IMG/VR virus record: IMGVR_UViG_3300018080_000098 | Span: 248,001 to 312,000 of that record | Strand: one strand, 5' to 3' | DNA: 64,000 nucleotides | Part shown: positions 1 through 64,000 of the stretch, piece after piece | Layout: the number at the start of each line of letters is the position of its first letter | How positions within the stretch are numbered: the first letter of the stretch is position 1 | Program-made: the position numbers and the translations under genes | Notes under the pieces: model-generated | What the model was told of the DNA's origin: nothing | What the model saw: only the letters and a program-made list of their open reading frames with translations | Database searches by the model: none

Positions 1-6
1 CCACCC

Positions 7-843
7 ATGTTCCTAGGTTACTACGCTGACCAAAAAGAACGCTTCGAAGAAGCCTTCTGCGGAGCAGAAGTAGACGAAGAAGGCGCTCGAGAAGTCCTCA
101 CCACACTGGCACAAGACGCCATCGAGCTCTGGAAACAAATGTCTCTCGCCAGAAAACTGCTCCACATCGAAGATATGGCAGAAGACGCCGAACCGTTCTT
201 TCAAGGAAGGCGCCTCAAGGATTTCAAATTTCTCACAGCCTTCTTCCTGAGTGTAGAAGAAGCCAGAGAGTGCGGGTACCATCTTCTCGAAGAGAAACTT
301 CAGGACCTCCTGGAAGGCACCACGGTGCGAGAGGAGAACATCTTTATCCGTTTGGTCAACGAAGCCTGTAGCAACTTCGCAGACACCTACGACGACCTCG
401 CCAAACGGCCCACCTTCGACCGTCTCGACCATCGCGTGTTCGACCTCGGAGTAAAAAGTCCCCGCTCTCTATTGATTCCCTGCTTCCCACCACGCTTCCG
501 ACGCTCCCGAGAAGCGCATCTGTCGTTACTCCCTGAAAGAAACCACCTGACCACCTCCTTCATCGGAACGATGGCACCCCCTTCCGACGACGCTCCAACG
601 CTACGCGTCTACACAGATAGCCTGCGCTATGACACACTACGCTTCCTGGCGCCCATGAGCAGCTACGTCTTCGGCAGCCCCGAAGCCGTAGGTACTCTTT
701 ACCTGTGGCCCGTTAAAATATCCGTCGGCTTCGTGCCCTCCCCTCGGTACGTGGAGCTCCACATCGAACAGCGTATGTGCATGGAAGTCAACCACACCGG
801 CGACAACATAGCCTTCTTCGACTTGGAGCATGATGCCTTCTAG
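7..843 (+). CDS. hypothetical protein
   Basis: 278-aa ORF co-oriented with its neighbours; no recognisable motif. Confidence 0.6.
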   Translation: MFLGYYADQKERFEEAFCGAEVDEEGAREVLTTLAQDAIELWKQMSLARKLLHIEDMAEDAEPFFQGRRLKDFKFLTAFFLSVEEARECGYHLLEEKLQDLLEGTTVREENIFIRLVNEACSNFADTYDDLAKRPTFDRLDHRVFDLGVKSPRSLLIPCFPPRFRRSREAHLSLLPERNHLTTSFIGTMAPPSDDAPTLRVYTDSLRYDTLRFLAPMSSYVFGSPEAVGTLYLWPVKISVGFVPSPRYVELHIEQRMCMEVNHTGDNIAFFDLEHDAF

Positions 844-854
844 GAGGAACGATC

Positions 855-1067
855 GTGAGCAAAGGCAAGAAACATCCCAAGTTATCAGAACTTCCCGCAG
901 GTGAGGTCTACTTCCTGGACGAGCCCAAGCCTCTGAAGGACGTCGAAAATATTACACTCGCAGGCCGCGACGTCCTCGAAGCGAAGTACCAGGATGCGCT
1001 GAGAGCTTTCGATGAACGGATGAGTCGGGAGATCTTGGAGCTCCTGGATGAGAAAGACGATGAGTAA
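855..1067 (+). CDS. hypothetical protein
   Basis: AGGAGG RBS upstream of a GTG start. Confidence 0.6.
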   Translation: MSKGKKHPKLSELPAGEVYFLDEPKPLKDVENITLAGRDVLEAKYQDALRAFDERMSREILELLDEKDDE

Positions 1068-1455
1068 CCCCTACTTCTGTTTCGTGCGCACGAATAACGA
1101 AGGCGCCACCAAGGAACTCCTCGCGGGCCTGGTGGACAGCGGCGTCCTGAGCCTTCGAGAGATTGACCCCTGCTGCCGAAGCGAAGTGGAGGAACTCCTG
1201 ATCTGCCAACACACACAACGTCGCCTGTTTAAAGATTCAGGCAGAAAGCTCCCTCCTTCTGGCAAGCGTTGGCTAGACGTGTTCGTAGACAACACGAGAG
1301 TCCGTGCAGTAGACGTGAACGATAATACTACCCAAATCTTCCTCAAAAAGGAAGGGTGGAAAATTTCAGGTATCTACAGACATCCCAATGGGCTCCTCTA
1401 CTGGGCTTACTCCTACTCTGAGGACCAGCAAAAATCGACACCGCTCGCGATTTAG
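1060..1455 (+). CDS. hypothetical protein
   Basis: ATG overlaps the end of the upstream ORF; operon-like packing. Confidence 0.55.
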   Translation: MSNPYFCFVRTNNEGATKELLAGLVDSGVLSLREIDPCCRSEVEELLICQHTQRRLFKDSGRKLPPSGKRWLDVFVDNTRVRAVDVNDNTTQIFLKKEGWKISGIYRHPNGLLYWAYSYSEDQQKSTPLAI

Positions 1456-1458
1456 TGC

Positions 1459-1486
1459 TTGACAGCAGCGTTCAGCTCGCTACAAT
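1459..1486 (+). promoter_or_regulatory. sigma70-like promoter for the ncRNA cluster
   Basis: TTGACA-N16-TACAAT directly upstream of ncRNA 1. Confidence 0.65.
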
Positions 1487-1510
1487 GGTTTCAAGATTAA
1501 GGGAACAAGA

Positions 1511-1645
1511 TTTCGAGGACTGGAAGGTAAGTACAGAAAAACAATGATAGCTCAGTTGGTTGAGCGTCGGTATTGAGAACCGAAGGTCGCGGGTTCAAAT
1601 CCCGCTCCTTGTTACTTCGCCATTTACCTTCATACTACCTCGGAA
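1511..1645 (+). ncRNA. Y-RNA-like tRNA mimic 1 (unpermuted cloverleaf, UGA loop, inside a long closing helix)
   Basis: D arm TAGCTCAGTTGGTTGAGC, anticodon arm TCGGT-ATTGAGA-ACCGA, T arm GCGGG-TTCAAAT-CCCGC; ends pair TTTCGAGG/CCTCGGAA and GAAGGTAA/TTACCTTC. Confidence 0.75.
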
Positions 1646-1693
1646 CTAAGATACAACAGCGTAACGCTGAAAGGATACATCAAAGATACAACG

Positions 1694-1842
1694 AGCTCGC
1701 GGACTACTAGGTAATTACAGGAAATTTTCCAGGTTCAAGTCCTGGCTTCCCCATTTAAGGGGAAGTGGCCAAATTGGTAAAGGCAACAGCATTATAAGCT
1801 GTGGATAACCATCCATCAATTTACCTGGACACTACCGCGACT
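1694..1842 (+). ncRNA. Y-RNA-like tRNA mimic 2 (circularly permuted: T arm, closed acceptor stem, D arm, anticodon arm, variable arm)
   Basis: CCAGG-TTCAAGT-CCTGG; CTTCCCC-ATTTAA-GGGGAAG; TGGCCAAATTGGTAAAGGC; ACAGC-ATTATAA-GCTGT; ends pair TCGCGG/CCGCGA and AGGTAA/TTACCT. Confidence 0.8.
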
Positions 1843-1884
1843 TTAAATTTCACAGCACGAGGAGGTGCTGAGAGCATAGATTTC

Positions 1885-2014
1885 GAGAGGACTTAGGAGC
1901 GTTTACGGTAAAGCACTTGTCTGAAAAACAAGGTATTCCTGGTTCAAGTCCAGGCCCCGCCGCTTTTATGGCGGGGTTGCTTAAAAGCACAAACCCGCTT
2001 CTGCATTACCTCTC
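1885..2014 (+). ncRNA. Y-RNA-like tRNA mimic 3 (permuted in the D loop, GAA anticodon)
   Basis: GGTAAAGCA, CTTGT-CTGAAAA-ACAAG, CCTGG-TTCAAGT-CCAGG, closed acceptor CCCCGCC/GGCGGGG, then GCTT; ends pair GAGAGG/CCTCTC. Confidence 0.75.
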
Positions 2015-2067
2015 ATCATTTGACCTCTTAAAGTTAGTAGTGTTAATTGATTCCACAATACCTCTCA

Positions 2068-2618
2068 GTGACGACTCCGCTAGCATGCGCAGCGGCTTCT
2101 CGGAGAACGCTTGGCCCCACGGCCTACGTTAGCCCCCGAAGGCCCCGTCCGGGCCCGTTGTAAGATATTCCTAGCCGCGTTCTCATCGCGGTCCATCGTA
2201 AGTCCACAGGAGCAAGAGTGAACTCGGGTACTCAACTTCTTCTTAACTGGTTGACCGCAAGCAGAGCAATCGATACTGGTTCCTTTAGGATCTACAAAAA
2301 TTAATGTAGTACCAGCTTCTTCCGCTTTGTACTGCAGTAGTTCTTTGAATATCCCAAGTCCAGCATCAAGCGCACTCTTCGGAGAACTTGTTGGGTAGGG
2401 TGCGCTCCTAGAATCTGTAGCCATTCAGTTTCATTCCGCAGATTCTGGAAAGTTGTACGTTGATCCTCATAGGCCAACGAGTCCCCTGTGTATTCGTAGT
2501 GCTCCTTACGTTGCTGAAGACCACTATTGTACACAAATCTCGCTACATGAAGAATTTTGGACAGGGCTTCCTTTTGTATTTCATTAGGATAGAGACGGTA
2601 TTTGAAAGTTCGCTTCAA
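2068..2618 (-). pseudogene. tnpB: internally deleted, frameshifted IS200/IS605-family TnpB with its right end
   Basis: N-terminus MKRTFKYRLYP..ARFVYN in one frame; C-terminus DAGLG..LLQYKAEEAG..TS..CSACG..CSCG..DRDENAARNI in another; right-end-like GAAGCC..GGAGTCGTCAC ends at 2068. Confidence 0.85.
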
Positions 2619-2696
2619 AATGATTTGTCTTACGCTGTGTGATATTTAACATAACCATTCTGGACTGGGAGTCAAGATGCCCCCTTCAAAAAAGTC

Positions 2697-2724
2697 TTGA
2701 CACTCTTGCTCCGTTTGCTATTAT
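2697..2724 (+). promoter_or_regulatory. sigma70-like promoter
   Basis: TTGACA-N16-TATTAT upstream of ncRNA 4 and the TROVE-like gene. Confidence 0.6.
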
Positions 2725-2768
2725 CACAACTCAACACAACAACTACCAGCGCAAGACGCTGATCAGGT

Positions 2769-2893
2769 TTTGGCGGACGGCAAGGTCACTACAGAAATTA
2801 GCTCAGTTGGTTGAGCGCTTCGCTGCAAACGAAGAGGTCGCAGGTTCAAATCCTGCATTTCAAAACCAAGCTGACCTTCAAATTACCGCCAGC
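2769..2893 (+). ncRNA. Y-RNA-like tRNA mimic 4 (unpermuted, GCA anticodon, shortened acceptor stem)
   Basis: TAGCTCAGTTGGTTGAGC, CTTCG-CTGCAAA-CGAAG, GCAGG-TTCAAAT-CCTGC, 5-bp GAAAT/ATTTC; ends pair TGGCGG/CCGCCA and AAGGTCA/TGACCTT. Confidence 0.75.
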
Positions 2894-2919
2894 TAATTTT
2901 TACGCCAAGTAGGCGTAGG

Positions 2920-2959
2920 AAGGGTTCCCACCAGCAGTAGTGCGAACCCTTTTCTTTTG
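2920..2959 (+). terminator. hairpin plus U-tract between ncRNA 4 and the TROVE-like gene (terminator or attenuator)
   Basis: AAGGGTTC...GAACCCTT followed by TTTCTTTT. Confidence 0.45.
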
Positions 2960-2994
2960 TCTACTGCATTACTAGCAAACGGAGGTTCCACATC

Positions 2995-5124
2995 ATGCGT
3001 AAGGGACTGAGCACAACCGATTTGCGTCGGGAGCTGGCTACCCGTACCACCTCGCACGTCCTCTTCATGGACGCCAACGACAAAGGTACGAAGCTGGGCC
3101 TGAAGCTTGGACTGTCCGTAGAACCTGGACTCAAAGCAGTCCCGGGACCGGACGGTCGACTTCTTGATGGCTACGTCGTGGCGGACCAGGCTGAGGCCAA
3201 GCGGATCCGCGACGTCGCCACCAGTAACCGCGTGTTCTGTGAACAGTACGGTATTCCGGAAGTTCACGGGCTCGCAACTAAGTTGCTTCGTGGCCAGCCC
3301 ATCGACCTCAACGACCGAGAAAAGCGAATCGTCGGTCGAGTCGTGACGAGTTTCCTGGACATCGCTACCACGGGTACGGGTCGAGCAACCCACTACAACA
3401 CCCGGGAGGACCAGGAGCGCGCTGAGAAGCTGGCCCACGCGACACTGTTTGGCATGGATCGACAGACGTACAGTCTGCTGTCTTGCCTGAACGGTCTGAC
3501 GGACAACTCGAGAAAGCTCGCGTCGTGGATGCTGCTCGAGTGGCCCGGTGTGGGTGAGCCGAGCGATTACGAGCTCCAGATGGAGCGCGAGGTAGTTCGG
3601 GCTCTAGCTTCGAGCATCACGACGCCGCGCATGTTCCAGCTGTTCGGTATGCTACGCGAGACGGGCTGCAACAACAGCCGCACGCGTCGGGTCATCCTGC
3701 AGCTTCTGCTCGGGTCGGACAAGCTTCCGTGGTGGAGCGTGAAGTACCGGCGCAAGATGAAGCTGGCTCTGCAGCATGCCTGGGGCAAGCGGATGTCGAG
3801 CGTGATCGGCAGTGTTTGCCGTAAGCGCGCGTTCACGGTTAAGGAGCGCGGAATTCTTTCCGAGAACGTGTGGAAGTACGTAGAGAGCAACGAAGGTAAC
3901 GCCTTCGACACTGTGCAAGAGTGCGTCGCTTTCGTGATGGGTTCTGCGAGTGGTCGGTGGGATACTCCGTTGCTGCGCGCTTTCGTGGATGCTCGAGACG
4001 ACCTGTCGGCGGGTAAGCGTTTGCCGCCGGAGGTGCTCGAAGGTATTCGGTCTCGTTTCCATCCGCGCAAGTCGCACGACGACGTGCTGCGGTTGACGGC
4101 GAAGACGGGTGCGTTCACGGACGGCCAGAAAATCAAGCACCAGCGGCGCGTGGAGCAGGCTGGTACGAAGGTCGAGTTCGACCCGCGGCGGTACGATGCA
4201 AAGAAGCTCTACATCTACGCGTACGAGCGTGGGATGACGAGCGAGATTCGTACGGCGTTGGACGAAAAGGCTGCACAGTCGGCCACGTCGTTCCCGGTGA
4301 GCTGCGAGGACACGGTGGTGTTGGTGGACGCTTCGGGGTCGATGATCGGTGACGAGAAGACCCAGAAGTTGGCGCCGATGGCGAGCGCTCTGGCGATCAG
4401 CGATATGTTGGTCGCTGCTGGTGCGCGTCGTATTTTCGTGGGCGGCAAGGATCGTGGTCGTCGTTTGGTCCGTCCAGCGGGTGACACGTCTTTGGCGTTG
4501 CCGCTGGTGCAGGCTATTCGGGATCACAGTCCGAGCTCGGTGTTTGTGATCAGCGATGGTTACGACAACACTCCGGCTGGTCGTTTTGCGGAGGTGGTGC
4601 GGGCGTTGCGTCGTGTAAACGTGTCGACGCCGATTTATCACCTGAACCCTGTGGCTGCGGCTGAGACGGCTTCGGTGCGTCGTTTGGCGTCGGACCTGGT
4701 GCCGACGTTGGCGGTGCAGGACCCGAAGGCTCTGGCGACTATTATGTTGCGGGAGGCTTTGGAGCAGGACCCGCTGGCTGGTCTGAAGACGCTGTTGCGT
4801 CGTGGTCGCAGGGCTGCGATGGACGCTGTGCAGGGGAAGAAGGAGCTTTCAGCTGCTGTATCGAGTCGTCGTTCCGTGGGGAACGAGAAGAACGGCAAGC
4901 AGGTGCAGAAGGTTCTGCGGGACCTGTCTTCGACGATGAAGTCTGCTTTGGTGGACTTGTACGCTCGTTCCCCGGAGGGTCGTTCTGGCGTGTCATTCCG
5001 TGGAGTGGCTGCTCCGAACACGGTGACTGCTTTGCAGCGTCGCGGGCTGCTCAAGTTGAGCACTTCGGGCTTCATTCTGCACACGGACCTCGGTCGTCAG
5101 GCGGCTGAGCAGCTGAGTCGGTAG
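2995..5124 (+). CDS. TROVE/Ro60-like helical protein with a vWA domain
   Basis: MIDAS motif VVLVDASGSM, then VFVISDGYDN, after a long Arg-rich helical region; adjacent to tRNA-mimic RNAs; possible C-terminal winged helix. Confidence 0.65.
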   Translation: MRKGLSTTDLRRELATRTTSHVLFMDANDKGTKLGLKLGLSVEPGLKAVPGPDGRLLDGYVVADQAEAKRIRDVATSNRVFCEQYGIPEVHGLATKLLRGQPIDLNDREKRIVGRVVTSFLDIATTGTGRATHYNTREDQERAEKLAHATLFGMDRQTYSLLSCLNGLTDNSRKLASWMLLEWPGVGEPSDYELQMEREVVRALASSITTPRMFQLFGMLRETGCNNSRTRRVILQLLLGSDKLPWWSVKYRRKMKLALQHAWGKRMSSVIGSVCRKRAFTVKERGILSENVWKYVESNEGNAFDTVQECVAFVMGSASGRWDTPLLRAFVDARDDLSAGKRLPPEVLEGIRSRFHPRKSHDDVLRLTAKTGAFTDGQKIKHQRRVEQAGTKVEFDPRRYDAKKLYIYAYERGMTSEIRTALDEKAAQSATSFPVSCEDTVVLVDASGSMIGDEKTQKLAPMASALAISDMLVAAGARRIFVGGKDRGRRLVRPAGDTSLALPLVQAIRDHSPSSVFVISDGYDNTPAGRFAEVVRALRRVNVSTPIYHLNPVAAAETASVRRLASDLVPTLAVQDPKALATIMLREALEQDPLAGLKTLLRRGRRAAMDAVQGKKELSAAVSSRRSVGNEKNGKQVQKVLRDLSSTMKSALVDLYARSPEGRSGVSFRGVAAPNTVTALQRRGLLKLSTSGFILHTDLGRQAAEQLSR

Positions 5125-5134
5125 GAGGTGTAAA

Positions 5135-6163
5135 ATGTTGACTATCAGAGAAGTACTTCGTGGCTGTGAAGTGGGTCGTATTCAGACGGTGGGAGCGATG
5201 CAGATCATCCCGTTGACTCTCGAGAGGGATTTGCAGGATGACCGTTTTGCCACGCCGGACATTGTTCGGGTAGGTACGTCGAGCTACGGTACGATGAATT
5301 TCACGAATCCATCGGAGAAGCCTGTGCTGTTGCCGTCGCACGTGGGCTACGTGGTGAAGCAGGCTGCACAGGACCACGCGATGGCGACGGCAGGAATTGT
5401 TCCTGCGAAGCGTCAGCAGAGTTGGGACAACGCGATGTGCATTCAGGCTACTCAAGGTGGCCTGATTAACCGCGGTGAGCATAAGATGCTCATCCTGCCG
5501 TTGGCTCTGCGGCAGCCTGCGCTCGAGAAGCGGAAGGCTCGTAGCTACGACAAGCTGTGGAACTCGATTGGTTCGTACAACACGACTGCTGGTGTGGGTG
5601 GTAGTAAGAACCTCGTAACGTACATGCAAGGGTACGAGCGCCAGCTGGACCAGTTCATTGCGGAGTTCGAGGTGGTCGAGGACCAGGTGGGCGCCATCAT
5701 CCTCATCAACGGCGAAGTGATGGGATGCGAGCGTGCTCCGTGTACGGAGTATTGGCGTACGGTGTGGGAGCCGCTGGTTCGCGTGTGCTACGGCAGCGCA
5801 GCTATCGCGGCCTCCAAGCGAGCGCAGCAGTCGGAGGTGGTTCTGAAGACCCGCGTACCTCTCGAGGTACGGGACCTGTCGAACCTCGATGATCTTTGCA
5901 CCGAGCTCGAGTCGGTGGAGTCCAAGCAGGACGAGCTCGTACGTCGGCAAGTACGGCAGTTGCTGGATGACCAGTTCCAGCAGGACCAGGAGCAGCGCGC
6001 TGGGCATGCGCAGGCGGACATCGTGACGATCCGCAACGACCAGTTCTTCGGGCAGGTCGCTACCGATCAAACGTCGGGCAAGGTGCTCTACGCCTCCATG
6101 GTCGTGTCTGATGGTTGGGACGAGCGCAAGGGCTGGAAGTTGACCCAGCGATTCGAGATTTAA
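5135..6163 (+). CDS. ARPP-1/ARPP-2 (DUF6569-like) domain protein
   Basis: Motif order MQIIPL..N.SEKPVLL..QDH..CIQ..QVGAIILINGEVMG.E resembles the ARPP family. Confidence 0.6.
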   Translation: MLTIREVLRGCEVGRIQTVGAMQIIPLTLERDLQDDRFATPDIVRVGTSSYGTMNFTNPSEKPVLLPSHVGYVVKQAAQDHAMATAGIVPAKRQQSWDNAMCIQATQGGLINRGEHKMLILPLALRQPALEKRKARSYDKLWNSIGSYNTTAGVGGSKNLVTYMQGYERQLDQFIAEFEVVEDQVGAIILINGEVMGCERAPCTEYWRTVWEPLVRVCYGSAAIAASKRAQQSEVVLKTRVPLEVRDLSNLDDLCTELESVESKQDELVRRQVRQLLDDQFQQDQEQRAGHAQADIVTIRNDQFFGQVATDQTSGKVLYASMVVSDGWDERKGWKLTQRFEI

Positions 6164-6172
6164 TCCTCTAGC

Positions 6173-6205
6173 CTCGGGGAGGAAGTTTCCTCCCCGAGCT
6201 TTCTC
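6173..6205 (+). terminator. intrinsic terminator
   Basis: CTCGGGGAGGAA-GT-TTCCTCCCCGAG then a pyrimidine run. Confidence 0.7.
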
Positions 6206-6208
6206 CTC

Positions 6209-6237
6209 TTGACATTTCTTTTCGATTAAACTACATT
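6209..6237 (+). promoter_or_regulatory. sigma70-like promoter for tRNA-Leu
   Basis: TTGACA-N17-TACATT. Confidence 0.55.
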
Positions 6238-6255
6238 ACGTTGTATTGTTTTTCT

Positions 6256-6338
6256 GCTGGCGTGGCGAAATTGGTGATACGCGCTGGCCTTAGGAGCCAG
6301 TGGGGCAACCCGTGGGAGTTCGAGTCTCCCCGCCAGCA
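6256..6338 (+). tRNA. tRNA-Leu(TAG)
   Basis: Full cloverleaf GCTGGCG/CGCCAGC, anticodon TAG at 6291-6293, long variable arm, TTCGAGT loop; CCA not encoded. Confidence 0.93.
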
Positions 6339-6350
6339 TTAGGAGGACTT

Positions 6351-6719
6351 ATGGCAGAATTTAAGCACTGGACCTCGGAAAGTGTAGAAGCATTCAAGTA
6401 CGCTGTAGCCTCCGATTTTATTGGGCAGCTTCAAACAAGAATCGACGAGAATGAAGTTCGACAAAAAGACATCGCACGAGCGTTGGGTATTTCCGAGGCG
6501 CGTGTTTCCCAGCTGTTCAACCGACCCGATAATTTGACGTTGAGAACTCTGGTCAAGCTGGTGCGAGTTCTCGGTTTGAAGCTCAGCATCGTGGCGTACG
6601 AGGACGCACGCGAAGCTGGGCCTGTCCACCCCGATATTTTTCGCCAGTGTTGGGAAGCGATGGGAGCTCCCAAGGATATGTTTGAGCTGCAAGAGAGAAT
6701 GGAAAAGGGATCCAAATGA
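6351..6719 (+). CDS. XRE-family helix-turn-helix protein
   Basis: RQKDIARALGISEARVSQLFN..NLTLRTLVKL; AGGAGG RBS before ATG 6351. Confidence 0.8.
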   Translation: MAEFKHWTSESVEAFKYAVASDFIGQLQTRIDENEVRQKDIARALGISEARVSQLFNRPDNLTLRTLVKLVRVLGLKLSIVAYEDAREAGPVHPDIFRQCWEAMGAPKDMFELQERMEKGSK

Positions 6720-7054
6720 GCCACATAGCAGACACCATCATCGCTTTTTCCGTGTGCGACGAGGATCGCGTGCACGACATCACGAAGTATTTCGAGAGCA
6801 TCGATCAGGTCCCTCCAGTATTTTTAGACGACGGAATAAGCCCTCGCAAATACGGTGGCACCTACGCAATCCAACGAACGGTGATGGTTGGCGCCTACAA
6901 CTACTTAGACATAGACGCCCTGGTTTCTTTCATGGAAAGTCTTACGTGGGTTATCCCAGAAGACGTGCAGCTGCTTATTGCAGACGAGCACGATGAGCCC
7001 CACGTGTTTTCAGAGAGGCTCAACAGAAAAAACATGAAAACTCGCCATGGCTAA
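6716..7054 (+). CDS. hypothetical protein
   Basis: ATGA overlap with the upstream gene. Confidence 0.6.
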   Translation: MSHIADTIIAFSVCDEDRVHDITKYFESIDQVPPVFLDDGISPRKYGGTYAIQRTVMVGAYNYLDIDALVSFMESLTWVIPEDVQLLIADEHDEPHVFSERLNRKNMKTRHG

Positions 7055-7634
7055 GATTAAAACGAAACGCTACCTCGAGTGCCCGAACTGCGGTGACTAC
7101 GACTTCTCCGTGGACCACGTACTAGACAAGGACACCATCCAAAGCTACGGTCCCTGGCACTGTACTATCTGCAACCACGAAGTCCGCTTCAAAGCGGGCC
7201 AAGGTGTCCTGCAGGATGTGACTACCAAGGAGTGCCCACGCCAGCCGATGCTCTGCCTCTTCCGAATACGGGACCTCTACGTAGTTGTAGATTCGTACTC
7301 GATGCCTGATGATGGCAAGCCGGATTGGTACGATTATCTCTTCCACTCGCACCAGTGCCCAACGAACCTCGCGCGGCACGTTGTGGAAGTTTTCTGTCCA
7401 GAGGAAGGGCAAGACCCTCACGGCGTCTTTAGATTTATTGCTGCCATCCCGGACGAAGAAGATAATCGAACACTCGTCCAGGACAAGTGCACAACTCTCC
7501 AGGAGCTGTTTTTCGCGTTTCAAACAGACGGCCAGGAAGCTTGGACAAGGTGGCCCGAATCCCAACGAGGTCTCATCCCTGGACTCGCCCAGCTGCAGGA
7601 CGCCTACCGCAGAACGAATCGACCGAAGTGCTGA
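7047..7634 (+). CDS. hypothetical protein with CxxC pairs
   Basis: CPNC and CTIC; overlaps the upstream stop. Confidence 0.6.
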   Translation: MAKIKTKRYLECPNCGDYDFSVDHVLDKDTIQSYGPWHCTICNHEVRFKAGQGVLQDVTTKECPRQPMLCLFRIRDLYVVVDSYSMPDDGKPDWYDYLFHSHQCPTNLARHVVEVFCPEEGQDPHGVFRFIAAIPDEEDNRTLVQDKCTTLQELFFAFQTDGQEAWTRWPESQRGLIPGLAQLQDAYRRTNRPKC

Positions 7635-7722
7635 CAAGCTCCTTCTGCGACAACTCCATCTTGTAAAATAGAAGTATCAGGATTGTCACCAGGGTGGTGA
7701 CCGCTAAACAAGGAGAGTTGTC

Positions 7723-9330
7723 ATGTTTCGTAACGAGAAGTCTAACCTTCTGTTCCCACGCCTCGTTTTTCTCAAGGAGACCAAGTTCAGTAGTTGGGGT
7801 GGAGACGAGCACCGCTCCACGCGAGTCTACATTCTCGACTGGAGCAGTTTGGATGAGAAAGCGGTGAAGCAAGGGGTACGGTTGTTCCCTCGGGACCACA
7901 TTGACTGGCTGAACAATTTCCGGTTCGCTTTGCCGTACCACTACCGAAGTGAAATTCGTCGCTGCGTAAAGATGGCCACTTTGGAGTGGGAGCGTCCTCT
8001 AGGCTTCGACACCAGCATTCGGGAAATGTGTTTGGGAACGGCTACGAAGTATATCGACGTTGCTTTTAGATTGCTGGCGGACTGTCCCTACGATCCGGAG
8101 AAAGACTATTTTTATCGAGGGGATGATAGAGGCGTACTACCCTTCGCGTTGATTTATCGTTTCTGGGACGGTCAGACTGGACGAGGACTTCCCTGGTTCA
8201 AAAGTGGCTTGGCGAAGTATTGTGATAAGTGGCACCGACATAAAATAGAAACGGTCCACAAACCCTACTACCACGAACCCCTTGATGCTTTCATGGTTGC
8301 TGTTCAGCACAGCGAAAAAGAATACGCAGTAGTTCACGAAGCGCGCGAAGATGCATCAGAAGAGGCTGTAGCTGAGACTTCAATAGCAGCTTCCTGCAAA
8401 CATCTCAAACGTGTAGCAAAAACGACACCTGTTCTACCCCAAGCCCTTGGTGCGGCTAACGTGTACGAGTGGATTACCGACCCAAAATTCCTCGGACGGA
8501 AAGATGTTTTTCCGCAAAACATCAAACTACTCAGTACAGCGTTCCAGGAATACTGCCCCAACTGCGGTTATCGCCCAACCAAACACAAGGAATGCCCAGT
8601 TTGCAAAAAGGATGTTACTGAAGCTTTCGCACGCCCCTACCACGAAGTAGTAGGCGTACGAGGACAGCGGTCGGGGAACACCTTCCTCAGCGCTGTGGCA
8701 GCTACATATGTGCTACACAAGATTTTTCGTTTGCCTAGACCGCTCAATGAGCAGTTTGGTATGCCGCCCAATGTGGAGATCGAGATGACTTTCGTAGACC
8801 CACTTAAAGCAATCTGGGAGACCTTCTGGCGGCTCGTACATGAATCACAGTGGTTCGCTTCAGGAAGTTTACTAGCAAAGGATCCCAGCAACCTCAAAGA
8901 AGTTTTTCTTCCAGGATGCACCTTGGTTCTACGACGAACGGACCTCAACGAATGCCACAGAGGGGGCACGCGCGTCTTCGCTACCATCGACAGTCCGGAT
9001 TGGATTGAGAGAATAACTTCTTGGGGGTACTCCGTCCAAGATGTGTACCAAGCTCTCCGTAATAGCTTAGTAACTCTTCGTGGTAGACAGAATAAAAGTG
9101 GCACCGCTCCTCTACTGTTCCTTCTCGGATCTCCAAGCCCCAACAGTTTCCTGGGTTCCCTCAAAAAATCCTCACTAGATAACGACGACCGACTTTGGGT
9201 GCAACAGCCCACGTGGGAGGTCAATCCCTTTGTTACCATGGAGCAGCTCAGAAAAGAAGACATGGGAAACCCCGCGCTCTTCTTTAGAGACTACGGCGCT
9301 CAGATACCCGAGCCTTCTGAAGACGGCTAG
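7723..9330 (+). CDS. degenerate terminase-large-subunit ATPase paralog lacking the nuclease domain
   Basis: Colinear motifs shared with 21893-24175 (AANV.EW..FLG, GQRSG, RG.TR, ALxNSL.T.R, TWE.NP, RD.. near the end). Confidence 0.7.
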   Translation: MFRNEKSNLLFPRLVFLKETKFSSWGGDEHRSTRVYILDWSSLDEKAVKQGVRLFPRDHIDWLNNFRFALPYHYRSEIRRCVKMATLEWERPLGFDTSIREMCLGTATKYIDVAFRLLADCPYDPEKDYFYRGDDRGVLPFALIYRFWDGQTGRGLPWFKSGLAKYCDKWHRHKIETVHKPYYHEPLDAFMVAVQHSEKEYAVVHEAREDASEEAVAETSIAASCKHLKRVAKTTPVLPQALGAANVYEWITDPKFLGRKDVFPQNIKLLSTAFQEYCPNCGYRPTKHKECPVCKKDVTEAFARPYHEVVGVRGQRSGNTFLSAVAATYVLHKIFRLPRPLNEQFGMPPNVEIEMTFVDPLKAIWETFWRLVHESQWFASGSLLAKDPSNLKEVFLPGCTLVLRRTDLNECHRGGTRVFATIDSPDWIERITSWGYSVQDVYQALRNSLVTLRGRQNKSGTAPLLFLLGSPSPNSFLGSLKKSSLDNDDRLWVQQPTWEVNPFVTMEQLRKEDMGNPALFFRDYGAQIPEPSEDG

Positions 9331-9378
9331 CGGGTCCCCGTACTCATCTTGTAAAATACTTTGTAGAGGTTACCAGCG

Positions 9379-9660
9379 ATGATTCGGGAAATAGCTCCAC
9401 TACTCGTAATTATTCTTGCACTCCTGATTTATTTGGGGTACCGTTGGCGGTACCGATTTACGTGTCCTCACTGTGGTAGCTCAGCTAGGGCACGAATGAA
9501 GGTGGTGTTCAACCAGATAGACCAGAAAGGAAAAAGACACAAGGTGACCGTACCCGCAGCTGGCTGCGACTCGTGCGATCACTTCTGGACGTTGAAAAAT
9601 ACGCACGTGCGCACCACCGGAGTGATTATTCCGAAAGGTACGCAGATGCGAAGACCATAA
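9379..9660 (+). CDS. small membrane-anchored zinc-ribbon protein
   Basis: N-terminal TM helix; CPHC and CDSC. Confidence 0.55.
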   Translation: MIREIAPLLVIILALLIYLGYRWRYRFTCPHCGSSARARMKVVFNQIDQKGKRHKVTVPAAGCDSCDHFWTLKNTHVRTTGVIIPKGTQMRRP

Positions 9661-9671
9661 AGGAGAAATCA

Positions 9672-9887
9672 ATGAGCACTTACAGATGGCCCGATGAAAA
9701 CGAGGACGGCGGCTACGACGAAGGCACCGAGTGGGTCTGTTGCTCCTGTGGCTTCAGCCAGAAAATCGGCACAGAAGACATGGACCCACGAGGTTGCGAA
9801 CGCTGTGGCGGACCGACTTGCATGGACTGCTGGACTGATATTGGCTACTGCGCCAAATGTGAGCGAGAAACTAGGGACGAAGCATAA
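9672..9887 (+). CDS. small Cys-rich protein
   Basis: AGGAG RBS; four CxxC-like pairs. Confidence 0.55.
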   Translation: MSTYRWPDENEDGGYDEGTEWVCCSCGFSQKIGTEDMDPRGCERCGGPTCMDCWTDIGYCAKCERETRDEA

Positions 9888-9889
9888 CA

Positions 9890-10258
9890 ATGCTCGACCG
9901 GATGCACGAACAACTTGACCTGGCGCTGTCCATCGCCACGAAGGCCCACGCTGGTCAGGTGGACAAGGCTAGACAACCGTACATCCTGCACCCGCTGCGC
10001 GTAATGGCACAGCTGGATGACATTCAGGACAAAATCGTTGCAGTGCTCCATGATGTGATAAAGGTGATGGTGAGCCCCTCGAGCCCATGCAGGAGTTCAA
10101 CATCTTCGGTGTGTTCGCTCACTACCTCGCGGAAACCCTTCCCGACGGCAGCGACGCTCAGAAAGTCTGTCAGTCCACCTTCGAGCAAATACAAAAACTC
10201 GTGCTGGAGTGGCGCGCGTCCACTCTCGGAGAAGCTATCGTGGTGGCAGACAAACTAA
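9890..10258 (+). pseudogene. truncated HD-domain hydrolase (RelA/SpoT hydrolase-like)
   Basis: AH.GQ.DK..QPYILHPLRV..VAVLHDV, after which similarity ends and the frame turns low-complexity. Confidence 0.6.
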
Positions 10259-10296
10259 GGAAAGGCTACGATGGCAGCTAGAATTAAAGGAACATA

Positions 10297-10659
10297 ATGA
10301 GTGACCCCACCGACAACCAAACGACTCCTGAGGAGCTCTACGAGTACATCGTGAGATGTCTCCGCAAGTCTCTGGACCCACCCACGCGGGATACTATCCG
10401 CCGCGCCCGAGAAACACTCCTCAATCAGGTTGACGAGTCCACAGCTGACTACGTGAAGGTGGCGCAATCCCGTGGTGTGAAGTTCGACAGCGGTCTCACA
10501 CTGGACGTGCAGTTCCGCTACAACCGAGACCTAGAGGTGTGGGAGTTCGTCAAGCTAACACAGAGCGGTGAAATAGAGTTGCCCAAGCCACTCAAGTTCG
10601 TTGCCACCAAGTTTCTAGTAGACGAAAAGTTCTGGCAAAATGAAGATGAGACTGACTAA
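10297..10659 (+). CDS. hypothetical protein
   Basis: ORF with RBS in a co-oriented cluster. Confidence 0.55.
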   Translation: MSDPTDNQTTPEELYEYIVRCLRKSLDPPTRDTIRRARETLLNQVDESTADYVKVAQSRGVKFDSGLTLDVQFRYNRDLEVWEFVKLTQSGEIELPKPLKFVATKFLVDEKFWQNEDETD

Positions 10660-10891
10660 GCCTATCCTCGTCCGCTGGGCCAACCACCACAAGAAGGACT
10701 TCGAGCTCGGAGACCCCGAAGTGACCATCACACTTCCCGTGGGCACCGAGGTCAAGCTGGAAGCACAGTACACAATCAACTCCGGAAAAATATTCGACTA
10801 TGCTACGCTGGAGCTCTGTGACTTCACCTACAAAAATCCCTTGTCAGGAATCACCTCGAGAGGTACAATACCTGCTAGTTGCTTGGAGTGA
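10640..10891 (+). CDS. hypothetical protein
   Basis: Overlapping operon packing. Confidence 0.5.
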   Translation: MKMRLTKPILVRWANHHKKDFELGDPEVTITLPVGTEVKLEAQYTINSGKIFDYATLELCDFTYKNPLSGITSRGTIPASCLE

Positions 10892-11136
10892 GAACCGCAG
10901 TGAAAGAAGCAGAACGTTACGAGAAGTTCCTCAGAAAACGCTGTCCCGATCTCAGCGAAGAAGACCTCGCGCAAGAGCTCGAGATACTAGCGTCCATGAA
11001 TGCAGCGCAGGACATAGCGGTGTACACTTGCAAATGTGGCCGTACGCATTACGTGGAGTACGTGCCACCACCTCACGCGTACTACCCACGGAGTTCCATT
11101 TGCGCGTGTGGGCACGAGGTGGTGTTTGGAGAATAA
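10888..11136 (+). CDS. small zinc-binding protein
   Basis: CKCG and CACG; GTGA overlap. Confidence 0.5.
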   Translation: MRTAVKEAERYEKFLRKRCPDLSEEDLAQELEILASMNAAQDIAVYTCKCGRTHYVEYVPPPHAYYPRSSICACGHEVVFGE

Positions 11137-11143
11137 TGGTTGC

Positions 11144-11226
11144 GCGGCCATGGCGAAATTGGCAGACGCAGCGGGTTTAAGCCCCGCTGGAGTAATTCCG
11201 TCCGGGTTCGAATCCCGGTGGCCGCA
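11144..11226 (+). tRNA. tRNA-Leu(TAA)
   Basis: GCGGCCA/TGGCCGC acceptor, anticodon TAA at 11178-11180, long variable arm, TTCGAAT loop. Confidence 0.92.
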
Positions 11227-11331
11227 AATGTAAAATGTAAAGGGTAGGAGGAACCTGTGGCTGCCCGGACATAGTGTGGAAGATTGACACCTCCACGATC
11301 GGCCCTCAGATGGAGTACAAGGAGAACCAAA

Positions 11332-11562
11332 ATGAAACGACGTGATTTTCTCAAGGTAAGCGGCGCAGCCCTAGTGGCCACCCAACTACCGCTTGGACAG
11401 GAGAAAGAACAAAAATTCTCCGAAGGGTCTGATGGTACACGCTACTACGAGCTCGACGTTTCCCAGTTTAGTTTCGGTTCAAATCCGAAAGGGAGCATTA
11501 AGGAGATCAAATGGTCGAAAGCTTGCAGTGGCCCGCGCGCAGAACCAGCTCGAGCTCGCTAA
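11332..11562 (+). CDS. small protein with a twin-arginine (Tat)-like signal
   Basis: MKRRDFLKVSGAALVA after an AGGAG RBS. Confidence 0.55.
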   Translation: MKRRDFLKVSGAALVATQLPLGQEKEQKFSEGSDGTRYYELDVSQFSFGSNPKGSIKEIKWSKACSGPRAEPARAR

Positions 11563-11611
11563 GTTACAGTGCGACGACTTGCCACTAGTCTAGTTTTAGT
11601 TACTCTTTCGT

Positions 11612-12286
11612 ATGCAACCAAGGAAACTCAAGTACCGGAGACGCTTGTACGTATGTGCAGACATCTACGAACGTACGGATGACGTGGTACAATGGATGGT
11701 AGAGAACCGTCATCAGCTGATGGATCCTGACACCTGTGAGTGGAACTACGATAAGGTTGCCGCGGCTGCTCAGAAGCACTTCGCTGATGCTGCCGACGTG
11801 GACTTCCGATTCGCCGCCATCTCTGCGTGGAAGCGCGTAGCAGATGAGCAAGAGATTTGTCTGCGGAAGAAGTTGGAAGAGCAGGGCGGAGACCCGATGG
11901 AGCTCTACCGAGGTTGGCGACGCACCTCCTCGAGGAGTGGGGACATGAAAAGGCTTACCTACAAGGGGCGCACGTATGTTCGTGTAGCTGCGCAGGACGA
12001 CTACAAAGGTACCGCTGAGTTTCTCGTGACCAATCCCAAGGCGTCGTACTCGGTGTACATCGGGCGCGAGTTCAACCCAGCTAACGGTCGCTACGAGCAT
12101 ATCGGCGGTCTGCTAGCGAAATACGATCCGGACAGTAACTCCACGTCTGTTTTCCTAATCGATATCCCTCAAAACTATTTGTCAGATAAGTGGGAACCTG
12201 CTCCGACAGGCGCTCCTCTGGCAACGGTTTCCGGCGATGCCCCCGATGAAGCAGTGAAAAAAGCTGGCTTCGATACCCGCGACTAG
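11612..12286 (+). CDS. hypothetical protein with YKG motif
   Basis: Internal RLTYKGRTYVRVAA; possible internal start at 11945. Confidence 0.55.
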   Translation: MQPRKLKYRRRLYVCADIYERTDDVVQWMVENRHQLMDPDTCEWNYDKVAAAAQKHFADAADVDFRFAAISAWKRVADEQEICLRKKLEEQGGDPMELYRGWRRTSSRSGDMKRLTYKGRTYVRVAAQDDYKGTAEFLVTNPKASYSVYIGREFNPANGRYEHIGGLLAKYDPDSNSTSVFLIDIPQNYLSDKWEPAPTGAPLATVSGDAPDEAVKKAGFDTRD

Positions 12287-12290
12287 CTAC

Positions 12291-13688
12291 ATGCAGAAGC
12301 TTCTGTACAAAGGCCGCGTGTACAAACGCGCGCTATCCAATACAGGGTACGACTCGGTAAGCTACCACTCCGAGCAGGAGATGAAAGGTCTGCGTCCAAG
12401 CCCACTTTACGGTGTCATTTCCATCACCGATCCCGGCAGAACCGCTAACCTGCCCGAGGGGTGGGGGAGCATCCTGCGTCTCCAGTTCGACGATGTTGAA
12501 GAACCAGATCCCTACAAACCCTACGGTGACCCCTATGCCCGGTCCTCTGATCTATTCACTACCCAAGACGCTCAGAAAATCATCCAATGGCTCAACGCTA
12601 ACAAACGTGAGCTCGCGGGTGTCTACGTGCACTGCTGGGGAGGAGTCTCCCGCTCCGCAGCCGTCGCCAAATTCATCGCAGAAAAATATGGCATCCCCTT
12701 CGACCACTCCTACGACAAGTACAACACGCTAGTCTACGACCTGCTTAAACAGGAAGATGGTAACGCAGCGACCTCGCGTACAGCTGCGAGTTATAGTAGC
12801 GATACACTATTTTTGGCTAAGAGTGTACATACTCCGAAGGACTGGTGCTACGACCACATCGGCTTTGTGGATAAAGCTACCGGAAACTTCGTACAGATGA
12901 GTGGACATCGGCATAAGGAAGGCGTATTTTCACTATCCAAGTTGACTGATGAGCCCACTATCCAATCCGACCACTACGATACCATAAAGCTTCCGAAGAC
13001 CGTCACATTTACCAGAAACCCACTAGGAGCAGTTAACTGCGTTACCTTTGTTGTTGCTGTCCTCAACGCGAATGGTATCGATAGATGGGACCGGGAAGAC
13101 TTCCATCGCATCTTCAAGTGCGACAAGTCTACGACTGCTAGCAGTAACAAGACCACAATTCGATATAAAGGTGCCACCTACCGCCGTGCCTACGCCGATG
13201 ATTACCTCTACCACATCACCTACGTTGGTAGCCTCCCCGCCATCGCTGCTCGAGGACTTCACCCGGGTACCGGTGTCACCTTTGGCAAGGGCTACTCCGG
13301 TTACTCCGCAGGAAAACTGTTCCTGTCTGAGTGGGACGGCGTAGGTTTCTGGGTGGACCGCTTGGGAGCTATGGCCGAGAATCGCGCCGACAACCCCGTC
13401 CAAGACGGCCTCATTCCCATCGTTATCCGTGTCCCCGATGGCATCGTGCCCGACGTCGAAGAAGATACTCCTGGCACCCACGATTCCAATGCCGGTGCGT
13501 GGACAACCACCCAACCAATCCCACCTTCCCAACTCGAGGTGTACGACGGCGCCTCGTGGCTTCCCCTCTCCTCCGTCGACCACGAAATGCTTACTGAGGA
13601 AGCCTACGAAGCCGCTGAAAAAGAATTCGAGGACGACGAGGAGCTCGTCTACTTGAACGCTTCTCAGTTCGAACCCACCTTTTCGTAG
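12291..13688 (+). CDS. multidomain effector: PTP/DSP phosphatase, permuted papain-like domain, ADP-ribosyltransferase-like domain
   Basis: VHCWGGVSRS (CX5R); DHIG...NCVTFV; YLYHIT..SLPAIAARGLHP; two YKG motifs. Confidence 0.7.
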   Translation: MQKLLYKGRVYKRALSNTGYDSVSYHSEQEMKGLRPSPLYGVISITDPGRTANLPEGWGSILRLQFDDVEEPDPYKPYGDPYARSSDLFTTQDAQKIIQWLNANKRELAGVYVHCWGGVSRSAAVAKFIAEKYGIPFDHSYDKYNTLVYDLLKQEDGNAATSRTAASYSSDTLFLAKSVHTPKDWCYDHIGFVDKATGNFVQMSGHRHKEGVFSLSKLTDEPTIQSDHYDTIKLPKTVTFTRNPLGAVNCVTFVVAVLNANGIDRWDREDFHRIFKCDKSTTASSNKTTIRYKGATYRRAYADDYLYHITYVGSLPAIAARGLHPGTGVTFGKGYSGYSAGKLFLSEWDGVGFWVDRLGAMAENRADNPVQDGLIPIVIRVPDGIVPDVEEDTPGTHDSNAGAWTTTQPIPPSQLEVYDGASWLPLSSVDHEMLTEEAYEAAEKEFEDDEELVYLNASQFEPTFS

Positions 13689-13824
13689 CCTACAATCCTC
13701 TTGACATCCCAGGTAAGCACGCTATATCATGCGTGTTGGAGGACATTTCCATGCTTCAGAGATTGCGCTTGCTGGCGCAGCAGTTCTTCTCGCTCTGAGC
13801 TGCTGCAAGGGAGAAACATACACC

Positions 13825-14364
13825 ATGACCTACCCCACCAATCTACGCACACTTGTACTAAACCAGGGCTACGAGCCCATCCGGGTAATCAATTGGCAGC
13901 GCGCCGTCACCATGGTCTGGCTCGACAAGGCGTCTGTGCTCAGCGAGTACGACGACGCAGTGCATTCCAAGCACCTAACTTGGAACATCCCAGCTGTTAT
14001 TGGGCTTCGCTACAAAACCAAGCGGTTCGTGCCAGATGTCAAGCTAACCCGGCAGTACGTTTACGCGAGAGATTTGTGGTGTTGCCAATACTGTGGCCAG
14101 AAGTTCCCTGCTTCGAAGCTCACCTTCGACCACGTCGTACCGCGAGCTCGCGGCGGCAGAACTACCTGGACCAACGTGGTCACTTGTTGCACACCGTGCA
14201 ATCAGCAGAAGGGTGACCTTCCGCTCAAAGATTGCGGGCTCACATTGCTACGTAAACCCCGGAAGCCCAGATGGATGCCTGCGCTCCTCGTGAAAAGTTT
14301 CTCCGAGCGTGGTGTCCCAAACCAGTGGCACGATTACATCGGGTGGCTACGTGCTGCTGCCTGA
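13825..14364 (+). CDS. HNH endonuclease
   Basis: RD..CQYCG..LTFDHVVPRARGG.TTW.NVVTCC..CN..KG. Confidence 0.9.
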   Translation: MTYPTNLRTLVLNQGYEPIRVINWQRAVTMVWLDKASVLSEYDDAVHSKHLTWNIPAVIGLRYKTKRFVPDVKLTRQYVYARDLWCCQYCGQKFPASKLTFDHVVPRARGGRTTWTNVVTCCTPCNQQKGDLPLKDCGLTLLRKPRKPRWMPALLVKSFSERGVPNQWHDYIGWLRAAA

Positions 14365-14651
14365 TTCTCTGCTTCCTCCCCACATCCATGTTATTCTTTA
14401 CCACTAATATCTGTGAGGAGAGGTCTATGCAATTTTGGGTGCGCATATCTATTTTGGTTGCTGCGCTTACCATCATCTTCGCTGGAGCAATCATGCTCAT
14501 TCGACTTAGCGGCAACTAATTCCTGTTCAACTATTTGGAACAAACCACATTCACCAACTTTCTGTTTCAGGTTATCTTCTACTTGAACATGCTGCTGGTT
14601 CCAGTGGCAGAGGTAGTTTTTCGCTGACATATCATCAGCAAGGAGACACTA

Positions 14652-15050
14652 ATGGGATACCGAACCATTCTTTCCAGCCCCATGCGCTTGACCATCCAGA
14701 ATACCTCTGGGCACCGCGTTGTCGTTTCCGGCGCGAACATCGCTCCAGGAGGCGAGCGTGAAGTAGCAGGCCAGGTGTTCGTGAACGACAAATACCGCGC
14801 AGAAGAACTCTCGACACTCATCCGTGCAGGCTCTATTCAGGTACTCCTGAACGGCCAAGGGTATGTAGGTTACACGCTGACCGCAGACCACGTAGAGTCG
14901 CTAGCCGCAAGCGGTGTGCTTCCACAGCAGGTCATTCCGATGCTGCCGACTGCGTCCCTTCCCGCGAACACGGATGTTCCAGTTGGTTTCATGGCCTACG
15001 ATACCACCCTGACAGCGCTGGTAACCAACGATGGGGCCGCTTGGGTGTAG
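14652..15050 (+). CDS. hypothetical, possibly virion protein
   Basis: AGGAG RBS; beta-rich composition. Confidence 0.5.
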   Translation: MGYRTILSSPMRLTIQNTSGHRVVVSGANIAPGGEREVAGQVFVNDKYRAEELSTLIRAGSIQVLLNGQGYVGYTLTADHVESLAASGVLPQQVIPMLPTASLPANTDVPVGFMAYDTTLTALVTNDGAAWV

Positions 15051-15066
15051 CGTAAGCTAGCATCCG

Positions 15067-15519
15067 ATGCCAAGATTACCCAACATCCTGAAGTACCGGG
15101 GAGCTGTCTATCAACAAGTCTGTGCAGCAGACGAAGACAACTCCCTGGTGCAGCAGCTGGAAGACGAGGTCGACAAGGCTATCGCTGCGCTCGGAGGGCA
15201 TCGGACTGGCCAGAAGGTTGGTGGTCCCGACAAGCTCCGCAACAGCGGTGAGCCTTGGTCGACCGAGGTTGTTGTAAAAGTATCTAAGCTGCAGCCAGAA
15301 ACAGACCTGGCCACTGCTTTCCCCTACAGCACCATCGAGTGGTGTGGCTGGGTGGAGGCCAGCTTGGTGGACGACAAGCTCCAGCTGTCCGCTTCGGGTA
15401 ACCTTGCTCTCGATGGCCTGTGCCACGACGAGCAGGCTCGCATCCTCGGTAGAGAGGATGTGGTAGTCGGTGATTGGGATGGCGAAGGGTGGACGTGGCG
15501 CCGTGATGTCCGCGGCTGA
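15067..15519 (+). CDS. hypothetical protein with N-terminal YKG-type motif
   Basis: PNILKYRGAVYQQV. Confidence 0.6.
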   Translation: MPRLPNILKYRGAVYQQVCAADEDNSLVQQLEDEVDKAIAALGGHRTGQKVGGPDKLRNSGEPWSTEVVVKVSKLQPETDLATAFPYSTIEWCGWVEASLVDDKLQLSASGNLALDGLCHDEQARILGREDVVVGDWDGEGWTWRRDVRG

Positions 15520-16489
15520 GAACAACATGCTACAAGTACTCGAATTGAAACCTGTACGCGACTATAGCACCATCCGTGAGGATGCGCTCCAACCGTTCTT
15601 GCGAGCGGCAGCTGGGAGCACCGACGGGCTCGACCAACGTGTCAAGGATTTCCGTACGCACGTAGTCCGGGTGCTGGGCTCCCGTGTGTTCAATCACCCC
15701 CGAGAACAGCTCCTTACCGAGCTCAAAGACGAGGCGCGTACGTGGGGCCTCAACTTCGATACCGATCCCACAAAAGTCCTCGAGTTCGTAGAGCAAAACC
15801 CTGTCGCCCTGCGGCTTCCTCTCAACAAGCTGCTCCAGGTTCCCGCTAGCCACGATACACTCCTCGGTGTCCTCGCAGATGCCATCGAGTCTATCGTGGT
15901 CCGCATTGTCCTGAATTCCAATCAAAAGGATATTCAAGAAGCTCTCCAGCGCGCCCGTGCTGCTTCCTCGTTAGGAGGAGGGATAGGACATCCCGGGCTC
16001 AGCGCTCTCGATGTGACCCAACTCAAACAATGGCCCTTCCCGGCGCTCAAGCAGCACACTTTTCAATACCTCGACAAGGTGGTAGAGGAGTGGGTAAAGA
16101 ATACTGCCTCCATACAGCAGCTCGTACCGGATGAGCTGCACTCCTTCATGATCCACAATGCACCACGTACAGAAGCCCTGGCGCCCTCTGAAAAAATCGA
16201 TTTGCTCAGGAAGTCGAAAACACTCCCCCTAGCGAAGGTTGCTCCTATCCTCAGGAAAATGAACGCCCAACGCAACAACGTTGGCGACGTTGTCTCTGCA
16301 TCTCTCGATTCGGCTTTGCTCGAAAATGCTGTAAAATGGTTCGAGGAAGTGGGAAGAGGTATCAATTGGGGAGCTCAATTTTCATCACTTCTCGGAAGAG
16401 GGGACCAACCTTCAGATTCTTCGTTGGGGGAAGATGGAAAGACCGTTCCTCCTCACCACGATAGAGACATGCCGACCCGAATCGATTAG
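15506..16489 (+). CDS. hypothetical protein
   Basis: Long ORF in an operon; start uncertain. Confidence 0.6.
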   Translation: MSAAENNMLQVLELKPVRDYSTIREDALQPFLRAAAGSTDGLDQRVKDFRTHVVRVLGSRVFNHPREQLLTELKDEARTWGLNFDTDPTKVLEFVEQNPVALRLPLNKLLQVPASHDTLLGVLADAIESIVVRIVLNSNQKDIQEALQRARAASSLGGGIGHPGLSALDVTQLKQWPFPALKQHTFQYLDKVVEEWVKNTASIQQLVPDELHSFMIHNAPRTEALAPSEKIDLLRKSKTLPLAKVAPILRKMNAQRNNVGDVVSASLDSALLENAVKWFEEVGRGINWGAQFSSLLGRGDQPSDSSLGEDGKTVPPHHDRDMPTRID

Positions 16490-16498
16490 TTTTCAACG

Positions 16499-17611
16499 AT
16501 GCCTATCTACGACTACCATCGTCGAGTGCTCAGCCCCACCGTGTGGAAGGTAGACGAGCTGCGACCGGCACCGCGAGTGCGTAAACAGCTGCGCAATCAG
16601 CTTCGTACCCGTTTCCCGCAAGCGGGCCGAGTCTTCATTGCAGGCGATTTAGCTGGGCACTACTACCACGAGGCTTCCCCGCTCGACCTGATCCTCCTCG
16701 TTCCTCCCAACACCGTCAACGATTACCGCCGCGAAGCTGAAGTCGTAAACGGGTACCTCCTCGACGGTACCGAACATGGCGTGTACTTCCACATCCTCCC
16801 CGATACCGTCAAGCCCGAGCTCCTAGGAGAGAAATTCGGTCCAGTTTTCGATATCAGCATGGACCGATGGTTTGGCAAACGTGTCACAGGCAACACCGAG
16901 CTCACTCGACCCGACGCGCTTCTACAGCACATCAAGTGGAAGCTCTACAAAGTTAAGGAGTACGACCAGGAGGTCTATCCCTACCAATGGGAAATCCTCG
17001 GAGAAGCTGTGCGCCACCTTTCACAAGCAGGTAGGCAACAGCTGAAGGATGAGCTCAAGCAAGTCGTGGCACGCATGGAACGCGGTATCGGAAAGGTCCT
17101 CAAAACCTATCAAGACCCAGCCATCTGGCGCAACGCTTCCGCTCTGCAAAACCTTCTCCACGACGACTATGACGGTGAAGATATCTTCGGGTACGTGCAG
17201 GCCAACAAAATTCCCACCCCCGTCGTCCTAGCTATGCTCAACGTCCTCCGCTATGAAGATGTGCTTGAAGCTGTCACCGAAATCGATGAGCACATACAGG
17301 AAGAAACTGAAGCGCAAAGCATGATGAGCGGTGTGCAGCTGCAGCAGATTACAGGCACCACCCACAAAAAAGCCGGGCGCGCTGCCTCTGAGTACCTCTG
17401 GAAGCGCCTCGCTAATCTCGTAGACCTCGTCATCCTGCAAAACGGTGGCTACGGTAACGCTGTGGAGACTGTCGTCCAAGTTGTCGAACGTATCCTCGAA
17501 AACAGCCGCTACATGAATACGGGCCCTCGTCGGCGCCAAGTTGCGCTACGGCTCTACAAAAAATTCTACCGTCATATGAAATCTCCCGCTACCAAAAAGA
17601 AGTGGGGATAG
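16499..17611 (+). CDS. nucleotidyltransferase-fold-like protein, probably inactive
   Basis: FIAGDLAGHYYHEASPLDLILLV resembles the pol-beta GS..DxD motif with substitutions. Confidence 0.4.
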   Translation: MPIYDYHRRVLSPTVWKVDELRPAPRVRKQLRNQLRTRFPQAGRVFIAGDLAGHYYHEASPLDLILLVPPNTVNDYRREAEVVNGYLLDGTEHGVYFHILPDTVKPELLGEKFGPVFDISMDRWFGKRVTGNTELTRPDALLQHIKWKLYKVKEYDQEVYPYQWEILGEAVRHLSQAGRQQLKDELKQVVARMERGIGKVLKTYQDPAIWRNASALQNLLHDDYDGEDIFGYVQANKIPTPVVLAMLNVLRYEDVLEAVTEIDEHIQEETEAQSMMSGVQLQQITGTTHKKAGRAASEYLWKRLANLVDLVILQNGGYGNAVETVVQVVERILENSRYMNTGPRRRQVALRLYKKFYRHMKSPATKKKWG

Positions 17612-17623
17612 GAGTCGTACACG

Positions 17624-18265
17624 ATGTACATCACAAAAGAAGTTCCAGGTTTCGCCGCTGTCTCTGTGGAGGGGCCAACCAATCAGTTGCAGGATGCCCA
17701 AGCGTCGTTCAAAATCGCCGGTCTCACAGTGGATACCGTAGGACAGAATTCCATTCTACTTCGCGATGTCCACGAGGCCTCCCTTGAGAATGTACAGTCC
17801 ATCGCCGCCTCCCACAACATGCGGGTAGTAGGCACCTTCGGTCCGAAGACGTTCATCCACCGTGAGCAGGTAAAACAACGCAAAGCGTTCAAGCTCAACC
17901 TGCAGCCCAACAAATGGTACTTCGCAGAGCAGCTCGAAGATACCTACCCCTTCATTGTTGTACGCGACGTCCGCATCGAACGTACCGGCAACAACGGAGA
18001 CGAGGACCAGCTCCTCGACCTCGAGCTGTACGGGCCTGAACACACACTGCCCATCCAGCAAACTGTTACCTCCCGAGAGGCCGCTCAGTACGGACTGCGA
18101 CCTGCCACCGAAGAAGACTTCGAGAGCGCAGACATGATCGTTCCCGTTTCCGAGCTTTCTATTCTACAGATTCCGCATCCCAGCCACGGCATTCCCGGTG
18201 AAACTCCCCCTGTAGATGAGACCCCTAACCCATCATCGACAAGTCAGCACCAGCAGCACGTGTAA
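17624..18265 (+). CDS. hypothetical protein
   Basis: ORF with RBS. Confidence 0.6.
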   Translation: MYITKEVPGFAAVSVEGPTNQLQDAQASFKIAGLTVDTVGQNSILLRDVHEASLENVQSIAASHNMRVVGTFGPKTFIHREQVKQRKAFKLNLQPNKWYFAEQLEDTYPFIVVRDVRIERTGNNGDEDQLLDLELYGPEHTLPIQQTVTSREAAQYGLRPATEEDFESADMIVPVSELSILQIPHPSHGIPGETPPVDETPNPSSTSQHQQHV

Positions 18266-18267
18266 CC

Positions 18268-18912
18268 ATGAGCTGCGACCTTTGCAATAACTTCCCCGCC
18301 CGCGCTCTCCGGGAGCTCAACGAGGACATCGAAAAAGGTGACCTCACTCCCAATGAGCTCGCGGAGAAGCATTACGTCAGCTTACCCATGCTCAATGAGC
18401 ACATCAAGCTCTGTGTCGCCCCCACTATCAATAGCGGCCACGAGCTACTTGATGAGCTCCTGCGTGAAATCCGACGTGTAGCGGATGACCTCAAATCACA
18501 ATACGACTACGACCCCGACGCTAACAGTAGCGCCATGTCTCACTACGTCAACCTGACCCGTGAGGCCCGGGAGCTCGTCGTCGCCATGGAGCGTATCCGC
18601 CCCTCCGAAGAGCTCACGCAAAATATCACTGAAAAAATTCTCTCTCCGCTCGTCCGCCAAACGATACTGCTAATCTCTGAGGAGGCTAAACGCCTACGCG
18701 AGGAGCTAGCAACTGTTGTAGACCACCAGCAGTATCAGGCAGCGGACAACGCCCTCAAGCGGATGCTCGAAAGGTTCGCCTCTCGGTTGAGTACTGAAAC
18801 CGATGACCTCGTCGAGCGATTACAAAAATTGCTAGCTTCTCCCGCTAAAAAGCGGAAACCTTCTCAGCCCCCCACCCCCGCGAGCCCCTCGCAGGACCCG
18901 AAGGTCCACTAA
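18268..18912 (+). CDS. CxxC/HTH-like helical protein, candidate terminase small subunit
   Basis: CDLC..H..C N-terminus then coiled helices; 3 kb upstream of TerL. Confidence 0.35.
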   Translation: MSCDLCNNFPARALRELNEDIEKGDLTPNELAEKHYVSLPMLNEHIKLCVAPTINSGHELLDELLREIRRVADDLKSQYDYDPDANSSAMSHYVNLTREARELVVAMERIRPSEELTQNITEKILSPLVRQTILLISEEAKRLREELATVVDHQQYQAADNALKRMLERFASRLSTETDDLVERLQKLLASPAKKRKPSQPPTPASPSQDPKVH

Positions 18913-19103
18913 ACCCCCTTCCCCTTCCTCTCCAAGGATTTCACCATGGTCGACACGACGCGAAAAGAAAAGCGGTCGACAGCGCAATCCCACAATTAAT
19001 TTCTGTCGGTTGTTTCCACAAAGCTGCCCGCGGACTGTAAAAACTACATTACCGCAAGCCGCCCGCAGCTATTTGTGGGAGTGCGCGAAAGGAGTATGTA
19101 AGA

Positions 19104-20258
19104 ATGTTTCGAAAACCTCTGTTAGTATGCACGTTGCTGGTCATCCTGTTCACTGCCGCCACTGTGGCAGCGGATACACCGCCAGCTGGAAGTAGTGATA
19201 CTACCATTAACAAAAATGTTGTCACTCCTACTTCCCCAGACAACGATAAAGGAACAACGAAAGAATCTTCCCACACTAAAAAAGAGTCCACAGGGGACCC
19301 TGTCCTTTCCCTCAACAAAATCACCTTCGCCACTAAGGAGGCGCGAAAGAAGCGTATCGAGCAGCTCGTGAAAGCAGTCGAAGCCATCGAGGACCGCGGA
19401 GGCAAACCGCGCAGCAAAAAACAGTGCAACAATCGCTGGAAGAAACGCTGTGGCAAACTCAAAACCGACGCCGACCCACGTCGCAGCCACAAAGCTTACC
19501 GCTACAAGCTCTGCCTTCGTAAATGGAAACGCTGCCTCAAACGAGACCAACGTTGGACTGAGCGCCGCTACGTCATCGCTGAAGCTGCTCTCAACGCTCA
19601 GGAGAAGACCGGCGTAGACGCCACTTTTATGGTTGCGGTGGGTCGTATGGAATCGGACTTCCGAAATCTGATTCTCATCAACTCCGCTTGCAAGTACCGA
19701 CGACGTACCTACGGATGCTACGCCGATTGTGGCATGACACAACACCACGTTCGTGGGCCTCTCAAATATGTCATGCGTTATTGCAAGAAGCTAGCGCGTC
19801 CACGCCGACATCGCGATTACGCAAAGAGCGTCAAGCTCGCTTTCCGCAAGAGCGCAGAGGAGTTAGCACGCCACGTCAAATATTGCAACGACCCCAAGAA
19901 AGTGAGGCGGCACTTACCTACCAGACGGTGCATCCTCAACCGCTACAACCAAGGCACCTTCTACAAGCGCATGGAACGGTGCGGCCGTTGCTGGCTGAAT
20001 CCCGCTAAGTTCATTAGCACTGAGGTGTACCGCTGGAGGTTACAGGATTGCAAAAAGCGGCGCCGGAAGTGTCGGCATACAGCAGCTTATTGGAAGAAGC
20101 TCACCTGTTTTGAGTACGGAGCTCGTCACGCCATCCGGTCCAAACGAAGCTGCCGCCGTTGCTACAGCCTCGCAAAAATACGTACCCGGTTTTACAAATC
20201 CCCACAAACCGGCACCCACCTCACTTCTTTCCTCTTCAAGAAGACTGCCAAGAAGTAG
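19104..20258 (+). CDS. secreted lytic-transglycosylase-like (SLT) protein, candidate endolysin
   Basis: Signal peptide; AVGRMESDF, CGMTQ, RYNQG match the SLT ES/GxMQ/YN order. Confidence 0.55.
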   Translation: MFRKPLLVCTLLVILFTAATVAADTPPAGSSDTTINKNVVTPTSPDNDKGTTKESSHTKKESTGDPVLSLNKITFATKEARKKRIEQLVKAVEAIEDRGGKPRSKKQCNNRWKKRCGKLKTDADPRRSHKAYRYKLCLRKWKRCLKRDQRWTERRYVIAEAALNAQEKTGVDATFMVAVGRMESDFRNLILINSACKYRRRTYGCYADCGMTQHHVRGPLKYVMRYCKKLARPRRHRDYAKSVKLAFRKSAEELARHVKYCNDPKKVRRHLPTRRCILNRYNQGTFYKRMERCGRCWLNPAKFISTEVYRWRLQDCKKRRRKCRHTAAYWKKLTCFEYGARHAIRSKRSCRRCYSLAKIRTRFYKSPQTGTHLTSFLFKKTAKK

Positions 20259-20392
20259 CATTCGCTACAAATCCAACCGCTTATAGTTACTTTCTAACAG
20301 GGCAAAATGATGCTAGAAGGCTCAGTGTTAGCTAAATCGCCCTGGTAGCACTTCTTTCCCTTCACTGACTCTGAGCCTCAAGTAGGTTCAGA

Positions 20393-21061
20393 ATGTCAGA
20401 CACACCAGCAGTACACTGCATTTCCGAGCTGCACGACCTGATTCTACTACAGGTTCCAGAAGAACGGCTTGCTCATATCACCACCGAGCTCGAGTCTAGC
20501 GCCCCAAGGGTGCGGCTTGCTTGGCCTCTGTTGAAAGAGAAGCAGCTGCCTGCTCGAGTAGAGCGCTTGATTGACTCCCTCACCCTTCGTTATCCCACCG
20601 TCGCCATCAGCCCTCCCATCATGCACTCAGACAACACCCGCAATTTCCTCACCGTTCAGGCTGCCGATGTCGAGGATGCCCTTCCTGAAGAAGCTGCTGA
20701 AGGAGAGCCCATCCCCTCCGATTCAAGCTTCCCCATTTCGTTCACCGTGGGCGATGTGGCGTTCGATATTGCCAGCTACGATGGCATGACCTATACACTC
20801 CTTCACAATGGTGCGGAGCTCGAGGGCGACTACCCCAACATGGCAGCTGCTGTAGGAGCTCTTTTGCCATACGTGCTCCGTGAGATTGCGGACCAGGAAG
20901 CACAGAAGGGCACACCCAACCCGCAGCAATCTGTGGACAAGGAGTTCCTTTTCGAGCTCTCACAATATTTCCGTAAAAGTCCCATTGTTCCCGACGATTC
21001 CATCCAGAAGCACCTGGTGGATTTCGTGGAACTCACTACACATAGAGACTTTGATGCGTAG
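20393..21061 (+). CDS. hypothetical protein
   Basis: 222-aa ORF. Confidence 0.55.
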   Translation: MSDTPAVHCISELHDLILLQVPEERLAHITTELESSAPRVRLAWPLLKEKQLPARVERLIDSLTLRYPTVAISPPIMHSDNTRNFLTVQAADVEDALPEEAAEGEPIPSDSSFPISFTVGDVAFDIASYDGMTYTLLHNGAELEGDYPNMAAAVGALLPYVLREIADQEAQKGTPNPQQSVDKEFLFELSQYFRKSPIVPDDSIQKHLVDFVELTTHRDFDA

Positions 21062-21088
21062 TTTCGGCGGGCGCACGCAGGTCGGCAT

Positions 21089-21538
21089 ATGATGGATTTC
21101 CTTGGTTACATGTTGGAACCGCTACTCGCGGAGGCTACGAAAGCTACACAGCCAACGGGGTTTACCTGGCGTGACGTTATCAGTCTGGCAAGCATCGCCG
21201 TACCTTTACTACTGGGACTTTATCTTTACCTGGTGCGGAAGAAGCAGGAAGCTGAGAAAGAGCTGCAGCAGCAGCAGATGCGGGAATTGAGGGAAGCGAT
21301 CAAGCGTGCACAGGATGATGTGGACGAGGCGTTGGAGAAGGTGGAGGAGACGATTAGAAAGCATCTCGAACATCAAACCGGGTGTGTTACCAAATACGTC
21401 AATCAGGACGTTTACAAAGATGATATGAAAACGCAGGCGGGTCATGTTGCCTCTGTGCGCAGCACCATCGATACGTTGAACACGATGTTGGTGCAGCAAC
21501 AACAGCTCATGACAAACCTGGTGAAAACTCTATCTTAG
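21089..21538 (+). CDS. membrane protein with coiled coil (holin-like position)
   Basis: One TM helix then a coiled coil; near the SLT gene. Confidence 0.45.
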   Translation: MMDFLGYMLEPLLAEATKATQPTGFTWRDVISLASIAVPLLLGLYLYLVRKKQEAEKELQQQQMRELREAIKRAQDDVDEALEKVEETIRKHLEHQTGCVTKYVNQDVYKDDMKTQAGHVASVRSTIDTLNTMLVQQQQLMTNLVKTLS

Positions 21539-21553
21539 CGGGAGTAGCCCACG

Positions 21554-21877
21554 ATGTGTGCTCAGGATGGAATTGGTAGTGGCGGCGAAGAGAAAGAGAA
21601 GGGTGAAATGCTTCTTCAAGAAGAACAGTCTACAGAATCTGCACGGACAGAAACAGACGGGCTTCCTCGTACGACAACAGGGGTCATCCGTATCATGCGG
21701 GCCAAAGGTCGCGAGGAAGCAGCAGCTTTAGTAGAAGAGCTGCACGAAACAAAAGAGAAGGTGGTCGAGACGACTCGAAGGGCGCAGAAGCTCCTTGCCT
21801 TGTTGCGCACGTTGCACAAGAAGACCACAGGCACTTTCCCTACTATCCCCCCTCGAGCTTCCGAAGAAGAAGCGTAG
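21554..21877 (+). CDS. hypothetical protein
   Basis: ORF between the membrane gene and TerL. Confidence 0.45.
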   Translation: MCAQDGIGSGGEEKEKGEMLLQEEQSTESARTETDGLPRTTTGVIRIMRAKGREEAAALVEELHETKEKVVETTRRAQKLLALLRTLHKKTTGTFPTIPPRASEEEA

Positions 21878-21892
21878 CCTCCCAGAGATTGC

Positions 21893-24175
21893 ATGTCGTC
21901 GACGAAGAAGCCATTCCCGAAACTGAAAAAGCGTTCCCTCACAGACTTTGGAGGGGATGCTAGGGAAGAGGCTTCCGCGAAGAAAAAGAATACACCCAAA
22001 AAGAAAGTTTCTCCCGCGTCAACTCCCACCACGAAACCGAAAGAGTCGTTCAGCACTAACATCTACGCTGCCCTCGATGCAGCCTCCGAAGTCACCGAAG
22101 ATAGCACTAAGGTACCGAGCCCCAACGAGCTCATGAAGCTCGCTATCTCAGCGGACCTCGACCCCTCCATCTTCGTCGAGCGCAGCTTCCCGGTAGCAGC
22201 CAACGTTATAGAGTGGTGTCGGAGTGCCAACTTCCTGGGCTTTTCTGGTGAGCTACGGCCTCGACAGTTCCAGGTCCTCTCGCAATTCTTCGGGGATGTC
22301 TGCTACCAGTGCTCCGATGTCCATTACGTACACAACGTCCCTGTAGATGATACTATCGGAAACGTTATCGATCGATTCGTCCTGCTTGAACATGGTGTTT
22401 GTCCTAAATGCCGACGTAATCGCACAGAGATGTTGGCAGACTGGCTATCAGATCCACGGTTCGCAGATTACAATCAGTTCGATGAAAAGCTTCAACTGCG
22501 TCCTGTACCTCCTAATGAATTTGTTGGTGTGTGGGGGCAGAGGTCTGGAAAATCCTTCACTGTTTCTACTTTTGCTGTCCCTTACATATTGCATCGCTAC
22601 TTAGCGCTCCCAAGCCCCACAAAGTATTTTGAGCAGGCTAGTAATTCTATCTTACAAGCTACGTTTGTGGCGCCTACTATTTACCAGGCGGAAGACAACA
22701 TGTGGAAGTCCTTCCGGGAAATCTATGAAAGTTCGCCATGGTTTAGAGAGATAAAGAGCCATAACATCGCGGAAGGGAAGCGTTTAGGGGTATCTCTTTA
22801 TGAAGCTGCGAAGCGTTTCATCTTTTTCCCCGGAAAGCGCATCGCTATTTATATGCAAGCTGCCAGCTCTATTACGCTGCGTGGTGCAACCAGACTTTGC
22901 TGTACCCTTGATGAGTTAGGTTGGTTTAATACTACATCTGATGGGAAGCGCCGTACAGGGGTCAAAGACGGCACTGAAATATTTAACGCGCTAGAGAACA
23001 GCTTGCAAACTATACGTACCCAAGCAAACAGGCGTCGTAGGAGTGGTGATTATAACACGCTTGATGGTTATATGCTCAACATTTCCAGCCCAACTTCAGT
23101 AGCCGACCCTATTATGCAACGGGCCACGGTAGCGGATAAGAGCCCTCGCATGTTCTACACACACTATGCAACATGGGAGGCTAACCCTCAAGAAGATGAG
23201 GATACTATCAAGGAACAGAAAGCTGGTGACCCTGAATCGCTGATGCGCGACTTCTACGCTATACCGCCCCGAGCACTCAGTCCTTTCTTCCCAAACCACG
23301 CGCTCGTGGAGCAACTCGTAGCAGATGAGACCGTAATCGAACCCCTGTTCAACTACGTTATCGATAAAGAGAGCCATACCGGTGAGCCCTCTCTTCTACG
23401 CCCCACGCCTAAAGATATCAAAGCAGACATCTTCAACGCACGGGTGCTCGCTGTGGATAACGGAGAAATCAACGATCACTTTGCTCTCTGCATCGCCCGC
23501 TATGAGCCAGAAACTGAAGGTATCATTTACGAGGAGTTCCTGGAAGTAGCTCCCTACCGAGGTTTCCATGTAGACCTCAACTGGTGCTACAACGAGCTCA
23601 TCGTTCCGCTCGTTCGCTCCTTCCAGTTCGTGCACGTAGTATTCGATCGCTGGAACAGCGCTGTCCAGGTCCTCGACCTTCGCAACACACACGATATGGA
23701 CGCGGAACGGTACACCCTCAAACTGAAAGACTACAAAGAATTCAAACACGACTTACAGGACGTGAAGATTCATTTCCCCGCAGCAGAGAAGAACCCGGAT
23801 GACCTGCTCAAAATGCGAAACGTAGCCATGCGCGCCGATTACCCCAGAGCGCACTTCCAGCTGCAACTCACTACTGTAGAGCAGTTCGGCAACAAGGCCC
23901 CCATGAAACCAGAGAACGGTACGGATGACCTGTTTCGCACAGCCGTTCTCTGCCACAGCCAAATCCGTCGCTACCAAGACGAGTACGCCAAACGAAGCCG
24001 AGGCCGTGGCCGTCGCCTGCCCGGCATGATGACAGCTGGCCTGTTCCGCGGCGCTAGCACCCGAGGAATGGGTATGACCAACCGCGGCCTCGAGGGTGGT
24101 GGTCCCAATACCGGGCGCTCCGTAGGAATGTTCTACAACAGGTCGAGCCGCAGCCCCTTCAACAGAGGAAGCTAA
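21893..24175 (+). CDS. terL: terminase large subunit
   Basis: Walker A GQRSGKS, Walker B TLDELG, nuclease AVDNG..D, VVFDRWNS, TDDL; upstream of portal. Confidence 0.85.
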   Translation: MSSTKKPFPKLKKRSLTDFGGDAREEASAKKKNTPKKKVSPASTPTTKPKESFSTNIYAALDAASEVTEDSTKVPSPNELMKLAISADLDPSIFVERSFPVAANVIEWCRSANFLGFSGELRPRQFQVLSQFFGDVCYQCSDVHYVHNVPVDDTIGNVIDRFVLLEHGVCPKCRRNRTEMLADWLSDPRFADYNQFDEKLQLRPVPPNEFVGVWGQRSGKSFTVSTFAVPYILHRYLALPSPTKYFEQASNSILQATFVAPTIYQAEDNMWKSFREIYESSPWFREIKSHNIAEGKRLGVSLYEAAKRFIFFPGKRIAIYMQAASSITLRGATRLCCTLDELGWFNTTSDGKRRTGVKDGTEIFNALENSLQTIRTQANRRRRSGDYNTLDGYMLNISSPTSVADPIMQRATVADKSPRMFYTHYATWEANPQEDEDTIKEQKAGDPESLMRDFYAIPPRALSPFFPNHALVEQLVADETVIEPLFNYVIDKESHTGEPSLLRPTPKDIKADIFNARVLAVDNGEINDHFALCIARYEPETEGIIYEEFLEVAPYRGFHVDLNWCYNELIVPLVRSFQFVHVVFDRWNSAVQVLDLRNTHDMDAERYTLKLKDYKEFKHDLQDVKIHFPAAEKNPDDLLKMRNVAMRADYPRAHFQLQLTTVEQFGNKAPMKPENGTDDLFRTAVLCHSQIRRYQDEYAKRSRGRGRRLPGMMTAGLFRGASTRGMGMTNRGLEGGGPNTGRSVGMFYNRSSRSPFNRGS

Positions 24176-24180
24176 ACGTC

Positions 24181-24567
24181 ATGAATATCTACACATTTGT
24201 ACGAGATACCTGCACCAAAGCCAATTTCGGTGTCAACACTGGAGCCGTTCAACGACTCGTCGGAACACTCCGTGCCGCTGGGTTTCAAGATGACCTATCC
24301 ACCAAAGATGCTCAGATAGCTACACAGATTATCAACAAGCGTCTCAAGCAGATAAGCAGCCCCGAGATGCGCACGGCAGGTGTAGAATCACCCATCTCGT
24401 CCACTGCAAAGTTTGAAGAAATCGAATCGCTACGCAGCAAGAACCTCTGCCCACGTTGTAAAAGTACTATGGACGAGGTAAAGCTCGCAACGTACAACAA
24501 AACTAAGGCTGCGTACGAGAAAGCCAAGTTCTGCAAAAGATGTAAAGTAGCTCTCTGGATCGACTAA
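24181..24567 (+). CDS. zinc-finger protein
   Basis: CPRC and CKRC at the C-terminus. Confidence 0.55.
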   Translation: MNIYTFVRDTCTKANFGVNTGAVQRLVGTLRAAGFQDDLSTKDAQIATQIINKRLKQISSPEMRTAGVESPISSTAKFEEIESLRSKNLCPRCKSTMDEVKLATYNKTKAAYEKAKFCKRCKVALWID

Positions 24568-24583
24568 GTAGCGGAAAACAGAC

Positions 24584-26995
24584 ATGTTCAAAGTGAGATT
24601 CGATATGACGGAGGGGCGCTACCGCCGCGTCGCCAACCGCACCGCCGCAGTCATGCGGTCGCACAGCTCCTCCTCAGGTGCCCGCCGCAGGTACGGCACA
24701 GCTACCACAGGAGCTATCCCACCAGATAAGCTCCGCCACGCTGTAGGCTCCCTTACGAATGTCACCGCGCCAATGCAAGCAGGCGCAGACATGTCCCAGC
24801 GATACTCCCCCGTCTTCGAACGCGCCGAGGACCCGACTATCGCTGAAGATTTTATGCCTGCCGACCCCCAAACGCAGCATAAAATATTTCGCAACCTTAT
24901 CATGTTTGACCCCATTGCAGGTCCCGCCACCGAGTACTGGCGCGACCTCGCCTTCTCTCAAAATGTCATCCTTAGTGGCATCGACGACGATAAAGCCATT
25001 CAATTCTTTCAAGACGCCATCGACGCATCCGGTATCGTCCCTGCGATGCCCATGCTCCTCAGCGACTACCTCACGTTCGGTAAGTTCGTCTTCCACATGA
25101 TTTTCGATAAGAAGATGGGTTACTGGACCGAGGTCATCCCACACGACCTCGATTACGTCTCCATCAAGGTTTCCCCCATTCCGAGCCTCGACCCCATCAT
25201 CGACATCCAGCCCACACAAGACATGCGAGAGTGGGCCATCTCTTCCGACCCCCGCGTCATCGCACAACGTCGTGATGTAGACGCCGTACTCGTTAGCCTC
25301 ATGGCAGCCGGACGCCCTATTCCCCTAGCGCCCGAAAACACCATGTTCCTTCCGCGTCGAGTGTTCGCTACCGACTACTACGGTACCTCGTACCTCACGC
25401 GCATTATGCCCTTCAAAATCTATGAGAAGGCTCTCCTCGATGCATCCATCGCTGGAGCTCGTAGACGTGCTGGACCCCTCTGGCACATCAAAGTGTGGCC
25501 CGACGCTACCGATGTTGAGATGTCCGAAATCCTCGACCTCTTCTTCGCCGCAGAAGAAGACCCCATCGGCGGCAAAGTCCTCACCCGAGAAGGCGTCGAT
25601 GTTGTCCCTGTTGGTGGAGGCTCCGCAGACTTCTGGAAACTCTCTGATGAGTGGAACTTCCTCAGCGAAGCTAAGATGCACGCGTTGGGAATCAGCGCTA
25701 CCTTCTTAGACGGAACAGCTAACTACAACAGCATGGACATGATTCTGTCCACCTTCCTCGAGAAGGTCCGGTCTGTCCGTTCTTACTTTACGCGCAAAAT
25801 CATCCTTGAGAAAATCTGCCGACAGCTCGCGCAGATCCATGGCATGAAAAAGCGCTCGCAGGCAGACCTGTCCCACCGCATACGTACTAGCAGGAAAATC
25901 AATAAACGTTCAGACCCAGAGTACATGCTGCCAACTATCGAGTGGGATAAGCCCCTAGCACCCATCGCAGACCGCGACTACCTCGATATCATCAACATGC
26001 TTGATGAAGCTGGGCTTCCTGTACCCATCCGTATGAAAACTCAGGTAGCCGGTTTCGATATCGACAAAGCACTCGACTCTTTCGATTCAGACCTCGAAAC
26101 CTGGAAGAAGATTTACGAACACCGTCGTGCCAAAGCAGAGCTCGCCGCGCAGTACGGGTTCGATGAGAGTGGTGCATTCCAAGGCGGTGAGCTTGGTACA
26201 GGGCTCGGAGGAGCTGGTTTAGGCGCAGAGATTGGTGGTGAGTTGCCAGGAGGAGGCCTCCCCGGGGAGCTTCCCCCCGAAGAGGGTTTGGGTGAGCTCC
26301 CTGAGCTCGGTGGAGGAGAAGCTGCTCCTGAGCTTGGTGGTGAGGAAGCTGCTCCCGCTACTGAAGAACTTCCCCCGGCAGCACCTACTCCTGGTGCTGG
26401 TGAAGGGTTCGGAGCAGATCTGGCAGCCCCGCGCTTCAAGGCTAAGCCCCTTCCTCAACGTCTCGTGGTCAGCAAAGCTCGTATTCAAGCAGCTAACGAT
26501 ATTGTTCAGGACCTCGAGCGAATCCCCATCTGGGATAATGATGGCGCTCTCTTTGGTTTACCTCGTCGACGCGTAGCAAAAATCCTGGACCGCATTGCTC
26601 ATACAGACCCCAAAGAGAAGCGTCGCAAAAAACTCGGTAGAGCTCTCCCCAAAGAGCTCGCGAAAACAGAAGGGCTCGATCGGATGCAGGCCAACATGGT
26701 CCAATACCTCGCTATCCGACTGGGGTTCGTTCCACCCGTAGAAATTCAAGAAGAGGCTTTCGATAGCATCCGCAAGTTCATCGTTTCCCGTATGGACGGT
26801 AACGGCTTGACGAAAGCAGTGAGCAACGAGATTGTGATGCTCACTAAGATAGCTGAAGCTGGCGGACGTCGGTCCGATAGCAAGTTGGCTAAAAAGATAA
26901 ACCCTGCGTTGATTATGCCACGCTACGAAAGCGCCCTTTCCGATTCCCAGCTACTAACGGGCGTCGTCGACTCGAACCCGTTCATCAAATCGTAA
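24584..26995 (+). CDS. portal protein
   Basis: Position after TerL; DYL.FGK, YGTSYL, ALGISATFLDG.ANY motifs; Gly/Glu/Pro-rich insertion. Confidence 0.75.
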   Translation: MFKVRFDMTEGRYRRVANRTAAVMRSHSSSSGARRRYGTATTGAIPPDKLRHAVGSLTNVTAPMQAGADMSQRYSPVFERAEDPTIAEDFMPADPQTQHKIFRNLIMFDPIAGPATEYWRDLAFSQNVILSGIDDDKAIQFFQDAIDASGIVPAMPMLLSDYLTFGKFVFHMIFDKKMGYWTEVIPHDLDYVSIKVSPIPSLDPIIDIQPTQDMREWAISSDPRVIAQRRDVDAVLVSLMAAGRPIPLAPENTMFLPRRVFATDYYGTSYLTRIMPFKIYEKALLDASIAGARRRAGPLWHIKVWPDATDVEMSEILDLFFAAEEDPIGGKVLTREGVDVVPVGGGSADFWKLSDEWNFLSEAKMHALGISATFLDGTANYNSMDMILSTFLEKVRSVRSYFTRKIILEKICRQLAQIHGMKKRSQADLSHRIRTSRKINKRSDPEYMLPTIEWDKPLAPIADRDYLDIINMLDEAGLPVPIRMKTQVAGFDIDKALDSFDSDLETWKKIYEHRRAKAELAAQYGFDESGAFQGGELGTGLGGAGLGAEIGGELPGGGLPGELPPEEGLGELPELGGGEAAPELGGEEAAPATEELPPAAPTPGAGEGFGADLAAPRFKAKPLPQRLVVSKARIQAANDIVQDLERIPIWDNDGALFGLPRRRVAKILDRIAHTDPKEKRRKKLGRALPKELAKTEGLDRMQANMVQYLAIRLGFVPPVEIQEEAFDSIRKFIVSRMDGNGLTKAVSNEIVMLTKIAEAGGRRSDSKLAKKINPALIMPRYESALSDSQLLTGVVDSNPFIKS

Positions 26996-27005
26996 CCATC
27001 GAAAG

Positions 27006-27596
27006 GTGGTAGACATGTCCGACCAAGAAACTCTCTCGAGCGAGGGAGGAATAGGCATCGAGTTCAGTGCGCCCTCTCCTTATGACCTTCCGGAGAAGTT
27101 GCGTGTGGAAGCCCAAGATCCCGAAGAAGAGAAGTCTGAAGAATCCCCTACCGAAGACACACCTGAAGAACCTGCTGAAGAGGCTGCCGATGATCCGTTG
27201 GCTGAAGAGGAGCCAGAAGAGGAGAAGGTAGGCCCATCTGAAGAGGAGATGCTCGAGTCTATCGAGAAAAGTCCTGGTGTTCAGTGGAGAAAATACCTTC
27301 GCCCCGTACTCAAAATCATCAAGGATACGAAGCTCAAAGTTCCCATCGAGCTCCACAATAGCTACACCGTCGGAATGGACGATGACACTTCTTTAGGGTT
27401 CCACATTGTTGGTATAGTTCATTTCATCGATGAGGTTCCAGCGGACGTCGCTGCTCAGCTTAAAGGGGAAACGCTTCGCTATGATGCGTTTGTTACTCCG
27501 GATGGCAACCTCGGAGATGTAGACCTTCTTTACCCTACACTGCAAGCTCCGTACGAACCCACTTTTCGGATAAATCGAAACGTGGAACGCCTTTGA
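27006..27596 (+). CDS. acidic hypothetical protein
   Basis: ORF in the head module. Confidence 0.55.
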   Translation: MVDMSDQETLSSEGGIGIEFSAPSPYDLPEKLRVEAQDPEEEKSEESPTEDTPEEPAEEAADDPLAEEEPEEEKVGPSEEEMLESIEKSPGVQWRKYLRPVLKIIKDTKLKVPIELHNSYTVGMDDDTSLGFHIVGIVHFIDEVPADVAAQLKGETLRYDAFVTPDGNLGDVDLLYPTLQAPYEPTFRINRNVERL

Positions 27597-27645
27597 GGTT
27601 AGTTTATAACGACTAACCGAGGCATAGCGTAAACGGGATACCTGT

Positions 27646-28053
27646 ATGGCGAATTGGAGCAGAGCATGGAACGGCTGCGGCAGCAATGTCAGCAGTAGTT
27701 GTGCTGCTGGTTGCTTTAATCCTTTATACCCTGCTGCAAGTACGCAGGGGAATGTTCTGGATGGGTTTCCTCTTTCCATCCAAACTTGCGGTCAAGCGAT
27801 GCACGAGTTTGGGCAGGCACTCCAGTCTGCTCTTCCTGCTCAGAACGTTATTGTGAAAACAAACTCTTCTGCGTCGTACACGTTGGACGTTCGTATTGAT
27901 CCCAAAGTCACAGCCACTGCCACTATCCAATTTCAAGGAAACACGTGTGACTTTCCTGTTTCTGCTACGTACGCAAAGGGTGGAAGTAGTGGGAGCGCCA
28001 AGTTTTCCGGACTCACCGAGCTACTTAATTGGCTGGTAAGTGTTTTGCGTTAG
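27646..28053 (+). CDS. hypothetical protein
   Basis: ORF in the head module. Confidence 0.55.
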   Translation: MANWSRAWNGCGSNVSSSCAAGCFNPLYPAASTQGNVLDGFPLSIQTCGQAMHEFGQALQSALPAQNVIVKTNSSASYTLDVRIDPKVTATATIQFQGNTCDFPVSATYAKGGSSGSAKFSGLTELLNWLVSVLR

Positions 28054-28059
28054 GTTGGT

Positions 28060-28302
28060 GTGGAAATTATGGGAACGTTTAACAAAAAAGGTCTTCCGGC
28101 GAAGTTAGTCTATAAAGGATCAAGATATCGTCTTGCAATAACAGAAGAGGGCAAGCTCTGGAAGAGCCAGATAGCTCCTCGTCTTGAACAACTTTTCGAG
28201 ATCGCTTCCGACGGTGAAACAGAAGACCAGCTCAAGAAGGAGCAGGCTCATTCTATTTACCGTGAGCTTCGGGAGTACTTCAAGCTACTGGGCATCCAGT
28301 AG
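28060..28302 (+). CDS. small protein with YKG motif
   Basis: PAKLVYKGSRYRLA. Confidence 0.55.
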   Translation: MEIMGTFNKKGLPAKLVYKGSRYRLAITEEGKLWKSQIAPRLEQLFEIASDGETEDQLKKEQAHSIYRELREYFKLLGIQ

Positions 28303-28373
28303 TTTTCTTTATTACCCTGTCAACATTACCAAGTCACCCACGGCAGGTTTGCCAGCAACATCAGGAGAGTTTA

Positions 28374-30074
28374 ATGCCAACCAAGCAAGCGACACGAACG
28401 TATCGGGATTTGAAGGGTCGTACGACCCAGAAGTCTCGGGTGCATCGGTCTGATCGCATCCCAGGAGATCAATTCGATGCCGATAGAGCGCTAGACGAAG
28501 GCTACCTCAACATTGAGGAGGGGGCGGACTTCGATGTAGCGGAAGAGGTAGATCCCTCGGAGGTGGAAATTGTCACTGAACAAATTCCGCCTCGAGCGGA
28601 CGAACCGGAAATGCCTGGAGAAGAGCTGCCCCCACCTGAGGAGGGTTACCAAGAAACAAGTGAAGAGGAGCAAGAGGAAATGCCGTACGAAGAGGGAATG
28701 GAAGTAAAGGAAGAGGACATCGAAGAGGCTTACTACGGGGACGAGAAGCCGAAGGAGCTCTACGAGGAGCCCGAGAAAGAGGTAGAGGAAGCCTGTGGCA
28801 GTCCCATGAAGGAGGATGCTGCGATGTTGAAGCGTTCCGAAGGTAGTTTTGCAGACCGTCTTCGTATGGCGATGGAGCCCGCTGAAGAGGAGCTGGTGGG
28901 TGAGCTCGGTGAGGAAGTGGCTCTCGAGGAGCCGATGCCGACCGAGGGGCCGTGCCCTGCAGGTTGTGAGCCGGTGACAACGGAGGAGACTCCTCCGGAG
29001 GGCGCCGAGGACGAGGGTATTCTCGAGGTGGGTGAGGATGAGGTGACCTTCCTCGAAGAGGAGCCAAAGGAAGCGGCTAGTGAGGAAGTGACCGCTGATT
29101 CCGAAGATGTAACTCCGGAAGAGGTGATCACGGAGCCCATCCCTGAACCTGAAGAGCCGACCGAGGAAGTAACGGCGGATGTCGAGGAAACCTATGCTGC
29201 CGAAGAGGCACTCTACGAGACTCTGGGCAACATCGAAACGTTGGCAGACGTTTCCGCAGAAAACGTAGACCTTTTCCGCACCAACGAGGAGACAGAGAAC
29301 CCTCAGTACGTGGTGATGGTGGATGGTGACCCGGTGGCGAAGGTGGCGTTCGAGGACCAGCCTGAGGGGGTTCTGTCCGAGATGTTCACGGATGACGACT
29401 ACCCGCAGTACGTGTTGGAGAACATGCAATCCTTCGGTGTGAAGGAGACGCTGCAGCACGTGCACGCTCGCTACTATGTAGCCAGCGCCATGTCTGGTGA
29501 GGTTGCTCAGCAGATGCGAACGGCTGCCGTTGAGGACATGCAAGTCGAGCACAAGCAGCGGTTGGCTGAGATGAAAGACCAGCTGATCAACGTGGCCAAC
29601 ATCGTCGTCGAGGGCTCGCTCAAGAACTACATCACCGACAACCCGCTGCGCGACGCGCTGGTTCAGGGTATGCAGACGGTGAACGTAGACGAGAATGCGG
29701 CTCTGGACATCGTTGAGGCAGCGTTCCGGCAGAAGGGCAGCGACTTCTTCCGTGCCATCATCAAGAAGGCCGAGGAGTGGATGGGAGCTCCGCAGGAGGT
29801 GTTGGAGCACCACGTGAAGGAGATCTCCCAGATGGACTACCGTCATCCTGGGTACGTACGGGAGATTCCGGAGGAGATTCCGGAGGAGCAGGTGGTCGCG
29901 CACATCGAGCAGGTTCCTGCCAGCGTACCACTTCGCACGGTAGCTTCGGCCTCTCCGGCGCCGCGTCCACAGGCGCAGGCGGGGCAGTGGGACAAGGAAG
30001 CAATCAAGCGTGAGCTCAACCTGCATCAGAACCTGGTGCAGAAGTCCCTCACGAACCGCGGTGGTCCCCGCTAG
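28374..30074 (+). CDS. acidic scaffold-like head assembly protein
   Basis: Very Glu-rich low-complexity N-terminal half, helical C-terminal half; directly before the protease. Confidence 0.55.
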   Translation: MPTKQATRTYRDLKGRTTQKSRVHRSDRIPGDQFDADRALDEGYLNIEEGADFDVAEEVDPSEVEIVTEQIPPRADEPEMPGEELPPPEEGYQETSEEEQEEMPYEEGMEVKEEDIEEAYYGDEKPKELYEEPEKEVEEACGSPMKEDAAMLKRSEGSFADRLRMAMEPAEEELVGELGEEVALEEPMPTEGPCPAGCEPVTTEETPPEGAEDEGILEVGEDEVTFLEEEPKEAASEEVTADSEDVTPEEVITEPIPEPEEPTEEVTADVEETYAAEEALYETLGNIETLADVSAENVDLFRTNEETENPQYVVMVDGDPVAKVAFEDQPEGVLSEMFTDDDYPQYVLENMQSFGVKETLQHVHARYYVASAMSGEVAQQMRTAAVEDMQVEHKQRLAEMKDQLINVANIVVEGSLKNYITDNPLRDALVQGMQTVNVDENAALDIVEAAFRQKGSDFFRAIIKKAEEWMGAPQEVLEHHVKEISQMDYRHPGYVREIPEEIPEEQVVAHIEQVPASVPLRTVASASPAPRPQAQAGQWDKEAIKRELNLHQNLVQKSLTNRGGPR

Positions 30075-30087
30075 TTCCTGTTAGGAA

Positions 30088-30966
30088 GTGCTTTGCACAC
30101 GGAGGCAGGAGGGAAACTTCCTGTCTCCTTTGGAAGGCATTTTTCATCCTTTCCGTGTGAGCGTGCCCATGTTCTCAAACCCCGACATTGTAGCAGCTGG
30201 TCCCGGTCTTCACGTGGGGGAGCCTTGCCTTTCCCAGCAGTTCACTGGGAAGGGTTTTATCAACGAGCCTGCGATTATCGAGGGGCGCACCCTTGACGTT
30301 CATCAAGCAGGAAAGAGTCTTCGAGTAGCGAGCCACGAGCTCGAGAAGGTGGGGAACTGCGCTTGCGGTTTTCTGGACATTTCGTGGCTTCCCTTCGCTG
30401 CTGAGCAGTACCATCTGAGTCCCAACATCTCCGACTACGTTTTAGTAGACGTCCCCATCGTCGTGGCGGATTTTCCGAACCGGAACATGGATTCGTTTTC
30501 ATACGACCAGCTTACGGATTGGCGCACACCTATTGGTCGAGTAGCTTTTCAGACCTTCATTGGAAAGCCGGTTCACCAGGACCACGACAACATGGATGAC
30601 ACCCGAGCGAAGGGTGTGATATTCGATGCTACGCTGTTGCCCTTCCGTGACCGCTGGCACGTGAAAATACTGAAGGGGTTTGACCGGTCTAAGGATGCAC
30701 GTTTAGCTCGGTTGGTTCAGGAGAAGAACCGTATCGGGCACAGCATGGGTGCGTTGGTGGAGCGTACAGAATGTTCGTTGCCGTGGTGCAAGTTCCACAG
30801 TGATGGGCGTATCACGTGTGATCACATTCGGAACGGTGCTGGCAAAGCGGACGTTATCGACAAGCATCTGGTCTACGAGAACATGATGGACTTCTACTTC
30901 GTGGAGTCGTCCAGTGTGGAAGACCCGGCGTACGTTGTGGCGTTGTCGGACAAGATTTGGGCTTAG
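30088..30966 (+). CDS. prohead protease-like protein
   Basis: PNRNMDSF, TFIGKPVHQDH, GVIFDA, SMGA..CS, E.S.VEDPA; start may be 30169. Confidence 0.7.
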   Translation: MLCTRRQEGNFLSPLEGIFHPFRVSVPMFSNPDIVAAGPGLHVGEPCLSQQFTGKGFINEPAIIEGRTLDVHQAGKSLRVASHELEKVGNCACGFLDISWLPFAAEQYHLSPNISDYVLVDVPIVVADFPNRNMDSFSYDQLTDWRTPIGRVAFQTFIGKPVHQDHDNMDDTRAKGVIFDATLLPFRDRWHVKILKGFDRSKDARLARLVQEKNRIGHSMGALVERTECSLPWCKFHSDGRITCDHIRNGAGKADVIDKHLVYENMMDFYFVESSSVEDPAYVVALSDKIWA

Positions 30967-30980
30967 AAAGGGAGCGATTG

Positions 30981-31799
30981 ATGGGCAACAACAGTCCTCC
31001 GTACGAAGTGGCATACAAGGGTGTACTTTACCGGTTACGTCAAGCGGGTGGCCTTGGTGCTACTGGCGAAAACGATTTTACGATCGTTCGGAAGGAATAC
31101 CCCTCAGACACCCGTGAGCTCCGCTACTCTGGCGGGGCTTTTATTCTTGAGCTCACGCTGAAGTGGGGTTTTGCACCAGGGGCGACCGCGGACTTTTCGG
31201 TCACCCTCCCGGAAGAGGATGCAAAGTTAACATTCGGAGCGATGGTAGCGGATGGCGGTGTGGTGAGTGAGGAGTACAAGCGACTCGTAGAAGGAGGAGA
31301 CGCACCAGGTCCAGTAGCCAAGCTGACGCAGAAAGCCCTTCCAGCACCAGAACAGAAGCAGTTGACAGCTGCAGCATCAATAGGGAAGCGTGTAACGGCC
31401 TTACTACGCTGGCCAGGAGGCGACCCGTTATTGCGTACACCACCCCCGCAAGAAGTCGCAAAGGTAGTCTTCCATCTATGTAATCCATCGGAAGGGTTTC
31501 TACTTGGTGGTGTAGACTACGGTAGGGTGCCCAGTGGTTTAGTGGAGCAGTTTGGCCAGCAGCTTCAGATTGAGCTCATGCAGCGTTTTCCGGGTGCAAC
31601 TATTGACACTCGGGTGGTTTCTCAATCGGACCCTCACTGCGGATATCCTATTGTACTGAACAAGAACAACGTGCCATTGAAGACGTACGGGGAAGGGTTG
31701 GACAAGGTGAGCTACGAGAGGGAGCTCTCTCACATGGCTCTCGACATCTGGCGCGAGTACTACAGAAAGTATCAAGACCAAGCCCGTGGTGGTGAGTAG
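30981..31799 (+). CDS. hypothetical head-associated protein with YKG motif
   Basis: PYEVAYKGVLYRL. Confidence 0.6.
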   Translation: MGNNSPPYEVAYKGVLYRLRQAGGLGATGENDFTIVRKEYPSDTRELRYSGGAFILELTLKWGFAPGATADFSVTLPEEDAKLTFGAMVADGGVVSEEYKRLVEGGDAPGPVAKLTQKALPAPEQKQLTAAASIGKRVTALLRWPGGDPLLRTPPPQEVAKVVFHLCNPSEGFLLGGVDYGRVPSGLVEQFGQQLQIELMQRFPGATIDTRVVSQSDPHCGYPIVLNKNNVPLKTYGEGLDKVSYERELSHMALDIWREYYRKYQDQARGGE

Positions 31800-31808
31800 G
31801 AGCATCTG

Positions 31809-32513
31809 ATGGCGAAGATCAAGATTCAGTCCAAGTACGCAGTGTACAAGATGGTCACAGCCAAGAAGGAAGACCGTCGACCAGGTGCCATTCCTGAGCA
31901 TCTTCGTTCTCGGATGTCCGACTTGCTGGCGAGCTACTTTTCTCAGGTGGGTGAGGAGCTCTACGATAGAGTGATGGCGGAAGTCACCGACAGTGTACAG
32001 AAGACTTTTGCTACGGGCGTGAAAGAGTTAGGGGATCTGGTAAAGACGAAGTTGGGCGAGCTAGGGTTCAAGGAATCGGTGCGTCACGTTCAACCGTGGT
32101 TACAGTCTATTGTAACAGACGTTAGCAATGAGGGTGTTCCAGCGCTTACTTCTTCGTTGAACAACATCGCCAGCCAGTTTTCTGTAGACTACTCGGCTGG
32201 TGGTGATACAGTAAGTGAGGAGGAGGGTGAGGAGCTGCTCGAGGTTGAGGCGCCGAAACCGACGGAGCCTGCAGCAGAAGAAGCTCCTGCTGAAGAGGAT
32301 GCTACGAAAGAGGACCTGACCGCCATTCTGGAAGGGAAGGAGCCCGCTCCCGCTGGTGGAGAAGAGCAACAGGAGGCTGCCGCTTCCACGGTGGGAGACG
32401 TGAAGCGTCGTTTGCGCAAGATGCGGTCGGAGCGTAGAGTGGAAGCTGCTGGAGAAACTCGAGAGGAGCTACTGCGAAAAGCTGCGGTTCACCTCAAGAC
32501 CCTATCGGAGTAA
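31809..32513 (+). CDS. hypothetical protein
   Basis: ORF with AGGAG RBS. Confidence 0.6.
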   Translation: MAKIKIQSKYAVYKMVTAKKEDRRPGAIPEHLRSRMSDLLASYFSQVGEELYDRVMAEVTDSVQKTFATGVKELGDLVKTKLGELGFKESVRHVQPWLQSIVTDVSNEGVPALTSSLNNIASQFSVDYSAGGDTVSEEEGEELLEVEAPKPTEPAAEEAPAEEDATKEDLTAILEGKEPAPAGGEEQQEAAASTVGDVKRRLRKMRSERRVEAAGETREELLRKAAVHLKTLSE

Positions 32514-32516
32514 CTG

Positions 32517-33152
32517 ATGGCTGAACCCGCACGCAGAGGTCCGCCTCCCATTCCGAAAGAAGAGGGCCCTCCTCCTACCCCACAGGAGCGCGCGAAGGCG
32601 CAGCGTACTGTGCTGGAGTTCATGCGTCCTGCATTGGATGAGGTAGCTGAGCTTGCTTTAGCAGCGAAGAAGACGCGGGATGATTTCCACTCTCGTCGGA
32701 ATCGGTTGTTGGAAGTAACAAAGCTTCTCGCTTCCTTCCACAAGAAAAATCCGCGTGAATTTCAAGCTGCGATGGGCTACCTGAAAAAAGGTAACGAAGC
32801 GTGGATGGCGTTGGACGACGCCGTCATGAAAAACGCGACAGAGATTTTTCAGTCGTTCAACAAACTGTACGCGGAGCTCAACACTTTTTTAGAGGACCGT
32901 GCGCCCGCGAAGAAGCTTTCTCCTGAAGAGAGGATGCCCCCTGAGACGCCGCGAAAAACTCTCGAGATGCTGCTTGTGAAAGAAGAGGGCATGGACCCTG
33001 AGCAGGCCAAAGAGACTGTGCGGCATATGAGTGATGAGCAGATAAGCAAGATCATCCCTGCGGGTGAGTTGTTCCCGCCCCGCATCGTCCAGTTCCGTGG
33101 AAAGATGTATCGTCGTGCGTCGGTCGGGACGTTGTTGAAGCGTACGTGGTAA
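32517..33152 (+). CDS. hypothetical protein with C-terminal YKG-type motif
   Basis: PRIVQFRGKMYRRA. Confidence 0.6.
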   Translation: MAEPARRGPPPIPKEEGPPPTPQERAKAQRTVLEFMRPALDEVAELALAAKKTRDDFHSRRNRLLEVTKLLASFHKKNPREFQAAMGYLKKGNEAWMALDDAVMKNATEIFQSFNKLYAELNTFLEDRAPAKKLSPEERMPPETPRKTLEMLLVKEEGMDPEQAKETVRHMSDEQISKIIPAGELFPPRIVQFRGKMYRRASVGTLLKRTW

Positions 33153-33703
33153 CAATGGACCTCGTTTTTTCCAGACCCGATTTCGAGCGTTTACTTCCAG
33201 ACTTGCTACAGCTGTGGCCCGAAAGTGGGGAGTGGCACCCGGATGCTGAAGCACAGGTGCTCAAGCTTTCAGTGGCAAGTCGGCAGCGCCACGAAGCTTC
33301 TGGTGACGAGCTTGATCTCGTTTGCGTGAGCACAACCATCAGTAAAGCTCAGTTGTCGGAGGTGGGAGGTCGCATAGCGGCAGTTCGGTCGGTCCCATGG
33401 AAATATCGTCGTTTCTTTGAGAAGGGTCGACCTTCTTTGCGCGCGGCTCTCAAGCTGCGTCCAGGAATGATGCTGCCTATCACCATCAACCGGGTGGATA
33501 CTACAGCTCGAGTGAACACGGTACGTCGTCTTCGGAAGGGTGGGAAGCCCCACTTTCTGAAAATGGATATCACTTTGGACACCAAGCACCTACCAGTAAT
33601 CCTGGAGCGGGAAACGAAGTGCAACTGTCTCTACTGTGGCACACCGGCAACGAGTGATGAAGTAAACTGTAGGGGGTGCGGTGCGCCGCTGCCCGCGTGC
33701 TGA
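33146..33703 (+). CDS. hypothetical protein with C-terminal zinc ribbon
   Basis: CLYCG..CRGCGAPL. Confidence 0.6.
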   Translation: MVTMDLVFSRPDFERLLPDLLQLWPESGEWHPDAEAQVLKLSVASRQRHEASGDELDLVCVSTTISKAQLSEVGGRIAAVRSVPWKYRRFFEKGRPSLRAALKLRPGMMLPITINRVDTTARVNTVRRLRKGGKPHFLKMDITLDTKHLPVILERETKCNCLYCGTPATSDEVNCRGCGAPLPAC

Positions 33704-33714
33704 CTGAGGTAACA

Positions 33715-34305
33715 ATGAGTCGAAGAAAATCCATTTACAAAGAGCAGCCGAAATCGATTCTCTACATGGGGCAGCACTACGTGTTGGCTGCGGAGGGTGA
33801 TCCGGAACCTTTGGAAGAGGTTCCAGAGGAAGCTCCTGTTGAGGAGGAGCCTCCGAAGAAAAAGCGGTCTTCTGCTGCGCGTGTCCGGATTGATGAGTGC
33901 AAGGGTAACAGTGTCACATTTGAAGTGATGGCACTCGTGCACAGTTACGACGGCAGTGGTATTCCTGGTCTACCGGATGCGGATGGCCAGGTACGGAAGC
34001 GGAGCTACAAGGTCAAGCAGATCTCGAGTTTGAAGGCTATTCCAAAGGATGTGCTTTCGATGATCCAGGCGGATGGGAACGGGGACGCCGTGATGGACCG
34101 CATCGAGAAGCTGCTTCGCGTGCGCCCCTCTCCTCCGCTCTACTTCATCCGCGCTACGGGTGGATGGAACTGGAGCAAGCGTAACGGAGACAAGGGGGTA
34201 GCAGAGATTCAGCGGTTGCTGGAGTACCTACGGGGCCGTCGGGCGATTCTGTTTTCTTACTGCAACAACAAAATCGACTACGGGAGTAACCCTGGTCTGA
34301 TTTAG
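33715..34305 (+). CDS. hypothetical protein with YKG-type motif
   Basis: PKSILYMGQHYVLAA. Confidence 0.6.
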   Translation: MSRRKSIYKEQPKSILYMGQHYVLAAEGDPEPLEEVPEEAPVEEEPPKKKRSSAARVRIDECKGNSVTFEVMALVHSYDGSGIPGLPDADGQVRKRSYKVKQISSLKAIPKDVLSMIQADGNGDAVMDRIEKLLRVRPSPPLYFIRATGGWNWSKRNGDKGVAEIQRLLEYLRGRRAILFSYCNNKIDYGSNPGLI

Positions 34306-34310
34306 TAGCT

Positions 34311-35462
34311 ATGCCAAGGCGTCTGCGAAAAACAGCCCAGCGCGCCTTTGCTGTTGGCGCACTGGACGAGGCAGTTCTGGAGCGTCTTTACGACGAATGG
34401 GACGCCGAGGACTATGATGGGATGCTCCTCTTTTTAGACGAGTGGGCGCCCATGATTACCTTTGAGACCGCGAAAGAGCTGATAATGGATTTCGGGCTGG
34501 AGGACGAGCTCGGGGACCCGGCGACGTTGGAGAACCGCTACGAACACGTGGACGACGTTTTCTACGATATCGAGGACGCGTTGAACCGTGGAGACATTCG
34601 AGCGTTGAATCGGGACAGCAAACTAGCAAAGGTGGGTGGTCCTGAGTACGCAGCTGGTCGTGACGGGCTTCGGTTCGGTTTGATTTTTCATGCTTCCAGT
34701 GCGGACCTGGAAGGATTGCGTGCGCGCTTTCCCAAGCCTGTTGGTGAGGAGGATGTGGAGCCGGTTCAGCCAACGGAGAAGTCTGAGGACGAAGCCATGG
34801 CAGAAGAGATAGAAGAAGCTGGTCGGGAAGTGGAGGAGCAGCTGGGAGAGAAGGCGGCTTCAGTGACTGCGGCTGCTCCCCCTTATCCTGAGGAGTGGTG
34901 TGCGCAGAAGGCTATTAGTCTGATCAAGTCTGTAGATTTCGGTCATCCTGGTGATTCTGGGATAGTAGCGCTCGAGCAAGCGGACCATTTGTTGGTGAGC
35001 TGTGAGATGCCGAACAGTAATTTGAAGATGGCGATCCGGTATTTTTTAACGGACCGTGAGCGCGCCCGGCAGCACATCTATGGTACGGAGAGTGGATCTG
35101 ATCAAGGAGCTCTAGCTGAGCTGCTCGGGCTGGTTTCGTTGCCGGTGGCCGCGGGAGTATCTCGTTTTGTGACTTACCGTGGGGCGATGTACGAGCTGGT
35201 GCCTTCTGGAGTGGAGGAAGTTCGTGAGGCGTATCATTTGCCTCCGGGGAAGATGAAGGGTGTGAAGCCTTGCACACCGAAGGACCAGACGGACAAGAAG
35301 TCTAAGGGTGAGCAGGTATGGTGTGTATTTGACAGTCATGGGAATCTGCGCGCTCGCTACAAGACGGAGAAGAAAGCGAAGCAGTACAAGGTTTTCATGA
35401 TCAATAGGTACTGGTCCTCTGGTAAGGGTAAGAAGAGGAAGGACCGACCCACGAACAAGTAG
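34311..35462 (+). CDS. hypothetical protein with YKG-type motif
   Basis: FVTYRGAMYELV. Confidence 0.6.
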   Translation: MPRRLRKTAQRAFAVGALDEAVLERLYDEWDAEDYDGMLLFLDEWAPMITFETAKELIMDFGLEDELGDPATLENRYEHVDDVFYDIEDALNRGDIRALNRDSKLAKVGGPEYAAGRDGLRFGLIFHASSADLEGLRARFPKPVGEEDVEPVQPTEKSEDEAMAEEIEEAGREVEEQLGEKAASVTAAAPPYPEEWCAQKAISLIKSVDFGHPGDSGIVALEQADHLLVSCEMPNSNLKMAIRYFLTDRERARQHIYGTESGSDQGALAELLGLVSLPVAAGVSRFVTYRGAMYELVPSGVEEVREAYHLPPGKMKGVKPCTPKDQTDKKSKGEQVWCVFDSHGNLRARYKTEKKAKQYKVFMINRYWSSGKGKKRKDRPTNK

Positions 35463-35568
35463 TGGACGTTCTACGTTTGCGGAGCGGGAAACTACTTATT
35501 CTATACTGAGAAAACTGAGCAGCAACATTACCCCTTCGCTCAGTATCCCACAAAAATTATTGGAAAGT

Positions 35569-35745
35569 GCAGCGTGACACATCACAACGCGGGCACGAGT
35601 GCTTTGTCAGAGATTCACGAGCAATATTACTCGGTGTGACATTAAACTGAATCTCAGTTGGACGAAGCGGCAGCATTACCCCCGTGATAAGTGTGACGCA
35701 CTCGTGCCCTCTCGGAGAACGGGATGTCACAGTGTGTGACGCTGC
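35569..35745 (+). ncRNA. structured leader or ncRNA upstream of the capsid operon
   Basis: Nested inverted repeats 35569-35581/35733-35745, 35591-35602/35698-35709, 35610-35617/35648-35655. Confidence 0.5.
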
Positions 35746-35787
35746 GAGTTGTAAACAGCGGTAAACGTATTTCATGGAGGATAGAAA

Positions 35788-36573
35788 ATGCCGCTTCTTC
35801 CAAACGCGTCTGTAAAGACCAAATACGATTTTACGCGGTCGCGCTTCGAGTGGAAACGTCAGTTCGAGGTTTCCCCGACCACGAATATCGTAGAGGAAGG
35901 CAGTGTACTCACACGTCTCCCCGGTCCCGCGGGCAACGAGGTGGTTCAGTTGGGCCACGCTGGTGCCATGGCGGCTGGAGAGCGTCCAGTGGGTCTCTCA
36001 CTGCAATCTCGCATCACTGCGAACACCTTCGCGGATGTGCGCAACTACACGGTTCCGGCGGCGCCGGGTCCGTACACCATTCAGCTTCCGCACGCTGGTC
36101 TGATCGACCTCGGTGCTCTTACAGCTGAGGCATACGTGTGGGACTACGACGCAGGTCCGCCTGCGGCGCTGACCGTCATCCCTCACGTCGCGCCCCCGGC
36201 TCCCCTTGCAGGCCAGGTGGACATCGATCCCGTAACGGGGTTGATGACCTTCAACGCCGCTGAGGCTGGCCACAACATCGATATTACATATCGGTGGAAC
36301 CTGACCGCTATCGAGCGGGATCTGATTCTGCGCCAGAGCCACGTCAACCGTGGTGCTGAGGACCAGTTTGGTCTGATGACGGTTGGCTACGGCGACTGCG
36401 TGGTCTACACGAGCATGTACGAGTGCGACCAGGCGTACACGGTCGGCGCGCAGCTGACTCTGGGTGCTAACGGTCTGTTCACTCTGGGTGGCGCGACAAA
36501 CTTCGGTATGGTCGTGTCTGTACCTTCGCCGGGTGACCCCTACCTTGGCGTCGAGTACATCAGCCCGAGCTAA
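35788..36573 (+). CDS. head decoration or minor capsid protein
   Basis: Directly upstream of the MCP; Gly/Ala/Pro-rich beta composition; GGAGG RBS. Confidence 0.55.
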   Translation: MPLLPNASVKTKYDFTRSRFEWKRQFEVSPTTNIVEEGSVLTRLPGPAGNEVVQLGHAGAMAAGERPVGLSLQSRITANTFADVRNYTVPAAPGPYTIQLPHAGLIDLGALTAEAYVWDYDAGPPAALTVIPHVAPPAPLAGQVDIDPVTGLMTFNAAEAGHNIDITYRWNLTAIERDLILRQSHVNRGAEDQFGLMTVGYGDCVVYTSMYECDQAYTVGAQLTLGANGLFTLGGATNFGMVVSVPSPGDPYLGVEYISPS

Positions 36574-36599
36574 CCCGAAACTGAAGAGAGGAGAAAAAC

Positions 36600-37736
36600 A
36601 TGTCTCAAGTGTTTTCAGGAAAAGCTGCTCTTCGGGATCGGAAGGGCAACGACATCGCACGGGGACCCGCCTTCAAGGCAATGCCTCGCACAGGCAGCAT
36701 CAGCTATTCGGAGACGACTCCGATGGTGGATGCGTCGGGAACCTACAACCAGCCCAGCGTGCGTGGGCTCATCGAGCAGATGGATGCCATCGTGAAGCTG
36801 GCGCGTGCGGGTGAAATCCGCAGCGACGCTCCGGCCACGACTGGTCCGTCTGCGTGGGACCAGCAGGGTCACTTCGTCCGGACGGCGCTCGCGGAGCAGC
36901 GTCCGGTCGAGGGTGGTCCGTTCCAGGTCCTGGGTGAAGTGTTCACGGACTCCGTGGCTGAGACCATGGGTCGCATGGGCTTCACCAACAAGGTGTTCGC
37001 TCAGCAGGATGTTGCTGAGGGTGGCACCGCCCGTATTCGTATCCGTCAGAAGGACGTCACCACGTGGCTGATGCTGTCGGACGGACACACGGTCGAGTCT
37101 CTCATCCGCCAGAAGTACATCTACCCTCGGGGCTACAACCTCGAGACGTTGGTGCTGATGGAGGAGGCGGAGATTCATGAGGCTGGCGCGCAGATCATCG
37201 AGGAGAAATACAACGACGCCCTCGAGGCGACGATGGTTCGTGATGACAACATCACGAAGTTCCTCCTGGATCAGGCTGCTCCCACTGACAACGACGTCAT
37301 CGCGTTCAACGCGTTCACGCCTCAGGTCTTTGTTACGCTGCGTAACCAGATCTGGCAGTGGAGCCTCCCTGTCCCCCACGCCCTGATGGCCGTGGACCTG
37401 TGGGACGACCTGTTCGCGGATGCGGACTGGGCACGGTGGTACTCGCCCATCGAGAAGCACGAGTTGGCCGTAGAAGGCAAGCTCGGTCGCCTCGGTGACA
37501 TCGAGCTCATCACCGACGGATTCCGCTACGACACCTTGCAGGTTCTGCAACCTGGCGAGGTGTACTTCCTGTCCTCGCCCTCGACCCTCGGTGTCAAGGC
37601 GAACATGATCGCGCTGAACAGCAGCGTGGTGGACCAGCGCATGCTCGGCCGGGCCGTGCGTGGGTGGTTCATCTTCCTGCGTCAGGCGAGCGTGCTCGGC
37701 AACAGCCGCGGCGTCTCCAAGGGTGTGCGGCTCTAG
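36600..37736 (+). CDS. major capsid protein (HK97-fold predicted)
   Basis: 378 aa, strong codon bias, follows the decoration gene and precedes a strong terminator; G.LG.LG.IELITD motif. Confidence 0.75.
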   Translation: MSQVFSGKAALRDRKGNDIARGPAFKAMPRTGSISYSETTPMVDASGTYNQPSVRGLIEQMDAIVKLARAGEIRSDAPATTGPSAWDQQGHFVRTALAEQRPVEGGPFQVLGEVFTDSVAETMGRMGFTNKVFAQQDVAEGGTARIRIRQKDVTTWLMLSDGHTVESLIRQKYIYPRGYNLETLVLMEEAEIHEAGAQIIEEKYNDALEATMVRDDNITKFLLDQAAPTDNDVIAFNAFTPQVFVTLRNQIWQWSLPVPHALMAVDLWDDLFADADWARWYSPIEKHELAVEGKLGRLGDIELITDGFRYDTLQVLQPGEVYFLSSPSTLGVKANMIALNSSVVDQRMLGRAVRGWFIFLRQASVLGNSRGVSKGVRL

Positions 37737-37756
37737 TAGCTAGGCATCCACCTGTA

Positions 37757-37790
37757 CCCCCGGGAGGCGGATACCTCCCGGGGGTCTTTT
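37757..37790 (+). terminator. intrinsic terminator
   Basis: CCCCCGGGAGG-CGGATA-CCTCCCGGGGG then TCTTTT. Confidence 0.8.
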
Positions 37791-37860
37791 CACGTCTTGG
37801 GTTGTTCAATCAGTTTCTATCGGGGATTGATTCGACAGTCCAATTCAGGAGCTCCCAGTC

Positions 37861-38988
37861 ATGGCTCTGCACAAGAAAACACCGCTGAAAAATATTACCT
37901 TCAAGGGCGCCAACTACAAGCTCGCAGACGGTGCAGATTTGCCTGTGCCAGAGTTCTCCCCCGAGCTGGCACCCTCCGAAGAAAACATCTACGTCCGCAT
38001 GTCCATGGACGACTACCAGCTACTGGCTTCCCTGCCTGAATCTACGTACGGTCCAGTCAAAAGACTTCTAAGCCGCTTCAATCGAAAGAAACTCGAGTCT
38101 GGTCGTGCGGAAGTCATGGCAACAGAGACAGAAGTAGCCGATGTCATCGCGGCGTTAGAGGATTTCATCGACGAAGAGGAAGGGGCAGCAGCTTCCACAG
38201 TGCACGCTCAGGACATGCTCGCCAAGTGGAAGCGCAACTACCTAATGCCTGATAAACCTCTTCCCAAACCGATGCCCAGCTACACCTCAGATCTCCCCCG
38301 AAGCACCAACGTGCGTGTGTTCAACTACAAGGGTGCCAAATACGTTCTGGTAGAGGCGGACGATACTCCCCCCGATTACATGAAAAAGCGGGAGTCGCCC
38401 ACTTACGAGGAAGTAATCGATCAAGAAATCTTCAGCGACCTCGTCAAGAACATCAAGCCCTCTATCCGCGACAACATTCCCGTTTCGCAGCTGAAGCGAA
38501 GTGTGGACGCTGTACAGCAAGCTGAAGGCTCTCTGCGGAAAGCGAGTGATGCGCTGAATAACGACCGACGTCCTGGTGTCCGCTGGCTCACTGATGCCTT
38601 TTTCTCTGGCAATCAAGGCATTCTCAACAAGCTCATGGAAGACCCGGAGCTCGTGCGCACTTCCATCAACCAATACATCGAGGACCTCCAGACTGCTCTT
38701 GCCGCCGCGCAGACCGCAGTAACTGTGATCACCGACATCTCCAACATGGTGGAAGAGAAAGACTGGGCTAGTAAGTGGACGATGAAGAAGCGACGCAGTG
38801 AGCTCCGCAAAGAGATCCTCGAGAAAGCCTACGGCATGTCCGCCCAGGAAATCAAGGATTTCTTCAGCGAAGCGTACGCCATCAAACAGAAGCGCTCAGA
38901 GGAAAAGAAACCAGAGAAGCAAGCGACCGCTTCCACTGTACCACGCACCGTCAAATTCAAAGGCCACCCCTACGTTCTGGTTGCTTAG
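37861..38988 (+). CDS. hypothetical protein with three YKG-type motifs
   Basis: ITFKGANYKLA, FNYKGAKYVLV, VKFKGHPYVLVA. Confidence 0.65.
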   Translation: MALHKKTPLKNITFKGANYKLADGADLPVPEFSPELAPSEENIYVRMSMDDYQLLASLPESTYGPVKRLLSRFNRKKLESGRAEVMATETEVADVIAALEDFIDEEEGAAASTVHAQDMLAKWKRNYLMPDKPLPKPMPSYTSDLPRSTNVRVFNYKGAKYVLVEADDTPPDYMKKRESPTYEEVIDQEIFSDLVKNIKPSIRDNIPVSQLKRSVDAVQQAEGSLRKASDALNNDRRPGVRWLTDAFFSGNQGILNKLMEDPELVRTSINQYIEDLQTALAAAQTAVTVITDISNMVEEKDWASKWTMKKRRSELRKEILEKAYGMSAQEIKDFFSEAYAIKQKRSEEKKPEKQATASTVPRTVKFKGHPYVLVA

Positions 38989-38990
38989 CG

Positions 38991-39968
38991 ATGCGGAAAC
39001 GTGGATTCACCATCGAGGAAGCAGAACGGGTAGCTACAGAGCTTGGTCTTCTGTGGCCCGAAGTTCTATTCGGCGTCGAGCAATTCCGTAAAGGCATGGA
39101 CGTCGAGCTCGAGCATGGCAAGCTGCACGCCGAGACAAACGTCACCAACGACGACCCGGTACTCACCGGAAAGATAGCGTGGGCCCACCTGATGGAGCGC
39201 CCTGATTACTACGAGCTCTTGGAGCTGGTAGAGAGCGGTGCCATCAAGATGCAAGAGGGCCCCGAGATGACCACCAAGGAAATAGCGGACGCTGCGCAGG
39301 ACTACGCACGCACCGTATCTTTTGCAGACTCCAACAACGGGGAGCGAGGAACCATGGAGCACCCGAATTTCATCAAGGTCGCAGGTCAACTGTATCAGCT
39401 GGAGGAGACTCCTGAAGAGAAGCCGCTTCCCCAAGTCATCCGCGTAAACGGGTTCGAGTACGAACGCGCCGCAGAGGAGCCCGAATCCTCCCCTGAGTAC
39501 ATCCGTGTGAAGGGGATGCTGTTTAAGCGGGACGACGAGCTCACCCTTCACGAGGCTGCCAAGAAGAAGGGTAAAGGCAAAAAGGATGACGAAAAGGAGA
39601 AGGGGAAGAAGGGGAAGGGAAAGAAGAAGAAGGACGATAAAAAAGATACCAAGAAGGGTAAGGGCAGCAAGAAGAAAAAAGACGACAAGAAGGGGAAGGG
39701 AAAGTGGAGCACCCTTCCCAAAGGGTGGACCAAAAAGTCGGCTGAGTCGTTCTGGAATTCCATCGGTGGCTCTGTTACGAAGTGCAGAGAAAAGCTGAAG
39801 GATGCTAAAGAGATAGATGATACCGGGGCATTCTGCGCCTCATTAAAAGACTACGCCCAGGGGGAGGGTTGGCGTAAAGGCCCTCGTAAAAAGAAGACCA
39901 AGAAAAAGGCCTCCACTGCTCCACAATTCATCAATTACAAGGGCACTCGGTACGAGCTGGAGAGCTAA
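38991..39968 (+). CDS. DUF5661-like domain protein with four YKG-type motifs and a Lys-rich tract
   Basis: GMDVELEHG..TNDDP..TGKIAWAHL.E.PDYY..L. Confidence 0.65.
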   Translation: MRKRGFTIEEAERVATELGLLWPEVLFGVEQFRKGMDVELEHGKLHAETNVTNDDPVLTGKIAWAHLMERPDYYELLELVESGAIKMQEGPEMTTKEIADAAQDYARTVSFADSNNGERGTMEHPNFIKVAGQLYQLEETPEEKPLPQVIRVNGFEYERAAEEPESSPEYIRVKGMLFKRDDELTLHEAAKKKGKGKKDDEKEKGKKGKGKKKKDDKKDTKKGKGSKKKKDDKKGKGKWSTLPKGWTKKSAESFWNSIGGSVTKCREKLKDAKEIDDTGAFCASLKDYAQGEGWRKGPRKKKTKKKASTAPQFINYKGTRYELES

Positions 39969-39969
39969 A

Positions 39970-40422
39970 ATGTCTGCACCGGACACCATCACCTACCAAG
40001 GCCGCGAGTACGTTCGAGTAGCTGGAGCGGGCACGCCTGAGGAGTTGCGGCAGCAGTCCATCGTTCTCCACGAGCTCGCACAGCAGCTTCGGCCCAGCAT
40101 CGCGAGCTCGGATATCGCGGGCGAGCTCAGTTCCATACGGGAAGCGTTGACCAACATGGTACGCGCCAACAATTTCCTGCTGGGCGAATCTCACTTGCTA
40201 CCCAACAGTGTTCCTGGTAACAGCGAACGCATATTCGCTTTGGCTACAGCGGCTGCTGATGAGGTTACCAACCTGGGCGACCGGTTGCAGAAGTTGGCGG
40301 CTCGTTTGGGAACGTGGGCACTCAAAATCGATGAGCTCGTGAAGGAAAAGGCAGCTCGAGAAGACGTGCCCACGAAGGTGGTCAAGCAGCAAGAGTCGAA
40401 ACAGTTTAGTCACCTTTGGTAG
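39970..40422 (+). CDS. hypothetical protein with YKG-type motif
   Basis: PDTITYQGREYVRVA. Confidence 0.6.
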   Translation: MSAPDTITYQGREYVRVAGAGTPEELRQQSIVLHELAQQLRPSIASSDIAGELSSIREALTNMVRANNFLLGESHLLPNSVPGNSERIFALATAAADEVTNLGDRLQKLAARLGTWALKIDELVKEKAAREDVPTKVVKQQESKQFSHLW

Positions 40423-40432
40423 GAGTTGACCG

Positions 40433-40837
40433 ATGAGCCATCCTCAATACATAGAGTTGGACGGAAACATCTACCGCTTGGTGGAAGCTGCGGAGGAGCA
40501 GCGAGCTCCCGTTTCCTACGGGGACGCAATGCGCGCTCTCAAAGCGGTGTACTTTCGGTTCTTCGAGAAAGCCGACCCGGATCCGGCGCTCCACGCCATC
40601 CTGGATGTGCTGAACTTCGCTCACGCAGCAGCGAAGGATGTGGAGAAGCAGCTGCCCGATGCCGCGCGTCCCAGTAAGTGGAGTGTGTCCGACGAGTTTC
40701 GGGATACGTTCAATCAGCTTGAGAGAACGTACAAGAAGCTGGACCAGGCATTCCGTGCGGCGGACCGTCGGAAGGCTCTGCAGAAGTTCCTGATGGCTCG
40801 TGGCATTCACGTTCCGGAAGCGGAGCGCATCGACTAA
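40433..40837 (+). CDS. hypothetical protein with YKG-type motif
   Basis: PQYIELDGNIYRLVEAA. Confidence 0.6.
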   Translation: MSHPQYIELDGNIYRLVEAAEEQRAPVSYGDAMRALKAVYFRFFEKADPDPALHAILDVLNFAHAAAKDVEKQLPDAARPSKWSVSDEFRDTFNQLERTYKKLDQAFRAADRRKALQKFLMARGIHVPEAERID

Positions 40838-40838
40838 A

Positions 40839-42620
40839 ATGTCTTTCCGTCGGACAGCGATCCTCAAGAAGTGTCGTGACCAGGATAAAAAGCCTGGACG
40901 CAAGTATCCTGTGAGCGAGCAGGAGTATTGCTTGTGGGACACTGAGGAAAAGAAGATTTTGATGGCGGGTCCGAAAGCAGCGGTCAAGAAGCAAGAGAAA
41001 GCCGTTCAGTACTACAAGCGGCAAGGGGCTCCCGTCCCGGAGTGCACTGAAATGCAGCAAGCCAGCACTATTAGATACAAAGGCGCTTCTTACGTAGCTC
41101 TGCGGGCAGGCCGTCGTTTGGTTACGGCGCAAGGTCCCTCAGAGCGTGTTAAGGAAGAGCTCCGGATTATGTCTCCCGAGCTTCGCGGTGACCTTGACGA
41201 GTTGGTCCGCGAGCTAGGTATCCCCGCGTGGCGTATTGTGATGGACGCGCAGGACCGTGGGATGTCGGTCTTCAAGGAGATTCAAGAGCTCCGTGGTGAC
41301 CCCGAGAGCGCTTCGGAACTGAAGCAGTTGGTGGAGCTCGAGCAAGGCTACATTCAGGAGCACGGCGTAGAAAAAGAGTACGAAGGCGTGGAGTGGGAGC
41401 CGAAGGTTCCAAAGAAAACTGCCCCTCCTGTTCCTGCTATAGAGTTGGTATCTCCTGAGGAGCAACGAGAACTCGGCCCTGCGAAGGACGTCATAAAAGA
41501 ACGCATCGAAGAACGGGCTCGGAAAAGACGGCGCAGACAACCAGAAAAGCTTGCTCCTGCGAAGGACGTAATAAAACAACGCATCGAAGAGCGAAAAGAG
41601 CGGTCTCAGCAGAAGCAATTCCAGCGAAAAGAAAAGAAGCTGTCGCCGCAAAGGGAACTCGTCAAGACTGTTGAGGTCGTCGACCTTCCTTACGAGGTCG
41701 AGGAACGGTTCTCCGAGAAGGCTCGTCGTGAGAAACTTCGTCGGGAGATCATGGCTCTCGAGTCCCGGCTCGACTTCAAAAATCTATTCCCAAAAGAGCT
41801 CACAGAAGACGACATTGAGTTCGCGTTGCCCTACTATCGGAAGCTCAAACAGAAGCACAACGAAGGGGGTAAACGGCGTGCGAATGTTGTAAAATATAAG
41901 GGAGCCTACTACACCCCAGTAGAAGCGCTTAAACAAGAAGTCGACCCTTCCAAAAGGCTTCCTCAACAACAGGGCATCAACGAATTCGTTTCCACACAAA
42001 TTCACATGCACCGTTTGGATACAGCGCTTCAGAACGCGGAGAAAGTGTTCGATACTCTAGTAGCTTCTCCCGGGCTGGAGAAGTACGACGACAAGCGACA
42101 GCAGATAGACGCACAGCTGAGTGAGGTACGTCGGAACGTTGAGGTAGTAAAATCTCTGACCCAATGCATGGGTGACACTATCGAAGCCCAACAGGAAACT
42201 ATTGGGCGTTTTCAAGATGCCTTACAGCAACTACAAGAACAACGCACGTCGAGTGCACAAGGAACTAGCGGAATGGCTACCCAAGAAGAAACTCCCCAGA
42301 TGGTAAAGTACGCCGGTCACTTCTACGTGCTCGCGGAAGACGAGGACAAGGAGCCAGAAGAGGTAGAGGAGCTCGAGGAAGAGGTCGAGGAGCACCTGGA
42401 GGAGGAAGCTGAAGAGATGGAGCTCCTGGATGCGCTGAAGTCGCACTGGCAGACCATCCTCGACAAGCTTCCGGACGACCTCGAGGTGGACGACGAGTTC
42501 GAGGCTGCTCTCAACGGCATTGATGAAGTCATCTCCGTGATGGACAAAATCCACGCGGAGTACGCCGAGGAGCCTCCGGGTGAAGAGGAAGGTCTACCGG
42601 AAGAACCTGAAGCTGAGTGA
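40839..42620 (+). CDS. coiled-coil protein with three YKG-type motifs
   Basis: TIRYKGASY, VKYKGAYY, VKYAGHFY; internal duplication PAKDVIK.RIEER. Confidence 0.65.
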   Translation: MSFRRTAILKKCRDQDKKPGRKYPVSEQEYCLWDTEEKKILMAGPKAAVKKQEKAVQYYKRQGAPVPECTEMQQASTIRYKGASYVALRAGRRLVTAQGPSERVKEELRIMSPELRGDLDELVRELGIPAWRIVMDAQDRGMSVFKEIQELRGDPESASELKQLVELEQGYIQEHGVEKEYEGVEWEPKVPKKTAPPVPAIELVSPEEQRELGPAKDVIKERIEERARKRRRRQPEKLAPAKDVIKQRIEERKERSQQKQFQRKEKKLSPQRELVKTVEVVDLPYEVEERFSEKARREKLRREIMALESRLDFKNLFPKELTEDDIEFALPYYRKLKQKHNEGGKRRANVVKYKGAYYTPVEALKQEVDPSKRLPQQQGINEFVSTQIHMHRLDTALQNAEKVFDTLVASPGLEKYDDKRQQIDAQLSEVRRNVEVVKSLTQCMGDTIEAQQETIGRFQDALQQLQEQRTSSAQGTSGMATQEETPQMVKYAGHFYVLAEDEDKEPEEVEELEEEVEEHLEEEAEEMELLDALKSHWQTILDKLPDDLEVDDEFEAALNGIDEVISVMDKIHAEYAEEPPGEEEGLPEEPEAE

Positions 42621-42969
42621 CCCTTTGCTTAAGGAAGCCAGGATAGCTACCGAGGACCAGAAGCTTCCGGAGCTACTGAAGGAGCTTCCTCGGCAACTGC
42701 GCAGCGATGCACGAGTGGAAGAGTTGCTCGTGCGCGCTATCGTCCTGGCCTTCATTCTTCCGTTGCAGGGTAAAGCTTTGCAATCGCGACCTGGGATGGC
42801 TCTTGTTTACCAGAAGCTTTTCGGGAACGCGTGGAGTGCTGCAGCAGCGATGGTACGTAGGATCCGTCCTGGGGTGCTGGCAGAAACCCGGAAGTTACTC
42901 CGAGTGGGCCCCGAAGCGTACACCAATACGGCGCTTCGTGAAATAAGCGAGCTTTTCAAGGCGAGCTAA
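42580..42969 (+). CDS. hypothetical protein
   Basis: Fills the gap in the operon; start uncertain. Confidence 0.45.
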   Translation: MKRKVYRKNLKLSDPLLKEARIATEDQKLPELLKELPRQLRSDARVEELLVRAIVLAFILPLQGKALQSRPGMALVYQKLFGNAWSAAAAMVRRIRPGVLAETRKLLRVGPEAYTNTALREISELFKAS

Positions 42970-43271
42970 TGTCCAACAAGGCACCGAACTACATCAGAGT
43001 CAACGGGCGCGTCTACAAACGGGCGAAGGTTTGGCAACTTTCTCCAGAAGACAAAACCGTATTCGAGCGCTTGATGTACGAGTGGTTGGATGGTGAGGGT
43101 TGGCGCAGCCTTTTCACTTACGATTTTGGCCATTGGCCTGCAGAGCGCCTTGGAGACCGAATGGCTGAAGAGTTTGGCGCCTACCTTGGTAGTCTAGCAG
43201 AAGAAGCTCTTCCGTGGAAAGAGTACGCGATGGAGCTCAAGCGTGCAAAGAATCAAAAGAAGGAACGATAA
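42969..43271 (+). CDS. hypothetical protein with YKG-type motif
   Basis: PNYIRVNGRVYKRA. Confidence 0.6.
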   Translation: MSNKAPNYIRVNGRVYKRAKVWQLSPEDKTVFERLMYEWLDGEGWRSLFTYDFGHWPAERLGDRMAEEFGAYLGSLAEEALPWKEYAMELKRAKNQKKER

Positions 43272-43272
43272 A

Positions 43273-43644
43273 ATGTCTGAACGCCATCCAGAGTTCATCA
43301 TGGTCCGCGGGCGCAAGTACCGCTTGGCTGCCAAGAAAACGGTCACGCCTGAAGATGTCAAAGAAAGCATCTCCCAAGCGGCGGACAAAGCGGCCATCGA
43401 GAACATCATCAGCAACCTCGTGGTACACGCGGGCCACATCCAAGAAGCGGCACCCCGCATCCTCGAGATGCTGGAGGGTCCAAAATCCAAAGCGGACAAG
43501 GCGGTCGACCAACTGAAGGCACACTGTTCTGTCCTCCAAGAATTCTTGGGGCAACTCATGCCGACCTATAACCGGTACAGCCAGAAACATCCTCCTCGTA
43601 AGAAAAAGAACAAGGAAGAAGAAACTCCGGCTGCTGAGGAGTAG
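43273..43644 (+). CDS. hypothetical protein with YKG-type motif
   Basis: PEFIMVRGRKYRLAA. Confidence 0.6.
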   Translation: MSERHPEFIMVRGRKYRLAAKKTVTPEDVKESISQAADKAAIENIISNLVVHAGHIQEAAPRILEMLEGPKSKADKAVDQLKAHCSVLQEFLGQLMPTYNRYSQKHPPRKKKNKEEETPAAEE

Positions 43645-43650
43645 AGTTTC

Positions 43651-45003
43651 GTGGATCGCGACGCAGACGGAAAAGTCGAAGTCTCCGACGATGAGACTTT
43701 CGACCTGCTCCAAATCGGGCAGCACGTTGAAACACCCCTCGGTCCTGGCGTGATCTCGCGCATTGGTCTGCAAGCTGCTCGTTACGGTGACCGCATCGAG
43801 CTCGAGCCTCCGGTGGTTACAGTGGAGCTGGATGACCCTGAACCTGGACAGCCAGACGAAGTTAATGTCTGTATGTGTAGGTTGGGGCTCGAGGACCCGA
43901 AACACGAAGCGATCATTAGTAAAGAATTCGCTCGACTGTGGCCCCCTATTGAAGAAGAAGTGCCGGAGGATGTGCACATGCTTATGGACGTAAAGAAAAA
44001 CGAAGAGGACATGGAAAAAGTCCGGTCCCGCTTCGACCAGCAGACCATGACTGCGCACCGTGTGGCCTCTGTAGCCCTTCGGCACCGTCGCCAGCGCCGC
44101 ATCTACCAAGACTTCGTTACGTTGGCTATGCACCTAGCAGAGCCCGCCATCGATGAGACCAGCATTCTCGAACCTGGAACGGTGGTTACGGGAGTGGAGG
44201 GTGTGGACCTGGGGGAAGCTGGTGTCGTCGTCAAGAAAATGAAACTAAAGGGGAGAGATGGAGAGGACGCTGGACAGGTCTATGTAGTTCTGTATAACCC
44301 CGACTCTGACACCCTTCGCCAGCTGACTGTTCCGGAAGACTCCAAATTCATGGGCCACGATGGTGTAGGTGCCACAGATATGATGCCGACGGTGTACGAT
44401 CCGCAGGCGTTGGACAGCCCAGAGCTCCACCCGATTCGGATTTTGCCCAACACGTACCTTCCACAGAACCCGAACTACCCGAGCTCTATTACGGATACCG
44501 TGTGGAGGCCGACGATTCGCCAGACGCCAATCCGCTACTACAAGGTCCGCGAGGCTGGAGGTTTCCAGCGGCGCCCCGATTACAAGGACCCACAGGAGTG
44601 GCCACCCACCAGTACGGTGAACTACCCTACCCCGGACACTGTGAACCCTCCGGGTAAGCAGCGTACACGGAAGCGTGGGAAGGATGCGTACGACCCTCAC
44701 GATCAAACTCCGGACATGGATGAGAAGGTCAACCAGAAGATGGAGGACCTGGCCATGAAGTTCTGGGGTGATTATCAGCGGTATCGGGAGCAGAAGATCC
44801 CTGGCAAGGGAAGCACGCTCGACATTCACATCGAGGACTTTGCAGACGTGTTCCAGGGTCGCACTGAGATGAGCGACGATGACATGCTCAACCTGTTCAA
44901 CTATCTGGTGCAGATTGGGATGATGGACGAATCGATGCTCCACAAGTACCTCATGCGCCAGGACGAGAAGTTCCGCCAGGTGAACCTCCGCACTCACTAC
45001 TAG
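43651..45003 (+). CDS. hypothetical protein
   Basis: 450-aa ORF. Confidence 0.6.
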   Translation: MDRDADGKVEVSDDETFDLLQIGQHVETPLGPGVISRIGLQAARYGDRIELEPPVVTVELDDPEPGQPDEVNVCMCRLGLEDPKHEAIISKEFARLWPPIEEEVPEDVHMLMDVKKNEEDMEKVRSRFDQQTMTAHRVASVALRHRRQRRIYQDFVTLAMHLAEPAIDETSILEPGTVVTGVEGVDLGEAGVVVKKMKLKGRDGEDAGQVYVVLYNPDSDTLRQLTVPEDSKFMGHDGVGATDMMPTVYDPQALDSPELHPIRILPNTYLPQNPNYPSSITDTVWRPTIRQTPIRYYKVREAGGFQRRPDYKDPQEWPPTSTVNYPTPDTVNPPGKQRTRKRGKDAYDPHDQTPDMDEKVNQKMEDLAMKFWGDYQRYREQKIPGKGSTLDIHIEDFADVFQGRTEMSDDDMLNLFNYLVQIGMMDESMLHKYLMRQDEKFRQVNLRTHY

Positions 45004-45011
45004 GTGCGCCT

Positions 45012-46526
45012 ATGGTTAAACAGCCACCCAGCAAAACTCTGTTGTACAAAGGGGCTACCTACGATGCTGTAGAGCTGCCGAAGGCTCTTTTGTACCGAGG
45101 GGCTGCGTACGAGTTGGTGACAGCTGCTGAGGATGATAAAGAAACCGGACGCGCGGTAAAAGATGTTCTGCAAACACTGAAAGAGAAAGCGCCACAGCTT
45201 AACGATGCAGAAGAAACTTCGATGGAAGAACGTCTTGCGCCCATTACCGTAGAGGAGGAGAAGGTAGTTGAGGAGAAAGCTCCTCCAGAAAAGGAAGAAG
45301 TTCCTCTTCTGTTTGGAAAGGAGCTGCTTAATTCTTTGGAGCCCTTCGTTGCGGAATTACGTAAAGATGTACAAGGGTGGTTGTCCAAATATGGTATTGA
45401 TGCCTCAGGAGAAATTGCAGTAGAGGCAGATGAAGCCGACGGTATCGATATGGGGGTGCCAATAGCTACTAAGAATTTCTCTGCACTTCCTAATACGAGC
45501 CTCTCCTTTGACTACTACATCAGGCTACCCGAAGAGGATTTGGAGGCGTTGCGCGCACGTGGACTCACCGATATAGAAAAAGAAGGTTTTGCCGGGCGTA
45601 TTCTTCGGAACATCAAAAACTTGGTAGGTAGCAACAACAAGTTGCAAGAGGTCGTGCTCCACTTCTGCAACCACGGTTTTGTAGGCACAGGGAATACAGT
45701 CGGAGAGCTCCTGGATACTGTAGGATTTCTGCAAAAGAAAACACAAGTACGCCCCGGTGAGCTTTTGGAGGTACCTGAAGAGGAGGCTTCCGAAGAGAAT
45801 ATTAAAGAGTGGGTGTCTGAAGTCTTTAAGCAAATTATTGAAAACGAGATGCACCACCATGCAGGAGTAGACATCTTCCGCAAGTCACAGTGGGGCGACA
45901 TCGGAAAAATGAAGGAAGTCCTCAAAGGATTGCAAGCTAAAAACATTCTTGGCGGTGACCAGGTAAGCGTGTTGATGAAATTTTTAGGGGGGTTGAAACC
46001 TACTGAGTACGCTTCCATGATCCGCGATATTCTTACACCTACAAGAGCCACAGAAAAATACAGTCTGCGCAAGGTGGTCGAAGCAAAGATTGCTGAGCTT
46101 ACCAAGCACGAACAGTACAAAGGGGAAGTGAAATTCGGAATAGCCGATGATGGTAATATTGTAGCAGCTATTGATGCACCTTACCCATTTCAGTACATAC
46201 TCAAACAGCGCACTGGAGGGAAGATAGAGCTTCTTCACGCAGACACAGAAATCTGTGACTTCAGTTTTATTGTGGATACGGAGCAGGCCGCGAAGGATTT
46301 GTTGACTGCAAGCTTGAATATGGCGGATGCGTACAAGCGTGCAGTGAACCCCTCTGTGAGCCAGAACAGAAAAGAGCGAGAAAAGGAGGAGCTCTTTTTG
46401 AAGATCCACGATCTTTCCAAGAAGCTTCATGAGCAAGAAGGGTTGGAAGTGGAACATCCTACAGAAGAGGAATCTGTGGGCGCCCAGCAAATGCCGGGGT
46501 ACGAGTCCACACGTGTGCAGGAATAA
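45012..46526 (+). CDS. hypothetical protein with tandem YKG motifs
   Basis: LLYKGATYDAV and LLYRGAAYELVTAA. Confidence 0.65.
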   Translation: MVKQPPSKTLLYKGATYDAVELPKALLYRGAAYELVTAAEDDKETGRAVKDVLQTLKEKAPQLNDAEETSMEERLAPITVEEEKVVEEKAPPEKEEVPLLFGKELLNSLEPFVAELRKDVQGWLSKYGIDASGEIAVEADEADGIDMGVPIATKNFSALPNTSLSFDYYIRLPEEDLEALRARGLTDIEKEGFAGRILRNIKNLVGSNNKLQEVVLHFCNHGFVGTGNTVGELLDTVGFLQKKTQVRPGELLEVPEEEASEENIKEWVSEVFKQIIENEMHHHAGVDIFRKSQWGDIGKMKEVLKGLQAKNILGGDQVSVLMKFLGGLKPTEYASMIRDILTPTRATEKYSLRKVVEAKIAELTKHEQYKGEVKFGIADDGNIVAAIDAPYPFQYILKQRTGGKIELLHADTEICDFSFIVDTEQAAKDLLTASLNMADAYKRAVNPSVSQNRKEREKEELFLKIHDLSKKLHEQEGLEVEHPTEEESVGAQQMPGYESTRVQE

Positions 46527-46654
46527 CGGCACCTGCATCGAGTGATCTCCCTCCCACCACTCCACCAACTTTTTCCGGTTGGCAAATCACAACCCTCCCG
46601 CTAACATCCCAAAAACATTACTGTTCTTCCTGTAAGCTGCCTTCCACAAAAAAC

Positions 46655-46682
46655 TTGACTCCCTCGAACTCGCTGGTATACT
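46655..46682 (+). promoter_or_regulatory. sigma70-like promoter
   Basis: TTGACT-N16-TATACT. Confidence 0.5.
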
Positions 46683-46688
46683 TGCTTC

Positions 46689-48071
46689 TTGTCCAAGGGA
46701 AGCAGGTACACAATGCTGGGAACGATCCGAGTACGTCTCACCTCCGTGCTAGAGCGGGCACGTATCCTTTCAAAGATCCAAGATTTAGCAAGAGTTTTGG
46801 CACGTTACGTATGCCGACTCATAGGAGCGCGAATATTCAGGCACGAGATCCGGGGGATACTTTCAGAGTATGACAATGCTCAGAAAGAGGTCCTTGATCT
46901 GAAGGAAGACCTGGACAATTCGGTACGGAAGAACCGGTTGTTCAGGGCTATACACGAGCTAGCTGGAACGGTATTTTCCTCGCCTTCTGAAGTAGTTAGC
47001 ACAGCAACTCGATATGGTGTAGATGGGGATGACGTGTGGTTTCTTTACGCAGCGTTATCAGAGGATGATGTTAGTGAGATAGCGTCGTTTGTTCTATCGG
47101 AGAGCGACTACTCGGACGAAGAAGTTCTACAAATATTGAAGGATACGTCGTACTTGGCGCGGCGTTTAGTACATCGGAAGTTGTGGTTTATTTTGGCTCA
47201 CGATCCGATGTTTGAGAGTGCGGAGGATCTGGTTGGGGAGCTGCATGTAGCGGTGTTGCGAGTGATCCGGGAGTACGAGGTACAGTGCACAACAAGTGCG
47301 CACATGACAGCTAGGGTAGCGAAGTCTGTGAAGAACGAAGCTATCAATCTGGTGGAAAAGCATGGACGGGAGAAACGTCGGGTGGTGGGGCGTGTACGGG
47401 AAAGTCGAGCTCAGCGGGTGTTGTACCATTTGGATGTGCAGAGTGGGGTGGTAACGGAGGTGGAGGTATTTGCGCATCGGGAGCTTCGGCAGGTACGGGG
47501 TGGAAACGTATTGGTAGCGGTGCGAAATTTGACAACGCGTGAGTGGATGGTGGTGCACCACAAGCGGCTGTACGAATCGATGGAGGAGGCGGAACACGCG
47601 CGTTCTTTGCGGCTAGCTGGTAGGCGCAGCAAGCGGGCACGGTACGCAGACCTGGCTCCTCAGGACATTGACGACTTCCAGCTGAACGTGTTATCTATCG
47701 ATGTGATGGACGAACGTCAAGGAGCTCGTCCTTTCGCGGAGACGTGTGCAGCGGAGGAGCGTACGTGGAAGCTGGACGACGGGCAGCGGCGGGAAGACAT
47801 TCTGAAGAGCATCAGTCCGCGCAGCCGTCCATTCGTGGAGCTCGTGTTCGAGTCTGCGGTGGACGAGCTTTTCGACGCGTGGTGTGAGGACCACGGGTAC
47901 AATACGGCTACCTTCGACCTGGCGAAAATGGGCCGCGTAGCATGTCGGTACTTACGTGTGACGAAGCAGCAGCTGCGGAAAGACCTAGCCGATACTCCGG
48001 CTGCACTGTGGAGCGATCAGCAGATTGACTTGATTCTAGACCACACTTCTGGTACAACGGTTGACAACTAA
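46689..48071 (+). CDS. possible sigma-factor-like protein
   Basis: EDLVGELHVAVLRVIREYE..VAKSVKNEAINLVEK resembles sigma region 2. Confidence 0.35.
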   Translation: MSKGSRYTMLGTIRVRLTSVLERARILSKIQDLARVLARYVCRLIGARIFRHEIRGILSEYDNAQKEVLDLKEDLDNSVRKNRLFRAIHELAGTVFSSPSEVVSTATRYGVDGDDVWFLYAALSEDDVSEIASFVLSESDYSDEEVLQILKDTSYLARRLVHRKLWFILAHDPMFESAEDLVGELHVAVLRVIREYEVQCTTSAHMTARVAKSVKNEAINLVEKHGREKRRVVGRVRESRAQRVLYHLDVQSGVVTEVEVFAHRELRQVRGGNVLVAVRNLTTREWMVVHHKRLYESMEEAEHARSLRLAGRRSKRARYADLAPQDIDDFQLNVLSIDVMDERQGARPFAETCAAEERTWKLDDGQRREDILKSISPRSRPFVELVFESAVDELFDAWCEDHGYNTATFDLAKMGRVACRYLRVTKQQLRKDLADTPAALWSDQQIDLILDHTSGTTVDN

Positions 48072-48972
48072 AGCACCGAGAATTCACCGACGCCTTTGCG
48101 AATGGTGTAACAGATTCTACAGCGGCCCTACGGGTACACGGTGCACCTGTGGAAGCATGGGACGGATTTTTACCCGCCCTTTCGGCTCAGCTAAACGGGA
48201 CAGACTTATGGATCACATACCTTTCAACCACACCTTTTTCCACATCGCTACGGTGACTCCTAATTGGGAACCCTACGACCCGAACGACCCAGGTTTTCCT
48301 CACCCCGTGCACCATCAACCTATAGGTGCTAGCCTTCTTCGCTTGACCAAGGAGAAGGACGAAGATGGGGAAGCCCAAGTTGCGGTCACCATCACCTCGA
48401 AGGTCATCAAGAACCTCGAGCAGGAGGAGCGAGGTCTGGTAGCTGCCTTCTTCGAGAAAGTACCAGGGGAAACCTCCTTCCTGGTGTCGTTCAACGGGCG
48501 CTCCTTCGCCCTTCCTGTGATGGTCTACCGAGCTCTGAGGCACGGTGTGAACGCGTCCAAGTACCTCCAGGAACAGGAAGTGTTCACCGCGCGCTACTCG
48601 TCGCAACACGTCGACTTGGCGGACTTCCTCTCGGGCTACGGAACACTCGCCCAAGATGGGGCGTCTCTATCCCTCTACGCGCAGATGCTCGGGCTTGCCA
48701 AGCGCCCCTACCTCAAGGTAGAGGAAGCCTTCCAGAAGGGTCAAACAGACGCCATTAAGGAACGTTTGGAGGTGGACGTCCTGATTATGGCAGCCATCTT
48801 CTTCCGGCTCCTACTTTCACAAGGGCGCCTTACTCTGGATAGCTTTCGAGCTGTATCCAAACTCACTCTGCGTAAATATTTCGATCAGAACGATCTGGCT
48901 GCCAAGTACCTCGAAGACTCAAACATTACTGAGTACTTCCGAGGTGGCGTACCAGCTGAGAAGAAAAAATGA
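48061..48972 (+). CDS. PolB-type 3'-5' exonuclease-like protein, degenerate
   Basis: LVSFNGRSFALPV..RAL..G, RYS..HVDL.D.LS.YG, SL..YA..LG. Confidence 0.65.
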   Translation: MTTKAPRIHRRLCEWCNRFYSGPTGTRCTCGSMGRIFTRPFGSAKRDRLMDHIPFNHTFFHIATVTPNWEPYDPNDPGFPHPVHHQPIGASLLRLTKEKDEDGEAQVAVTITSKVIKNLEQEERGLVAAFFEKVPGETSFLVSFNGRSFALPVMVYRALRHGVNASKYLQEQEVFTARYSSQHVDLADFLSGYGTLAQDGASLSLYAQMLGLAKRPYLKVEEAFQKGQTDAIKERLEVDVLIMAAIFFRLLLSQGRLTLDSFRAVSKLTLRKYFDQNDLAAKYLEDSNITEYFRGGVPAEKKK

Positions 48973-49211
48973 CCCCAGACAACGCACCTGCTACTGAACC
49001 ACGAGCAGCCGCGAAATCCTCCACTCGGAAGAGGAAGTCTACTCGTAAGTCGCTCAAAATTTCGCACGACCCAGAAGAGTGCAGTCACACCATCTTTCGC
49101 TACACACCCAAACGAGCTCGTCAAATCTGTGTATCCTGCAAGTCCGTGCGTCGTATTAGCATCAAAGCAGACAACACCGCCACCGTAGGTCCGTGGCGCC
49201 CACCTGCGTAG
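48969..49211 (+). CDS. hypothetical protein
   Basis: ATGA overlap; last + strand gene. Confidence 0.45.
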   Translation: MTPDNAPATEPRAAAKSSTRKRKSTRKSLKISHDPEECSHTIFRYTPKRARQICVSCKSVRRISIKADNTATVGPWRPPA

Positions 49212-49238
49212 AATTGCTGTTGTAAGAAGGAGGGGGAT

Positions 49239-49754
49239 TTAGCGCAGGTCTGCGTTGGCGCAGCTCTGCTCGAACTCGCGGGCTGTCGTCCAGTGATCCA
49301 GACAGGCAGCGCACTGAACACTACCATCGGGCTGCTTGTCGAAGAGAGCTCCCGTTCTGCAGGTGGGGCACTCGAGGCAATCCTGGCAGATAGCGGGCTC
49401 GTCGGTGCCCAGTCTGCTCCAGGCGGTCCTGTGAGGATGGTACACGTCTTTACCGCACACCCGGCAAATGGGGGCAGCTTCCGCGTACGCTTTGTGGATA
49501 ACCTCTCGGTCGAGCTCGAGGCGCGTGCGCCAACGAGCTTGACATTTCGTGCACCGTACCGCGGTCAGCTTCTGCTTCGTGGCCACACAGATGTAGGGTT
49601 CTGTCTGGAAGCACTCCTCAGCGGGGGTGCCACACTCAGGGCAGCTGTGGCAGCTGCGACAAACGGAGACGCTGTAGAAGCTGATACTGTGTATCCGATG
49701 GCACACAGCGCATTCACCCTGGATTGATTCTTTGACTTGTCCGTAATCTTGCAT
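49239..49754 (-). CDS. Cys-rich multi-zinc-finger protein
   Basis: About eight CxxC pairs; GGAGG RBS. Confidence 0.6.
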   Translation of the reverse strand: MQDYGQVKESIQGECAVCHRIHSISFYSVSVCRSCHSCPECGTPAEECFQTEPYICVATKQKLTAVRCTKCQARWRTRLELDREVIHKAYAEAAPICRVCGKDVYHPHRTAWSRLGTDEPAICQDCLECPTCRTGALFDKQPDGSVQCAACLDHWTTAREFEQSCANADLR

Positions 49755-49812
49755 GAGTCACCTCCGCTACCGTCCCCTTCAATTTAACAACTCGGCTGTA
49801 CTTTGTCAAGTA

Positions 49813-51207
49813 TTAGTTGAGATCTGACGAAGAGGGTGCGGAATTCCAGAGGGGTCTCCAGCCTGCCAGTTTTTGCTTCAGCATTTCTTCCTGAATATGA
49901 TTCAGGCTCATTGTGAGTGCTTCGTGGAGCTCGGAGCGTCCTGTTGCGAAGGGCGCGGTGACGTCGTCCGTTTCCATGCTTTCCACCACTTCGAGGGACT
50001 CCTCGACGTAGCGTTTGGCGACTACCAGGTTGCCGTATCGATTCATGAGTACGGACATGTTGCTCAGCGCTGCCACGAGGCTGGATTTGTGTTGGTCGGA
50101 TTGCTCTGCGAGTTTTCTGCTTCGTGTGATGGCACGTCGGAATGTTTCTTGCGCTTCTACAAGGTTGCCTTGCACGCCGTGTACGATACCCAGCTCGTTC
50201 ATGTAATTGGTGTGTTGGTCCTGAAAGTAGGTGTTCAGAGGGACCTTATCCATTGCTACTGAGCACCACTTCATTGCGTAGTGGAAGTTTTCGCGGGCGT
50301 CGTCCCACGATTCCGCTACACTGTAAAGCTCTGCTTTCTTGTGGAAGGCTACGCTGGCAAGGAAGGCACCTTTGGCGGTGATTTTTCTTTTGGGGATGGT
50401 AGTGACCCGATGGATTGCTTCCTCCACCATTTGGATGCACTTTCTGTGTTTATCTCTCATCATGAGTACCTCGGCGTAACCGAGGAGCGCTGCTACGTGG
50501 TCAATTGAGTTAAGCTTGTGGCTTTTTACTAGTGTTGAATAGAGTTCGTCAGCCAGCCCAACAGCTGCTCCTACTCGTGGCTCATCTTCATCATCGTGGA
50601 ATATTCGTGCTAGTAGCCACGCACTAGGTGCAGCTCTTTTAGTGATTCGCAGTTCCACGTAATCAGGGTCGTCGGTTTCGTACGTCTTTTTGAATGCTTC
50701 TACACCAGCGGCCACATCCAGGATGGAGATAAGGTTGTGTTGTGCAAACTTGTATTCCTTCATCGTGTTCAGTGCGAGAGCAATATGGAACAGGAAATCC
50801 AGGCCAGCCTCTACGTAATGGAAGGGTGCGTTATCTATGTCTGTATGTTTTTTCAATATTTGGAAGGCTCCTCCCAGCAGCGCGAGGGATGCCATTGGGT
50901 CTTCATAGACCATCCCATAGCATTCCTTTTCTAGGAAGAGCTGTTTGATGAACAAAGAGTATTGTAGCTCATCCTCTTCACGAAGTCCTTCCGGCGGGTA
51001 GTTCGTGAATATGTAAAGGAGGTCGCTTGTTTGTTTGGACTGGCGCATCCCGGTTGAGATCTCTTCGAACTCGTTGAGTGTAGCTATCGCTACTGAGACG
51101 TATTCCGCGTTGTAACCTTTGGGAAGGTTATCCCGCAGACCTACCAGGATAGAATGTACAAGGCGTGCGTTTGGCATTGGTGTTTGCATAACAGCAGTTA
51201 TACTCAT
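49813..51207 (-). CDS. TPR-repeat protein
   Basis: NELGIVH..G.L.EA...F.RA and LSNM..L....G....A....EESL repeats. Confidence 0.65.
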   Translation of the reverse strand: MSITAVMQTPMPNARLVHSILVGLRDNLPKGYNAEYVSVAIATLNEFEEISTGMRQSKQTSDLLYIFTNYPPEGLREEDELQYSLFIKQLFLEKECYGMVYEDPMASLALLGGAFQILKKHTDIDNAPFHYVEAGLDFLFHIALALNTMKEYKFAQHNLISILDVAAGVEAFKKTYETDDPDYVELRITKRAAPSAWLLARIFHDDEDEPRVGAAVGLADELYSTLVKSHKLNSIDHVAALLGYAEVLMMRDKHRKCIQMVEEAIHRVTTIPKRKITAKGAFLASVAFHKKAELYSVAESWDDARENFHYAMKWCSVAMDKVPLNTYFQDQHTNYMNELGIVHGVQGNLVEAQETFRRAITRSRKLAEQSDQHKSSLVAALSNMSVLMNRYGNLVVAKRYVEESLEVVESMETDDVTAPFATGRSELHEALTMSLNHIQEEMLKQKLAGWRPLWNSAPSSSDLN

Positions 51208-51225
51208 AAGTAGCTAAGAAGTCAA

Positions 51226-51858
51226 CTACTTCGGCATCCATATCTTTTGTTTCCAGAGGATAGTGCTTTTCTTGTTTCGGTGCAGGACGTTCCAGAGCAG
51301 TGTACTATCTATGTCTAGTTGCAGTTTGTCTATAGGTATTTGGACGCCGCCTGTAAGTACCTGGACGCCACCTACAAGCTGTTTCTTATTCCAGTCTTCC
51401 TTGACGTTATTCAGCTGTATCCCATGACGGGTTGCGGCTGCTTTTACATTTTCCCACCCCTTCTTGGCGAGTGTAAGCGCTTCTTCTTTTGTGACGTGTA
51501 CCGCCAGTGACATGACCCCATTTTTACCTTGGAGCGCCCAAGATCCGTCTTCGATAGCGACGTATTCCTTCATCTGGATGATGACTGCTTCTCGTAGCAG
51601 GTTAACAGAATCTTGCGCGGTCTCTTTCGCGATGTCTTTGACGAGGCCCTGCTTGAGCGCTTTGTTCATGAGCGCTATCGTGGGAGGGGCCATGTTGTCC
51701 ACTGGTTTGAAGTTCGTTTCTATCCAGTACTGAGGATGGACAACAACTTCTACACCTGCATGTGAAGGATGTTCCTCTTCAAGGAGCGGAGAGGGGGATG
51801 CAGCATTCTGCTTTCCGCGCAATCGAGCTAATATATTTGAAAGTACTTTCCCAACCAT
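51226..51858 (-). CDS. hypothetical protein
   Basis: ORF in the - strand operon. Confidence 0.55.
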   Translation of the reverse strand: MVGKVLSNILARLRGKQNAASPSPLLEEEHPSHAGVEVVVHPQYWIETNFKPVDNMAPPTIALMNKALKQGLVKDIAKETAQDSVNLLREAVIIQMKEYVAIEDGSWALQGKNGVMSLAVHVTKEEALTLAKKGWENVKAAATRHGIQLNNVKEDWNKKQLVGGVQVLTGGVQIPIDKLQLDIDSTLLWNVLHRNKKSTILWKQKIWMPK

Positions 51859-51861
51859 CAG

Positions 51862-52242
51862 CTACACACGATAACCTTTGCCAGTAGTCTTCTCTTCAAT
51901 ATTATTCAGAATGCTTTCGCACGTATCACTGATGAACACGTCGATGGCTTCCTTTAGCGACAGTGCTGGTCGCATACGTTCTGCGAGCACCTTCATCTTT
52001 TCTGGGCTAGCTTCCTGCTTTTTCATCACCTGAAGAGACATCATGATTGCGGTCGAGTGGTTCGCCAACTTCTCTGCAATCTCCAGGATGGGAGCGAGCT
52101 CCTGCAGGTCAGCTATCAACGCTTTGATGTTGTGGCACTTGGGGTCAATTTTCGTTTGCCACTTTGTTGTCTTCTCGGGAGGAGGCCCAAGGGGGTTGTC
52201 AACACTTCCAGGTTCAGCTGCACTTCGTTTGTCGTTTGCCAT
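51862..52242 (-). CDS. hypothetical protein
   Basis: GAGGTG RBS. Confidence 0.55.
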   Translation of the reverse strand: MANDKRSAAEPGSVDNPLGPPPEKTTKWQTKIDPKCHNIKALIADLQELAPILEIAEKLANHSTAIMMSLQVMKKQEASPEKMKVLAERMRPALSLKEAIDVFISDTCESILNNIEEKTTGKGYRV

Positions 52243-52299
52243 GATTTCACCTCTCTACGTATTTTACAAGATACGGATTGGGGGATACACGGGGGTAGA

Positions 52300-52971
52300 T
52301 TAGTCGGAACTTTCTATTGTTCTGGCATCGATTAGCTTCTCTAAACGGTCACATTCATTGAGTAATTTTATATCGTCGTCTTTGTGGCGGTCCAGATACG
52401 CTCGAGCTTCCTCCAGCATTTCTTTGAGGTTTTCGATAGTTCCAGTGTTCTGTTTGAGCGTCCACCCTACTAAGAAAATAAGTACGTTTGCTGCGTCACG
52501 ATACTTCTCTATGACCTTGAATGCGTCGATAGCAGCTTGCATGTACCATCCAGCTTCCTGCACGTTCATTTCAGTGGAGTAGCTGTCGAGTGCGTTGATG
52601 TACTGTCTTCCTTCTCGGTACAACGTTAACGCGATTCCAGGCATTGCTTTCCGAATAGCTTCTTCTCGGAGCTCATCTACGCGCTGCTTCACTCGGGTCC
52701 GTGCTCGTGCGGAAGGAGACTCCTTTGGGGGAGCTCGCTTCTTCACCCTTTGGGCTACAGCGCGTCTGCGCTGTTTAGCCTTTTGAGCTCGGGGGCGTCT
52801 TGGAGGGCCCACTCGAGGCTTCACTGCTGGTACCAGGTCTTCCACTTCTTCCCCGTCGGAGTTTCCTTCTTCGATTAGAGAGGGCTCGTCTGATGTGACA
52901 ATACCACCGAGGAAGGCCAAACGGTTACCCCAAGCGGCTTCTTGGGGGTCTTTTTTACGCTTCTTCGTCAC
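52300..52971 (-). CDS. hypothetical protein
   Basis: ORF in the operon. Confidence 0.55.
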   Translation of the reverse strand: MTKKRKKDPQEAAWGNRLAFLGGIVTSDEPSLIEEGNSDGEEVEDLVPAVKPRVGPPRRPRAQKAKQRRRAVAQRVKKRAPPKESPSARARTRVKQRVDELREEAIRKAMPGIALTLYREGRQYINALDSYSTEMNVQEAGWYMQAAIDAFKVIEKYRDAANVLIFLVGWTLKQNTGTIENLKEMLEEARAYLDRHKDDDIKLLNECDRLEKLIDARTIESSD

Positions 52972-53548
52972 TGTACGGAATGGTGCTAAGGAGGTGGAAG
53001 GGTTTCTTTACCTGGTGGTCGTACTGGGCTGCGGTTTCCAAAGCGGTAAGCATAGGTTCCGCTGGACTGGGGAGGTTAGGTGCAGTTCTAGCTTTCTCTA
53101 GGATGGTGAGCGCTCCTTGTGCTACCCAGCCGCCGGACCCGATGGCGACGACTTGCGGCTCCGCTACTTCGAGCCAGCAATCCTTGTCGACGATGAGGTA
53201 CATGCTTCCGTTCATCCCTACCAAGATAGCGCTTCCGTCGTCGGAGTGGCGGTTGAAACTTTTCCACAGACTAGCTTTTTCCAGGATACTGGTAAGGAGC
53301 GTTTTAACGTACGAGAATGTGACCGACTTCTCGAGTGTTTCTTCAGCCAGCTCATCGTGAAGTGTGCATAGTACTGCAGCGTCTCCGGTAACTCCGATGA
53401 GGACTTGCTCATCGTTGCCTTCGATAGGAACGGTGATGATTTTTCTGGGGGACTTGGCTTCCCAGACAGCTCCGTCGGACAGGGTGAAGGCAGAGTCACA
53501 CCCCATGTAAACGACGCCATTGTTCTGCAATGCTACGATACAGCTCAA
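52955..53548 (-). CDS. Ntn-hydrolase, HslV/proteasome-beta-like protein
   Basis: SCIVAL..VYMGCDS, K, IGVTG, AIGSGG..A.GAL. Confidence 0.7.
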   Translation of the reverse strand: MSCIVALQNNGVVYMGCDSAFTLSDGAVWEAKSPRKIITVPIEGNDEQVLIGVTGDAAVLCTLHDELAEETLEKSVTFSYVKTLLTSILEKASLWKSFNRHSDDGSAILVGMNGSMYLIVDKDCWLEVAEPQVVAIGSGGWVAQGALTILEKARTAPNLPSPAEPMLTALETAAQYDHQVKKPFHLLSTIPYSDEEA

Positions 53549-54117
53549 TCGAGCACCTCCTCTTGTGTTTGCCGGGCCTCTCGAAGGCCACCAATTTTGT
53601 CCATTACCACTTCTTCTACCATCTTGTGAACTCGCTGGTAGCTGTCATCTGCTACGCTTTTCCGCCATTCATTCACAATATGCGGAAGCATGTGTAGTAG
53701 CACGTATTTGTTGTGTACGTCAAGATCAGATGGTGAAGCCATTCTTGCAGTACTGAGTGGGGGCGACTCCTCCAAATGGATGTTTATTTGTGGCGCACCT
53801 TTGCTGTCGAAAGTAAATGACATACATTTAATCTCGTTGAAGAACCTGGATTGCCGATGAAGGTTTCGATGTAAAGATTGGTCGGCGGGCGCTGCGGCTA
53901 GTGCATCCAGTACTTCATCTGAATTCGTTGGGACGATCGCTCGAGCTTTCTTCCCTTCAGCTTGCATCTCTTCGTGCACCTCGTTGAGCGCTTCGTTCAG
54001 CTCTTTCGAGATGATTTGGGAGAGTGTAGGGGACGTATTCAGCGTTGTCACGAGGATAGTCGCTGAGAATTTCTTGATGAAGCGAGCTTCGAGGTCGACG
54101 TTTTTATTTTTGGCCAC
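53545..54117 (-). CDS. hypothetical protein
   Basis: Overlapping operon packing. Confidence 0.55.
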   Translation of the reverse strand: MAKNKNVDLEARFIKKFSATILVTTLNTSPTLSQIISKELNEALNEVHEEMQAEGKKARAIVPTNSDEVLDALAAAPADQSLHRNLHRQSRFFNEIKCMSFTFDSKGAPQINIHLEESPPLSTARMASPSDLDVHNKYVLLHMLPHIVNEWRKSVADDSYQRVHKMVEEVVMDKIGGLREARQTQEEVLD

Positions 54118-54463
54118 GATCGACGATCTCCTTGCATGATAGGTAGCCGATAGCTTCCATCATAGCGATTAGCCGCACAGCTTCTGAGGCGATGCTTACC
54201 GCTACCTGGTTGTCTTCGTGGCTTTTGAGGATCTCGGCCACTTCGAGGAGGATATCTTTCCCGAGGAGGTCGTGGAGCGCTTGCCCCATGGTGACCACTC
54301 CAAAGAGGAAAGAGTTGTCTTGTGCAGCGAGCAGTGTCTGCAGCTCCTTTGGAATAAGGGGAAGGAGTTGTTGGACACGTTCCAGGTTGGGTGCTTCCTT
54401 GACGACCTGTTGTGCGTACTCGAGGTCGAGGGGAGGAAGATTATCTTGGGGTGTAGAATCCAT
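54104..54463 (-). CDS. hypothetical protein
   Basis: ATG at 54463 after an AGGA RBS. Confidence 0.5.
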   Translation of the reverse strand: MDSTPQDNLPPLDLEYAQQVVKEAPNLERVQQLLPLIPKELQTLLAAQDNSFLFGVVTMGQALHDLLGKDILLEVAEILKSHEDNQVAVSIASEAVRLIAMMEAIGYLSCKEIVDRGQK

Positions 54464-54473
54464 GGTTGTCCTA

Positions 54474-54713
54474 CTAATTTTGCTTGTGGTGTTTGTTCCA
54501 TAGGAGAATTGGTGGAGTGCCAAGCAGCGCAAAGGTTGTTACGAACGCTGCAAAGCTGGCCAACATTCCTACACTTGCTGCTACGGGTTCAAGGTAGTAG
54601 TCTCCTACTAGCTGTGCTTTGATGTACGACTTGAGCGGCAGTGTGAGGAAGAGGCTCAGAAAGAGTGCGGCAGCTCCTCCAACGGCGCCCATGATGGAAG
54701 CCGTTCTACTCAT
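54474..54713 (-). CDS. small membrane protein
   Basis: Two hydrophobic helices. Confidence 0.55.
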   Translation of the reverse strand: MSRTASIMGAVGGAAALFLSLFLTLPLKSYIKAQLVGDYYLEPVAASVGMLASFAAFVTTFALLGTPPILLWNKHHKQN

Positions 54714-55221
54714 CAGAGCTTTCCTCTTTTTCTGCGTCCTCTCGGTCGGTCATGACGTTAGCCGCCATCCAACCTACACCTTCGACTACAGAGGAAACGG
54801 TGATGATGAGGCGGTCGGTGGGGTACTGTAGCTGTTCGCCGTTTATCTGGCTTCCGGGAGTGACCACACCTCTGGCTTGCTGTAGGGTAATGAGGCGTCT
54901 GCGGACATCGTCGAGTAGTGCTTTGAGACCGATGTCGTGGGCGCATTGAATGCCATTCAGAAAGCCCAGAACGAAGTCGTCGGGCTGCTCTTCCAGCATC
55001 TCTTTGATGCCTGTAGGCAGTTGGAGGATAATAGCTCGTGCTTGTGCTGTGTGATGCCATCCTTCAGCTACTTTACGGGCGAAGTCCATCCCGAGGGGCT
55101 GCATTTTTACCTTGGGTGGCTTTCCGTCTGCATCATCCGTCGCTGGTGCGGGTTTTTCATCTCCAGCCATTGTGTTGTTCCTTTCACCTGTGACTCTATC
55201 TTTTTTGCTTTCCAGTGTCAA
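54706..55221 (-). CDS. hypothetical protein
   Basis: ORF in the operon; start uncertain. Confidence 0.5.
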   Translation of the reverse strand: MTLESKKDRVTGERNNTMAGDEKPAPATDDADGKPPKVKMQPLGMDFARKVAEGWHHTAQARAIILQLPTGIKEMLEEQPDDFVLGFLNGIQCAHDIGLKALLDDVRRRLITLQQARGVVTPGSQINGEQLQYPTDRLIITVSSVVEGVGWMAANVMTDREDAEKEESSDE

Positions 55222-55543
55222 GCTTGTTTGTCGACTTTTCTTTGCTAGCGTTAAGGAATCGTTTGAGTTTTTGCTTCAATTGCATCCATTTTAAAGGATT
55301 TCGTTTAGCTTGTGCTGCCCAGCGCCTGTAGTTTCGTGAAATATACGTGAGAATACCTATTCCGTTATCTTTTGGTAGTGTTTTTGTGTGCATGATAGCT
55401 ACTGCATCTTTTTGCTGTTGGGCAATGCGGTGAAGGTGATCTTTTTCACCCGCGTGCAGTTGCAGTAGACCGATTGCTGTGATAACAACCGTAACCAGGA
55501 TAAAGCTGCTCCTGAGAGCGAGCTCAAGCTTTCTTTTGGGCAT
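55196..55543 (-). CDS. membrane-anchored hypothetical protein
   Basis: N-terminal TM helix. Confidence 0.5.
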   Translation of the reverse strand: MPKRKLELALRSSFILVTVVITAIGLLQLHAGEKDHLHRIAQQQKDAVAIMHTKTLPKDNGIGILTYISRNYRRWAAQAKRNPLKWMQLKQKLKRFLNASKEKSTNKLDTGKQKR

Positions 55544-55790
55544 CAGGAAGCAGCTGCGCGACTAGTTTAACGAAAACGGGAAGAGGAATCAGCCGACGGG
55601 AGCGCCCGGAGAGGCCACGAGATAGGTGGTCGATTTGGTCTTCTTCAATCTGCACCGAGACCAGGATTCTGGTTGGGTCTTCTTGGAATACTTCTTCTAC
55701 TGTGACCACATTGCGCTCTATCAATGCGTCAAACGCGTCTGAGTGGACGACGATTAGCTCTGGAGAGGGTATTTTTGTGGAACCGGACAT
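55524..55790 (-). CDS. hypothetical protein
   Basis: ORF in the operon. Confidence 0.5.
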   Translation of the reverse strand: MSGSTKIPSPELIVVHSDAFDALIERNVVTVEEVFQEDPTRILVSVQIEEDQIDHLSRGLSGRSRRLIPLPVFVKLVAQLLPDAQKKA

Positions 55791-56049
55791 GCGACTACCT
55801 TCAAGCTGTTTGCGAAAAGCTAACTACTCTGCGAGTCTTCTTCTATTTTACAGTTTGACCTTCGGAAGTAGAGTTCGAGCACGGTGCCGACCGCGGCCAC
55901 CGCGAGCACCGTAAAAAACCAACCTTCGGGGACAAACCAGGGATTGGTCGGGGTGAGCTTCGCGCACACCGCGAGAAACAGGAGGAACGCGAGGAGAACT
56001 CCGGCAGCGTACGCGGTAATGGCAACGCAAAGAAATCGAAGAACCGCTA

Positions 56050-57534
56050 TCAAGGATAACAATCCATAGGGCAGATGGCGTAGACTTCCAGACCGTCGCA
56101 GATACCGTTGCCGCAAGTAGAGAGGCAGTCAGGCGGACAATTGTTCATCGTTTCTCCCATATCGCACGAACCGTCACCGCAATTCTGAGCACAATCGAGG
56201 CTACAGTTGCTATACGCTTCCCCATAACCAACTGCACAGATACCATCACCGCAGCTTCCGGGGCAATCCTGCTGGCAGGTCACCCAGGTTTCTGCGCCAT
56301 CGCAAAGATTGTTTCCGCAGACACCAGCACCGCAATCAGCTGGGCAGCTACCCGCGTCCTCTCCATGAATAGCCAGGCACAATCCGTCACCGCAACTGGT
56401 GCCACAATCCATAGGACAGCTAATAGGGCCTTCGCTGCCTTCGCAAGTGCCGTTGCCGCAGACGTTGGGGGGACAGTCGAAGGAGCAGTTTAGAGAATTC
56501 TCCCCGAGAGAGATCTCGCAGGTACCGTTGCCACACAGCCCGGGTCCGCAATCCTGTGGGCAGCTTTGTACATCCTCAGTGGGTTCGCACAAGCTGTTAC
56601 CGCAAACGTAGGTGGTTGGGCAGTCCTGCGGGCACGATATGGCGTTGTCGGCAAAGTTGGGATCGCAGACACCGTCACCGCAGATGGGCCACGTACAGTC
56701 TTCTCGGCACGCATCCGGTGTGGTGTCGCTATTGAAGACGCCGTTGTCGCACGCCTCGCCAGTTTCTTGAATGCCGTTACCGCAGACGGGGCTAGTGGGC
56801 TCGGTTTCGCAGACGGCGTTACAACCGTCCCCGTCGACGGTGTTTCCGTCGTCGCACTCTTCCCCAGTGTCCTGGACGCCGTCGCCACAGTAGGCCACCA
56901 AGCAATTCAGCCGACAAGCGTCGGGCTCGGTATCGGAGTTGTCGACTCCGTCGTCGCACTCTTCACCCGGTTCTTGAACTCCGTTACCGCAGAAGGGGTC
57001 GGTAGGTTCGGTTTCGCAGATGGAGCTACACCCGTCCCCGTCGACGGTGTTACCGTCGTCGCACTCTTCCCCGGTATCTTGGACACCGTCCCCGCAGAAG
57101 GGGACCTCGCAATCGAGGCGACATGCGTCGGGTTGCGAGTTGGAGTTGCTGGAGCCGTCGTCGCAGGCTTCCCCGACCTCTTGGATACCGTTGCCGCAGA
57201 CGGGGTCCGCCTCCGTTTCGCAGGTACCGGAGCAACCGTCTCCGCTGGTGCTGTTGCCGTCGTCGCACTCTTCTCCGGTGTCCTGCACACCGTCTCCGCA
57301 GTAGAAGACGGTGCAGTCGAGGCGACACGCGTCCGGTTCCGTATCGGAGTTAGCCGCGCCGTCGTCGCACTCCTCGCCCCAGTTCTGAACTCCGTCCCCG
57401 CACTCTCCTGGGTTGTCGTTCTGGTTTATGTTGTTGGCGTTGGTGCCAGCGTCGTTACCGTTCGTGAAGGTGTCTCCACTCGTACCACAGGCAGCCAGCA
57501 TCAGTACCATTAGCAGTGCAAAAATTCGTTCCAT
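56050..57534 (-). CDS. lipoprotein with Myxococcus-type Cys-rich repeats (DUF4215-like)
   Basis: Lipobox LAAC; repeats CGDG.Q..GEECDDGN...GDGC...C, then CG(N/D)G.C...E....CP.DC. Confidence 0.85.
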   Translation of the reverse strand: MERIFALLMVLMLAACGTSGDTFTNGNDAGTNANNINQNDNPGECGDGVQNWGEECDDGAANSDTEPDACRLDCTVFYCGDGVQDTGEECDDGNSTSGDGCSGTCETEADPVCGNGIQEVGEACDDGSSNSNSQPDACRLDCEVPFCGDGVQDTGEECDDGNTVDGDGCSSICETEPTDPFCGNGVQEPGEECDDGVDNSDTEPDACRLNCLVAYCGDGVQDTGEECDDGNTVDGDGCNAVCETEPTSPVCGNGIQETGEACDNGVFNSDTTPDACREDCTWPICGDGVCDPNFADNAISCPQDCPTTYVCGNSLCEPTEDVQSCPQDCGPGLCGNGTCEISLGENSLNCSFDCPPNVCGNGTCEGSEGPISCPMDCGTSCGDGLCLAIHGEDAGSCPADCGAGVCGNNLCDGAETWVTCQQDCPGSCGDGICAVGYGEAYSNCSLDCAQNCGDGSCDMGETMNNCPPDCLSTCGNGICDGLEVYAICPMDCYP

Positions 57535-57590
57535 GGTAAAATCCTCCCAAAAAATCAATGTCCCCAGTATTGACGATGTCAAGAAAGATG

Positions 57591-58085
57591 TCAAGAAAAT
57601 TGTGGTGAGGTTGCACGAGTAATGAGCCAAAGAAGCATATACACTTCCTCGCTTCTATCGAGTTCCACGGAGAATTGTTTCTTGTTGTCAGCGTACGCAC
57701 CGAAAACGCGCTCATCCGGAAAACCCTCGAAGTATACACCATGAATGGATTCTTCCGCATATTTCCCGAAAAGATCGTGAAAATCCACGTCGATTTCCAC
57801 TGGTGAGTCAACCGACACTTTGTAGTCGTGAAAATTGTCGCGAATAGTGAAAACGACCCCTCCTGGGGTACGTAGTTCCACGACGGGTAGTCTAATAGAC
57901 TTAGAAGTGTGGGTGCTGATTACTATAGGCTTCAGTGTCTTATACACCTTATAATCTGCGCCTGGGGGACAAACTGCCCACGTCAAACGGTGGAAGAAGT
58001 CGAATTGCACGTGTGCAGCTTTCTTCCACACCATTTCATCTGCAGGAACATTCTCCTTGCACCACTCTTCGAGCGTAATGGTCAT
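57591..58085 (-). CDS. hypothetical phage protein
   Basis: AAGGAGG RBS, supplied by the end of pentamer array 1, before ATG 58085. Confidence 0.65.
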   Translation of the reverse strand: MTITLEEWCKENVPADEMVWKKAAHVQFDFFHRLTWAVCPPGADYKVYKTLKPIVISTHTSKSIRLPVVELRTPGGVVFTIRDNFHDYKVSVDSPVEIDVDFHDLFGKYAEESIHGVYFEGFPDERVFGAYADNKKQFSVELDRSEEVYMLLWLITRATSPQFS

Positions 58086-58093
58086 CGTAACCT

Positions 58094-58170
58094 CCTTGGA
58101 TTGCCTTACCAGGCGTGGCCAAGCCAAGCCATACCGTGCTCCACGGTACCAAGCACCACGCAGCCACGCC
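58094..58170 (-). repeat. pentamer array 1 (NGY-NN x14, then TCCAAGG); candidate guide ncRNA
   Basis: GGCgt GGCtg CGTgg TGCtt GGTac CGTgg AGCac GGTat GGCtt GGCtt GGCca CGCct GGTaa GGCaa; 14/14 units in phase. Confidence 0.85.
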
Positions 58171-58179
58171 CGGTAAAAT

Positions 58180-58767
58180 CTACGCCACCGCTTCAGCGTC
58201 GTCCTCGACCACCTCCCATCCAGTCACCTGGAACTTCCCGAAGGTTCCCTTCTTCGTAGGCCGGTAGTCGCCCAGCCCCACACGCTTCCCCGCAGCCTCC
58301 ACGATGTCGTGAATGAGGTTTACATCGAACACATCCTCGTCCACCTCGAGCGTGAACTTCAGCTTCCACTTGTCCAGGCGTGCCCGGTGGCGCAGCACCG
58401 CACCCTTCGTGGAGGGATTCACCACCCGGCGGCTGTCCACCTCGAACTTCTTCGTGCCAAACGAGCACGTGAGCTCCTCTACCGTCACGCCTCCCGTGAG
58501 CAGCGTCCCACTCGTTGTGGTTACCTTGTTCTTTCCCAGCTTGAAGAACTTCCCGGCCTCGATGAGACACGCCAGGATGTTGGTCCCCGGGAAGTGGAGC
58601 ATTCCCTTGTTGTCCATGTAGGCGCTCCGTTCCGCTTCCTCCCGTGGCGCGAGCTTCTTCTTGCGCGTCGGGCGGTGCCCCGCCGAGAGCTCCATCTCCG
58701 CCGCGTCGGTGAACCGGTTCATGAGTAGGGGGGTTTTTCCTTCGATTTGCACTTTCACAATGGCCAT
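58180..58767 (-). CDS. stand-alone RAMP/Cas7-like RRM protein
   Basis: Beta1 VQIEGKTPLLM, FPGTNILACL, C-terminal Gly-rich loop GLGDYRPTKKGTFGKF; no other cas genes in the window. Confidence 0.7.
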   Translation of the reverse strand: MAIVKVQIEGKTPLLMNRFTDAAEMELSAGHRPTRKKKLAPREEAERSAYMDNKGMLHFPGTNILACLIEAGKFFKLGKNKVTTTSGTLLTGGVTVEELTCSFGTKKFEVDSRRVVNPSTKGAVLRHRARLDKWKLKFTLEVDEDVFDVNLIHDIVEAAGKRVGLGDYRPTKKGTFGKFQVTGWEVVEDDAEAVA

Positions 58768-58869
58768 GGCGTCTGTTCCTTTCTGTTCTGTGATCTATTC
58801 CTCGCCTAACAATACCCCGTCCCAATGGCCACTAATCAAAGGGGACGGGCTTCGCGCAACATTGCGCGC

Positions 58870-59079
58870 CTAATCAATGCTTCTACTTCGCTGCCACGCG
58901 AAACAGCCCTCCGCGCCCACGCACCCCAGCCACAACACCCACACCCACCAGGGCAGCACAAACAATGCCAGGTAATCGTTGAACGCTACCGCTAACGCTA
59001 CCAGGAAGAGCACCGGTCCCATTCCTAGCACGGCGACAGTAACGGTAAACACCCTAAATATTTTTATCAAGAAGGTCAC
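58870..59079 (-). CDS. small membrane protein
   Basis: Hydrophobic, two TM helices. Confidence 0.5.
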   Translation of the reverse strand: MTFLIKIFRVFTVTVAVLGMGPVLFLVALAVAFNDYLALFVLPWWVWVLWLGCVGAEGCFAWQRSRSID

Positions 59080-59860
59080 CTGATGCCCAGAAACCTGCGT
59101 CCTTCAAGATAGCTTCACACTCCTGCCGATAGCCCTTCTTGAGCTCGATTACGTTCACACCCGGGTGGCGCATCAACCACAAACCGAACACGGAATTGGT
59201 AGCCACAATAAACTGCACTTTCCCAGAGCACCCCTCACGCTGCACCCACTGCCACAACGGGAGTTTGGTAGGCCAGTCCAGAACAGCGTCAGGCTCGTCG
59301 AGAAGAACTGTTGGAGGCCCCTTTTCAATAACAGGCTCGAGCAGCTCTTGCGCCATCTTGATTCTGTGCGCCCATACGTCGTTCACGTTGTTCGGGGTAA
59401 TTCTCCAATTGATGCTTTCTTCCTGCGAGCGCTGTACTAGACGCATAAAGCGTCCTGCAACCTGCTGCCCTGCAGATCCCTTGTCGGTTGCATTTATGAC
59501 ACCCTCCATCCCAAAATCCCAATCGAATCCACCTCCCACTAGCCCCACTTGTACAGAAGGGTCAAAGTACATCACAGACTTTCCATCAGACTTGATGGAC
59601 ATGTTCTTCCTGGGGGTATTTCGGAAACCGAACCCAAAGAGCTCATCAATTGACTGCTGGGTAACTGTAGAAGTTCCTCCCTGTTCGCAGTGCGTGATCC
59701 GCGCCAGCGCTTTTATTACCGTGGACTTCCCCGACCCATTCGGGCCCCAGAGCACGTTGACACACGGCTCAAAGTTGAACGTACGCCGTTTAGGGAACGG
59801 TTTCGACCACCACGTAATGGGTGGCTTGTCTCGATTTATTACCTTCAGCTGCTCGATCAT
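59054..59860 (-). CDS. ABC-type/AAA ATPase
   Basis: GPNGSGKST, SAGQ, VLLDEPD. Confidence 0.8.
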   Translation of the reverse strand: MIEQLKVINRDKPPITWWSKPFPKRRTFNFEPCVNVLWGPNGSGKSTVIKALARITHCEQGGTSTVTQQSIDELFGFGFRNTPRKNMSIKSDGKSVMYFDPSVQVGLVGGGFDWDFGMEGVINATDKGSAGQQVAGRFMRLVQRSQEESINWRITPNNVNDVWAHRIKMAQELLEPVIEKGPPTVLLDEPDAVLDWPTKLPLWQWVQREGCSGKVQFIVATNSVFGLWLMRHPGVNVIELKKGYRQECEAILKDAGFWASGDLLDKNI

Positions 59861-60669
59861 CAGTCCACCGCACAGTAGTATCCAGGCATCGGACGCTGCA
59901 GGTTGCCCTTTTTAAGCTGACGCTGCAGGTACTTCGAGATGGCGTTGTTGGTGGGAATCGCTTTGCGGGGAACGCTCTTGTTTGCCTCCAAAAGCGCTCG
60001 CAAGTCCGTCACCGCGAGCATCTCGTACTCCGCTAGCAGCTTGTCCGCTGGGTCCATCCAAGCTGTCCGAGGCTTACCACCACGGACATTTTTCTTCCGC
60101 TTGGACGCGTTCTTACCGTTGCCCTTCTTCGCCCTAGCAACAGCTTTCTTCTCTACCTTTTTGTTCATGAACGGAGACTTGGCTCCATCCCGCCATCGGT
60201 AAGCGCCCTTCGCTACTTTGACAAGCTTCTTCTCCTTGGCAAGCTTGTCGATGTAGTACCACACCAACCCGTAAGTGATGTCATTGTACATGGGCGACAG
60301 CTCCATGGTCAGATAGGTGACAATGTCCACTACCGAGTGCGCTTTTTTGGTACTGAAGAACTTGCGCGCAATGGCTTTCTTCGCGTCCTTAAAAGAATGC
60401 TCAGGAGGAGATTGAGGACGTTTGACCGCTGCCTTCATCTTTTCTACCCGTTGCTTCCCCTCCTCGAGCTCCTCCATGTCTTTCAGCTTTTCCAGTGCTT
60501 GTGTTACTGCAGTGTACACGCCACCTGTTTTTACAAGCTCGCGCTGAGCCTGCTCAAGTATGCGCTTCTGCTCCACCATCAGTTTCTGGAGCTCCTCACT
60601 CTGCTTGATGAGGAGAGCCCTCGTGTGGACGATCGCTTCCGGTTCTGCTGCCTTCTTTTTTCGAGACAT
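59860..60669 (-). CDS. coiled-coil plus two winged-helix-like DNA-binding domains
   Basis: KLAKEKKLVKVAKGAY and RQLKKGNLQRPMPGYY wing motifs. Confidence 0.5.
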   Translation of the reverse strand: MSRKKKAAEPEAIVHTRALLIKQSEELQKLMVEQKRILEQAQRELVKTGGVYTAVTQALEKLKDMEELEEGKQRVEKMKAAVKRPQSPPEHSFKDAKKAIARKFFSTKKAHSVVDIVTYLTMELSPMYNDITYGLVWYYIDKLAKEKKLVKVAKGAYRWRDGAKSPFMNKKVEKKAVARAKKGNGKNASKRKKNVRGGKPRTAWMDPADKLLAEYEMLAVTDLRALLEANKSVPRKAIPTNNAISKYLQRQLKKGNLQRPMPGYYCAVD

Positions 60670-60749
60670 TAATAATCACCTCCGAGAATTGTTTCTCAGT
60701 GATACCAACCCCCACTTACGTTGTCAAGAAAATAATAGGAGGGAATAAG

Positions 60750-60806
60750 CCTTGCGTTGCACCGCCCAGGCTGACAGTGCTACGGTGCACCATAGCGCAC
60801 GTGGCT
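60750..60806 (-). repeat. pentamer array 2 (11 units, ends CGCAAGG)
   Basis: 8/11 units are NGY-NN; starts at the stop of the upstream gene. Confidence 0.6.
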
Positions 60807-61962
60807 ACCGTTTCGCTACACGTTCCGTCTTTTCCCATACACGCCACCGAAGATGAACGCCGTCCACCATCTCCATCCGAGCCCAGTGTACCCGCTTTTT
60901 CGGACCTTCCTTCCAACCGGTGACCCACTCCTTCTCCGCTTTCTTGATCCACGTCGGCAGCGTCGGAGACATCGGACCCGTTTCTCCCTTCAGCCACACC
61001 AGGCACTGGTCTGCCGGGATGTGCTTCTGCACAGCCGTCGTCCAGAAGGAATACTCGGTGCAGCGAGTCAAGAAACGAAGCTGCTCGATGAAACCGGTGA
61101 GACGGCTCTTCAACGACCGCGCAGCCTTGAAGTCCTCCTGCGTAGCCTCGTAAGGCGTGTACTCTCCCTCGAGCTCCACACCGTCCACTTTCGCCTCGAA
61201 GGCCCACACCTTGATAGCCTCGTCCTCACCTACCTTCTCACTCTTCGGCCACTCCGGCGGCTTAATGTCGAGCTCCTCCCGCAACCGCTTCACCTCCGCG
61301 CGCAAAAATCGAAGCTCGTCCTCCAACCGCGAAATAGCAGCCTTCGCCACCAGATAGTACACCCCGTAGAAAGAAGGCCACCGCATCGGGTGTACCAGGT
61401 ACTGGAACCGCAACTCGTTCGCCGCACCGCTCAGCTTCTCGAACACGTCGTTCGGCAAGCCCGTCGGCATGATGTCCACCGATTCCCAACCCTTGTACCA
61501 CTTCCCCGTCACGTCCTGCAGCAGCATCGCCCGGTAAGCTCCCACCTCAGCATCCGTCGTCCCGTCTTCCTTGGTTTTCGCTTGGATAACATTCATATCC
61601 TCAATACGAATACCGAATGAGAATGCTGCTTTGTTGGAGGTGAGCCCACTCAAACGACCGTGCCGGTTCTCCTTCGACGTGACCCACTCACCCTCACGTT
61701 TCGTGGACGCGCGGCGCGATTGGTACTTTGGCAGATTCACTACCACCCGGTTCTCTACCAGCGGCGTGAGAAAAGCTGCCAGGTCCAGGTCGGTTACCGG
61801 AACACCATCCGGGTCTACCCAGGCTACTCCGGGCTTCCGCTTGTCGAGGTTGTACCCCCACGCATCCAGTAGCCGTTTGCAGAGGACGCGCATGTCCTCC
61901 TGTCTGTTCTTGACGATGTCCAGGTCCCGAGCGTCGATTGTTTTTCTTTCTGACGTTACCAT
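60805..61962 (-). CDS. hypothetical protein
   Basis: True start probably ATG 61962 (MVTSERK); the longer ORF reads through arrays 3 and 4. Confidence 0.65.
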   Translation of the reverse strand: MVTSERKTIDARDLDIVKNRQEDMRVLCKRLLDAWGYNLDKRKPGVAWVDPDGVPVTDLDLAAFLTPLVENRVVVNLPKYQSRRASTKREGEWVTSKENRHGRLSGLTSNKAAFSFGIRIEDMNVIQAKTKEDGTTDAEVGAYRAMLLQDVTGKWYKGWESVDIMPTGLPNDVFEKLSGAANELRFQYLVHPMRWPSFYGVYYLVAKAAISRLEDELRFLRAEVKRLREELDIKPPEWPKSEKVGEDEAIKVWAFEAKVDGVELEGEYTPYEATQEDFKAARSLKSRLTGFIEQLRFLTRCTEYSFWTTAVQKHIPADQCLVWLKGETGPMSPTLPTWIKKAEKEWVTGWKEGPKKRVHWARMEMVDGVHLRWRVWEKTERVAKR

Positions 61963-61985
61963 GTTCTCTGTCTCCTGTTGACTAT

Positions 61986-62042
61986 CCTTGCAATGCCTTA
62001 GTGGGCATAGGCTCGCTTTGCCACTCCCAGCCTGAGCACACT
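61986..62042 (-). repeat. pentamer array 3 (11 units, ends TGCAAGG)
   Basis: 7/11 units are NGY-NN. Confidence 0.55.
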
Positions 62043-62068
62043 TCGTATTACTATCTTTACAAGATGAA

Positions 62069-62170
62069 CCTTGGACTACGATACGCTGCCACGCATTAGA
62101 CGCCATCGCAATATATTGCGCTACGATGCCTTGCACTACTTGGCGTCACCACACTCTGCAACACTCAACC
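62069..62170 (-). repeat. pentamer array 4 (19 units, then TCCAAGG)
   Basis: 16/19 units are NGY-NN. Confidence 0.8.
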
Positions 62171-62176
62171 AAGAAA

Positions 62177-62563
62177 CTACTCTTCTTCAATGCGCTCCGG
62201 CAAAGCGTACGTGTGCTGCGCCCAGATGTAAGGCTTCAGCAAACTGGCTACTCGTATGTACTCAGGATTTTCCTGCGCCCACTTTTTAGCTCGTTTGGTT
62301 GCCTGCTCGAAAATGCTTTGCGCTTGCCTGTATGTAAAAGTGAGTAGGACTTCGTCGTCACCATCGTGATCGATTGCTTTTTGTGCTTCCTCCAGAACAA
62401 TTAAGCAATCCAGGCAGATAGGTGAAACCAGATACGCACCACTGAACTTGGTGGTACTTTCGTTGAAACGTCTGTCACATTGGGAACAAGTCAGACCGTT
62501 CACTGAAGGGAACCGTTGCTCTCGTGGGACCTCTTCCTTCCGTTCGTAGCTCCATTTGTACAT
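62177..62563 (-). CDS. hypothetical protein with CxxC pairs
   Basis: CSQC and CLDC; RBS from the end of array 5. Confidence 0.6.
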   Translation of the reverse strand: MYKWSYERKEEVPREQRFPSVNGLTCSQCDRRFNESTTKFSGAYLVSPICLDCLIVLEEAQKAIDHDGDDEVLLTFTYRQAQSIFEQATKRAKKWAQENPEYIRVASLLKPYIWAQHTYALPERIEEE

Positions 62564-62571
62564 AACAAACT

Positions 62572-62648
62572 CCTTGCAGCGCTTTACTCCACTTCACACT
62601 AGCTAGCCACACACCGCCGAGCTCCACAGTACTTCGCCGGGCGACGCC
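62572..62648 (-). repeat. pentamer array 5 (15 units, ends TGCAAGG)
   Basis: 14/15 units are NGY-NN. Confidence 0.8.
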
Positions 62649-62651
62649 AGG

Positions 62652-62939
62652 TCAGTCTTTCGACAACTCCAACGGAACACACGTGTCCACACACTGCTCA
62701 AAGCACTTCTTGTGCTTCTGCAGCACCTTTTCTTTGTAGCGATCTTTCAGTACGGATTCGGTAGGGAGGTCGAAATAGTAAAGCGCACTGATCACGACAG
62801 CCGAGCACAGGATTTCGAGGAAAATAACACGCCAGCCTATCCCGCCCTTCTCGCTGAACCAGTTGTTCAGCAGAGCTGAAAGCACGATTACGCCCATGCA
62901 GATACTGACACCCATCACGATGATTTCGTTGTGCGTCAA
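62652..62939 (-). CDS. small membrane protein
   Basis: Two TM helices; RBS from the end of array 6. Confidence 0.55.
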   Translation of the reverse strand: MTHNEIIVMGVSICMGVIVLSALLNNWFSEKGGIGWRVIFLEILCSAVVISALYYFDLPTESVLKDRYKEKVLQKHKKCFEQCVDTCVPLELSKD

Positions 62940-62947
62940 AACAGACT

Positions 62948-63014
62948 CCTTGCCTCACCGGTCCACGCTCCACCGAAGCTTGCCCCACGCAGCCCCGCCA
63001 CTCCGGGCGATGCC
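62948..63014 (-). repeat. pentamer array 6 (13 units, ends GGCAAGG)
   Basis: 10/13 units are NGY-NN; two of the exceptions are GGA. Confidence 0.75.
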
Positions 63015-63028
63015 TGGTGCGTTTATTT

Positions 63029-63100
63029 CCTTGCCAAACCATACGTGACCATACCATTCCGCGGGTTGCGGTTCCGAGACGAGCGGCGCCACTCCGGGCC
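63029..63100 (-). repeat. pentamer array 7 (14 units, ends GGCAAGG)
   Basis: 9/14 units are NGY-NN; three of the exceptions are GGA. Confidence 0.7.
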
Positions 63101-63657
63101 TAGTGATTGCTGATCCGCTTGTGGGGAAGGTTCTGGAAAACGTTTCCGTGCTCGAGTGTTGTGGACACGTCACCATCGTTGTCACTGTACGCGAACCGAA
63201 GGATAACCTTTCCTTCATTCTCCTCCAAAAATTTTCGCGCAGCTTCTTCTTGATTTGCATAGATTTCTTTTTCTTCTTCCTCGCGCGCTTTGTCCCTTTC
63301 GGGACCTTTTTCTTTGTACTTCTCCCAATAGTGCTTTCTGTACTGCCTACTGGTGTAGCACCCTGGTATTCCGGGGATCTCCTTTTCGATGTAGAACATG
63401 TCCCAGTACACGAGGTTGTGCAGATCGTCCGCGATGGTCTCGAGAGAGTAGGGAAGCTTGTGCAGCTGCGCTTGTATGTCATTCCACACGACTTGCGCGA
63501 GTGTTTTCGTGGGGACTGGGTCACCGTAAACATCCAGCTCTTGTGTGTCTCCAAACAGAAGCTCCTGCAGGGCGTCAGCACTTTCAGGGATCTCGTCGAA
63601 CGCCACAATGAAAGAGGAGCTCGAGCTGTTACTCACGAATCCGTTACGAATTTTCAT
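63100..63657 (-). CDS. conserved phage protein with MKIRNGFVSNSSSSSF N-terminus
   Basis: Recognisable N-terminal motif; GGAGG RBS. Confidence 0.7.
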   Translation of the reverse strand: MKIRNGFVSNSSSSSFIVAFDEIPESADALQELLFGDTQELDVYGDPVPTKTLAQVVWNDIQAQLHKLPYSLETIADDLHNLVYWDMFYIEKEIPGIPGCYTSRQYRKHYWEKYKEKGPERDKAREEEEKEIYANQEEAARKFLEENEGKVILRFAYSDNDGDVSTTLEHGNVFQNLPHKRISNH

Positions 63658-63856
63658 TTTGGTCCTCCTTCTTTTTCGGCACCCAAAAGATTCCCACCCG
63701 CTCATACTCCACCCCTTCAGCTTCCTCTTTCGCGCGTTTCTCTGCACGCTTCTGTGCTCGTTTCGCAGCTTCTGCTTTAAGCTTTGCCGTTGTCTCTTGC
63801 GTGGCTTCCATCATACGCGCTGTAGCGTCTGTGAGTTTCTCTTCGTCGAGCGACAT
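63644..63856 (-). CDS. hypothetical protein
   Basis: Small charged ORF overlapping the next gene. Confidence 0.5.
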   Translation of the reverse strand: MSLDEEKLTDATARMMEATQETTAKLKAEAAKRAQKRAEKRAKEEAEGVEYERVGIFWVPKKKEDQNENS

Positions 63857-64000
63857 GAGGATGATCTGAATAATCTCGTCACGGCCTAGAACCTCTTCAT
63901 TCGCTAAAGGTTCACAGCACCTAGGGCATCCGTAGGCCGCACCTGCATCTTTCGCTCTCTTTTTGAGCTCCTCGTCAGCGAACGCTTCGATAAGCTCAGG

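What the first reader, a model, noticed from the sequence alone, without database searches (positions are those of the whole stretch)
7723..9330. Second terminase ATPase copy with broken catalytic motifs
Seen, paralog versus TerL: AANVYEWITDPKFLG/AANVIEWCRSANFLG; Walker A GQRSGNT/GQRSGKS; Walker B TIDSPDW/TLDELGW; ALRNSLVTLR/ALENSLQTIR; TWEVNP/TWEANP; FRDYGA/MRDFYA. The paralog stops where the nuclease domain would begin and has an unrelated N-terminus of about 240 aa. Known: Avs2-type and other defences sense terminase, and the Walker A Lys and Walker B Glu are essential. Inference: an intact ORF kept as a decoy for terminase-sensing immunity, or as a packaging regulator or competitor inhibitor.
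Basis: partly seen in the sequence, partly recalled or inferred. Interest (0 to 1): 0.68.

Follow-up and report, generated by a model that had tools for sequence, protein, structure and literature searches.

The report
Terminase-derived pseudo-ATPase in jumbo phage
A 350-kb sediment phage carries, besides its real DNA-packaging enzyme, a conserved nuclease-less relative of that enzyme's motor domain in which every ATP-handling motif has been replaced and which is fused to an unknown domain; it is a kept, non-catalytic protein, and its job is still unknown.

Summary
ORF 7723-9330 (+, 535 aa) is intact, has a good ribosome-binding site, and residues 244-530 are homologous to the ATPase domain of the window's large terminase (TerL, 21893-24175): BLASTP E 5e-27, the same PHROG family, and a confident model whose best matches are solved TerL ATPase domains. 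It ends at the ATPase/nuclease boundary.

It is not a decaying copy. It belongs to a small clade from at least three phage lineages. A second jumbo-phage contig also has its own real TerL. In this clade four nucleotide motifs are changed:
- Q motif: Q to N.
- Walker A: K to N or S.
- Walker B: E to S, N or D.
- C motif: SSP to GSP.

The zinc ribbon, P-loop arginine, a loop at the position of the P74-26 arginine finger, and the lid are kept. Rough dN/dS is about 0.2. The sister protein (312 aa) still has K and E. A separate nuclease-less TerL relative with changed Walker motifs arose independently inside the window's TerL clade.

The N-terminal 170 aa belong to a large family from big phages with no recognisable fold, fused elsewhere to other domains.

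Function is inferred only. I favour a binding-only accessory or regulator of packaging. The decoy idea is untested, and loss of ATP binding argues mildly against it. This is a new variant of the nuclease-less TerL paralog kind (T4 vs.8).

The parts
6173..6237 (+). Intrinsic-terminator-like hairpin (6173-6198) followed by a sigma-70-like promoter (TTGACA-17-TACATT, 6209-6237). This is the possible start of the transcription unit holding the HTH gene, two small genes and the paralog.
   Evidence: Consensus scan only. Not evidence of function.
7710..7715 (+). Ribosome-binding site AAGGAG, 7 nt before the ATG at 7723.
   Evidence: Read directly from the sequence.
7723..9330 (+). Whole gene: 535-aa two-module protein (P0001).
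   Evidence: An identical copy lies on a second IMG/VR contig.
7723..8232 (+). N-terminal domain (residues 1-170). It belongs to an uncharacterised family found in large phages. Conserved blocks: FDTxIRExC, LLxDCxYD, FWxxQTGRG.
   Evidence: Hundreds of homologs; alignments A2 and A6; model pLDDT 89.5; no fold match in PDB, BFVD or ESM Atlas.
8233..8451 (+). Linker (residues 171-243) with a long helix at 184-219, then a disordered stretch.
   Evidence: Model secondary structure and pLDDT. P0008 aligns from about residue 194.
8452..9312 (+). TerL-derived ATPase-fold domain (residues 244-530): N-terminal helix, zinc ribbon, RecA-like core and lid. No nuclease domain follows.
8554..8604 (+). Zinc ribbon CPNC...CPVC (C278, C281, C291, C294). 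It is kept from TerL, with a shorter loop.
   Evidence: The four Cys are invariant in TerLs and in the paralog clade.
8653..8682 (+). Altered Walker A, GVRGQRSGNT (311-320): Lys replaced by N319, clade-specific R313, P-loop R316 kept.
   Evidence: The lambda comparison comes from PMC6379665 Table 1.
8956..8973 (+). HRGGTR loop (412-417) just before the Walker B strand. R413, G414, T416 and R417 are kept, as in TerLs. By position this is where the P74-26 TerL trans-arginine finger lies.
   Evidence: Column table. The position of the P74-26 R139 finger is described in PMC5727402. The equivalence is by position only, not tested.
8977..9003 (+). Altered Walker B, FATIDSPDW (419-427): D423 kept, catalytic Glu replaced by S424, followed by the clade-specific P-D-W.
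9127..9135 (+). Altered C (coupling) motif: GSP in place of TerL's SSP.
   Evidence: The alignment is shifted by two residues here.
9208..9300 (+). Lid and linker blocks PTWEVNP (496-502) and FRDYGA (521-526), kept from TerL. The protein ends 9 residues later.
21893..24175 (+). The phage's real large terminase (760 aa): GQRSGKS, LDELGW, ISSP and a nuclease domain. The portal gene follows at 24584-26995.
   Evidence: phrog_17415 at E 1.9e-93. Portal is phrog_16240 at E 3.4e-87. Nearest cultured relatives are the TerLs of Motura, PaBG and phiRSL1, at about 30% identity.

Best explanation
**Shown.** The gene encodes a real, selectively maintained protein built from two independently mobile modules.
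- The C-terminal module (244-530) descends from the ATPase domain of a PaBG/phiRSL1-type jumbo-phage large terminase and has no nuclease domain.
- It belongs to a small clade in which the adenine-recognition Q, the Walker A Lys, the catalytic Glu and the first Ser of the coupling motif have all been replaced. The fold, zinc ribbon, N-terminal helix, P-loop Arg, the loop at the position of the P74-26 arginine finger, and the lid are conserved.
- It therefore cannot cut DNA. By analogy with lambda gpA E179 mutants, it should not hydrolyse ATP. It is a pseudo-ATPase.

**Inferred.** It works by binding, not catalysis.
- The surfaces it keeps are ones that, in other phages, are implicated in contacts between TerL ATPase domains, their neighbours in the ring and other packaging partners (partly from my own knowledge, untested here). 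The constant C-module is therefore a 'terminase-shaped' docking unit.
- The N-terminal module differs between lineages and supplies the lineage-specific activity or target.
- My preferred reading is an accessory, non-essential modulator of the phage's own packaging machinery. It could be a non-catalytic partner or competitor of TerL at motor assembly or initiation.
- It is accessory rather than core. It sits about 12.5 kb upstream of the TerL-portal module, in a block of small and conflict-type genes. I found it in only two of the twelve related jumbo-phage records checked for it.
For: **Homology and fold.**

**Clade with consistent substitutions.**
- Walker A reads GVRGQRSGNT in P0001, GIRGQRTGNS in P0008, GIRGQRTGSS in P0154 and GIRGQRTGNS in L142.
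- Walker B reads IDSPDW, VDNPDW, IDDPDW and IDSPDW.
- The column-by-column comparison with 27 TerLs is.

**Maintenance.**
- The second genome, G001, carries both a real TerL (48% identical to the window's) and a clade member, P0154.
- Between the two genomes the paralog's ATPase domain is 41% identical and the TerL ATPase domain 51.7%.
- dN/dS is about 0.17 for P0008 against P0154 and about 0.25 for P0001 against L142.

**Phylogeny.** The clade has SH-aLRT support of 96. Together with the still-intact 312-aa P0049 it has 99, and it lies outside all 33 TerLs sampled.

**Modular N-termini.**
- P0001's N-domain occurs in hundreds of other proteins. It is fused elsewhere to GT2 and AAA domains.
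- P0008 and P0154 share a different N-terminus.

**Consequence of losing the Glu.** All lambda gpA E179 changes are lethal, and non-conservative ones abolish hydrolysis (PMC6379665).

**Tolerance of inactive subunits.** A TerL ring can accept an inactive subunit, with reduced performance (T4; PMC8589836).

**Patchy distribution.**
Against: - No evidence of any physical contact with TerL. The single complex prediction gave no answer.
- No conserved neighbouring gene links the clade to packaging.
- The gene lies outside the TerL-portal block.
- No expression data exist. Only one DNA run holds the sequence.
- Ten related jumbo-phage records checked lack it. Five are fragments, so their absence is weak evidence. 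Cultured relatives show a single TerL-like place each. Packaging in this family clearly does not need it.
- The replaced pocket residues (R313, P425-D426, VDPxK at 358-362) are themselves conserved. This may mean the pocket has a new ligand rather than none.
- The function of the N-terminal domain is completely unknown.
Confidence: 0.4

Rival explanations
1. Immune decoy or sensor blocker. The terminase-shaped module binds host sensors that recognise TerL (Avs1-3, Upx) without activating them, or the bulky N-terminal module prevents sensor oligomerisation. The real TerL is thereby protected.
For: - EcAvs2 needs only the ATPase domain of terminase. [quoted passage not shown]
- The gene lies among accessory, conflict-type genes: a vWA plus ARPP-1 pair, an HTH gene and an HNH gene.
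- It is patchily distributed, as counter-defence genes usually are.
- N-terminal modules are swapped between lineages.
Against: - EcAvs2 contacts the ATP held by terminase's Walker motifs through a bridging ATP. This protein has lost the Q, the Lys and the Glu, so part of the recognised surface should be missing.
- In the co-expression assay the intact paralog vs.8 is toxic with EcAvs2 rather than protective.
- There is no match to known defence or anti-defence models.
- The host and its defence systems are unknown.
Confidence: 0.18
2. It is not dead. It has a lambda-like deviant P-loop in which R313 takes the place of the canonical Lys. The protein still binds a nucleotide or another phosphate ligand and acts as a slow NTPase or a nucleotide-dependent switch, possibly in a process unrelated to packaging.
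For: - The clade motif R-G-Q-R-[ST]-G-[NS]-[ST] matches lambda gpA KSA-R79-VGYS position by position: a basic residue at position 1, Arg at 4, Gly at 6 and Ser/Thr at 8 (PMC6379665 Table 1).
- The substituted pocket residues are conserved within the clade rather than drifting.
- P0154 has Asp at the Glu position. The lambda E179D mutant retains attenuated hydrolysis.
Against: - The basic residue is Arg, not Lys.
- The catalytic position varies (S, N, D, S), which is not expected for a working active site.
- The Q motif and the first Ser of the coupling motif are also lost.
- Non-conservative changes of lambda E179 abolish hydrolysis.
Confidence: 0.15
3. A weapon for competition between phages. 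The protein is a dominant-negative terminase subunit that poisons the packaging motor of co-infecting related phages. The producer's own TerL is spared because of sequence divergence.
For: - Inactive subunits doped into a T4 TerL ring lower DNA engagement, velocity and packaging success (PMC8589836).
- The gene has an accessory, patchy distribution.
- The ring-interface arginine loop is kept.
Against: - No evidence for specificity, and the producer's own TerL belongs to the same family.
- The complex prediction gave no answer.
- This reading does not explain the variable N-terminal modules.
Confidence: 0.08
4. A decaying duplicate (pseudogene) or a chance ORF.
For: The catalytic residues are lost, and the branch is long (end branch 1.05 against 0.08 for TerL).
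Against: - The 535-codon frame is intact and has a ribosome-binding site.
- Homologs at about 37-58% overall identity (41-57% in the ATPase domain) are intact in other contigs and end at the same point.
- 33 columns are invariant across the clade.
- dN/dS is about 0.2.
- The structure model is confident.
Confidence: 0.02

Closest known systems
Large terminase (TerL) of PaBG / phiRSL1 / Motura-type jumbo phages (PHROG phrog_17415), including the window's own TerL
   Same: Same ATPase-domain fold and the same lineage-specific features: the N-terminal helix A-x-N-x-x-x-W...FLG, a four-Cys zinc ribbon before the P-loop, GQR-x-G, the RG-x-TR loop, and the PTWExNP and RDxGA lid blocks.
   Different: No nuclease domain. 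The Q motif, Walker A Lys, catalytic Glu and first Ser of the coupling motif are replaced. It has a 243-residue foreign N-terminus in place of TerL's Lys-rich leader. It lies outside the TerL-portal module.
T4 vs.8, an ATPase-only paralog of T4 TerL (described in PMC13601566)
   Same: A phage-encoded stand-alone relative of the TerL ATPase domain without a nuclease domain, restricted to certain phage taxa, function unknown.
   Different: vs.8 keeps Walker A and B and derives from T4-type TerL. The present clade derives from phrog_17415-type TerL, has lost the catalytic residues and carries N-terminal fusions. Within this clade only P0049 (312 aa, K and E intact) resembles vs.8 in design.
P0005, a nuclease-less TerL relative from another jumbo-phage contig (L003)
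   Same: A TerL ATPase domain without a nuclease domain, with changed Walker motifs (GQRSGAN, VDNFGY), flanked by unrelated N- and C-terminal regions.
   Different: Independent origin. It nests inside the window's TerL clade (SH-aLRT 100) and is 43-45% identical to the window's TerL but only 25% to P0001. It keeps the Q and SSP motifs. I could not check whether its contig also has a real TerL, because the record is not held.
Non-catalytic subunits of ring or arc ATPases, such as the clamp-loader delta-prime subunit (analogy from general knowledge, not tested)
   Same: An ATPase-fold subunit that has lost nucleotide hydrolysis but keeps the interface elements, including an arginine presented to a neighbouring subunit.
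   Different: No evidence that this protein enters a TerL ring. The AAA+ clamp-loader fold belongs to a different ASCE lineage.

Membership tests
Large terminase (TerL) | TerL-type ASCE ATPase fold with sequence homology to TerL | tested here: met
   BLASTP E 5e-27; phrog_17415 at E 6.5e-17; Foldseek best matches 7ks4, 2o0h and 6z6d.
Large terminase (TerL) | Walker A with phosphate-binding Lys (G-x-x-x-x-G-K-[ST]) | tested here: not met
   GQRSGNT, with N319 at the Lys position. The clade shows N, N, S, N.
Large terminase (TerL) | Walker B Asp followed by the catalytic Glu | tested here: not met
   IDSPDW: D423 is kept and S424 stands at the Glu position. The clade shows S, N, D, S.
Large terminase (TerL) | C-terminal RNase H-like nuclease domain | tested here: not met
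   The protein ends at residue 535, 9 residues after the RDxGA block. TerL continues for about 300 more residues.
ATPase-only TerL paralogs of the T4 vs.8 kind | Stand-alone TerL ATPase domain without nuclease, encoded in addition to the real TerL | tested here: met
   Both genes are present in G000 and in G001.
ATPase-only TerL paralogs of the T4 vs.8 kind | [quoted passage not shown] | tested here: not met
   Only the sister protein P0049 keeps them.
ATPase-only TerL paralogs of the T4 vs.8 kind | Descent from T4-type TerL | tested here: not met
   The best PHROG for all clade members is phrog_17415. The only other, far weaker hit is phrog_2 (E above 1e-4), for P0049 and P0154. The vs.8 sequence itself was not compared.
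Pseudoenzyme (pseudo-ATPase) | Catalytic residues lost while fold and sequence stay under purifying selection across lineages | tested here: met
   Lack of activity is inferred from sequence, not measured.
Lambda-type deviant Walker A | Basic residue at position 1 of the P-loop replacing the canonical Lys (K-S-A-R-V-G-Y-S) | tested here: inconclusive
   R313-G-Q-R316-S-G-N-T matches the spacing, but the residue is Arg, not Lys. Function cannot be tested here.
Small terminase (TerS) | TerS family membership (DNA-binding HTH plus oligomerisation core) | tested here: not met
   No TerS family appears in the Pfam or PHROG scans of P0001. The N-domain model matches no known fold.
Anti-defence decoy for terminase sensors | Binds Avs or Upx sensors and reduces their activation by TerL | not testable with these tools
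   The host and its sensors are unknown. There is no PADLOC match. The only literature context is.

The most novel reading that the evidence does not exclude
Terminase-derived pseudo-ATPases with swappable N-terminal modules are a previously unrecognised class of jumbo-phage accessory factor that uses the terminase shape as a handle. Two forms of this reading remain open. In one, the protein plugs or misleads host sensors that recognise terminase. In the other, it joins the packaging motor as a non-catalytic regulatory subunit. The independent second origin (P0005) would then reflect recurrent selection for such proteins.
Probability: 0.22. Interest if true: 0.8.

Novelty: new variant of a known kind. 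Interest (0 to 1): 0.55.

Why it matters
- **Target of immunity.** Terminase is the most conserved protein of tailed phages and a main target of bacterial pattern-recognition immunity (Avs1-3, Upx).
- **Open question.** Nuclease-less relatives of its ATPase domain have only just been noticed (T4 vs.8), and nobody knows what they do.
- **What this clade adds.** Such relatives also exist in an unrelated jumbo-phage lineage. They can lose all nucleotide-handling residues and still be conserved. They are combined with different N-terminal modules, and a similar protein arose at least twice.
- **What follows.** The terminase fold seems to be reused as a binding module. This gives concrete constructs for testing whether phages regulate their packaging motor with non-catalytic subunits, or manipulate terminase-sensing immunity.
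- **Second finding.** The work also exposes a large, well-conserved phage domain family (the N-terminal 170 aa) with a confident model and no detectable fold relative.

Tried and rejected
- **Complex prediction.** TerL ATPase domain plus the paralog's C-domain gave 'no answer', score 0.00. This is not evidence either way.
- **Word searches.** The whole protein and residues 240-535 returned almost nothing. That is why I used the one exhaustive HMMER search.
- **N-domain.** No Pfam, PHROG or PADLOC family. No fold match by Foldseek against PDB, VIA-align wide (best Z 5.2), ESM Atlas or BFVD.
- **Gene neighbourhood.** No gene besides the query family is shared between the paralog loci or among ten N-domain loci.
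- **Rosetta-stone test.** I asked whether genomes with one module encode the other module separately. The result was negative: no N-domain in G001 and four others, and no paralog in five N-domain genomes.
- **More clade members.** The viral-contig scan found only G001. The metagenome scan returned only the G000 and G001 contigs. Five fragments with close TerLs and five complete jumbo genomes of 295-424 kb have TerL only. Cultured phages show one TerL-like place each.
- **Expression.** One sediment DNA run, kept as contigs, holds the gene and no RNA run does. I did not use read laying because contigs from the likely source sample would add nothing.
- **Polymorphism.** The second contig is 100% identical in nucleotides, so it gives no information.
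- **dN/dS.** Synonymous sites are saturated in four of six pairs. The two values given are rough.
- **First tree.** It included nuclease-domain columns by mistake. I repeated it on ATPase columns only, with the same result.
- **Operators' rules.** I used no alternative genetic code.
Full report
**Setting.**
- The window is bases 248001-312000 of a 349,793-bp virus record with direct terminal repeats, that is, a complete jumbo-phage genome. One sediment metagenome run holds the sequence.
- The window's real large terminase is the 760-aa product of 21893-24175. It hits phrog_17415 at E 1.9e-93 and has Walker A GQRSGKS, Walker B LDELGW and a nuclease domain.
- The portal gene follows it at 24584-26995.
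- Its nearest cultured relatives are the TerLs of Achromobacter phage Motura, Pseudomonas phage PaBG and Ralstonia phage phiRSL1, at about 30% identity.

**The observation.**
- ORF 7723-9330 (+) is intact (535 aa). AAGGAG lies 7 nt before the ATG.
- Residues 210-529 align with TerL residues 62-459 at 26% identity, E 5e-27. The protein hits the same PHROG TerL family.
- A model of residues 230-535 (pLDDT 88.1) has solved TerL ATPase domains as its best structural matches: P74-26, T4 gp17, HK97 and D6E.
- The protein ends 9 residues after the RDxGA block that closes the ATPase domain, so no nuclease domain is present. Residues 1-243 are unrelated to TerL.

**It is a conserved clade, not a decaying copy.**
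- Word-based searches found almost nothing for the C-terminal half, so I ran the exhaustive HMMER search.
- The nearest relatives of residues 243-530 are:
  - P0008, 764 aa.
  - P0009, a fragment of the 523-aa protein P0154 on a 221,679-bp phage contig, G001.
  - P0023, cut off by the end of its contig.
  - P0049, 312 aa.
- All of these end at the same point as P0001.
- Walker A reads GVRGQRSGNT, GIRGQRTGNS, GIRGQRTGSS and GIRGQRTGNS. Walker B reads IDSPDW, VDNPDW, IDDPDW and IDSPDW.
- Comparison with 27 TerLs, column by column, shows what changed in the clade:
  - the Q of the adenine-recognition motif (to N);
  - the Walker A Lys (to N or S);
  - the catalytic Glu (to S, N or D) and the two residues after it (LG to PD);
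  - the first Ser of the SSP coupling motif (to G).
- The same comparison shows what is kept: the four zinc-ribbon cysteines, G314, Q315, R316 and G318 of the P-loop, the RG-x-TR loop before the Walker B strand, D423, and the lid blocks PTWEVNP and RDxGA.
- G001 carries both a real TerL (48% identical to the window's) and the paralog. Between the two genomes the paralog's ATPase domain is 41% identical and the TerL ATPase domain 51.7%.
- Where synonymous distance is computable, dN/dS is about 0.17 and 0.25. The other pairs are saturated.
- Neutral decay is therefore excluded.

**Origin.**
- On ATPase columns only, P0001, P0008 and P0154 form a clade (SH-aLRT 96). With P0049 the support is 99. 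This group is separated from all 33 sampled TerLs by a branch with support 99.
- P0049 has a strong ribosome-binding site at its own start. It keeps Q, K, E and SSP. The likely history is a nuclease-less but still intact ATPase paralog first, followed by loss of the catalytic residues.
- The gene is thus not a recent duplicate of the window's TerL.
- A different protein, P0005 (865 aa), has GQRSGAN and VDNFGY and no nuclease domain. It nests inside the window's TerL clade (support 100; 43-45% identical to the window's TerL). It is an independent second case.

**The N-terminal module.**
- Residues 1-170 belong to a large family. Most of the 806 hits are to this module, and 375 hits have E below 1e-10. 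Members are mostly 200-280 aa and always start at the N-terminus.
- Nearly invariant blocks are FDTxIRExC, LLxDCxYD and FWxxQTGRG.
- Members occur on large phage contigs of 52-358 kb. Some are fused to glycosyltransferase or AAA domains. In one locus the next gene is an AAA ATPase.
- The model is confident (pLDDT 89.5) but matches nothing in PDB, BFVD or the ESM Atlas.
- P0008 and P0154 carry a different N-terminus, which they share with each other.
- The terminase-like module is therefore the constant part and the N-terminus the exchangeable part.
- I found no conserved neighbouring gene and no genome that encodes the two modules separately.

**What it probably does.** *Shown:*
- The protein has no nuclease domain.
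- It lacks the residues that TerLs need for hydrolysis. In lambda gpA every change of the catalytic Glu is lethal, and non-conservative changes abolish hydrolysis (PMC6379665).

*Inferred:*
- It acts by binding.
- The retained RG-x-TR loop lies where the P74-26 trans-arginine finger lies, between helix 2 and strand 3 (PMC5727402). This equivalence is by position only.
- The N-terminal helix, zinc ribbon and lid are also kept.
- A T4 TerL ring tolerates an inactive subunit but performs worse (PMC8589836).
- I therefore favour a non-catalytic partner or competitor of TerL, or of TerL's partners. It would be accessory, because related jumbo phages do without it.
- My confidence in this mechanism is modest. 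The only interaction test gave no answer.

**Rivals.**
- Decoy for terminase sensors.
  - In favour: EcAvs2 needs only the ATPase domain. The intact paralog vs.8 is predicted to fit its pocket (PMC13601566).
  - Loss of ATP binding fits escape from such sensors at least as well as attraction of them.
- Deviant P-loop.
  - The clade-specific R313 sits exactly where lambda gpA has K76 in KSA-R79-VGYS. The substituted pocket residues are conserved.
  - Nucleotide or phosphate binding without hydrolysis therefore remains possible.
- Competition between phages through a dominant-negative subunit is conceivable but unsupported.

**Novelty.** Nuclease-less TerL ATPase paralogs are known from T4 (vs.8), with intact motifs and unknown function. 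I found no description of a conserved, catalytically stripped, N-terminally fused clade derived from jumbo-phage TerL. I file it as a new variant of a known kind.

Noticed in passing
window 2995-6163 (+): A 709-aa protein with a weak vWA match (below Pfam's cut-off; DxSxS-type motif) is followed directly by a 342-aa ARPP-1/ARPP-2 domain protein. A strong terminator-like hairpin at 6173-6198 closes the pair. It looks like a phage-borne conflict-system gene pair.
   Followed up: partly
L003:2937-5534 (P0005, 865 aa; Logan contig of 166 kb): An independent nuclease-less TerL relative with changed Walker motifs (GQRSGAN, VDNFGY). It is 43-45% identical to the window's TerL and has unrelated N- and C-terminal regions. 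I could not check whether its phage also has a normal TerL.
   Followed up: partly
L017:3015-5417 (IMGVR_UViG_3300036715_002535): The TerL of this contig carries an intein-like insertion of about 150 residues inside the Walker A motif (GQRC...HNSGKT).
   Followed up: no
L004:2170-3045: A 291-aa ORF is 36% identical to residues 99-274 of the window's portal protein. This may be a portal-fragment paralog. The contig also carries an N-domain family member (P0003).
   Followed up: no
window 12291-13688 (+): A 465-aa protein with a weak dual-specificity-phosphatase match in its first third and an unassigned C-terminal half. It lies between the paralog and an HNH endonuclease gene (13729-14364).
   Followed up: no
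window 21893-24175 (TerL): The real TerL has a Lys-rich, low-complexity leader of about 100 residues and a Gly/Arg-rich tail of about 60 residues. Its zinc-ribbon insertion before the P-loop is longer than the paralog's.
   Followed up: no
window 7-843 and 36600-37736 (+); window 56490-57290 (-): Two pairs of paralogous ORFs inside the window. The first pair shares 26% identity over 160 aa. The second is an adjacent pair sharing 58% identity over 55 aa.
   Followed up: no
L008:25-963 (P0049): A stand-alone 312-aa TerL ATPase-only protein with intact Q, Walker A, Walker B and SSP motifs and its own AGGAGG ribosome-binding site. It is the sister of the pseudo-ATPase clade and the closest design analogue of T4 vs.8. 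The contig is only 1.3 kb, so there is no context.
   Followed up: partly

Follow-up and report, generated by a model that had tools for sequence, protein, structure and literature searches.

The DNA analysed here, referred to below as the window, is a stretch of 64,000 nucleotides (positions 248,001 to 312,000) of the IMG/VR virus record IMGVR_UViG_3300018080_000098. At 12291..13688 on the + strand it carries one uninterrupted open reading frame, with an ATG start and no internal stop, that encodes a protein of 465 aa, P0001 (predicted mass 51.9 kDa, pI 5.2). Its parts follow each other in the order tag 1, D1, linker, D2, linker, tag 2 and D3, where the tags are copies of a short hairpin motif and D1 to D3 are enzyme-like domains. 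The upstream neighbour (11612..12286, +; 224 aa) has a degenerate N-terminal tag and a full internal one and belongs to no known family. Downstream lie an HNH endonuclease gene (13729..14364, +; Pfam HNH_5, E 7e-18), which is syntenic in the relatives L003 and L008, and a gene for a 150-aa protein (15067..15519, +) whose N-terminal tag is retained in the L003 orthologue. The phage carrying P0001 is tailed and uncultured and has a genome of 349.8 kb.

The reading frame is found in more than one assembly. A 48-kb Logan contig of run X1 (depth 10.9) shows 0 differences and 0 indels over window positions 11600-14400; as X1 is possibly the source sample, this agreement speaks for independence of the assembler and not of the sample. 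An IMG/VR record from sample 3300017991 matches the P0001 region identically across 12.8 kb. Other sequencing runs searched for the locus gave short fragments that bridge none of the domain junctions, the RNA runs searched did not contain the locus, and no proteome data were found. When the whole protein was used as query, an IMG/VR pattern search returned the identical record only, tblastn against phage records returned relatives of D1 only, and an NCBIfam scan of P0001 and eight relatives gave no match. At the DNA level the phage resembles known phages in nothing except a tRNA, and a promoter and terminator scan of window positions 10800-15200 gave counts at chance level.

The first domain, D1 (residues ~20-155; 12348..12755, +), is predicted to be a Cys-dependent phosphatase of the dual-specificity (DSP)/PTP fold with an intact catalytic loop. 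This P-loop, HCWGGVSRS (H114-C115-x5-R121-S122, residues 114-122; 12630-12656, +), conforms to HCX5R(S) and is kept in the alignment of four homologues and a paralogue. The candidate general acid, D68, lies upstream in RLQFDD (12477-12494) and is conserved as FDD or FHD across all five aligned D1 sequences, homologues and paralogue together. D1 matches phrog_5614 (E 2.4e-25), and its sequence matches in the PDB are ShufPTP and DUSP12. In a fold search with 50 listed matches, 48 were PTP-fold proteins (Z 8-9.8 for D1) and the remaining two were matches to D2; among the former are 2r0b (Z 9.8), DUSP28 (Z 9.2) and SSH2 (Z 8.9), with rmsd values of 3.3-3.5 Å over 122-125 residues. D1 is like other Cys phosphatases of this fold, such as those of phrog_5614, SBFV3 (7ncy), Orf virus (OH1, 5ncr) and vaccinia virus (VH1, 2q05), in its fold, its HCX5R(S) loop and a candidate Asp upstream. 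It differs from known DSPs in falling under the Pfam DSPc cut-off (E 7e-4, 19.9 bits against 33.5 bits), in a disordered, Pro/Tyr-rich insert of 16 residues (71-86) and in being fused to two more enzymes. Vaccinia VH1 is a DSP that is packaged in the virion.

D2 (residues 168-279; 12792..13127, +) is, by its predicted structure, a circularly permuted NlpC/P60 domain of the YiiX (Peptidase_C92)/LRAT type and a putative Cys-His hydrolase or acyltransferase. Its sequence motifs are DHIGF (residues 188-192), QMSGHRH (202-208) and NCVTFV (249-254). Within these, D188-H189, Q202-M-S-G205 and N249-C250 are invariant, and H206 is kept in all homologues but one. The order of the motifs is that of a permuted enzyme: H189 and H206 precede N249-C250, with the Cys at the start of a helix (250-260 in the model, whose pLDDT over D2 is 90-98). 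The fold matches are YiiX 2if6 (Z 6.6, rmsd 3.1, 100 aa) and 3kw0 (Z 6.3), middling Z scores from a search shared with D1, and ESM Atlas matches are Peptidase_C92 (TM 0.69) and LRAT (TM 0.58). As in YiiX/YaeF and in the "H-box ... NC" proteins of the LRAT/H-rev107 group, a His comes before the Asn-Cys, and the fold agrees. Unlike these, D2 has no match at E<=1 to the Pfam profiles PF05708 and PF04970, and its own profile gave chance-level matches only against PDB sequences. The domain has a small family of its own with about 20 members known so far, most of which come from phage-like contigs of metagenomes. Permuted NlpC/P60 enzymes of the YiiX/LRAT type are known as amidases, acyltransferases or phospholipases and not as site-specific endoproteases.

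D3 (residues 301-465; 13191..13685, +) is predicted to adopt the fold of ADP-ribosyltransferases (ARTs), among which DarT, Tpt1/KptA and Arr come closest to it, and is part of a large, mostly viral family without a name (667 representatives at E<=1e-3). It contains the motif LYHITY (residues 306-311), followed by AIAARGLHPG. The AF2 model has a pLDDT of 92.4 and a pTM of 0.85, and nearly all of the 50 matches listed in the fold search are ARTs, including DarT1 (8baq, Z 7.6), KptA (9ld3, Z 7.1), CC0527 (Z 7.0), pertussis S1 (Z 6.6) and Arr (Z 6.0). The best 14 Foldseek matches are all Tpt1, and Atlas features point to viral DarT/PARP (0.94) and Arr (0.93). A profile search against the PDB found Tpt1 (E 0.0065) through the strand-1/helix-1 motif, the strand-1 YHxT pairing with LYHGT of Tpt1. 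No Pfam ART model matches D3 at threshold (DUF7002, E 0.077), and PTS_2-RNA, Tox-ART-HYE1 and PARP match the family weakly, in 1-7 of 60 members.

Among these 60 family members Y307-H308-x-T310 (strand 1), F344 (strand 2), D367, D398, G395 and W423 are near-invariant and D392 is invariant, and their alignment shows no invariant Glu where strand 5 usually carries one. Because of this absence the activity of D3 is uncertain, and the domain could be a binder or could use an Asp; the catalytic set of ART-PolyVal is H-Y-D (PMC5512222). Compared with the small ARTs DarT (acting on DNA), Tpt1/KptA (RNA 2'-phosphate), Arr (rifampin) and DUF952/CC0527, D3 has the ART core in common, and its strand-1 [LY]YHxT and helix-1 motifs align to Tpt1. 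It has neither the invariant Glu, showing invariant Asp residues instead, nor an equivalent of the N-terminal RNA-binding lobe and Arg-His-Arg-Arg tetrad of Tpt1, of which the NAD lobe alone aligns (9ld3 residues 92-180), and it adds a C-terminal beta/alpha extension that is particular to its family, as well as an acidic tail. Since its nearest relatives modify DNA, RNA or a small molecule, a protein-modifying role is not the default expectation for D3.

All three domains score under the Pfam thresholds, so that their family membership rests on fold and motifs. At the level of the fold, the CX5R phosphatase, the permuted papain-like H...NC domain and the ART-like domain named in a preliminary description of this DNA all hold, and every sequence element listed there (both tags, the P-loop, the linkers, H...NC and LYHIT) was located in the reading frame.

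The two tags of P0001 are copies of a β-hairpin motif of ~16 aa with the consensus P-x-x-I-x-Y-K-G-x-x-Y-x-R/L-A/V. Tag 1 (LLYKGRVYKRA, residues 4-14; 12300-12332, +) is a predicted hairpin with strands at residues 3-6 and 9-12 in the AF2 model m88065c851433 (pLDDT 62-67). Tag 2 (TIRYKGATYRRA, residues 289-300; 13155-13190, +) lies immediately N-terminal of D3, in whose model its strands (E3-6/E9-12) have a pLDDT of 75-83, and the standalone D3 gene of L003 begins with the same tag. In total, the phage has about 44 copies in about 33 proteins, at N-terminal, internal or C-terminal positions and in some cases in multiple copies. In the 349.8-kb genome, open frames of at least 100 codons contain 30 matches to the strict pattern [YF][KR]GxxY, where only a few would be expected by chance according to our own estimate from residue frequencies, and 24 of the 30 share an additional flanking consensus. 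A looser pattern matches the called proteins 60 times, compared with 13 matches in reversed and about 16 (at most 22) in shuffled sequences. Third codon positions within the tag are essentially free (0.09 bit at the invariant Gly codon), and selection therefore acts on the peptide and not on the DNA. The same lack of constraint rules out that the tag is a DNA-level repeat such as a promoter, a recombination site or a mini-element. The aromatic and basic composition of the tag would be compatible with binding to nucleic acids as well.

The head module of the phage (21893..46526, +) begins about 8 kb downstream of P0001 on the same strand and contains the genes for the large terminase subunit TerL (21893-24175, +), the portal (24584-26995, +), the maturation protease (30088-30966, +) and the major capsid protein MCP (36600-37736, +). 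The PHROG matches in the module are phrog_17415 (E 2e-93), phrog_16240 (E 3e-87), phrog_2522 (E 1e-40) and phrog_18299 (E 7e-51). At least 15 tag-bearing ORFan proteins are interspersed among these genes, and about 20 of the 44 tag copies are in proteins encoded between portal, maturation protease and MCP or just after MCP. The remaining 24 copies lie outside the head module, and some of their bearers could be non-structural. When ten tag-bearing proteins were scanned against Pfam and PHROG, one matched DUF5661 and the others matched nothing, with no support for a scaffold or internal-protein family among the ten. To place a second tag cluster relative to the tail genes, the genome was searched for tail sheath (PF04984) and gp25 (PF04965), with no matches. 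For MCP and an 80-aa tagged protein (window 28060-28299), a complex prediction gave a score of 0.02, which counts neither for nor against binding. The tag that the preliminary description had put forward as a putative packaging signal is thus a genuine motif, with counts above the reversed and shuffled controls and selection on the peptide, and its link to the head is stronger than could be seen at that stage.

In relatives, the modules of P0001 occur in many other arrangements. L003 has tag-D1 and tag-D3 as adjoining separate genes, P0004 consists of tag-D2 alone, L008 has X-tag-D1 followed by D2-tag-D3, and P0006 is organised as tag-X-tag-D2-D1; shuffled architectures are found throughout P0005-P0012, P0152 and L008. 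Peptidase-like domains (D2 or the HEFIH "Y" module) among the fused relatives were not counted as evidence, as most of these relatives were found with D2 as query. Domains that have become internal lose the hairpin, and each separately translated polypeptide examined in the lineage keeps at least one tag. This pattern fits an address label carried once per polypeptide and not a structural part of each domain.

For P0001 the term "polyvalent protein", if a small one, is more apt than polyprotein. Its modules are encoded by close relatives either as tagged genes of their own or in fusions of another order. Polyvalent proteins are a class predicted to be packaged in the virion and injected (Iyer, Burroughs, Anand, de Souza and Aravind 2017, PMC5512222). 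Like them, P0001 combines several unrelated effector domains in one phage chain that are freely shuffled in relatives, includes ART-type and peptidase-like domains and is associated with packaging and head genes. D3-family domains themselves occur in proteins of 1.9-2.1 kaa together with ART-PolyVal, PBECR5, SprT-like, ParB_N, NUDIX and GNAT domains. P0001 differs from the published class in its small size (three domains, 465 aa) and in the lineage-specific hairpin between its domains, common to head-module proteins, which is not described there. None of the three domains of P0001 is described in PMC5512222 either, and papain, LRAT, Tpt1, KptA, DarT and phosphatase have 0 mentions in its text.

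Taken together, we consider it about an even chance (roughly 0.5) that P0001 is a genuine single-chain polyvalent effector that is docked in the prohead by its hairpins, ejected with the DNA and active at the start of infection. It is built from three enzyme modules that stand as independent genes in close relatives. The hairpin would dock its bearer on a component of the assembling prohead, either the interior of the shell or the core, and the tagged enzyme would be enclosed in the head and later ejected along with the DNA. P0001 may then act on phospho- and NAD/ADP-ribose-linked targets of the host as soon as infection begins, for take-over or counter-defence. What the analysis itself establishes is the reading frame, the three folds, the catalytic motifs of D1 and D2, the tag with its distribution and the shuffling of the modules. 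Loading and injection we infer, reasonably we believe, from the distribution of the tag and the position of the gene, and prohead docking, ejection, substrates and any processing should all be read at that level.

In T4, Alt and the internal proteins have an N-terminal capsid-targeting sequence, CTS (PMC5512222; reference 30 of PMC10052503). Alt and IPI-III offer a precedent for a packaged ART and for a short N-terminal CTS that brings unrelated proteins into the prohead, from where they are injected with the DNA. Alt, however, is an R-S-E ART, whereas D3 has a His on strand 1, and its closest ARTs are DarT, Tpt1 and Arr. The tag shows no sequence similarity to the T4 CTS and, in contrast to it, is also found internally, C-terminally and in multiple copies. 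A further difference from cargo of the T4 type is that no AXE or [LI]xE protease site follows the tags of P0001, though the phage has a protease gene.

Somewhat doubtful, in our opinion, is the alternative that P0001 is never packaged and works in the cytoplasm as a multi-enzyme protein of counter-defence or take-over. In that case the hairpin would serve more generally for docking or oligomerisation, on some other hub that happens to be used by head-module proteins too; a compartment made by the phage, DNA, a chaperone and a host factor are examples. The gene neighbourhoods agree with this: in relatives the modules sit among genes for NADAR, Acb5, PARG, NYN and Ro60/RlaP, and in the window the P0001 locus comes after ARPP-1/2, VWA and tRNA genes. 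The 24 tags outside the head module and the suitability of an aromatic, basic hairpin for nucleic acids point the same way. However, the most marked accumulation of tags lies between portal, protease and MCP, and P0001 itself, about 8 kb upstream of TerL, is within an unbroken + strand block that runs into the terminase and portal genes. In addition, D3-family domains are present in typical polyvalent proteins, a class for which packaging is predicted (PMC5512222).

A second alternative, possible but again rather unlikely, concerns the substrates and would apply whether P0001 is packaged or cytoplasmic. D1 and D3, with D2 as an optional addition, would act in one pathway on an NAD-derived or ADP-ribosylated nucleic acid or small molecule instead of on host proteins, for example in the repair of RNA or DNA ends or bases, the reversal of host ADP-ribosylation or the destruction of an immune signal. 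D1 and D3 adjoin each other or are fused in L003, L008 and P0001, the nearest ARTs have DNA (DarT), RNA (Tpt1/KptA) and rifampin (Arr) as substrates, and RNA 5'-phosphatases are among the PTP-fold enzymes matched by D1 (1yn9, 4mbb). Genes for ARPP ("ARG and Rhodanese-Phosphatase-superfamily-associated"), NADAR and PARG are likewise near, in the window or in relatives. Against this stands the structure of D3, which aligns with the NAD lobe of Tpt1 and lacks both the RNA-binding lobe and the Arg-His-Arg-Arg context, and the linkage of D1 and D3 could merely reflect a shared status as cargo.

The preliminary description had proposed a polyprotein cut at Ala-rich linkers. In its full form, this model has two Ala/Ser/Thr-rich linkers cut by the protein's own D2 or by the prohead protease, freeing three enzymes in the head or in the host. 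Linker 1 (residues 156-167; 12756..12791, +) is flexible and of low confidence, with a pLDDT below 50 at residues 161-163, and contains SRTAAS (residues 162-167). Linker 2 (STTASSNKT, residues 280-288, with STTASS at 280-285; 13128..13154, +) is disordered, the pLDDT being below 50 at residues 280-290, which span it. This predicted disorder in both linkers would suit cleavage, as would the occurrence of the modules as separate proteins in relatives and a head maturation protease gene close by. Polyvalent proteins often include a peptidase that has been proposed as their processor (PMC5512222), and AXE is the cleavage site of a giant-phage prohead protease (PMC10052503). The pattern [AGS]xE follows 11 of the 44 tags, compared with 8.6% of background 9-mers. 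However, no AXE-type or [LI]xE site follows either tag of P0001, and no AXE-type site is present in its linkers. Moreover, in the standalone D2 protein P0004 and in P0006 a full tag stands at the position of linker 1 and ends in R-x-A-A ahead of a shared YSSD, so that linker 1 looks like a leftover, the C-terminal flank of a tag that lost its hairpin when the modules were fused. Enzymes of the YiiX/LRAT type are not known as site-specific endoproteases, and the fusion itself suggests that the uncut chain is useful. Of the earlier proposal, the fusion of the three domains holds and the cutting at the linkers is not supported, and we regard a true polyprotein as unlikely.

Very improbable is an artefact in which sequencing or assembly errors at the junctions have fused three neighbouring genes: the same locus does hold separate genes in relatives, but the Logan contig (depth 10.9) and the second IMG/VR record are identical without indels, further relatives carry other in-frame fusions of the same modules, and the junctions of P0001 are in-frame linkers without the start/stop overlap found in L003.

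If the preferred reading of P0001 as a packaged, single-chain polyvalent effector is followed further, a broader proposal can be made, tentatively and with less confidence than the reading itself. The tag may be a transferable signal for capsid loading that works at any position in a chain and marks out all internal and cargo proteins of the phage (about 33). Enzymes would become injected effectors by gaining one copy, P0001 would be a natural case of modular cargo engineering, and D3 would stand for a large, uncharacterised family of phage ARTs that act on something other than proteins.

If the hairpin is indeed a capsid-loading address, it would provide an inventory, readable from sequence, of what a giant uncultured phage injects, and also a short natural tag to load foreign proteins into large capsids. 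P0001 illustrates how phages may assemble injected "toolkits" by shuffling tagged modules, provided that injection takes place as proposed. Simple assays can now be brought to three phage enzyme families that await characterisation: a DSP-like phosphatase, a permuted NlpC/P60 domain and an ART-fold family of more than 600 representative clusters. Finally, a phosphatase and a DarT/Tpt1/Arr-like ART are conserved as a pair beside NADAR, PARG and ARPP genes, which points to new NAD/ADP-ribose chemistry in the conflict between phage and host.

The stop-free open reading frame at 12291–13688 (plus strand) encodes P0001, a 465-aa fusion of a phosphatase (D1), a permuted papain-like domain (D2) and an ADP-ribosyltransferase (ART)-like domain (D3), with a short hairpin motif, the tag, before D1 and again before D3. 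It is best read as a polyvalent or capsid-cargo effector; neither its set of domains nor its putative address motif has been described previously. The preliminary description had placed the frame exactly, and all the motifs it listed were found in that order and at those positions. Since a 48-kb Logan contig (depth 10.9) matches window 11600–14400 with 0 differences and 0 indels, and a second IMG/VR record carries 12.8 kb identical to the P0001 region, the fusion is not an assembler slip; these two sequences may share a source sample or come from closely related samples. The window covers bases 248001–312000 of a virus record 349,793 bp long with direct terminal repeats, and runs containing the phage sequence are sediment and seawater metagenomes. 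The DNA shows no similarity to sequenced phages except for a tRNA, the sole similar part within window 11000–16000 being 11144–11226 (tRNA Leu-TAA); further upstream of the locus lie tRNA Ser-TGA (1540–1615), tRNA Cys-GCA (2792–2864) and tRNA Leu-TAG (6255–6339). The major capsid protein is only 26–28 % identical to those of jumbo phages, BcepSauron, Lu11 and Erwinia phages among them.

The three domains recur in other arrangements among relatives. The related contig L003, with 67–80 % DNA identity and synteny that extends through the HNH gene and further, lacks D2; its tag-D1 (159 aa) and tag-D3 (179 aa, 76 % identical) are genes of their own, the stop of one overlapping the start of the next by 4 nt. 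P0004 consists of tag-D2 alone (127 aa). A second contig, L008, has the order X-tag-D1, stop, D2-tag-D3, and other proteins read tag-X-tag-D2-D1 (P0006), Y-tag-D3 (P0005), tag-D2-(ParB-like)-tag-Y (P0011), tag-Z-tag-(GNAT-like)-D3 (P0010 and P0012) and D2-tag-other (P0152). Of the four related loci recovered with DNA, three have D1 and D3 linked. Module X (L008:1–726 and residues ~20–310 of P0006), which contains FHGT ... SGIFVAP, looks like another PARP-type (H-Y-E) ART, and module Y, with its HEFIH motif, is a candidate zincin; ParB-like G-N-H-R segments are also present in relatives. Proteins of 1.9–2.1 kaa combine D3-family domains with ART-PolyVal, PBECR5, SprT-like, ParB_N, NUDIX and GNAT. 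Such shuffled multi-domain architectures carry the signature of the polyvalent proteins, for which packaging and injection have been predicted (Iyer et al. 2017; PMC5512222). The most fitting description of P0001 is a small polyvalent protein, formed when three adjacent cargo genes were joined in frame.

The tag is widespread in the genome. Long open frames contain 30 matches to a strict pattern; relaxed to P-x-x-[ILV]-x-[YVF]-x-G-x-x-Y-x-[LR]-[AV], after which Ala and acidic residues often come, the consensus yields about 44 credible copies in 33 proteins (25 N-terminal, 15 internal, 4 C-terminal). The raw regular expression finds 60 matches, as against 13 in reversed and ~16 in shuffled sequence. 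Codon third positions within the tag are unconstrained, and both AF2 models render it as a two-stranded hairpin with moderate confidence. Each separately translated polypeptide of the lineage examined has at least one full tag, and domains internalised by fusion have lost the hairpin and kept the tag tail: before D2, a full tag with the ending R-x-A-A stands in P0004 and P0006 at the place of ...SRTAAS (linker 1) in P0001, and D1, preceded by full tag 1 in P0001, follows ...RQAL in P0006. With at least one full tag per chain and tails left at internal domains, the tag behaves as would be expected of a once-per-chain address label rather than of a part of every domain's structure.

D1 (residues ~20–155) matches phrog_5614 (E 2.4e-25), and its catalytic loop H114-C115-x5-R121-S122 is intact. 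Pfam DSPc aligns weakly with the P-loop region (E 7e-4; 19.9 bits, below the cut-off of 33.5), PDB sequence matches are PTP/DSPs (ShufPTP, DUSP12), and the AF2 model resembles DSPs with Z 8–9.8 across ~125 residues, PTP-fold chains dominating the matches listed. Standalone homologues were found by tblastn in 107 phage records, part of them annotated as dual-specificity phosphatase; D68, conserved in the alignment, is a candidate general acid. The earlier call of a CX5R phosphatase is thereby upheld, and D1 is probably an active Cys phosphatase. A standalone paralogue at genome 188150–188533 (L002:1453–2007; 184 aa, 44 % identity) has the HCX5R loop and is devoid of the hairpin motif, so that the phage has one tagged and one untagged phosphatase copy.

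D3 (residues ~301–465) belongs to a family of 667 representative clusters (exhaustive search, E≤1e-3), mostly standalone proteins of 160–190 aa. Its AF2 model (pLDDT 92.4, pTM 0.85) retrieves almost exclusively ART folds among the matches listed, namely DarT1 (Z 7.6), KptA (7.1), CC0527/DUF952 (7.0), mouse Tpt1 (6.8), pertussis S1 (6.6) and Arr (6.0), each value being middling by the search tool's own caution. The best 14 Foldseek rows are all Tpt1; the family profile meets Tpt1 chains at the strand-1/helix-1 motif (E 0.0065), some members weakly match DUF7002, PTS_2-RNA, Tox-ART-HYE1 or PARP, and language-model features fall with a viral DarT/PARP cluster (0.94) and Arr (0.93; 28/30 matches). 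Because the fold list is uniform and the sequence and feature evidence independent, the predicted ART fold, already proposed for D3, can be considered secure. Identification of D3 as a Tpt1 was rejected, as the match covers only the NAD lobe of that enzyme. Catalysis is less secure than the fold: an alignment of 60 members has near-invariant Y-H-x-T, I...GL helix motif, strand-2 F, W and three Asp, and no invariant Glu. The Asp residues could take the part of the catalytic Glu as in the H-Y-D ARTs of polyvalent proteins (PMC5512222).

D2 (residues ~168–279) was assigned from fold and motifs, with no match in Pfam, PHROG or PDB sequences. The family is small (6 further matches by exhaustive search, 14 proteins by profile word search); D-H-x-G-F, Q-M-S-G and N-C-x-x-F-V are invariant in its closest relatives, and all of them save one have a second His (H206, in S-G-H). 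The model (pLDDT 90–98) matches both solved Peptidase_C92 proteins, YiiX 2if6 (Z 6.6, rmsd 3.1 Å, 100 aa) and 3kw0 (Z 6.3), the ESM Atlas model for this stretch gives TM 0.69 to Peptidase_C92 and 0.58 to LRAT, and feature matches include CLN5, C92 and LRAT/IcsB_M. The suggestion of a permuted papain-like H...NC domain thus holds for fold and motifs, but not for membership of a named family.

Twenty of the 44 tag copies lie in the head module, which comprises TerL, the large terminase (21893–24175), portal (24584–26995), head maturation protease (30088–30966), a virion protein (35788–36573) and the major capsid protein (36600–37736). The tagged products are charged, largely helical ORFans interspersed among the portal, protease and capsid genes, positions at which T4-like and giant phages encode scaffold, core and internal proteins. 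Several have 2–4 copies, as at 37861–38988 (three), 38991–39968 (four) and 40800–42620 (three). The second of these begins with a DUF5661 domain (E 1.9e-13), also has a long low-complexity stretch rich in Lys, Gly and Asp, and could be an internal head protein in contact with DNA. An extremely Glu/Pro-rich 566-aa protein (28374–30074) is tag-less. Tags cluster at window 28060–46526 (genome 276–295 kb) and occur also at genome 5–9, 174–181, 214–222 and 345–349 kb. The 174–181 kb cluster encodes small helical proteins on both strands; just upstream (171946–172569) is a 207-aa protein with four AT-hook-like repeats (K-K-R-G-R-P-K-G-S-K-N-K).

Tag distribution and gene position best support a reading in which the hairpin would dock tagged proteins in the assembling prohead, and docked P0001 would be enclosed in the head and leave it together with the DNA. 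T4 Alt and the internal proteins take this route by means of a capsid-targeting sequence. Cleavage of P0001 at Ala-rich linkers, also proposed at the outset, is unsupported. Both linkers are disordered in the model. However, neither tag of P0001 is followed by an AXE-type site, the kind at which the SPN3US prohead protease cuts (PMC10052503), although 11 of the 44 tags in the genome are. YiiX/LRAT-type enzymes are not known to act as processing endoproteases. The tail left at internal domains identifies linker 1 as a tag remnant.

As to substrates, DNA, RNA or a small molecule is the target of DarT, Tpt1 and Arr, the nearest relatives of D3; D1 and D3 occur in linkage, and NADAR, Acb5, PARG, ARPP, NYN and Ro60/RlaP genes lie near the locus in the window or in relatives. 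Counter-defence or nucleic-acid chemistry linked to NAD/ADP-ribose is therefore no less likely a role for P0001 than modification of host proteins. Of the gene pair at 2995–6163, one product (709 aa) matches VWA (CoxE-like) weakly and the other (342 aa) is an ARPP-1/ARPP-2 protein (E 2e-33); L003 keeps this pair, with Acb5- and NADAR-family genes between it and the D1/D3 genes. The frame at 9890–10281 starts like an HD-domain SpoT/RelA-type hydrolase and then continues into sequence that makes better sense in a different frame. The overlapping frame at 10087–10281 matches an L003 protein at its C-terminus, so that a frameshift or the boundary of a gene fusion may lie here. Between the P0001 stop and the HNH gene is a sigma-70-like promoter match (13701–13730; 11/12, near-consensus), in a region where such matches number as expected by chance. 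In two other related contigs (L009:13225–15837 and L010:8804–11874) there are genes for a protein of 870 aa that has a major-vault-protein shoulder domain and for a Ro60/TROVE-vWA protein beside RlaP, vault-like and RNA-quality-control genes of a kind unusual in phages. If capsid loading were demonstrated, the tag system would be of more interest than P0001 itself.

What the first reader, a model, noticed from the sequence alone, without database searches (positions are those of the whole stretch)
58085..63100. Arrays sit between genes and their CAAGG end doubles as a ribosome-binding site
Seen: arrays 1, 2, 4, 5 and 7 start within about 10 nt of an upstream stop codon. In arrays 1, 5 and 6 the end extends to AAGGAG just before the next start codon; in 2, 3, 4 and 7 CAAGG is kept without that role. 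Arrays 3+4 and 6+7 are tandem pairs. Array 1 also self-pairs (TTACCGGGCGTGGC/GCCACGCCTGGTAA). Inference: guides are cut from a polycistronic mRNA at CAAGG. Alternatively, protein binding controls translation of downstream genes, or the arrays act as recombination points for gene cassettes.
Basis: partly seen in the sequence, partly recalled or inferred. Interest (0 to 1): 0.62.

Follow-up and report, generated by a model that had tools for sequence, protein, structure and literature searches.

The report
VIPR guide-RNA arrays between phage genes
The "arrays" are real pentamer-repeat (YNNGG) guide-RNA genes of VIPR, a phage RNA-guided silencing system first described in 2026, lying beside its Cas7-like Vipr gene in a 350-kb phage. 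Here they are wedged between protein genes, so their last repeat, CAAGG, often also serves as the next gene's ribosome-binding site.

Summary
All genes in 57.5-64 kb lie on the minus strand. Seven intergenic elements (11-22 units each) are in-register arrays of degenerate pentamers, Y-N-N-(G)-G, and each ends in CAAGG. Over 106 units, position 1 is C/T in 93%, position 5 is G in 86% and position 4 is G in 52%. This phasing is far beyond chance and occurs only in intergenic DNA.

The arrays match vrRNAs of VIPR systems (bioRxiv 10.64898/2026.04.26.720920: 9-16 YNNGG repeats bound by a ~20-kDa ancestral RAMP). The 195-aa gene at 58180-58767 is a Vipr homolog. Its family profile hits PDB 36pp "SUSP1 Vipr protein" at E = 6e-15, its model matches Csm3/Cas7, and its G-loop GDYRP aligns with SUSP1 GDWRP.

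The genome (349,793 bp, an uncultured sediment phage) holds about 20 such arrays, most of them over 22 kb and interleaved with ORFs. CAAGG is a conserved 3' terminal unit across this clade, whether or not a start codon follows. In arrays 1, 5 and 6 it forms AAGGAG exactly 8 nt before the start codon.

Relatives gain and lose genes exactly between arrays. No RNA data exist, no target was found, and cleavage at CAAGG is untested. I rate this a new member of a known kind with an architecture not described in the text I could read.

The parts
58180..58767 (-). vipr gene: a 195-aa Cas7-like ancestral RAMP and the only copy in the genome.
   Evidence: A profile of 61 homologs matches PDB 36pp_D 'SUSP1 Vipr protein' at E = 6.4e-15 over nearly the full length. 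The single sequence gives E = 2.2e-4, with GDYRP aligned to SUSP1 GDWRP. The AF2 model has pLDDT 87.4. The top Foldseek hits are all Csm3/Cas7/Cmr4. There is one copy in the genome.
58094..58173 (-). Array 1: 16 pentamer units, 6 nt after the vipr stop codon. The end CAAGGAGG is the SD of the 164-aa ORF, whose start codon lies 8 nt on. The array is also a long hairpin.
58800..58849 (-). A GC hairpin (CCCGTCCCC...GGGACGGGG) running into a 4-unit remnant array (CGGGG TATTG TTAGG CGAGG), upstream of vipr. The relative L007 has GCAAGG here where this phage has GCGAGG.
   Evidence: L007 8839-8959.
60750..60804 (-). Array 2: 11 units, starting directly after the stop codon of the 385-aa gene. It is followed by a sigma70-like promoter box and not by a start codon.
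60698..60735 (-). A copy of the phage's recurrent sigma70-like promoter motif (TTTTCTTGACAACGTAAG...GGTATCAC), downstream of array 2.
   Evidence: The same motif is seen in many intergenic gaps. It is not scored by the simple scanner.
61986..62045 (-). Array 3: 12 units, in the leader of the 385-aa gene downstream of the CTTGTAAAGATAG box. It is absent at this position in relatives L007, L010 and L012, so it is an insertion or deletion of a whole array.
62069..62178 (-). Array 4: 22 in-phase units with an internal CAAGG at 62129-62133. It is possibly two abutting guides. It overlaps the stop codon of the 128-aa gene by 2 nt.
   Evidence: Orthologs are present in L007, L010 and L012.
62572..62651 (-). 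Array 5: 16 units, starting directly after the stop codon of the 95-aa gene. The end CAAGGAG is the SD of the 128-aa gene (ATG 8 nt on).
   Evidence: L010 has the ortholog with no gene after it.
62948..63017 (-). Array 6: 14 units. The end CAAGGAG is the SD of the 95-aa gene (TTG 8 nt on). The NN letters of units 3-10 are identical in all three phages, and those of units 1-10 are identical between this phage and L007.
63029..63103 (-). Array 7: 15 units. The first unit, CTAGG, contains the stop codon of the 185-aa gene. It is followed by 11 nt and then array 6.
59860..60669 (-). A 269-aa protein, a candidate accessory (vap-like) DNA binder. The evidence for a winged-helix/HTH fold is weak.
   Evidence: Pfam AbiEi_4 at E = 0.0028, below the cut-off. 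The Atlas feature search gives HARE-HTH at 0.89, a lead only. It is syntenic in L007, L010 and L011 and shows no homology to the neighbours of vipr in L127.
59054..59860 (-). A 268-aa P-loop ATPase (AAA_23/ABC-like) between the candidate vap gene and vipr. It is present in some relatives only.
57591..58085 (-). A 164-aa ORF translated from the SD formed by array 1. It is absent in L007.
60805..61962 (-). A 385-aa conserved protein of unknown function, flanked by arrays 3 and 2.
62177..62563 (-). A 128-aa ORF between arrays 5 and 4. It is present in L007 (45% identity) and absent in L010.
62652..62939 (-). A 95-aa ORF between arrays 6 and 5. It is absent in L007 and L010.
63100..63657 (-). A 185-aa ORF (phrog_7397) upstream of array 7.

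Best explanation
The elements are vrRNA genes of a VIPR (Viral Interference Programmable Repeat) system carried by a 350-kb uncultured phage.

How the system works, taken from the published systems and not tested here:
- Vipr, the 195-aa Cas7-like RAMP encoded at 58180-58767, polymerises along each RNA with one protomer per pentamer.
- It holds the G-G-Y scaffold and exposes the two variable N letters.
- The N letters pair with double-stranded DNA under a one-nucleotide-skip rule, and this silences transcription of competing mobile elements.

Particular to this phage, as the sequence shows:
- The arrays are not gathered beside vipr. They fill the gaps between protein genes of same-strand operons, starting at the upstream stop codon.
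- They end in a conserved terminal unit (YNNYG-CAAGG) instead of a long structured tail.
- In about half of them that unit is also the Shine-Dalgarno sequence of the next gene.

Inferred, not shown:
- The guides are released from multi-gene mRNAs, or are simply protected within them by the Vipr filament.
- Vipr loading at the 3' end would hide the ribosome-binding site, coupling guide production to translation of the downstream gene.
- The shared array ends act as junctions at which accessory genes are gained and lost.
For: (1) Repeat format. Right-aligned on CAAGG, 18 arrays keep a 5-nt register for 60-80 nt. Over the 106 window units, position 1 is Y in 93%, position 4 is G in 52% and position 5 is G in 86%, while positions 2 and 3 are near-random. 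The arrays hold 11-22 units. The preprint defines vrRNAs as 9-16 YNNGG repeats and lists YNNNG variants.

(2) Statistics and specificity. Arrays occur only in close relatives (L007-L013). None occurs in L014 or in about 0.55 Mb of other phage loci.

(3) The Vipr protein. The G-loop G-D-Y-R-P aligns with SUSP1 G-D-W-R-P. It corresponds to the D-Y-R triad that reads G1, G2 and Y3 in the P. fulva structure.

(4) Indels between orthologous arrays are whole units of 5 or 10 nt. NN letters are mostly unrelated between orthologous arrays while the scaffold is kept. In array 6 all substitutions across three phages fall outside the NN letters of units 3-10.

(5) A 53%-identical vipr in an unrelated small temperate phage (L127) is flanked by arrays. 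One ends in GCAAGG, one ends in CAAGG CAAGG, and the third, just upstream of vipr, ends in GCGAGG CAAAG.

(6) No self-target appears under the 1-nt-skip rule, as the preprint reports for its systems.

(7) No CRISPR machinery or ribozyme was found that could explain the arrays otherwise.
Against: - There is no RNA evidence at all. Only three DNA metagenome runs hold the sequence.
- No target was found. Three 8-unit and two 9-unit seeds against IMG/VR gave nothing, or only chance-level extension.
- The roughly 40-nt structured 3' tail of the characterised type II vrRNAs is absent. Information content drops to about zero right after CAAGG.
- The first G of GGY is kept in only about half of the units.
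- No clear vap gene was identified.
- Array 1 folds into a strong hairpin that would compete with filament assembly.
- The arrays lack their own promoters and terminators, so their release as small RNAs is an assumption.
Confidence: 0.85

Rival explanations
1. The arrays are mainly cis-acting mRNA operators. Vipr, or another oligomeric RNA-binding protein, coats the pentamer tract. This controls translation or stability of the flanking genes, as TRAP does on (G/U)AG-NN repeats or T4 gp32 on its UUAAA-repeat leader. Trans-acting guide function would be secondary or lost.
For: The arrays lie inside operons and abut stop codons. In the window, 3 of 7 place AAGGAG exactly 8 nt before the start codon. 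Genome-wide, about 11 of 19 place a start codon 7-12 nt after the last G. No DNA target was found. There is no long tail.
Against: The arrays without a downstream gene (A2, A4, A7) keep full length and the CAAGG end. NN letters turn over between relatives while the scaffold is kept, as expected for guides. L127 has arrays of the same kind flanking its vipr. No TRAP or CsrA homolog was found. This reading is compatible with the best explanation and is not strictly an alternative to it.
Confidence: 0.1
2. The arrays are primarily DNA-level recombination sites that bound mobile gene cassettes, like integron attC sites or the PeSL 'mobile regulatory cassettes' of T4-type phages.
For: Between the conserved 185/190-aa and 385-aa genes the content differs. 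This phage has A7 A6 [95 aa] A5 [128 aa] A4 A3. L007 has A7' A6' [130 aa] A4'. L010 has A7' A6' [RtcB] array A5' A4'. The 164-aa gene with A1, and the ATPase, are also present or absent. Each difference is bounded by arrays.
Against: No tyrosine integrase was found in the genome. The shared motif is only 6-12 nt. Only A1 has inverted-repeat structure. The strict 5-nt register and the adjacent Vipr gene are not explained by this reading. Cassette turnover is more simply a by-product of repeated, similar sequences.
Confidence: 0.04
3. The arrays are decaying pentanucleotide microsatellites or G-quadruplex-forming (GGNNN)n tracts with no protein partner.
For: They are G-rich with GG every 5 nt in about half of the units. 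CTTGG CTTGG-type perfect repeats occur in A1.
Against: GG count is not above expectation. Positions 1 and 5 are constrained while 2 and 3 are free. The register is kept through units that lack GG. Orthologous arrays with unrelated sequence keep the pattern. The arrays co-occur with a Vipr homolog in two unrelated phage backgrounds.
Confidence: 0.01

Closest known systems
VIPR systems (Vipr + vrRNA), especially the characterised type II loci of Escherichia phage SUSP1 and a Pseudomonas fulva prophage. Sources: bioRxiv 10.64898/2026.04.26.720920, 10.64898/2026.04.26.720927 and 10.64898/2026.10.15.759431.
   Same: A small Cas7-like RAMP with a conserved G-loop. Guide genes of about 10-16 YNNGG pentamers with free NN letters. 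Phage-borne. No cas genes or CRISPR array. No self-targets.
   Different: About 20 arrays, most spread over 22 kb and interleaved with protein genes, instead of 1-4 beside vipr. No ~40-nt pseudoknot tail, only a conserved last unit or two (YNNYG-CAAGG). The last unit overlaps the Shine-Dalgarno sequence of the next gene. The first G of GGY is weak (52%). The accessory gene is unclear. The host is unknown and the phage is jumbo-sized. Vipr is only distantly related to SUSP1 Vipr (single-sequence E = 2e-4).
Solo/orphan vrRNAs on phages and satellites (bioRxiv 10.64898/2026.10.15.759431).
   Same: Arrays lie away from vipr. One here lies 97 kb away, at genome 209,378-209,448.
   Different: Here a vipr gene is present in the same genome. 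The published solo vrRNAs keep the type II tail.
Class 1 CRISPR backbone (Cas7/Csm3 on crRNA).
   Same: The RAMP fold (Foldseek top hits). One protomer per fixed step of the guide.
   Different: A 5-nt step rather than 6 nt. No repeat-spacer array, Cas6, Cas5, large subunit or adaptation genes.
TRAP of Bacillus on (G/U)AG-NN repeats, and the T4 gene 32 operator with UUAAA repeats.
   Same: A 5-nt-period protein-binding tract in an mRNA leader that can cover the ribosome-binding site.
   Different: No TRAP homolog. The unit sequence differs. Those tracts are purely cis regulators.
PeSL mobile regulatory cassettes of T4-type phages, and integron attC sites
   Same: Repeated intergenic elements at the borders of variable accessory genes.
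   Different: No promoter-plus-stem-loop unit. No integrase. The element has its own RNA-guide identity.

Membership tests
VIPR system | A Vipr protein: a small (~20 kDa) RAMP homolog with an RRM core, G-loop and thumb. | tested here: met
   195 aa. The family profile matches PDB 36pp 'SUSP1 Vipr protein' at E = 6.4e-15. The single sequence gives E = 2.2e-4, with GDYRP aligned to GDWRP. AF2 pLDDT is 87 and Foldseek hits Csm3/Cas7 at E about 1e-6 and TM about 0.5. Invariant glycines are G160, G164, G174 and G177, with G166 nearly invariant.
VIPR system | vrRNA genes made of 9-16 tandem YNNGG units (conserved GGY, variable NN). The preprint allows YNNNG/NNNGG variants. | tested here: met
   Seven arrays of 11-22 units in the window and about 20 in the genome. 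Y1 is 93%, G5 is 86% and G4 is 52%, and positions 2 and 3 are free. The phasing is significant against shuffles.
VIPR system | An invariable 3' tail after the repeat tract (~40 nt, a pseudoknot in the SUSP1 clade). | tested here: not met
   There is no conservation after CAAGG. What follows is an SD and start codon, a promoter box or another array. Only the last one or two units are conserved (YNNYG-CAAGG), and they are also found in L127. The tail is described for type II. Its status in the other types could not be read because the figures are not held.
VIPR system | An adjacent accessory gene (vap) with a DNA-interacting function. | tested here: inconclusive
   The 269-aa neighbour has weak winged-helix/HTH signals only. 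There is no PDB match. It is not shared with L127.
VIPR system | Arrays expressed as ~100-nt RNAs that co-purify with Vipr. | not testable with these tools
   No RNA run holds the sequence. Laying the contigs gave nothing on RNA.
VIPR system | NN letters match DNA of competing elements under the 1-nt-skip rule, with no self-targets. | tested here: inconclusive
   No self-target appears above the shuffled-unit null. IMG/VR seed scans for arrays 1, 5, 6 and 7 gave no secure target. The best was 24 of 28 NN letters for array 6, on an SF2 helicase motif I in L098, which is within chance for a database of that size.
CRISPR-Cas (crRNA array processed by Cas6) | Direct repeats of 25-40 nt alternating with spacers, together with cas genes including a processing RAMP. 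| tested here: not met
   No such repeats were found. There are no Pfam RAMP or Cas6 hits in the genome.
TRAP-type attenuation | A TrpBP-family ring protein and (G/U)AG triplets at 5-nt spacing. | tested here: not met
   There is no PF02081 hit. The conserved letters are G then Y at the unit border, not NAG.
Integron-like cassette array | A tyrosine integrase and imperfect inverted-repeat attC sites after each cassette. | tested here: not met
   There is no PF00589 hit. Only array 1 is an inverted repeat.

The most novel reading that the evidence does not exclude
In this Vipr clade, guides are not made from dedicated small-RNA genes. They are carved or protected out of protein-coding multi-gene mRNAs. 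Vipr nucleates on the conserved 3' CAAGG unit, which is at the same time the Shine-Dalgarno sequence. Each transcript would then yield either a guide or a translatable downstream message. The RNA-guided silencer would thereby also act as a translational operator for about ten neighbouring genes. The array ends would further serve as the junctions at which accessory genes (RtcB, small ORFs, an ATPase) are swapped between related phages.
Probability: 0.25. Interest if true: 0.6.

Novelty: new member of a known kind. Interest (0 to 1): 0.45.

Why it matters
VIPR was described only in 2026, and its characterised examples are compact loci: vipr, vap and a few tailed vrRNAs. This locus shows the same protein and repeat code in an uncultured 350-kb sediment phage, at much larger scale and in a different layout. 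It has about 20 arrays, no long tail, and guides embedded in operons that share their last unit with ribosome-binding sites.

The text of the VIPR preprints that I could read says nothing on how vrRNAs are matured. It also does not mention any link to translation. This locus offers a natural case in which both questions can be tested.

The locus also gives comparative evidence that arrays evolve by whole-unit indels, that guides turn over at fixed positions, and that neighbouring genes are exchanged at array borders. The underlying kind of system is already known, so the main result is a correct annotation and not a discovery.

Tried and rejected
- Common RNA structure: only array 1 folds better than shuffles. 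Rfam gave nothing at gathering score or at E <= 1, so no hammerhead.
- G-richness or GG enrichment as the signal: rejected. GG count equals the expectation from G content, and the coding strand is G-rich anyway.
- CsrA, TRAP, Cas6, RAMP (Pfam), RNase III and tyrosine integrase in the phage genome: none found.
- Near-identical or related records in the phage collection by megablast: none.
- IMG/VR relatives of the 385-aa protein: none.
- IMG/VR scan with the promoter motif: found only a fragment of the same phage, L004.
- IMG/VR scan with the array-6 core: none.
- Metagenome scan with the 185-aa protein: besides this phage itself, nearly all hits were distant relatives of 25-40% identity, with a few short or partial matches higher. 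None carried arrays.
- Target search by the published 1-nt-skip rule:
  - Own genome plus 0.63 Mb of held loci: nothing above the shuffled-unit null.
  - Exact 9-unit seeds for arrays 5 and 7: zero hits.
  - 8-unit seeds for arrays 6, 1 and 5: 31, 22 and 14 hits. None extended beyond chance, except one 24-of-28 match for array 6.
  - The conserved NN letters of array 6, read as codons, spell Q-I-P-V-G-C-G-K-S-G, a Walker A / helicase motif I. The best match is an SF2 helicase ORF in L098. About five such matches are expected by chance in a database of that size, so this is a lead only.
- RNA evidence: no RNA runs exist, and laying the three DNA runs showed only the source contig and short identical pieces.
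- vap identification: no PDB match, no homology to the genes beside vipr in L127, and only weak winged-helix leads.
- Loci for P0001, P0006, P0099 and P0157: returned without DNA.

Full report
WHAT IS THERE

The window is bases 248,001-312,000 of a single 349,793-bp IMG/VR virus record. The record has direct terminal repeats and is rated complete. It comes from a sediment metagenome.

Read in the sense of the genes, the gaps between genes are 55-230 nt long, and each contains one or two elements that end in GCAAGG or CCAAGG.

As a bare 5-mer, CAAGG is not enriched in the window: 144 were seen and 149 expected. GCAAGG on the minus strand, however, clusters at genome 306-328 kb, and there it is almost entirely intergenic.

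THE KEY OBSERVATION: A 5-NT REGISTER

I right-aligned 18 of these elements on their final CAAGG. They turn out to be arrays of pentamers kept in one register for 60-80 nt.

Over the 106 units of the seven window arrays the composition is as follows:
- Position 1 is C or T in 93% of units, and G in 1%.
- Position 5 is G in 86%.
- Position 4 is G in 52%.
- Positions 2 and 3 are close to random.

CAAGG is simply the last unit of each array.

The total number of GG dinucleotides is not above what the G content predicts. The signal is therefore the register and not G-richness.

I scanned the genome with a 10-unit window scoring Y at position 1 and G at position 5. Scores of 17 or more out of 20 occurred at 103 positions on the minus strand, against 0-6 in block-shuffled genomes.
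- On the minus strand nearly all clusters scoring 17 or more are non-coding and lie at genome 306-328 kb. Exceptions each scoring 17 lie in non-coding DNA at 227.6 kb, at 207.6 kb (coding fraction 0.25), and inside called ORFs at 339.2 kb and 172.8 kb.
- On the plus strand the highest-scoring clusters include one array at 209.4 kb (score 18). They also include a score-18 stretch inside a called ORF at 281.1 kb, a score-17 stretch inside a called ORF at 54.2 kb, and complementary-strand echoes of the minus-strand arrays.

Among 0.63 Mb of other fetched loci, arrays are found only in close relatives of this phage.

Array coordinates:
- A1: 58094-58173, 16 units.
- A2: 60750-60804, 11 units.
- A3: 61986-62045, 12 units.
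- A4: 62069-62178, 22 units, with an internal in-phase CAAGG at 62129.
- A5: 62572-62651, 16 units.
- A6: 62948-63017, 14 units.
- A7: 63029-63103, 15 units.

Starts: A1 begins 6 nt after the upstream stop codon. A2 and A5 begin directly after it. A4 overlaps it by 2 nt and A7 by 4 nt.

Ends that double as a ribosome-binding site: A1, A5 and A6 end in CAAGG followed by AG(G). The start codon follows exactly 8 nt after the last G in all three.

Ends without that role:
- A2 is followed by a copy of the phage's recurrent sigma70-like promoter box.
- A7 is followed by 11 nt and then A6.
- A4 is followed by a CTTGTAAAGATAG box and then A3.
- A3 ends 23 nt before a gene that has its own AGGAG.

Structure: the hairpin in A1 is real (MFE -46.9 kcal/mol, z = -4.5). 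The other arrays are not unusually structured.

Outside the window the same pattern continues.

WHAT THE ARRAYS ARE

A full-text search for pentanucleotide repeats in phage intergenic regions returned a 2026 preprint describing VIPR systems. Its main points are these:
- VIPR systems are phage-encoded.
- They have a ~20-kDa ancestral RAMP protein (Vipr), usually with an accessory gene (vap).
- They have guide RNAs (vrRNAs) of fewer than 100 nt, made of 9-16 YNNGG repeats. The GGY letters are a protein-bound scaffold and the NN letters carry specificity.
- The NN letters pair with double-stranded DNA with one target base skipped per unit.
- The outcome is transcriptional silencing of competing phages, satellites or prophages.

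A companion structural preprint shows one Vipr protomer per repeat. It names the residues that read G1, G2 and Y3, including a D-Y-R triad in the G-loop.

A later survey recovered 99 clusters of 5-nt-period arrays next to Vipr-like folds.

The window arrays fit the published definition, including the allowed YNNNG variant.

THE PROTEIN

The 195-aa gene at 58180-58767 lies immediately upstream of array 1.
- It has no Pfam family.
- It belongs to a large family of ~190-aa metagenomic proteins.
- A profile of 61 members matches PDB 36pp chain D, "SUSP1 Vipr protein", at E = 6.4e-15 over residues 3-182 against 4-188.
- The single sequence gives E = 2.2e-4, with its GDYRP aligned to SUSP1 GDWRP.
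- The AlphaFold model is confident: pLDDT 87.4 and pTM 0.81.
- Its best Foldseek matches in the PDB are all Csm3, Cas7, Cmr4 and type VII Cas7 subunits, with E about 1e-6 and TM about 0.5.
- The invariant or nearly invariant residues G160, G164, G166, D167, R169, P170, G174 and G177 form the glycine-rich loop.
- It is the only copy in the genome.

Pfam's RAMP and Cas6 models, CsrA, TRAP, RNase III and tyrosine integrase are all absent from the phage.

COMPARATIVE EVIDENCE

The 385-aa neighbour has metagenomic homologs, and their contigs could be fetched: L007-L009 at 89% identity, L010-L012 at 86%, L013 at 60% and L014 at 53%. Flanking proteins are only 45-86% identical to those of this phage.

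Four things stand out.

First, arrays are present at syntenic positions in L007, L010, L012 and L013 but not in L014.

Second, length differences between orthologous arrays are whole units of 5 or 10 nt. The NN letters of most orthologous arrays are unrelated while the scaffold pattern is kept, which is guide turnover at fixed sites. Array 6 is an exception. The NN letters of units 3-10 are identical in all three phages, and those of units 1-10 are identical between this phage and L007. All substitutions across units 3-10 fall on scaffold positions.

Third, gene content changes exactly between arrays:
- This phage has A7 A6 [95 aa] A5 [128 aa] A4 A3.
- L007 has A7' A6' [130 aa] A4'.
- L010 has A7' A6' [RtcB] array A5' A4', with no gene between the last two arrays.
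- Array 3 is a whole-array insertion relative to L007, L010 and L012.
- The 164-aa gene with array 1, and the ATPase, are also variably present.

Fourth, a 53%-identical vipr lies in an unrelated small temperate phage, L127, which carries a serine recombinase. It is flanked by arrays:
- One ends in GCAAGG.
- One ends in CAAGG CAAGG.
- The third, directly upstream of vipr, ends in GCGAGG CAAAG.

The terminal CAAGG is thus a feature of this Vipr clade and does not depend on any downstream gene. The penultimate unit also has its own signature: Y instead of G at position 4 in 14 of 18 arrays.

HOW THIS LOCUS DIFFERS FROM THE PUBLISHED SYSTEMS

The characterised type II vrRNAs carry an invariable ~40-nt structured tail. 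Here, conservation stops at the last G.

The architectures named in the preprint's text are the following:
- arrays beside vipr;
- staggered overlapping arrays;
- hammerhead-interspersed arrays;
- single vrRNAs.

I found no hammerhead. I also found no mention of processing, polycistronic transcripts or ribosome-binding sites in the preprints.

In this phage about 20 arrays are mostly spread over 22 kb and alternate with ORFs. One further double array lies 97 kb away, at genome 209,378-209,448.

I could not see the figures or supplementary tables. I therefore cannot exclude that one of the seven published types already shows this layout. For that reason I rate the finding as a new member of a known kind and flag the layout as possibly new.

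MECHANISM

Shown here:
- the repeat format;
- the Vipr homolog with conserved G-loop residues;
- the position of the arrays inside same-strand operons;
- the overlap with Shine-Dalgarno sequences;
- the conservation of the terminal unit;
- unit-wise evolution of the arrays;
- cassette-like variation in the neighbouring genes.

Taken from the literature and not tested here:
- filament assembly with one protomer per unit;
- DNA recognition with a 1-nt skip;
- transcriptional silencing of competitors.

Inferred:
- The arrays are transcribed as part of multi-gene mRNAs, because five of the seven start at a stop codon without a promoter box.
- They are released or protected from those mRNAs.
- Vipr bound to the 3' unit would hide AAGGAG and so repress the next gene.

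TARGETS

I applied the published scan, with NN letters joined by one wildcard. No self-target exceeds the shuffled-unit null, which agrees with the preprint.

Exact seeds against IMG/VR gave no secure target.

The conserved NN letters of array 6, read as codons, spell Q-I-P-V-G-C-G-K-S-G, a Walker A or helicase motif I. The best extension was 24 of 28 letters, in an SF2 helicase ORF of L098. By my estimate about five such matches are expected by chance in a database of that size, so it is only a lead.

LIMITS

There is no RNA evidence. The vap gene is unidentified: the 269-aa neighbour has only weak winged-helix signals. The host is unknown.

The operators' limit for read laying was respected (5,016 letters).

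Noticed in passing
genome 209,378-209,448 (+ strand; outside the window, 97 kb from vipr): A further in-phase array of 14 units with an internal CAAGG (6 + 8 units) lies in an intergenic gap of a plus-strand operon. The ORF starting at 209,800 has the SD GCAAGGAG. It resembles the 'solo' vrRNAs described for other phages.
   Followed up: partly
L010:8556-9716, and the contig of P0001 (no DNA returned): In two relatives an RtcB RNA ligase gene occupies the variable slot between arrays, where this phage has the 95-aa and 128-aa ORFs. RtcB joins 2',3'-cyclic-phosphate and 5'-OH ends, which is notable next to RNAs that may be cut out of mRNAs.
   Followed up: no
window 60698-60735 (-), and many intergenic gaps genome-wide, for example genome 2.4, 4.7, 6.8, 14.4, 334.3, 346.8 and 347.7 kb: There is a recurrent sigma70-like promoter motif, TTTTTCTTGACAACGTAAAG-N-TGATATTTT, often followed by GAAACGGAGAAA before the start codon. 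It probably marks early promoters read by the host polymerase.
   Followed up: partly
window 62051-62068 (-); also genome 105.8, 131.9, 147.1, 158.7 and 300.3 kb, and L007, L010 and L014: A second recurrent box, (C)CTTGTAAAATA, lies upstream of many genes and is conserved in relatives. It is likely a phage-specific (middle or late) promoter. Array 3 is inserted just downstream of one copy.
   Followed up: no
genome 0-20 kb and 329-349 kb (outside the window): The motif GGTTTAACCGAAC(G) recurs next to GC-rich hairpins, and CTCTCTATACAAAAT boxes recur near both genome ends. Their function is unknown.
   Followed up: no
window 56050-57630 (-): A 526-aa Cys-rich protein with DUF4215 repeats is encoded by ~207-nt tandem DNA repeats of 74-78% identity. 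It is conserved downstream of vipr in L007 and L013.
   Followed up: no
window 60805-61962 (-), and genome 27,150-28,274: The 385-aa protein flanked by arrays is the most conserved gene of the region (86-91% in relatives whose other proteins are 45-75% identical). It has a 31%-identical paralog in the same genome and has no Pfam or PDB match.
   Followed up: partly
window 1540-11226 (+): There are four tRNA genes (Ser-TGA, Cys-GCA, Leu-TAG, Leu-TAA) and a truncated tRNA-like match at 1901-1954.
   Followed up: no
window 62948-63017 (array 6), and L098:383-2213 (reverse strand): The NN letters of array 6, conserved in three phages, read as codons for QIPVGCGKSG (Walker A). Many IMG/VR seed hits fall on P-loop motifs of ATPases and helicases. 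This hints that the guide is aimed at a conserved catalytic motif of a competitor's gene.
   Followed up: partly
L014:4424-5215: The 53% relative that lacks arrays in the fetched 21 kb carries an Apyc1-like (anti-Pycsar) metallo-beta-lactamase-fold gene. It is homologous (67%) to this phage's 264-aa gene at genome 314,151-314,945.
   Followed up: no
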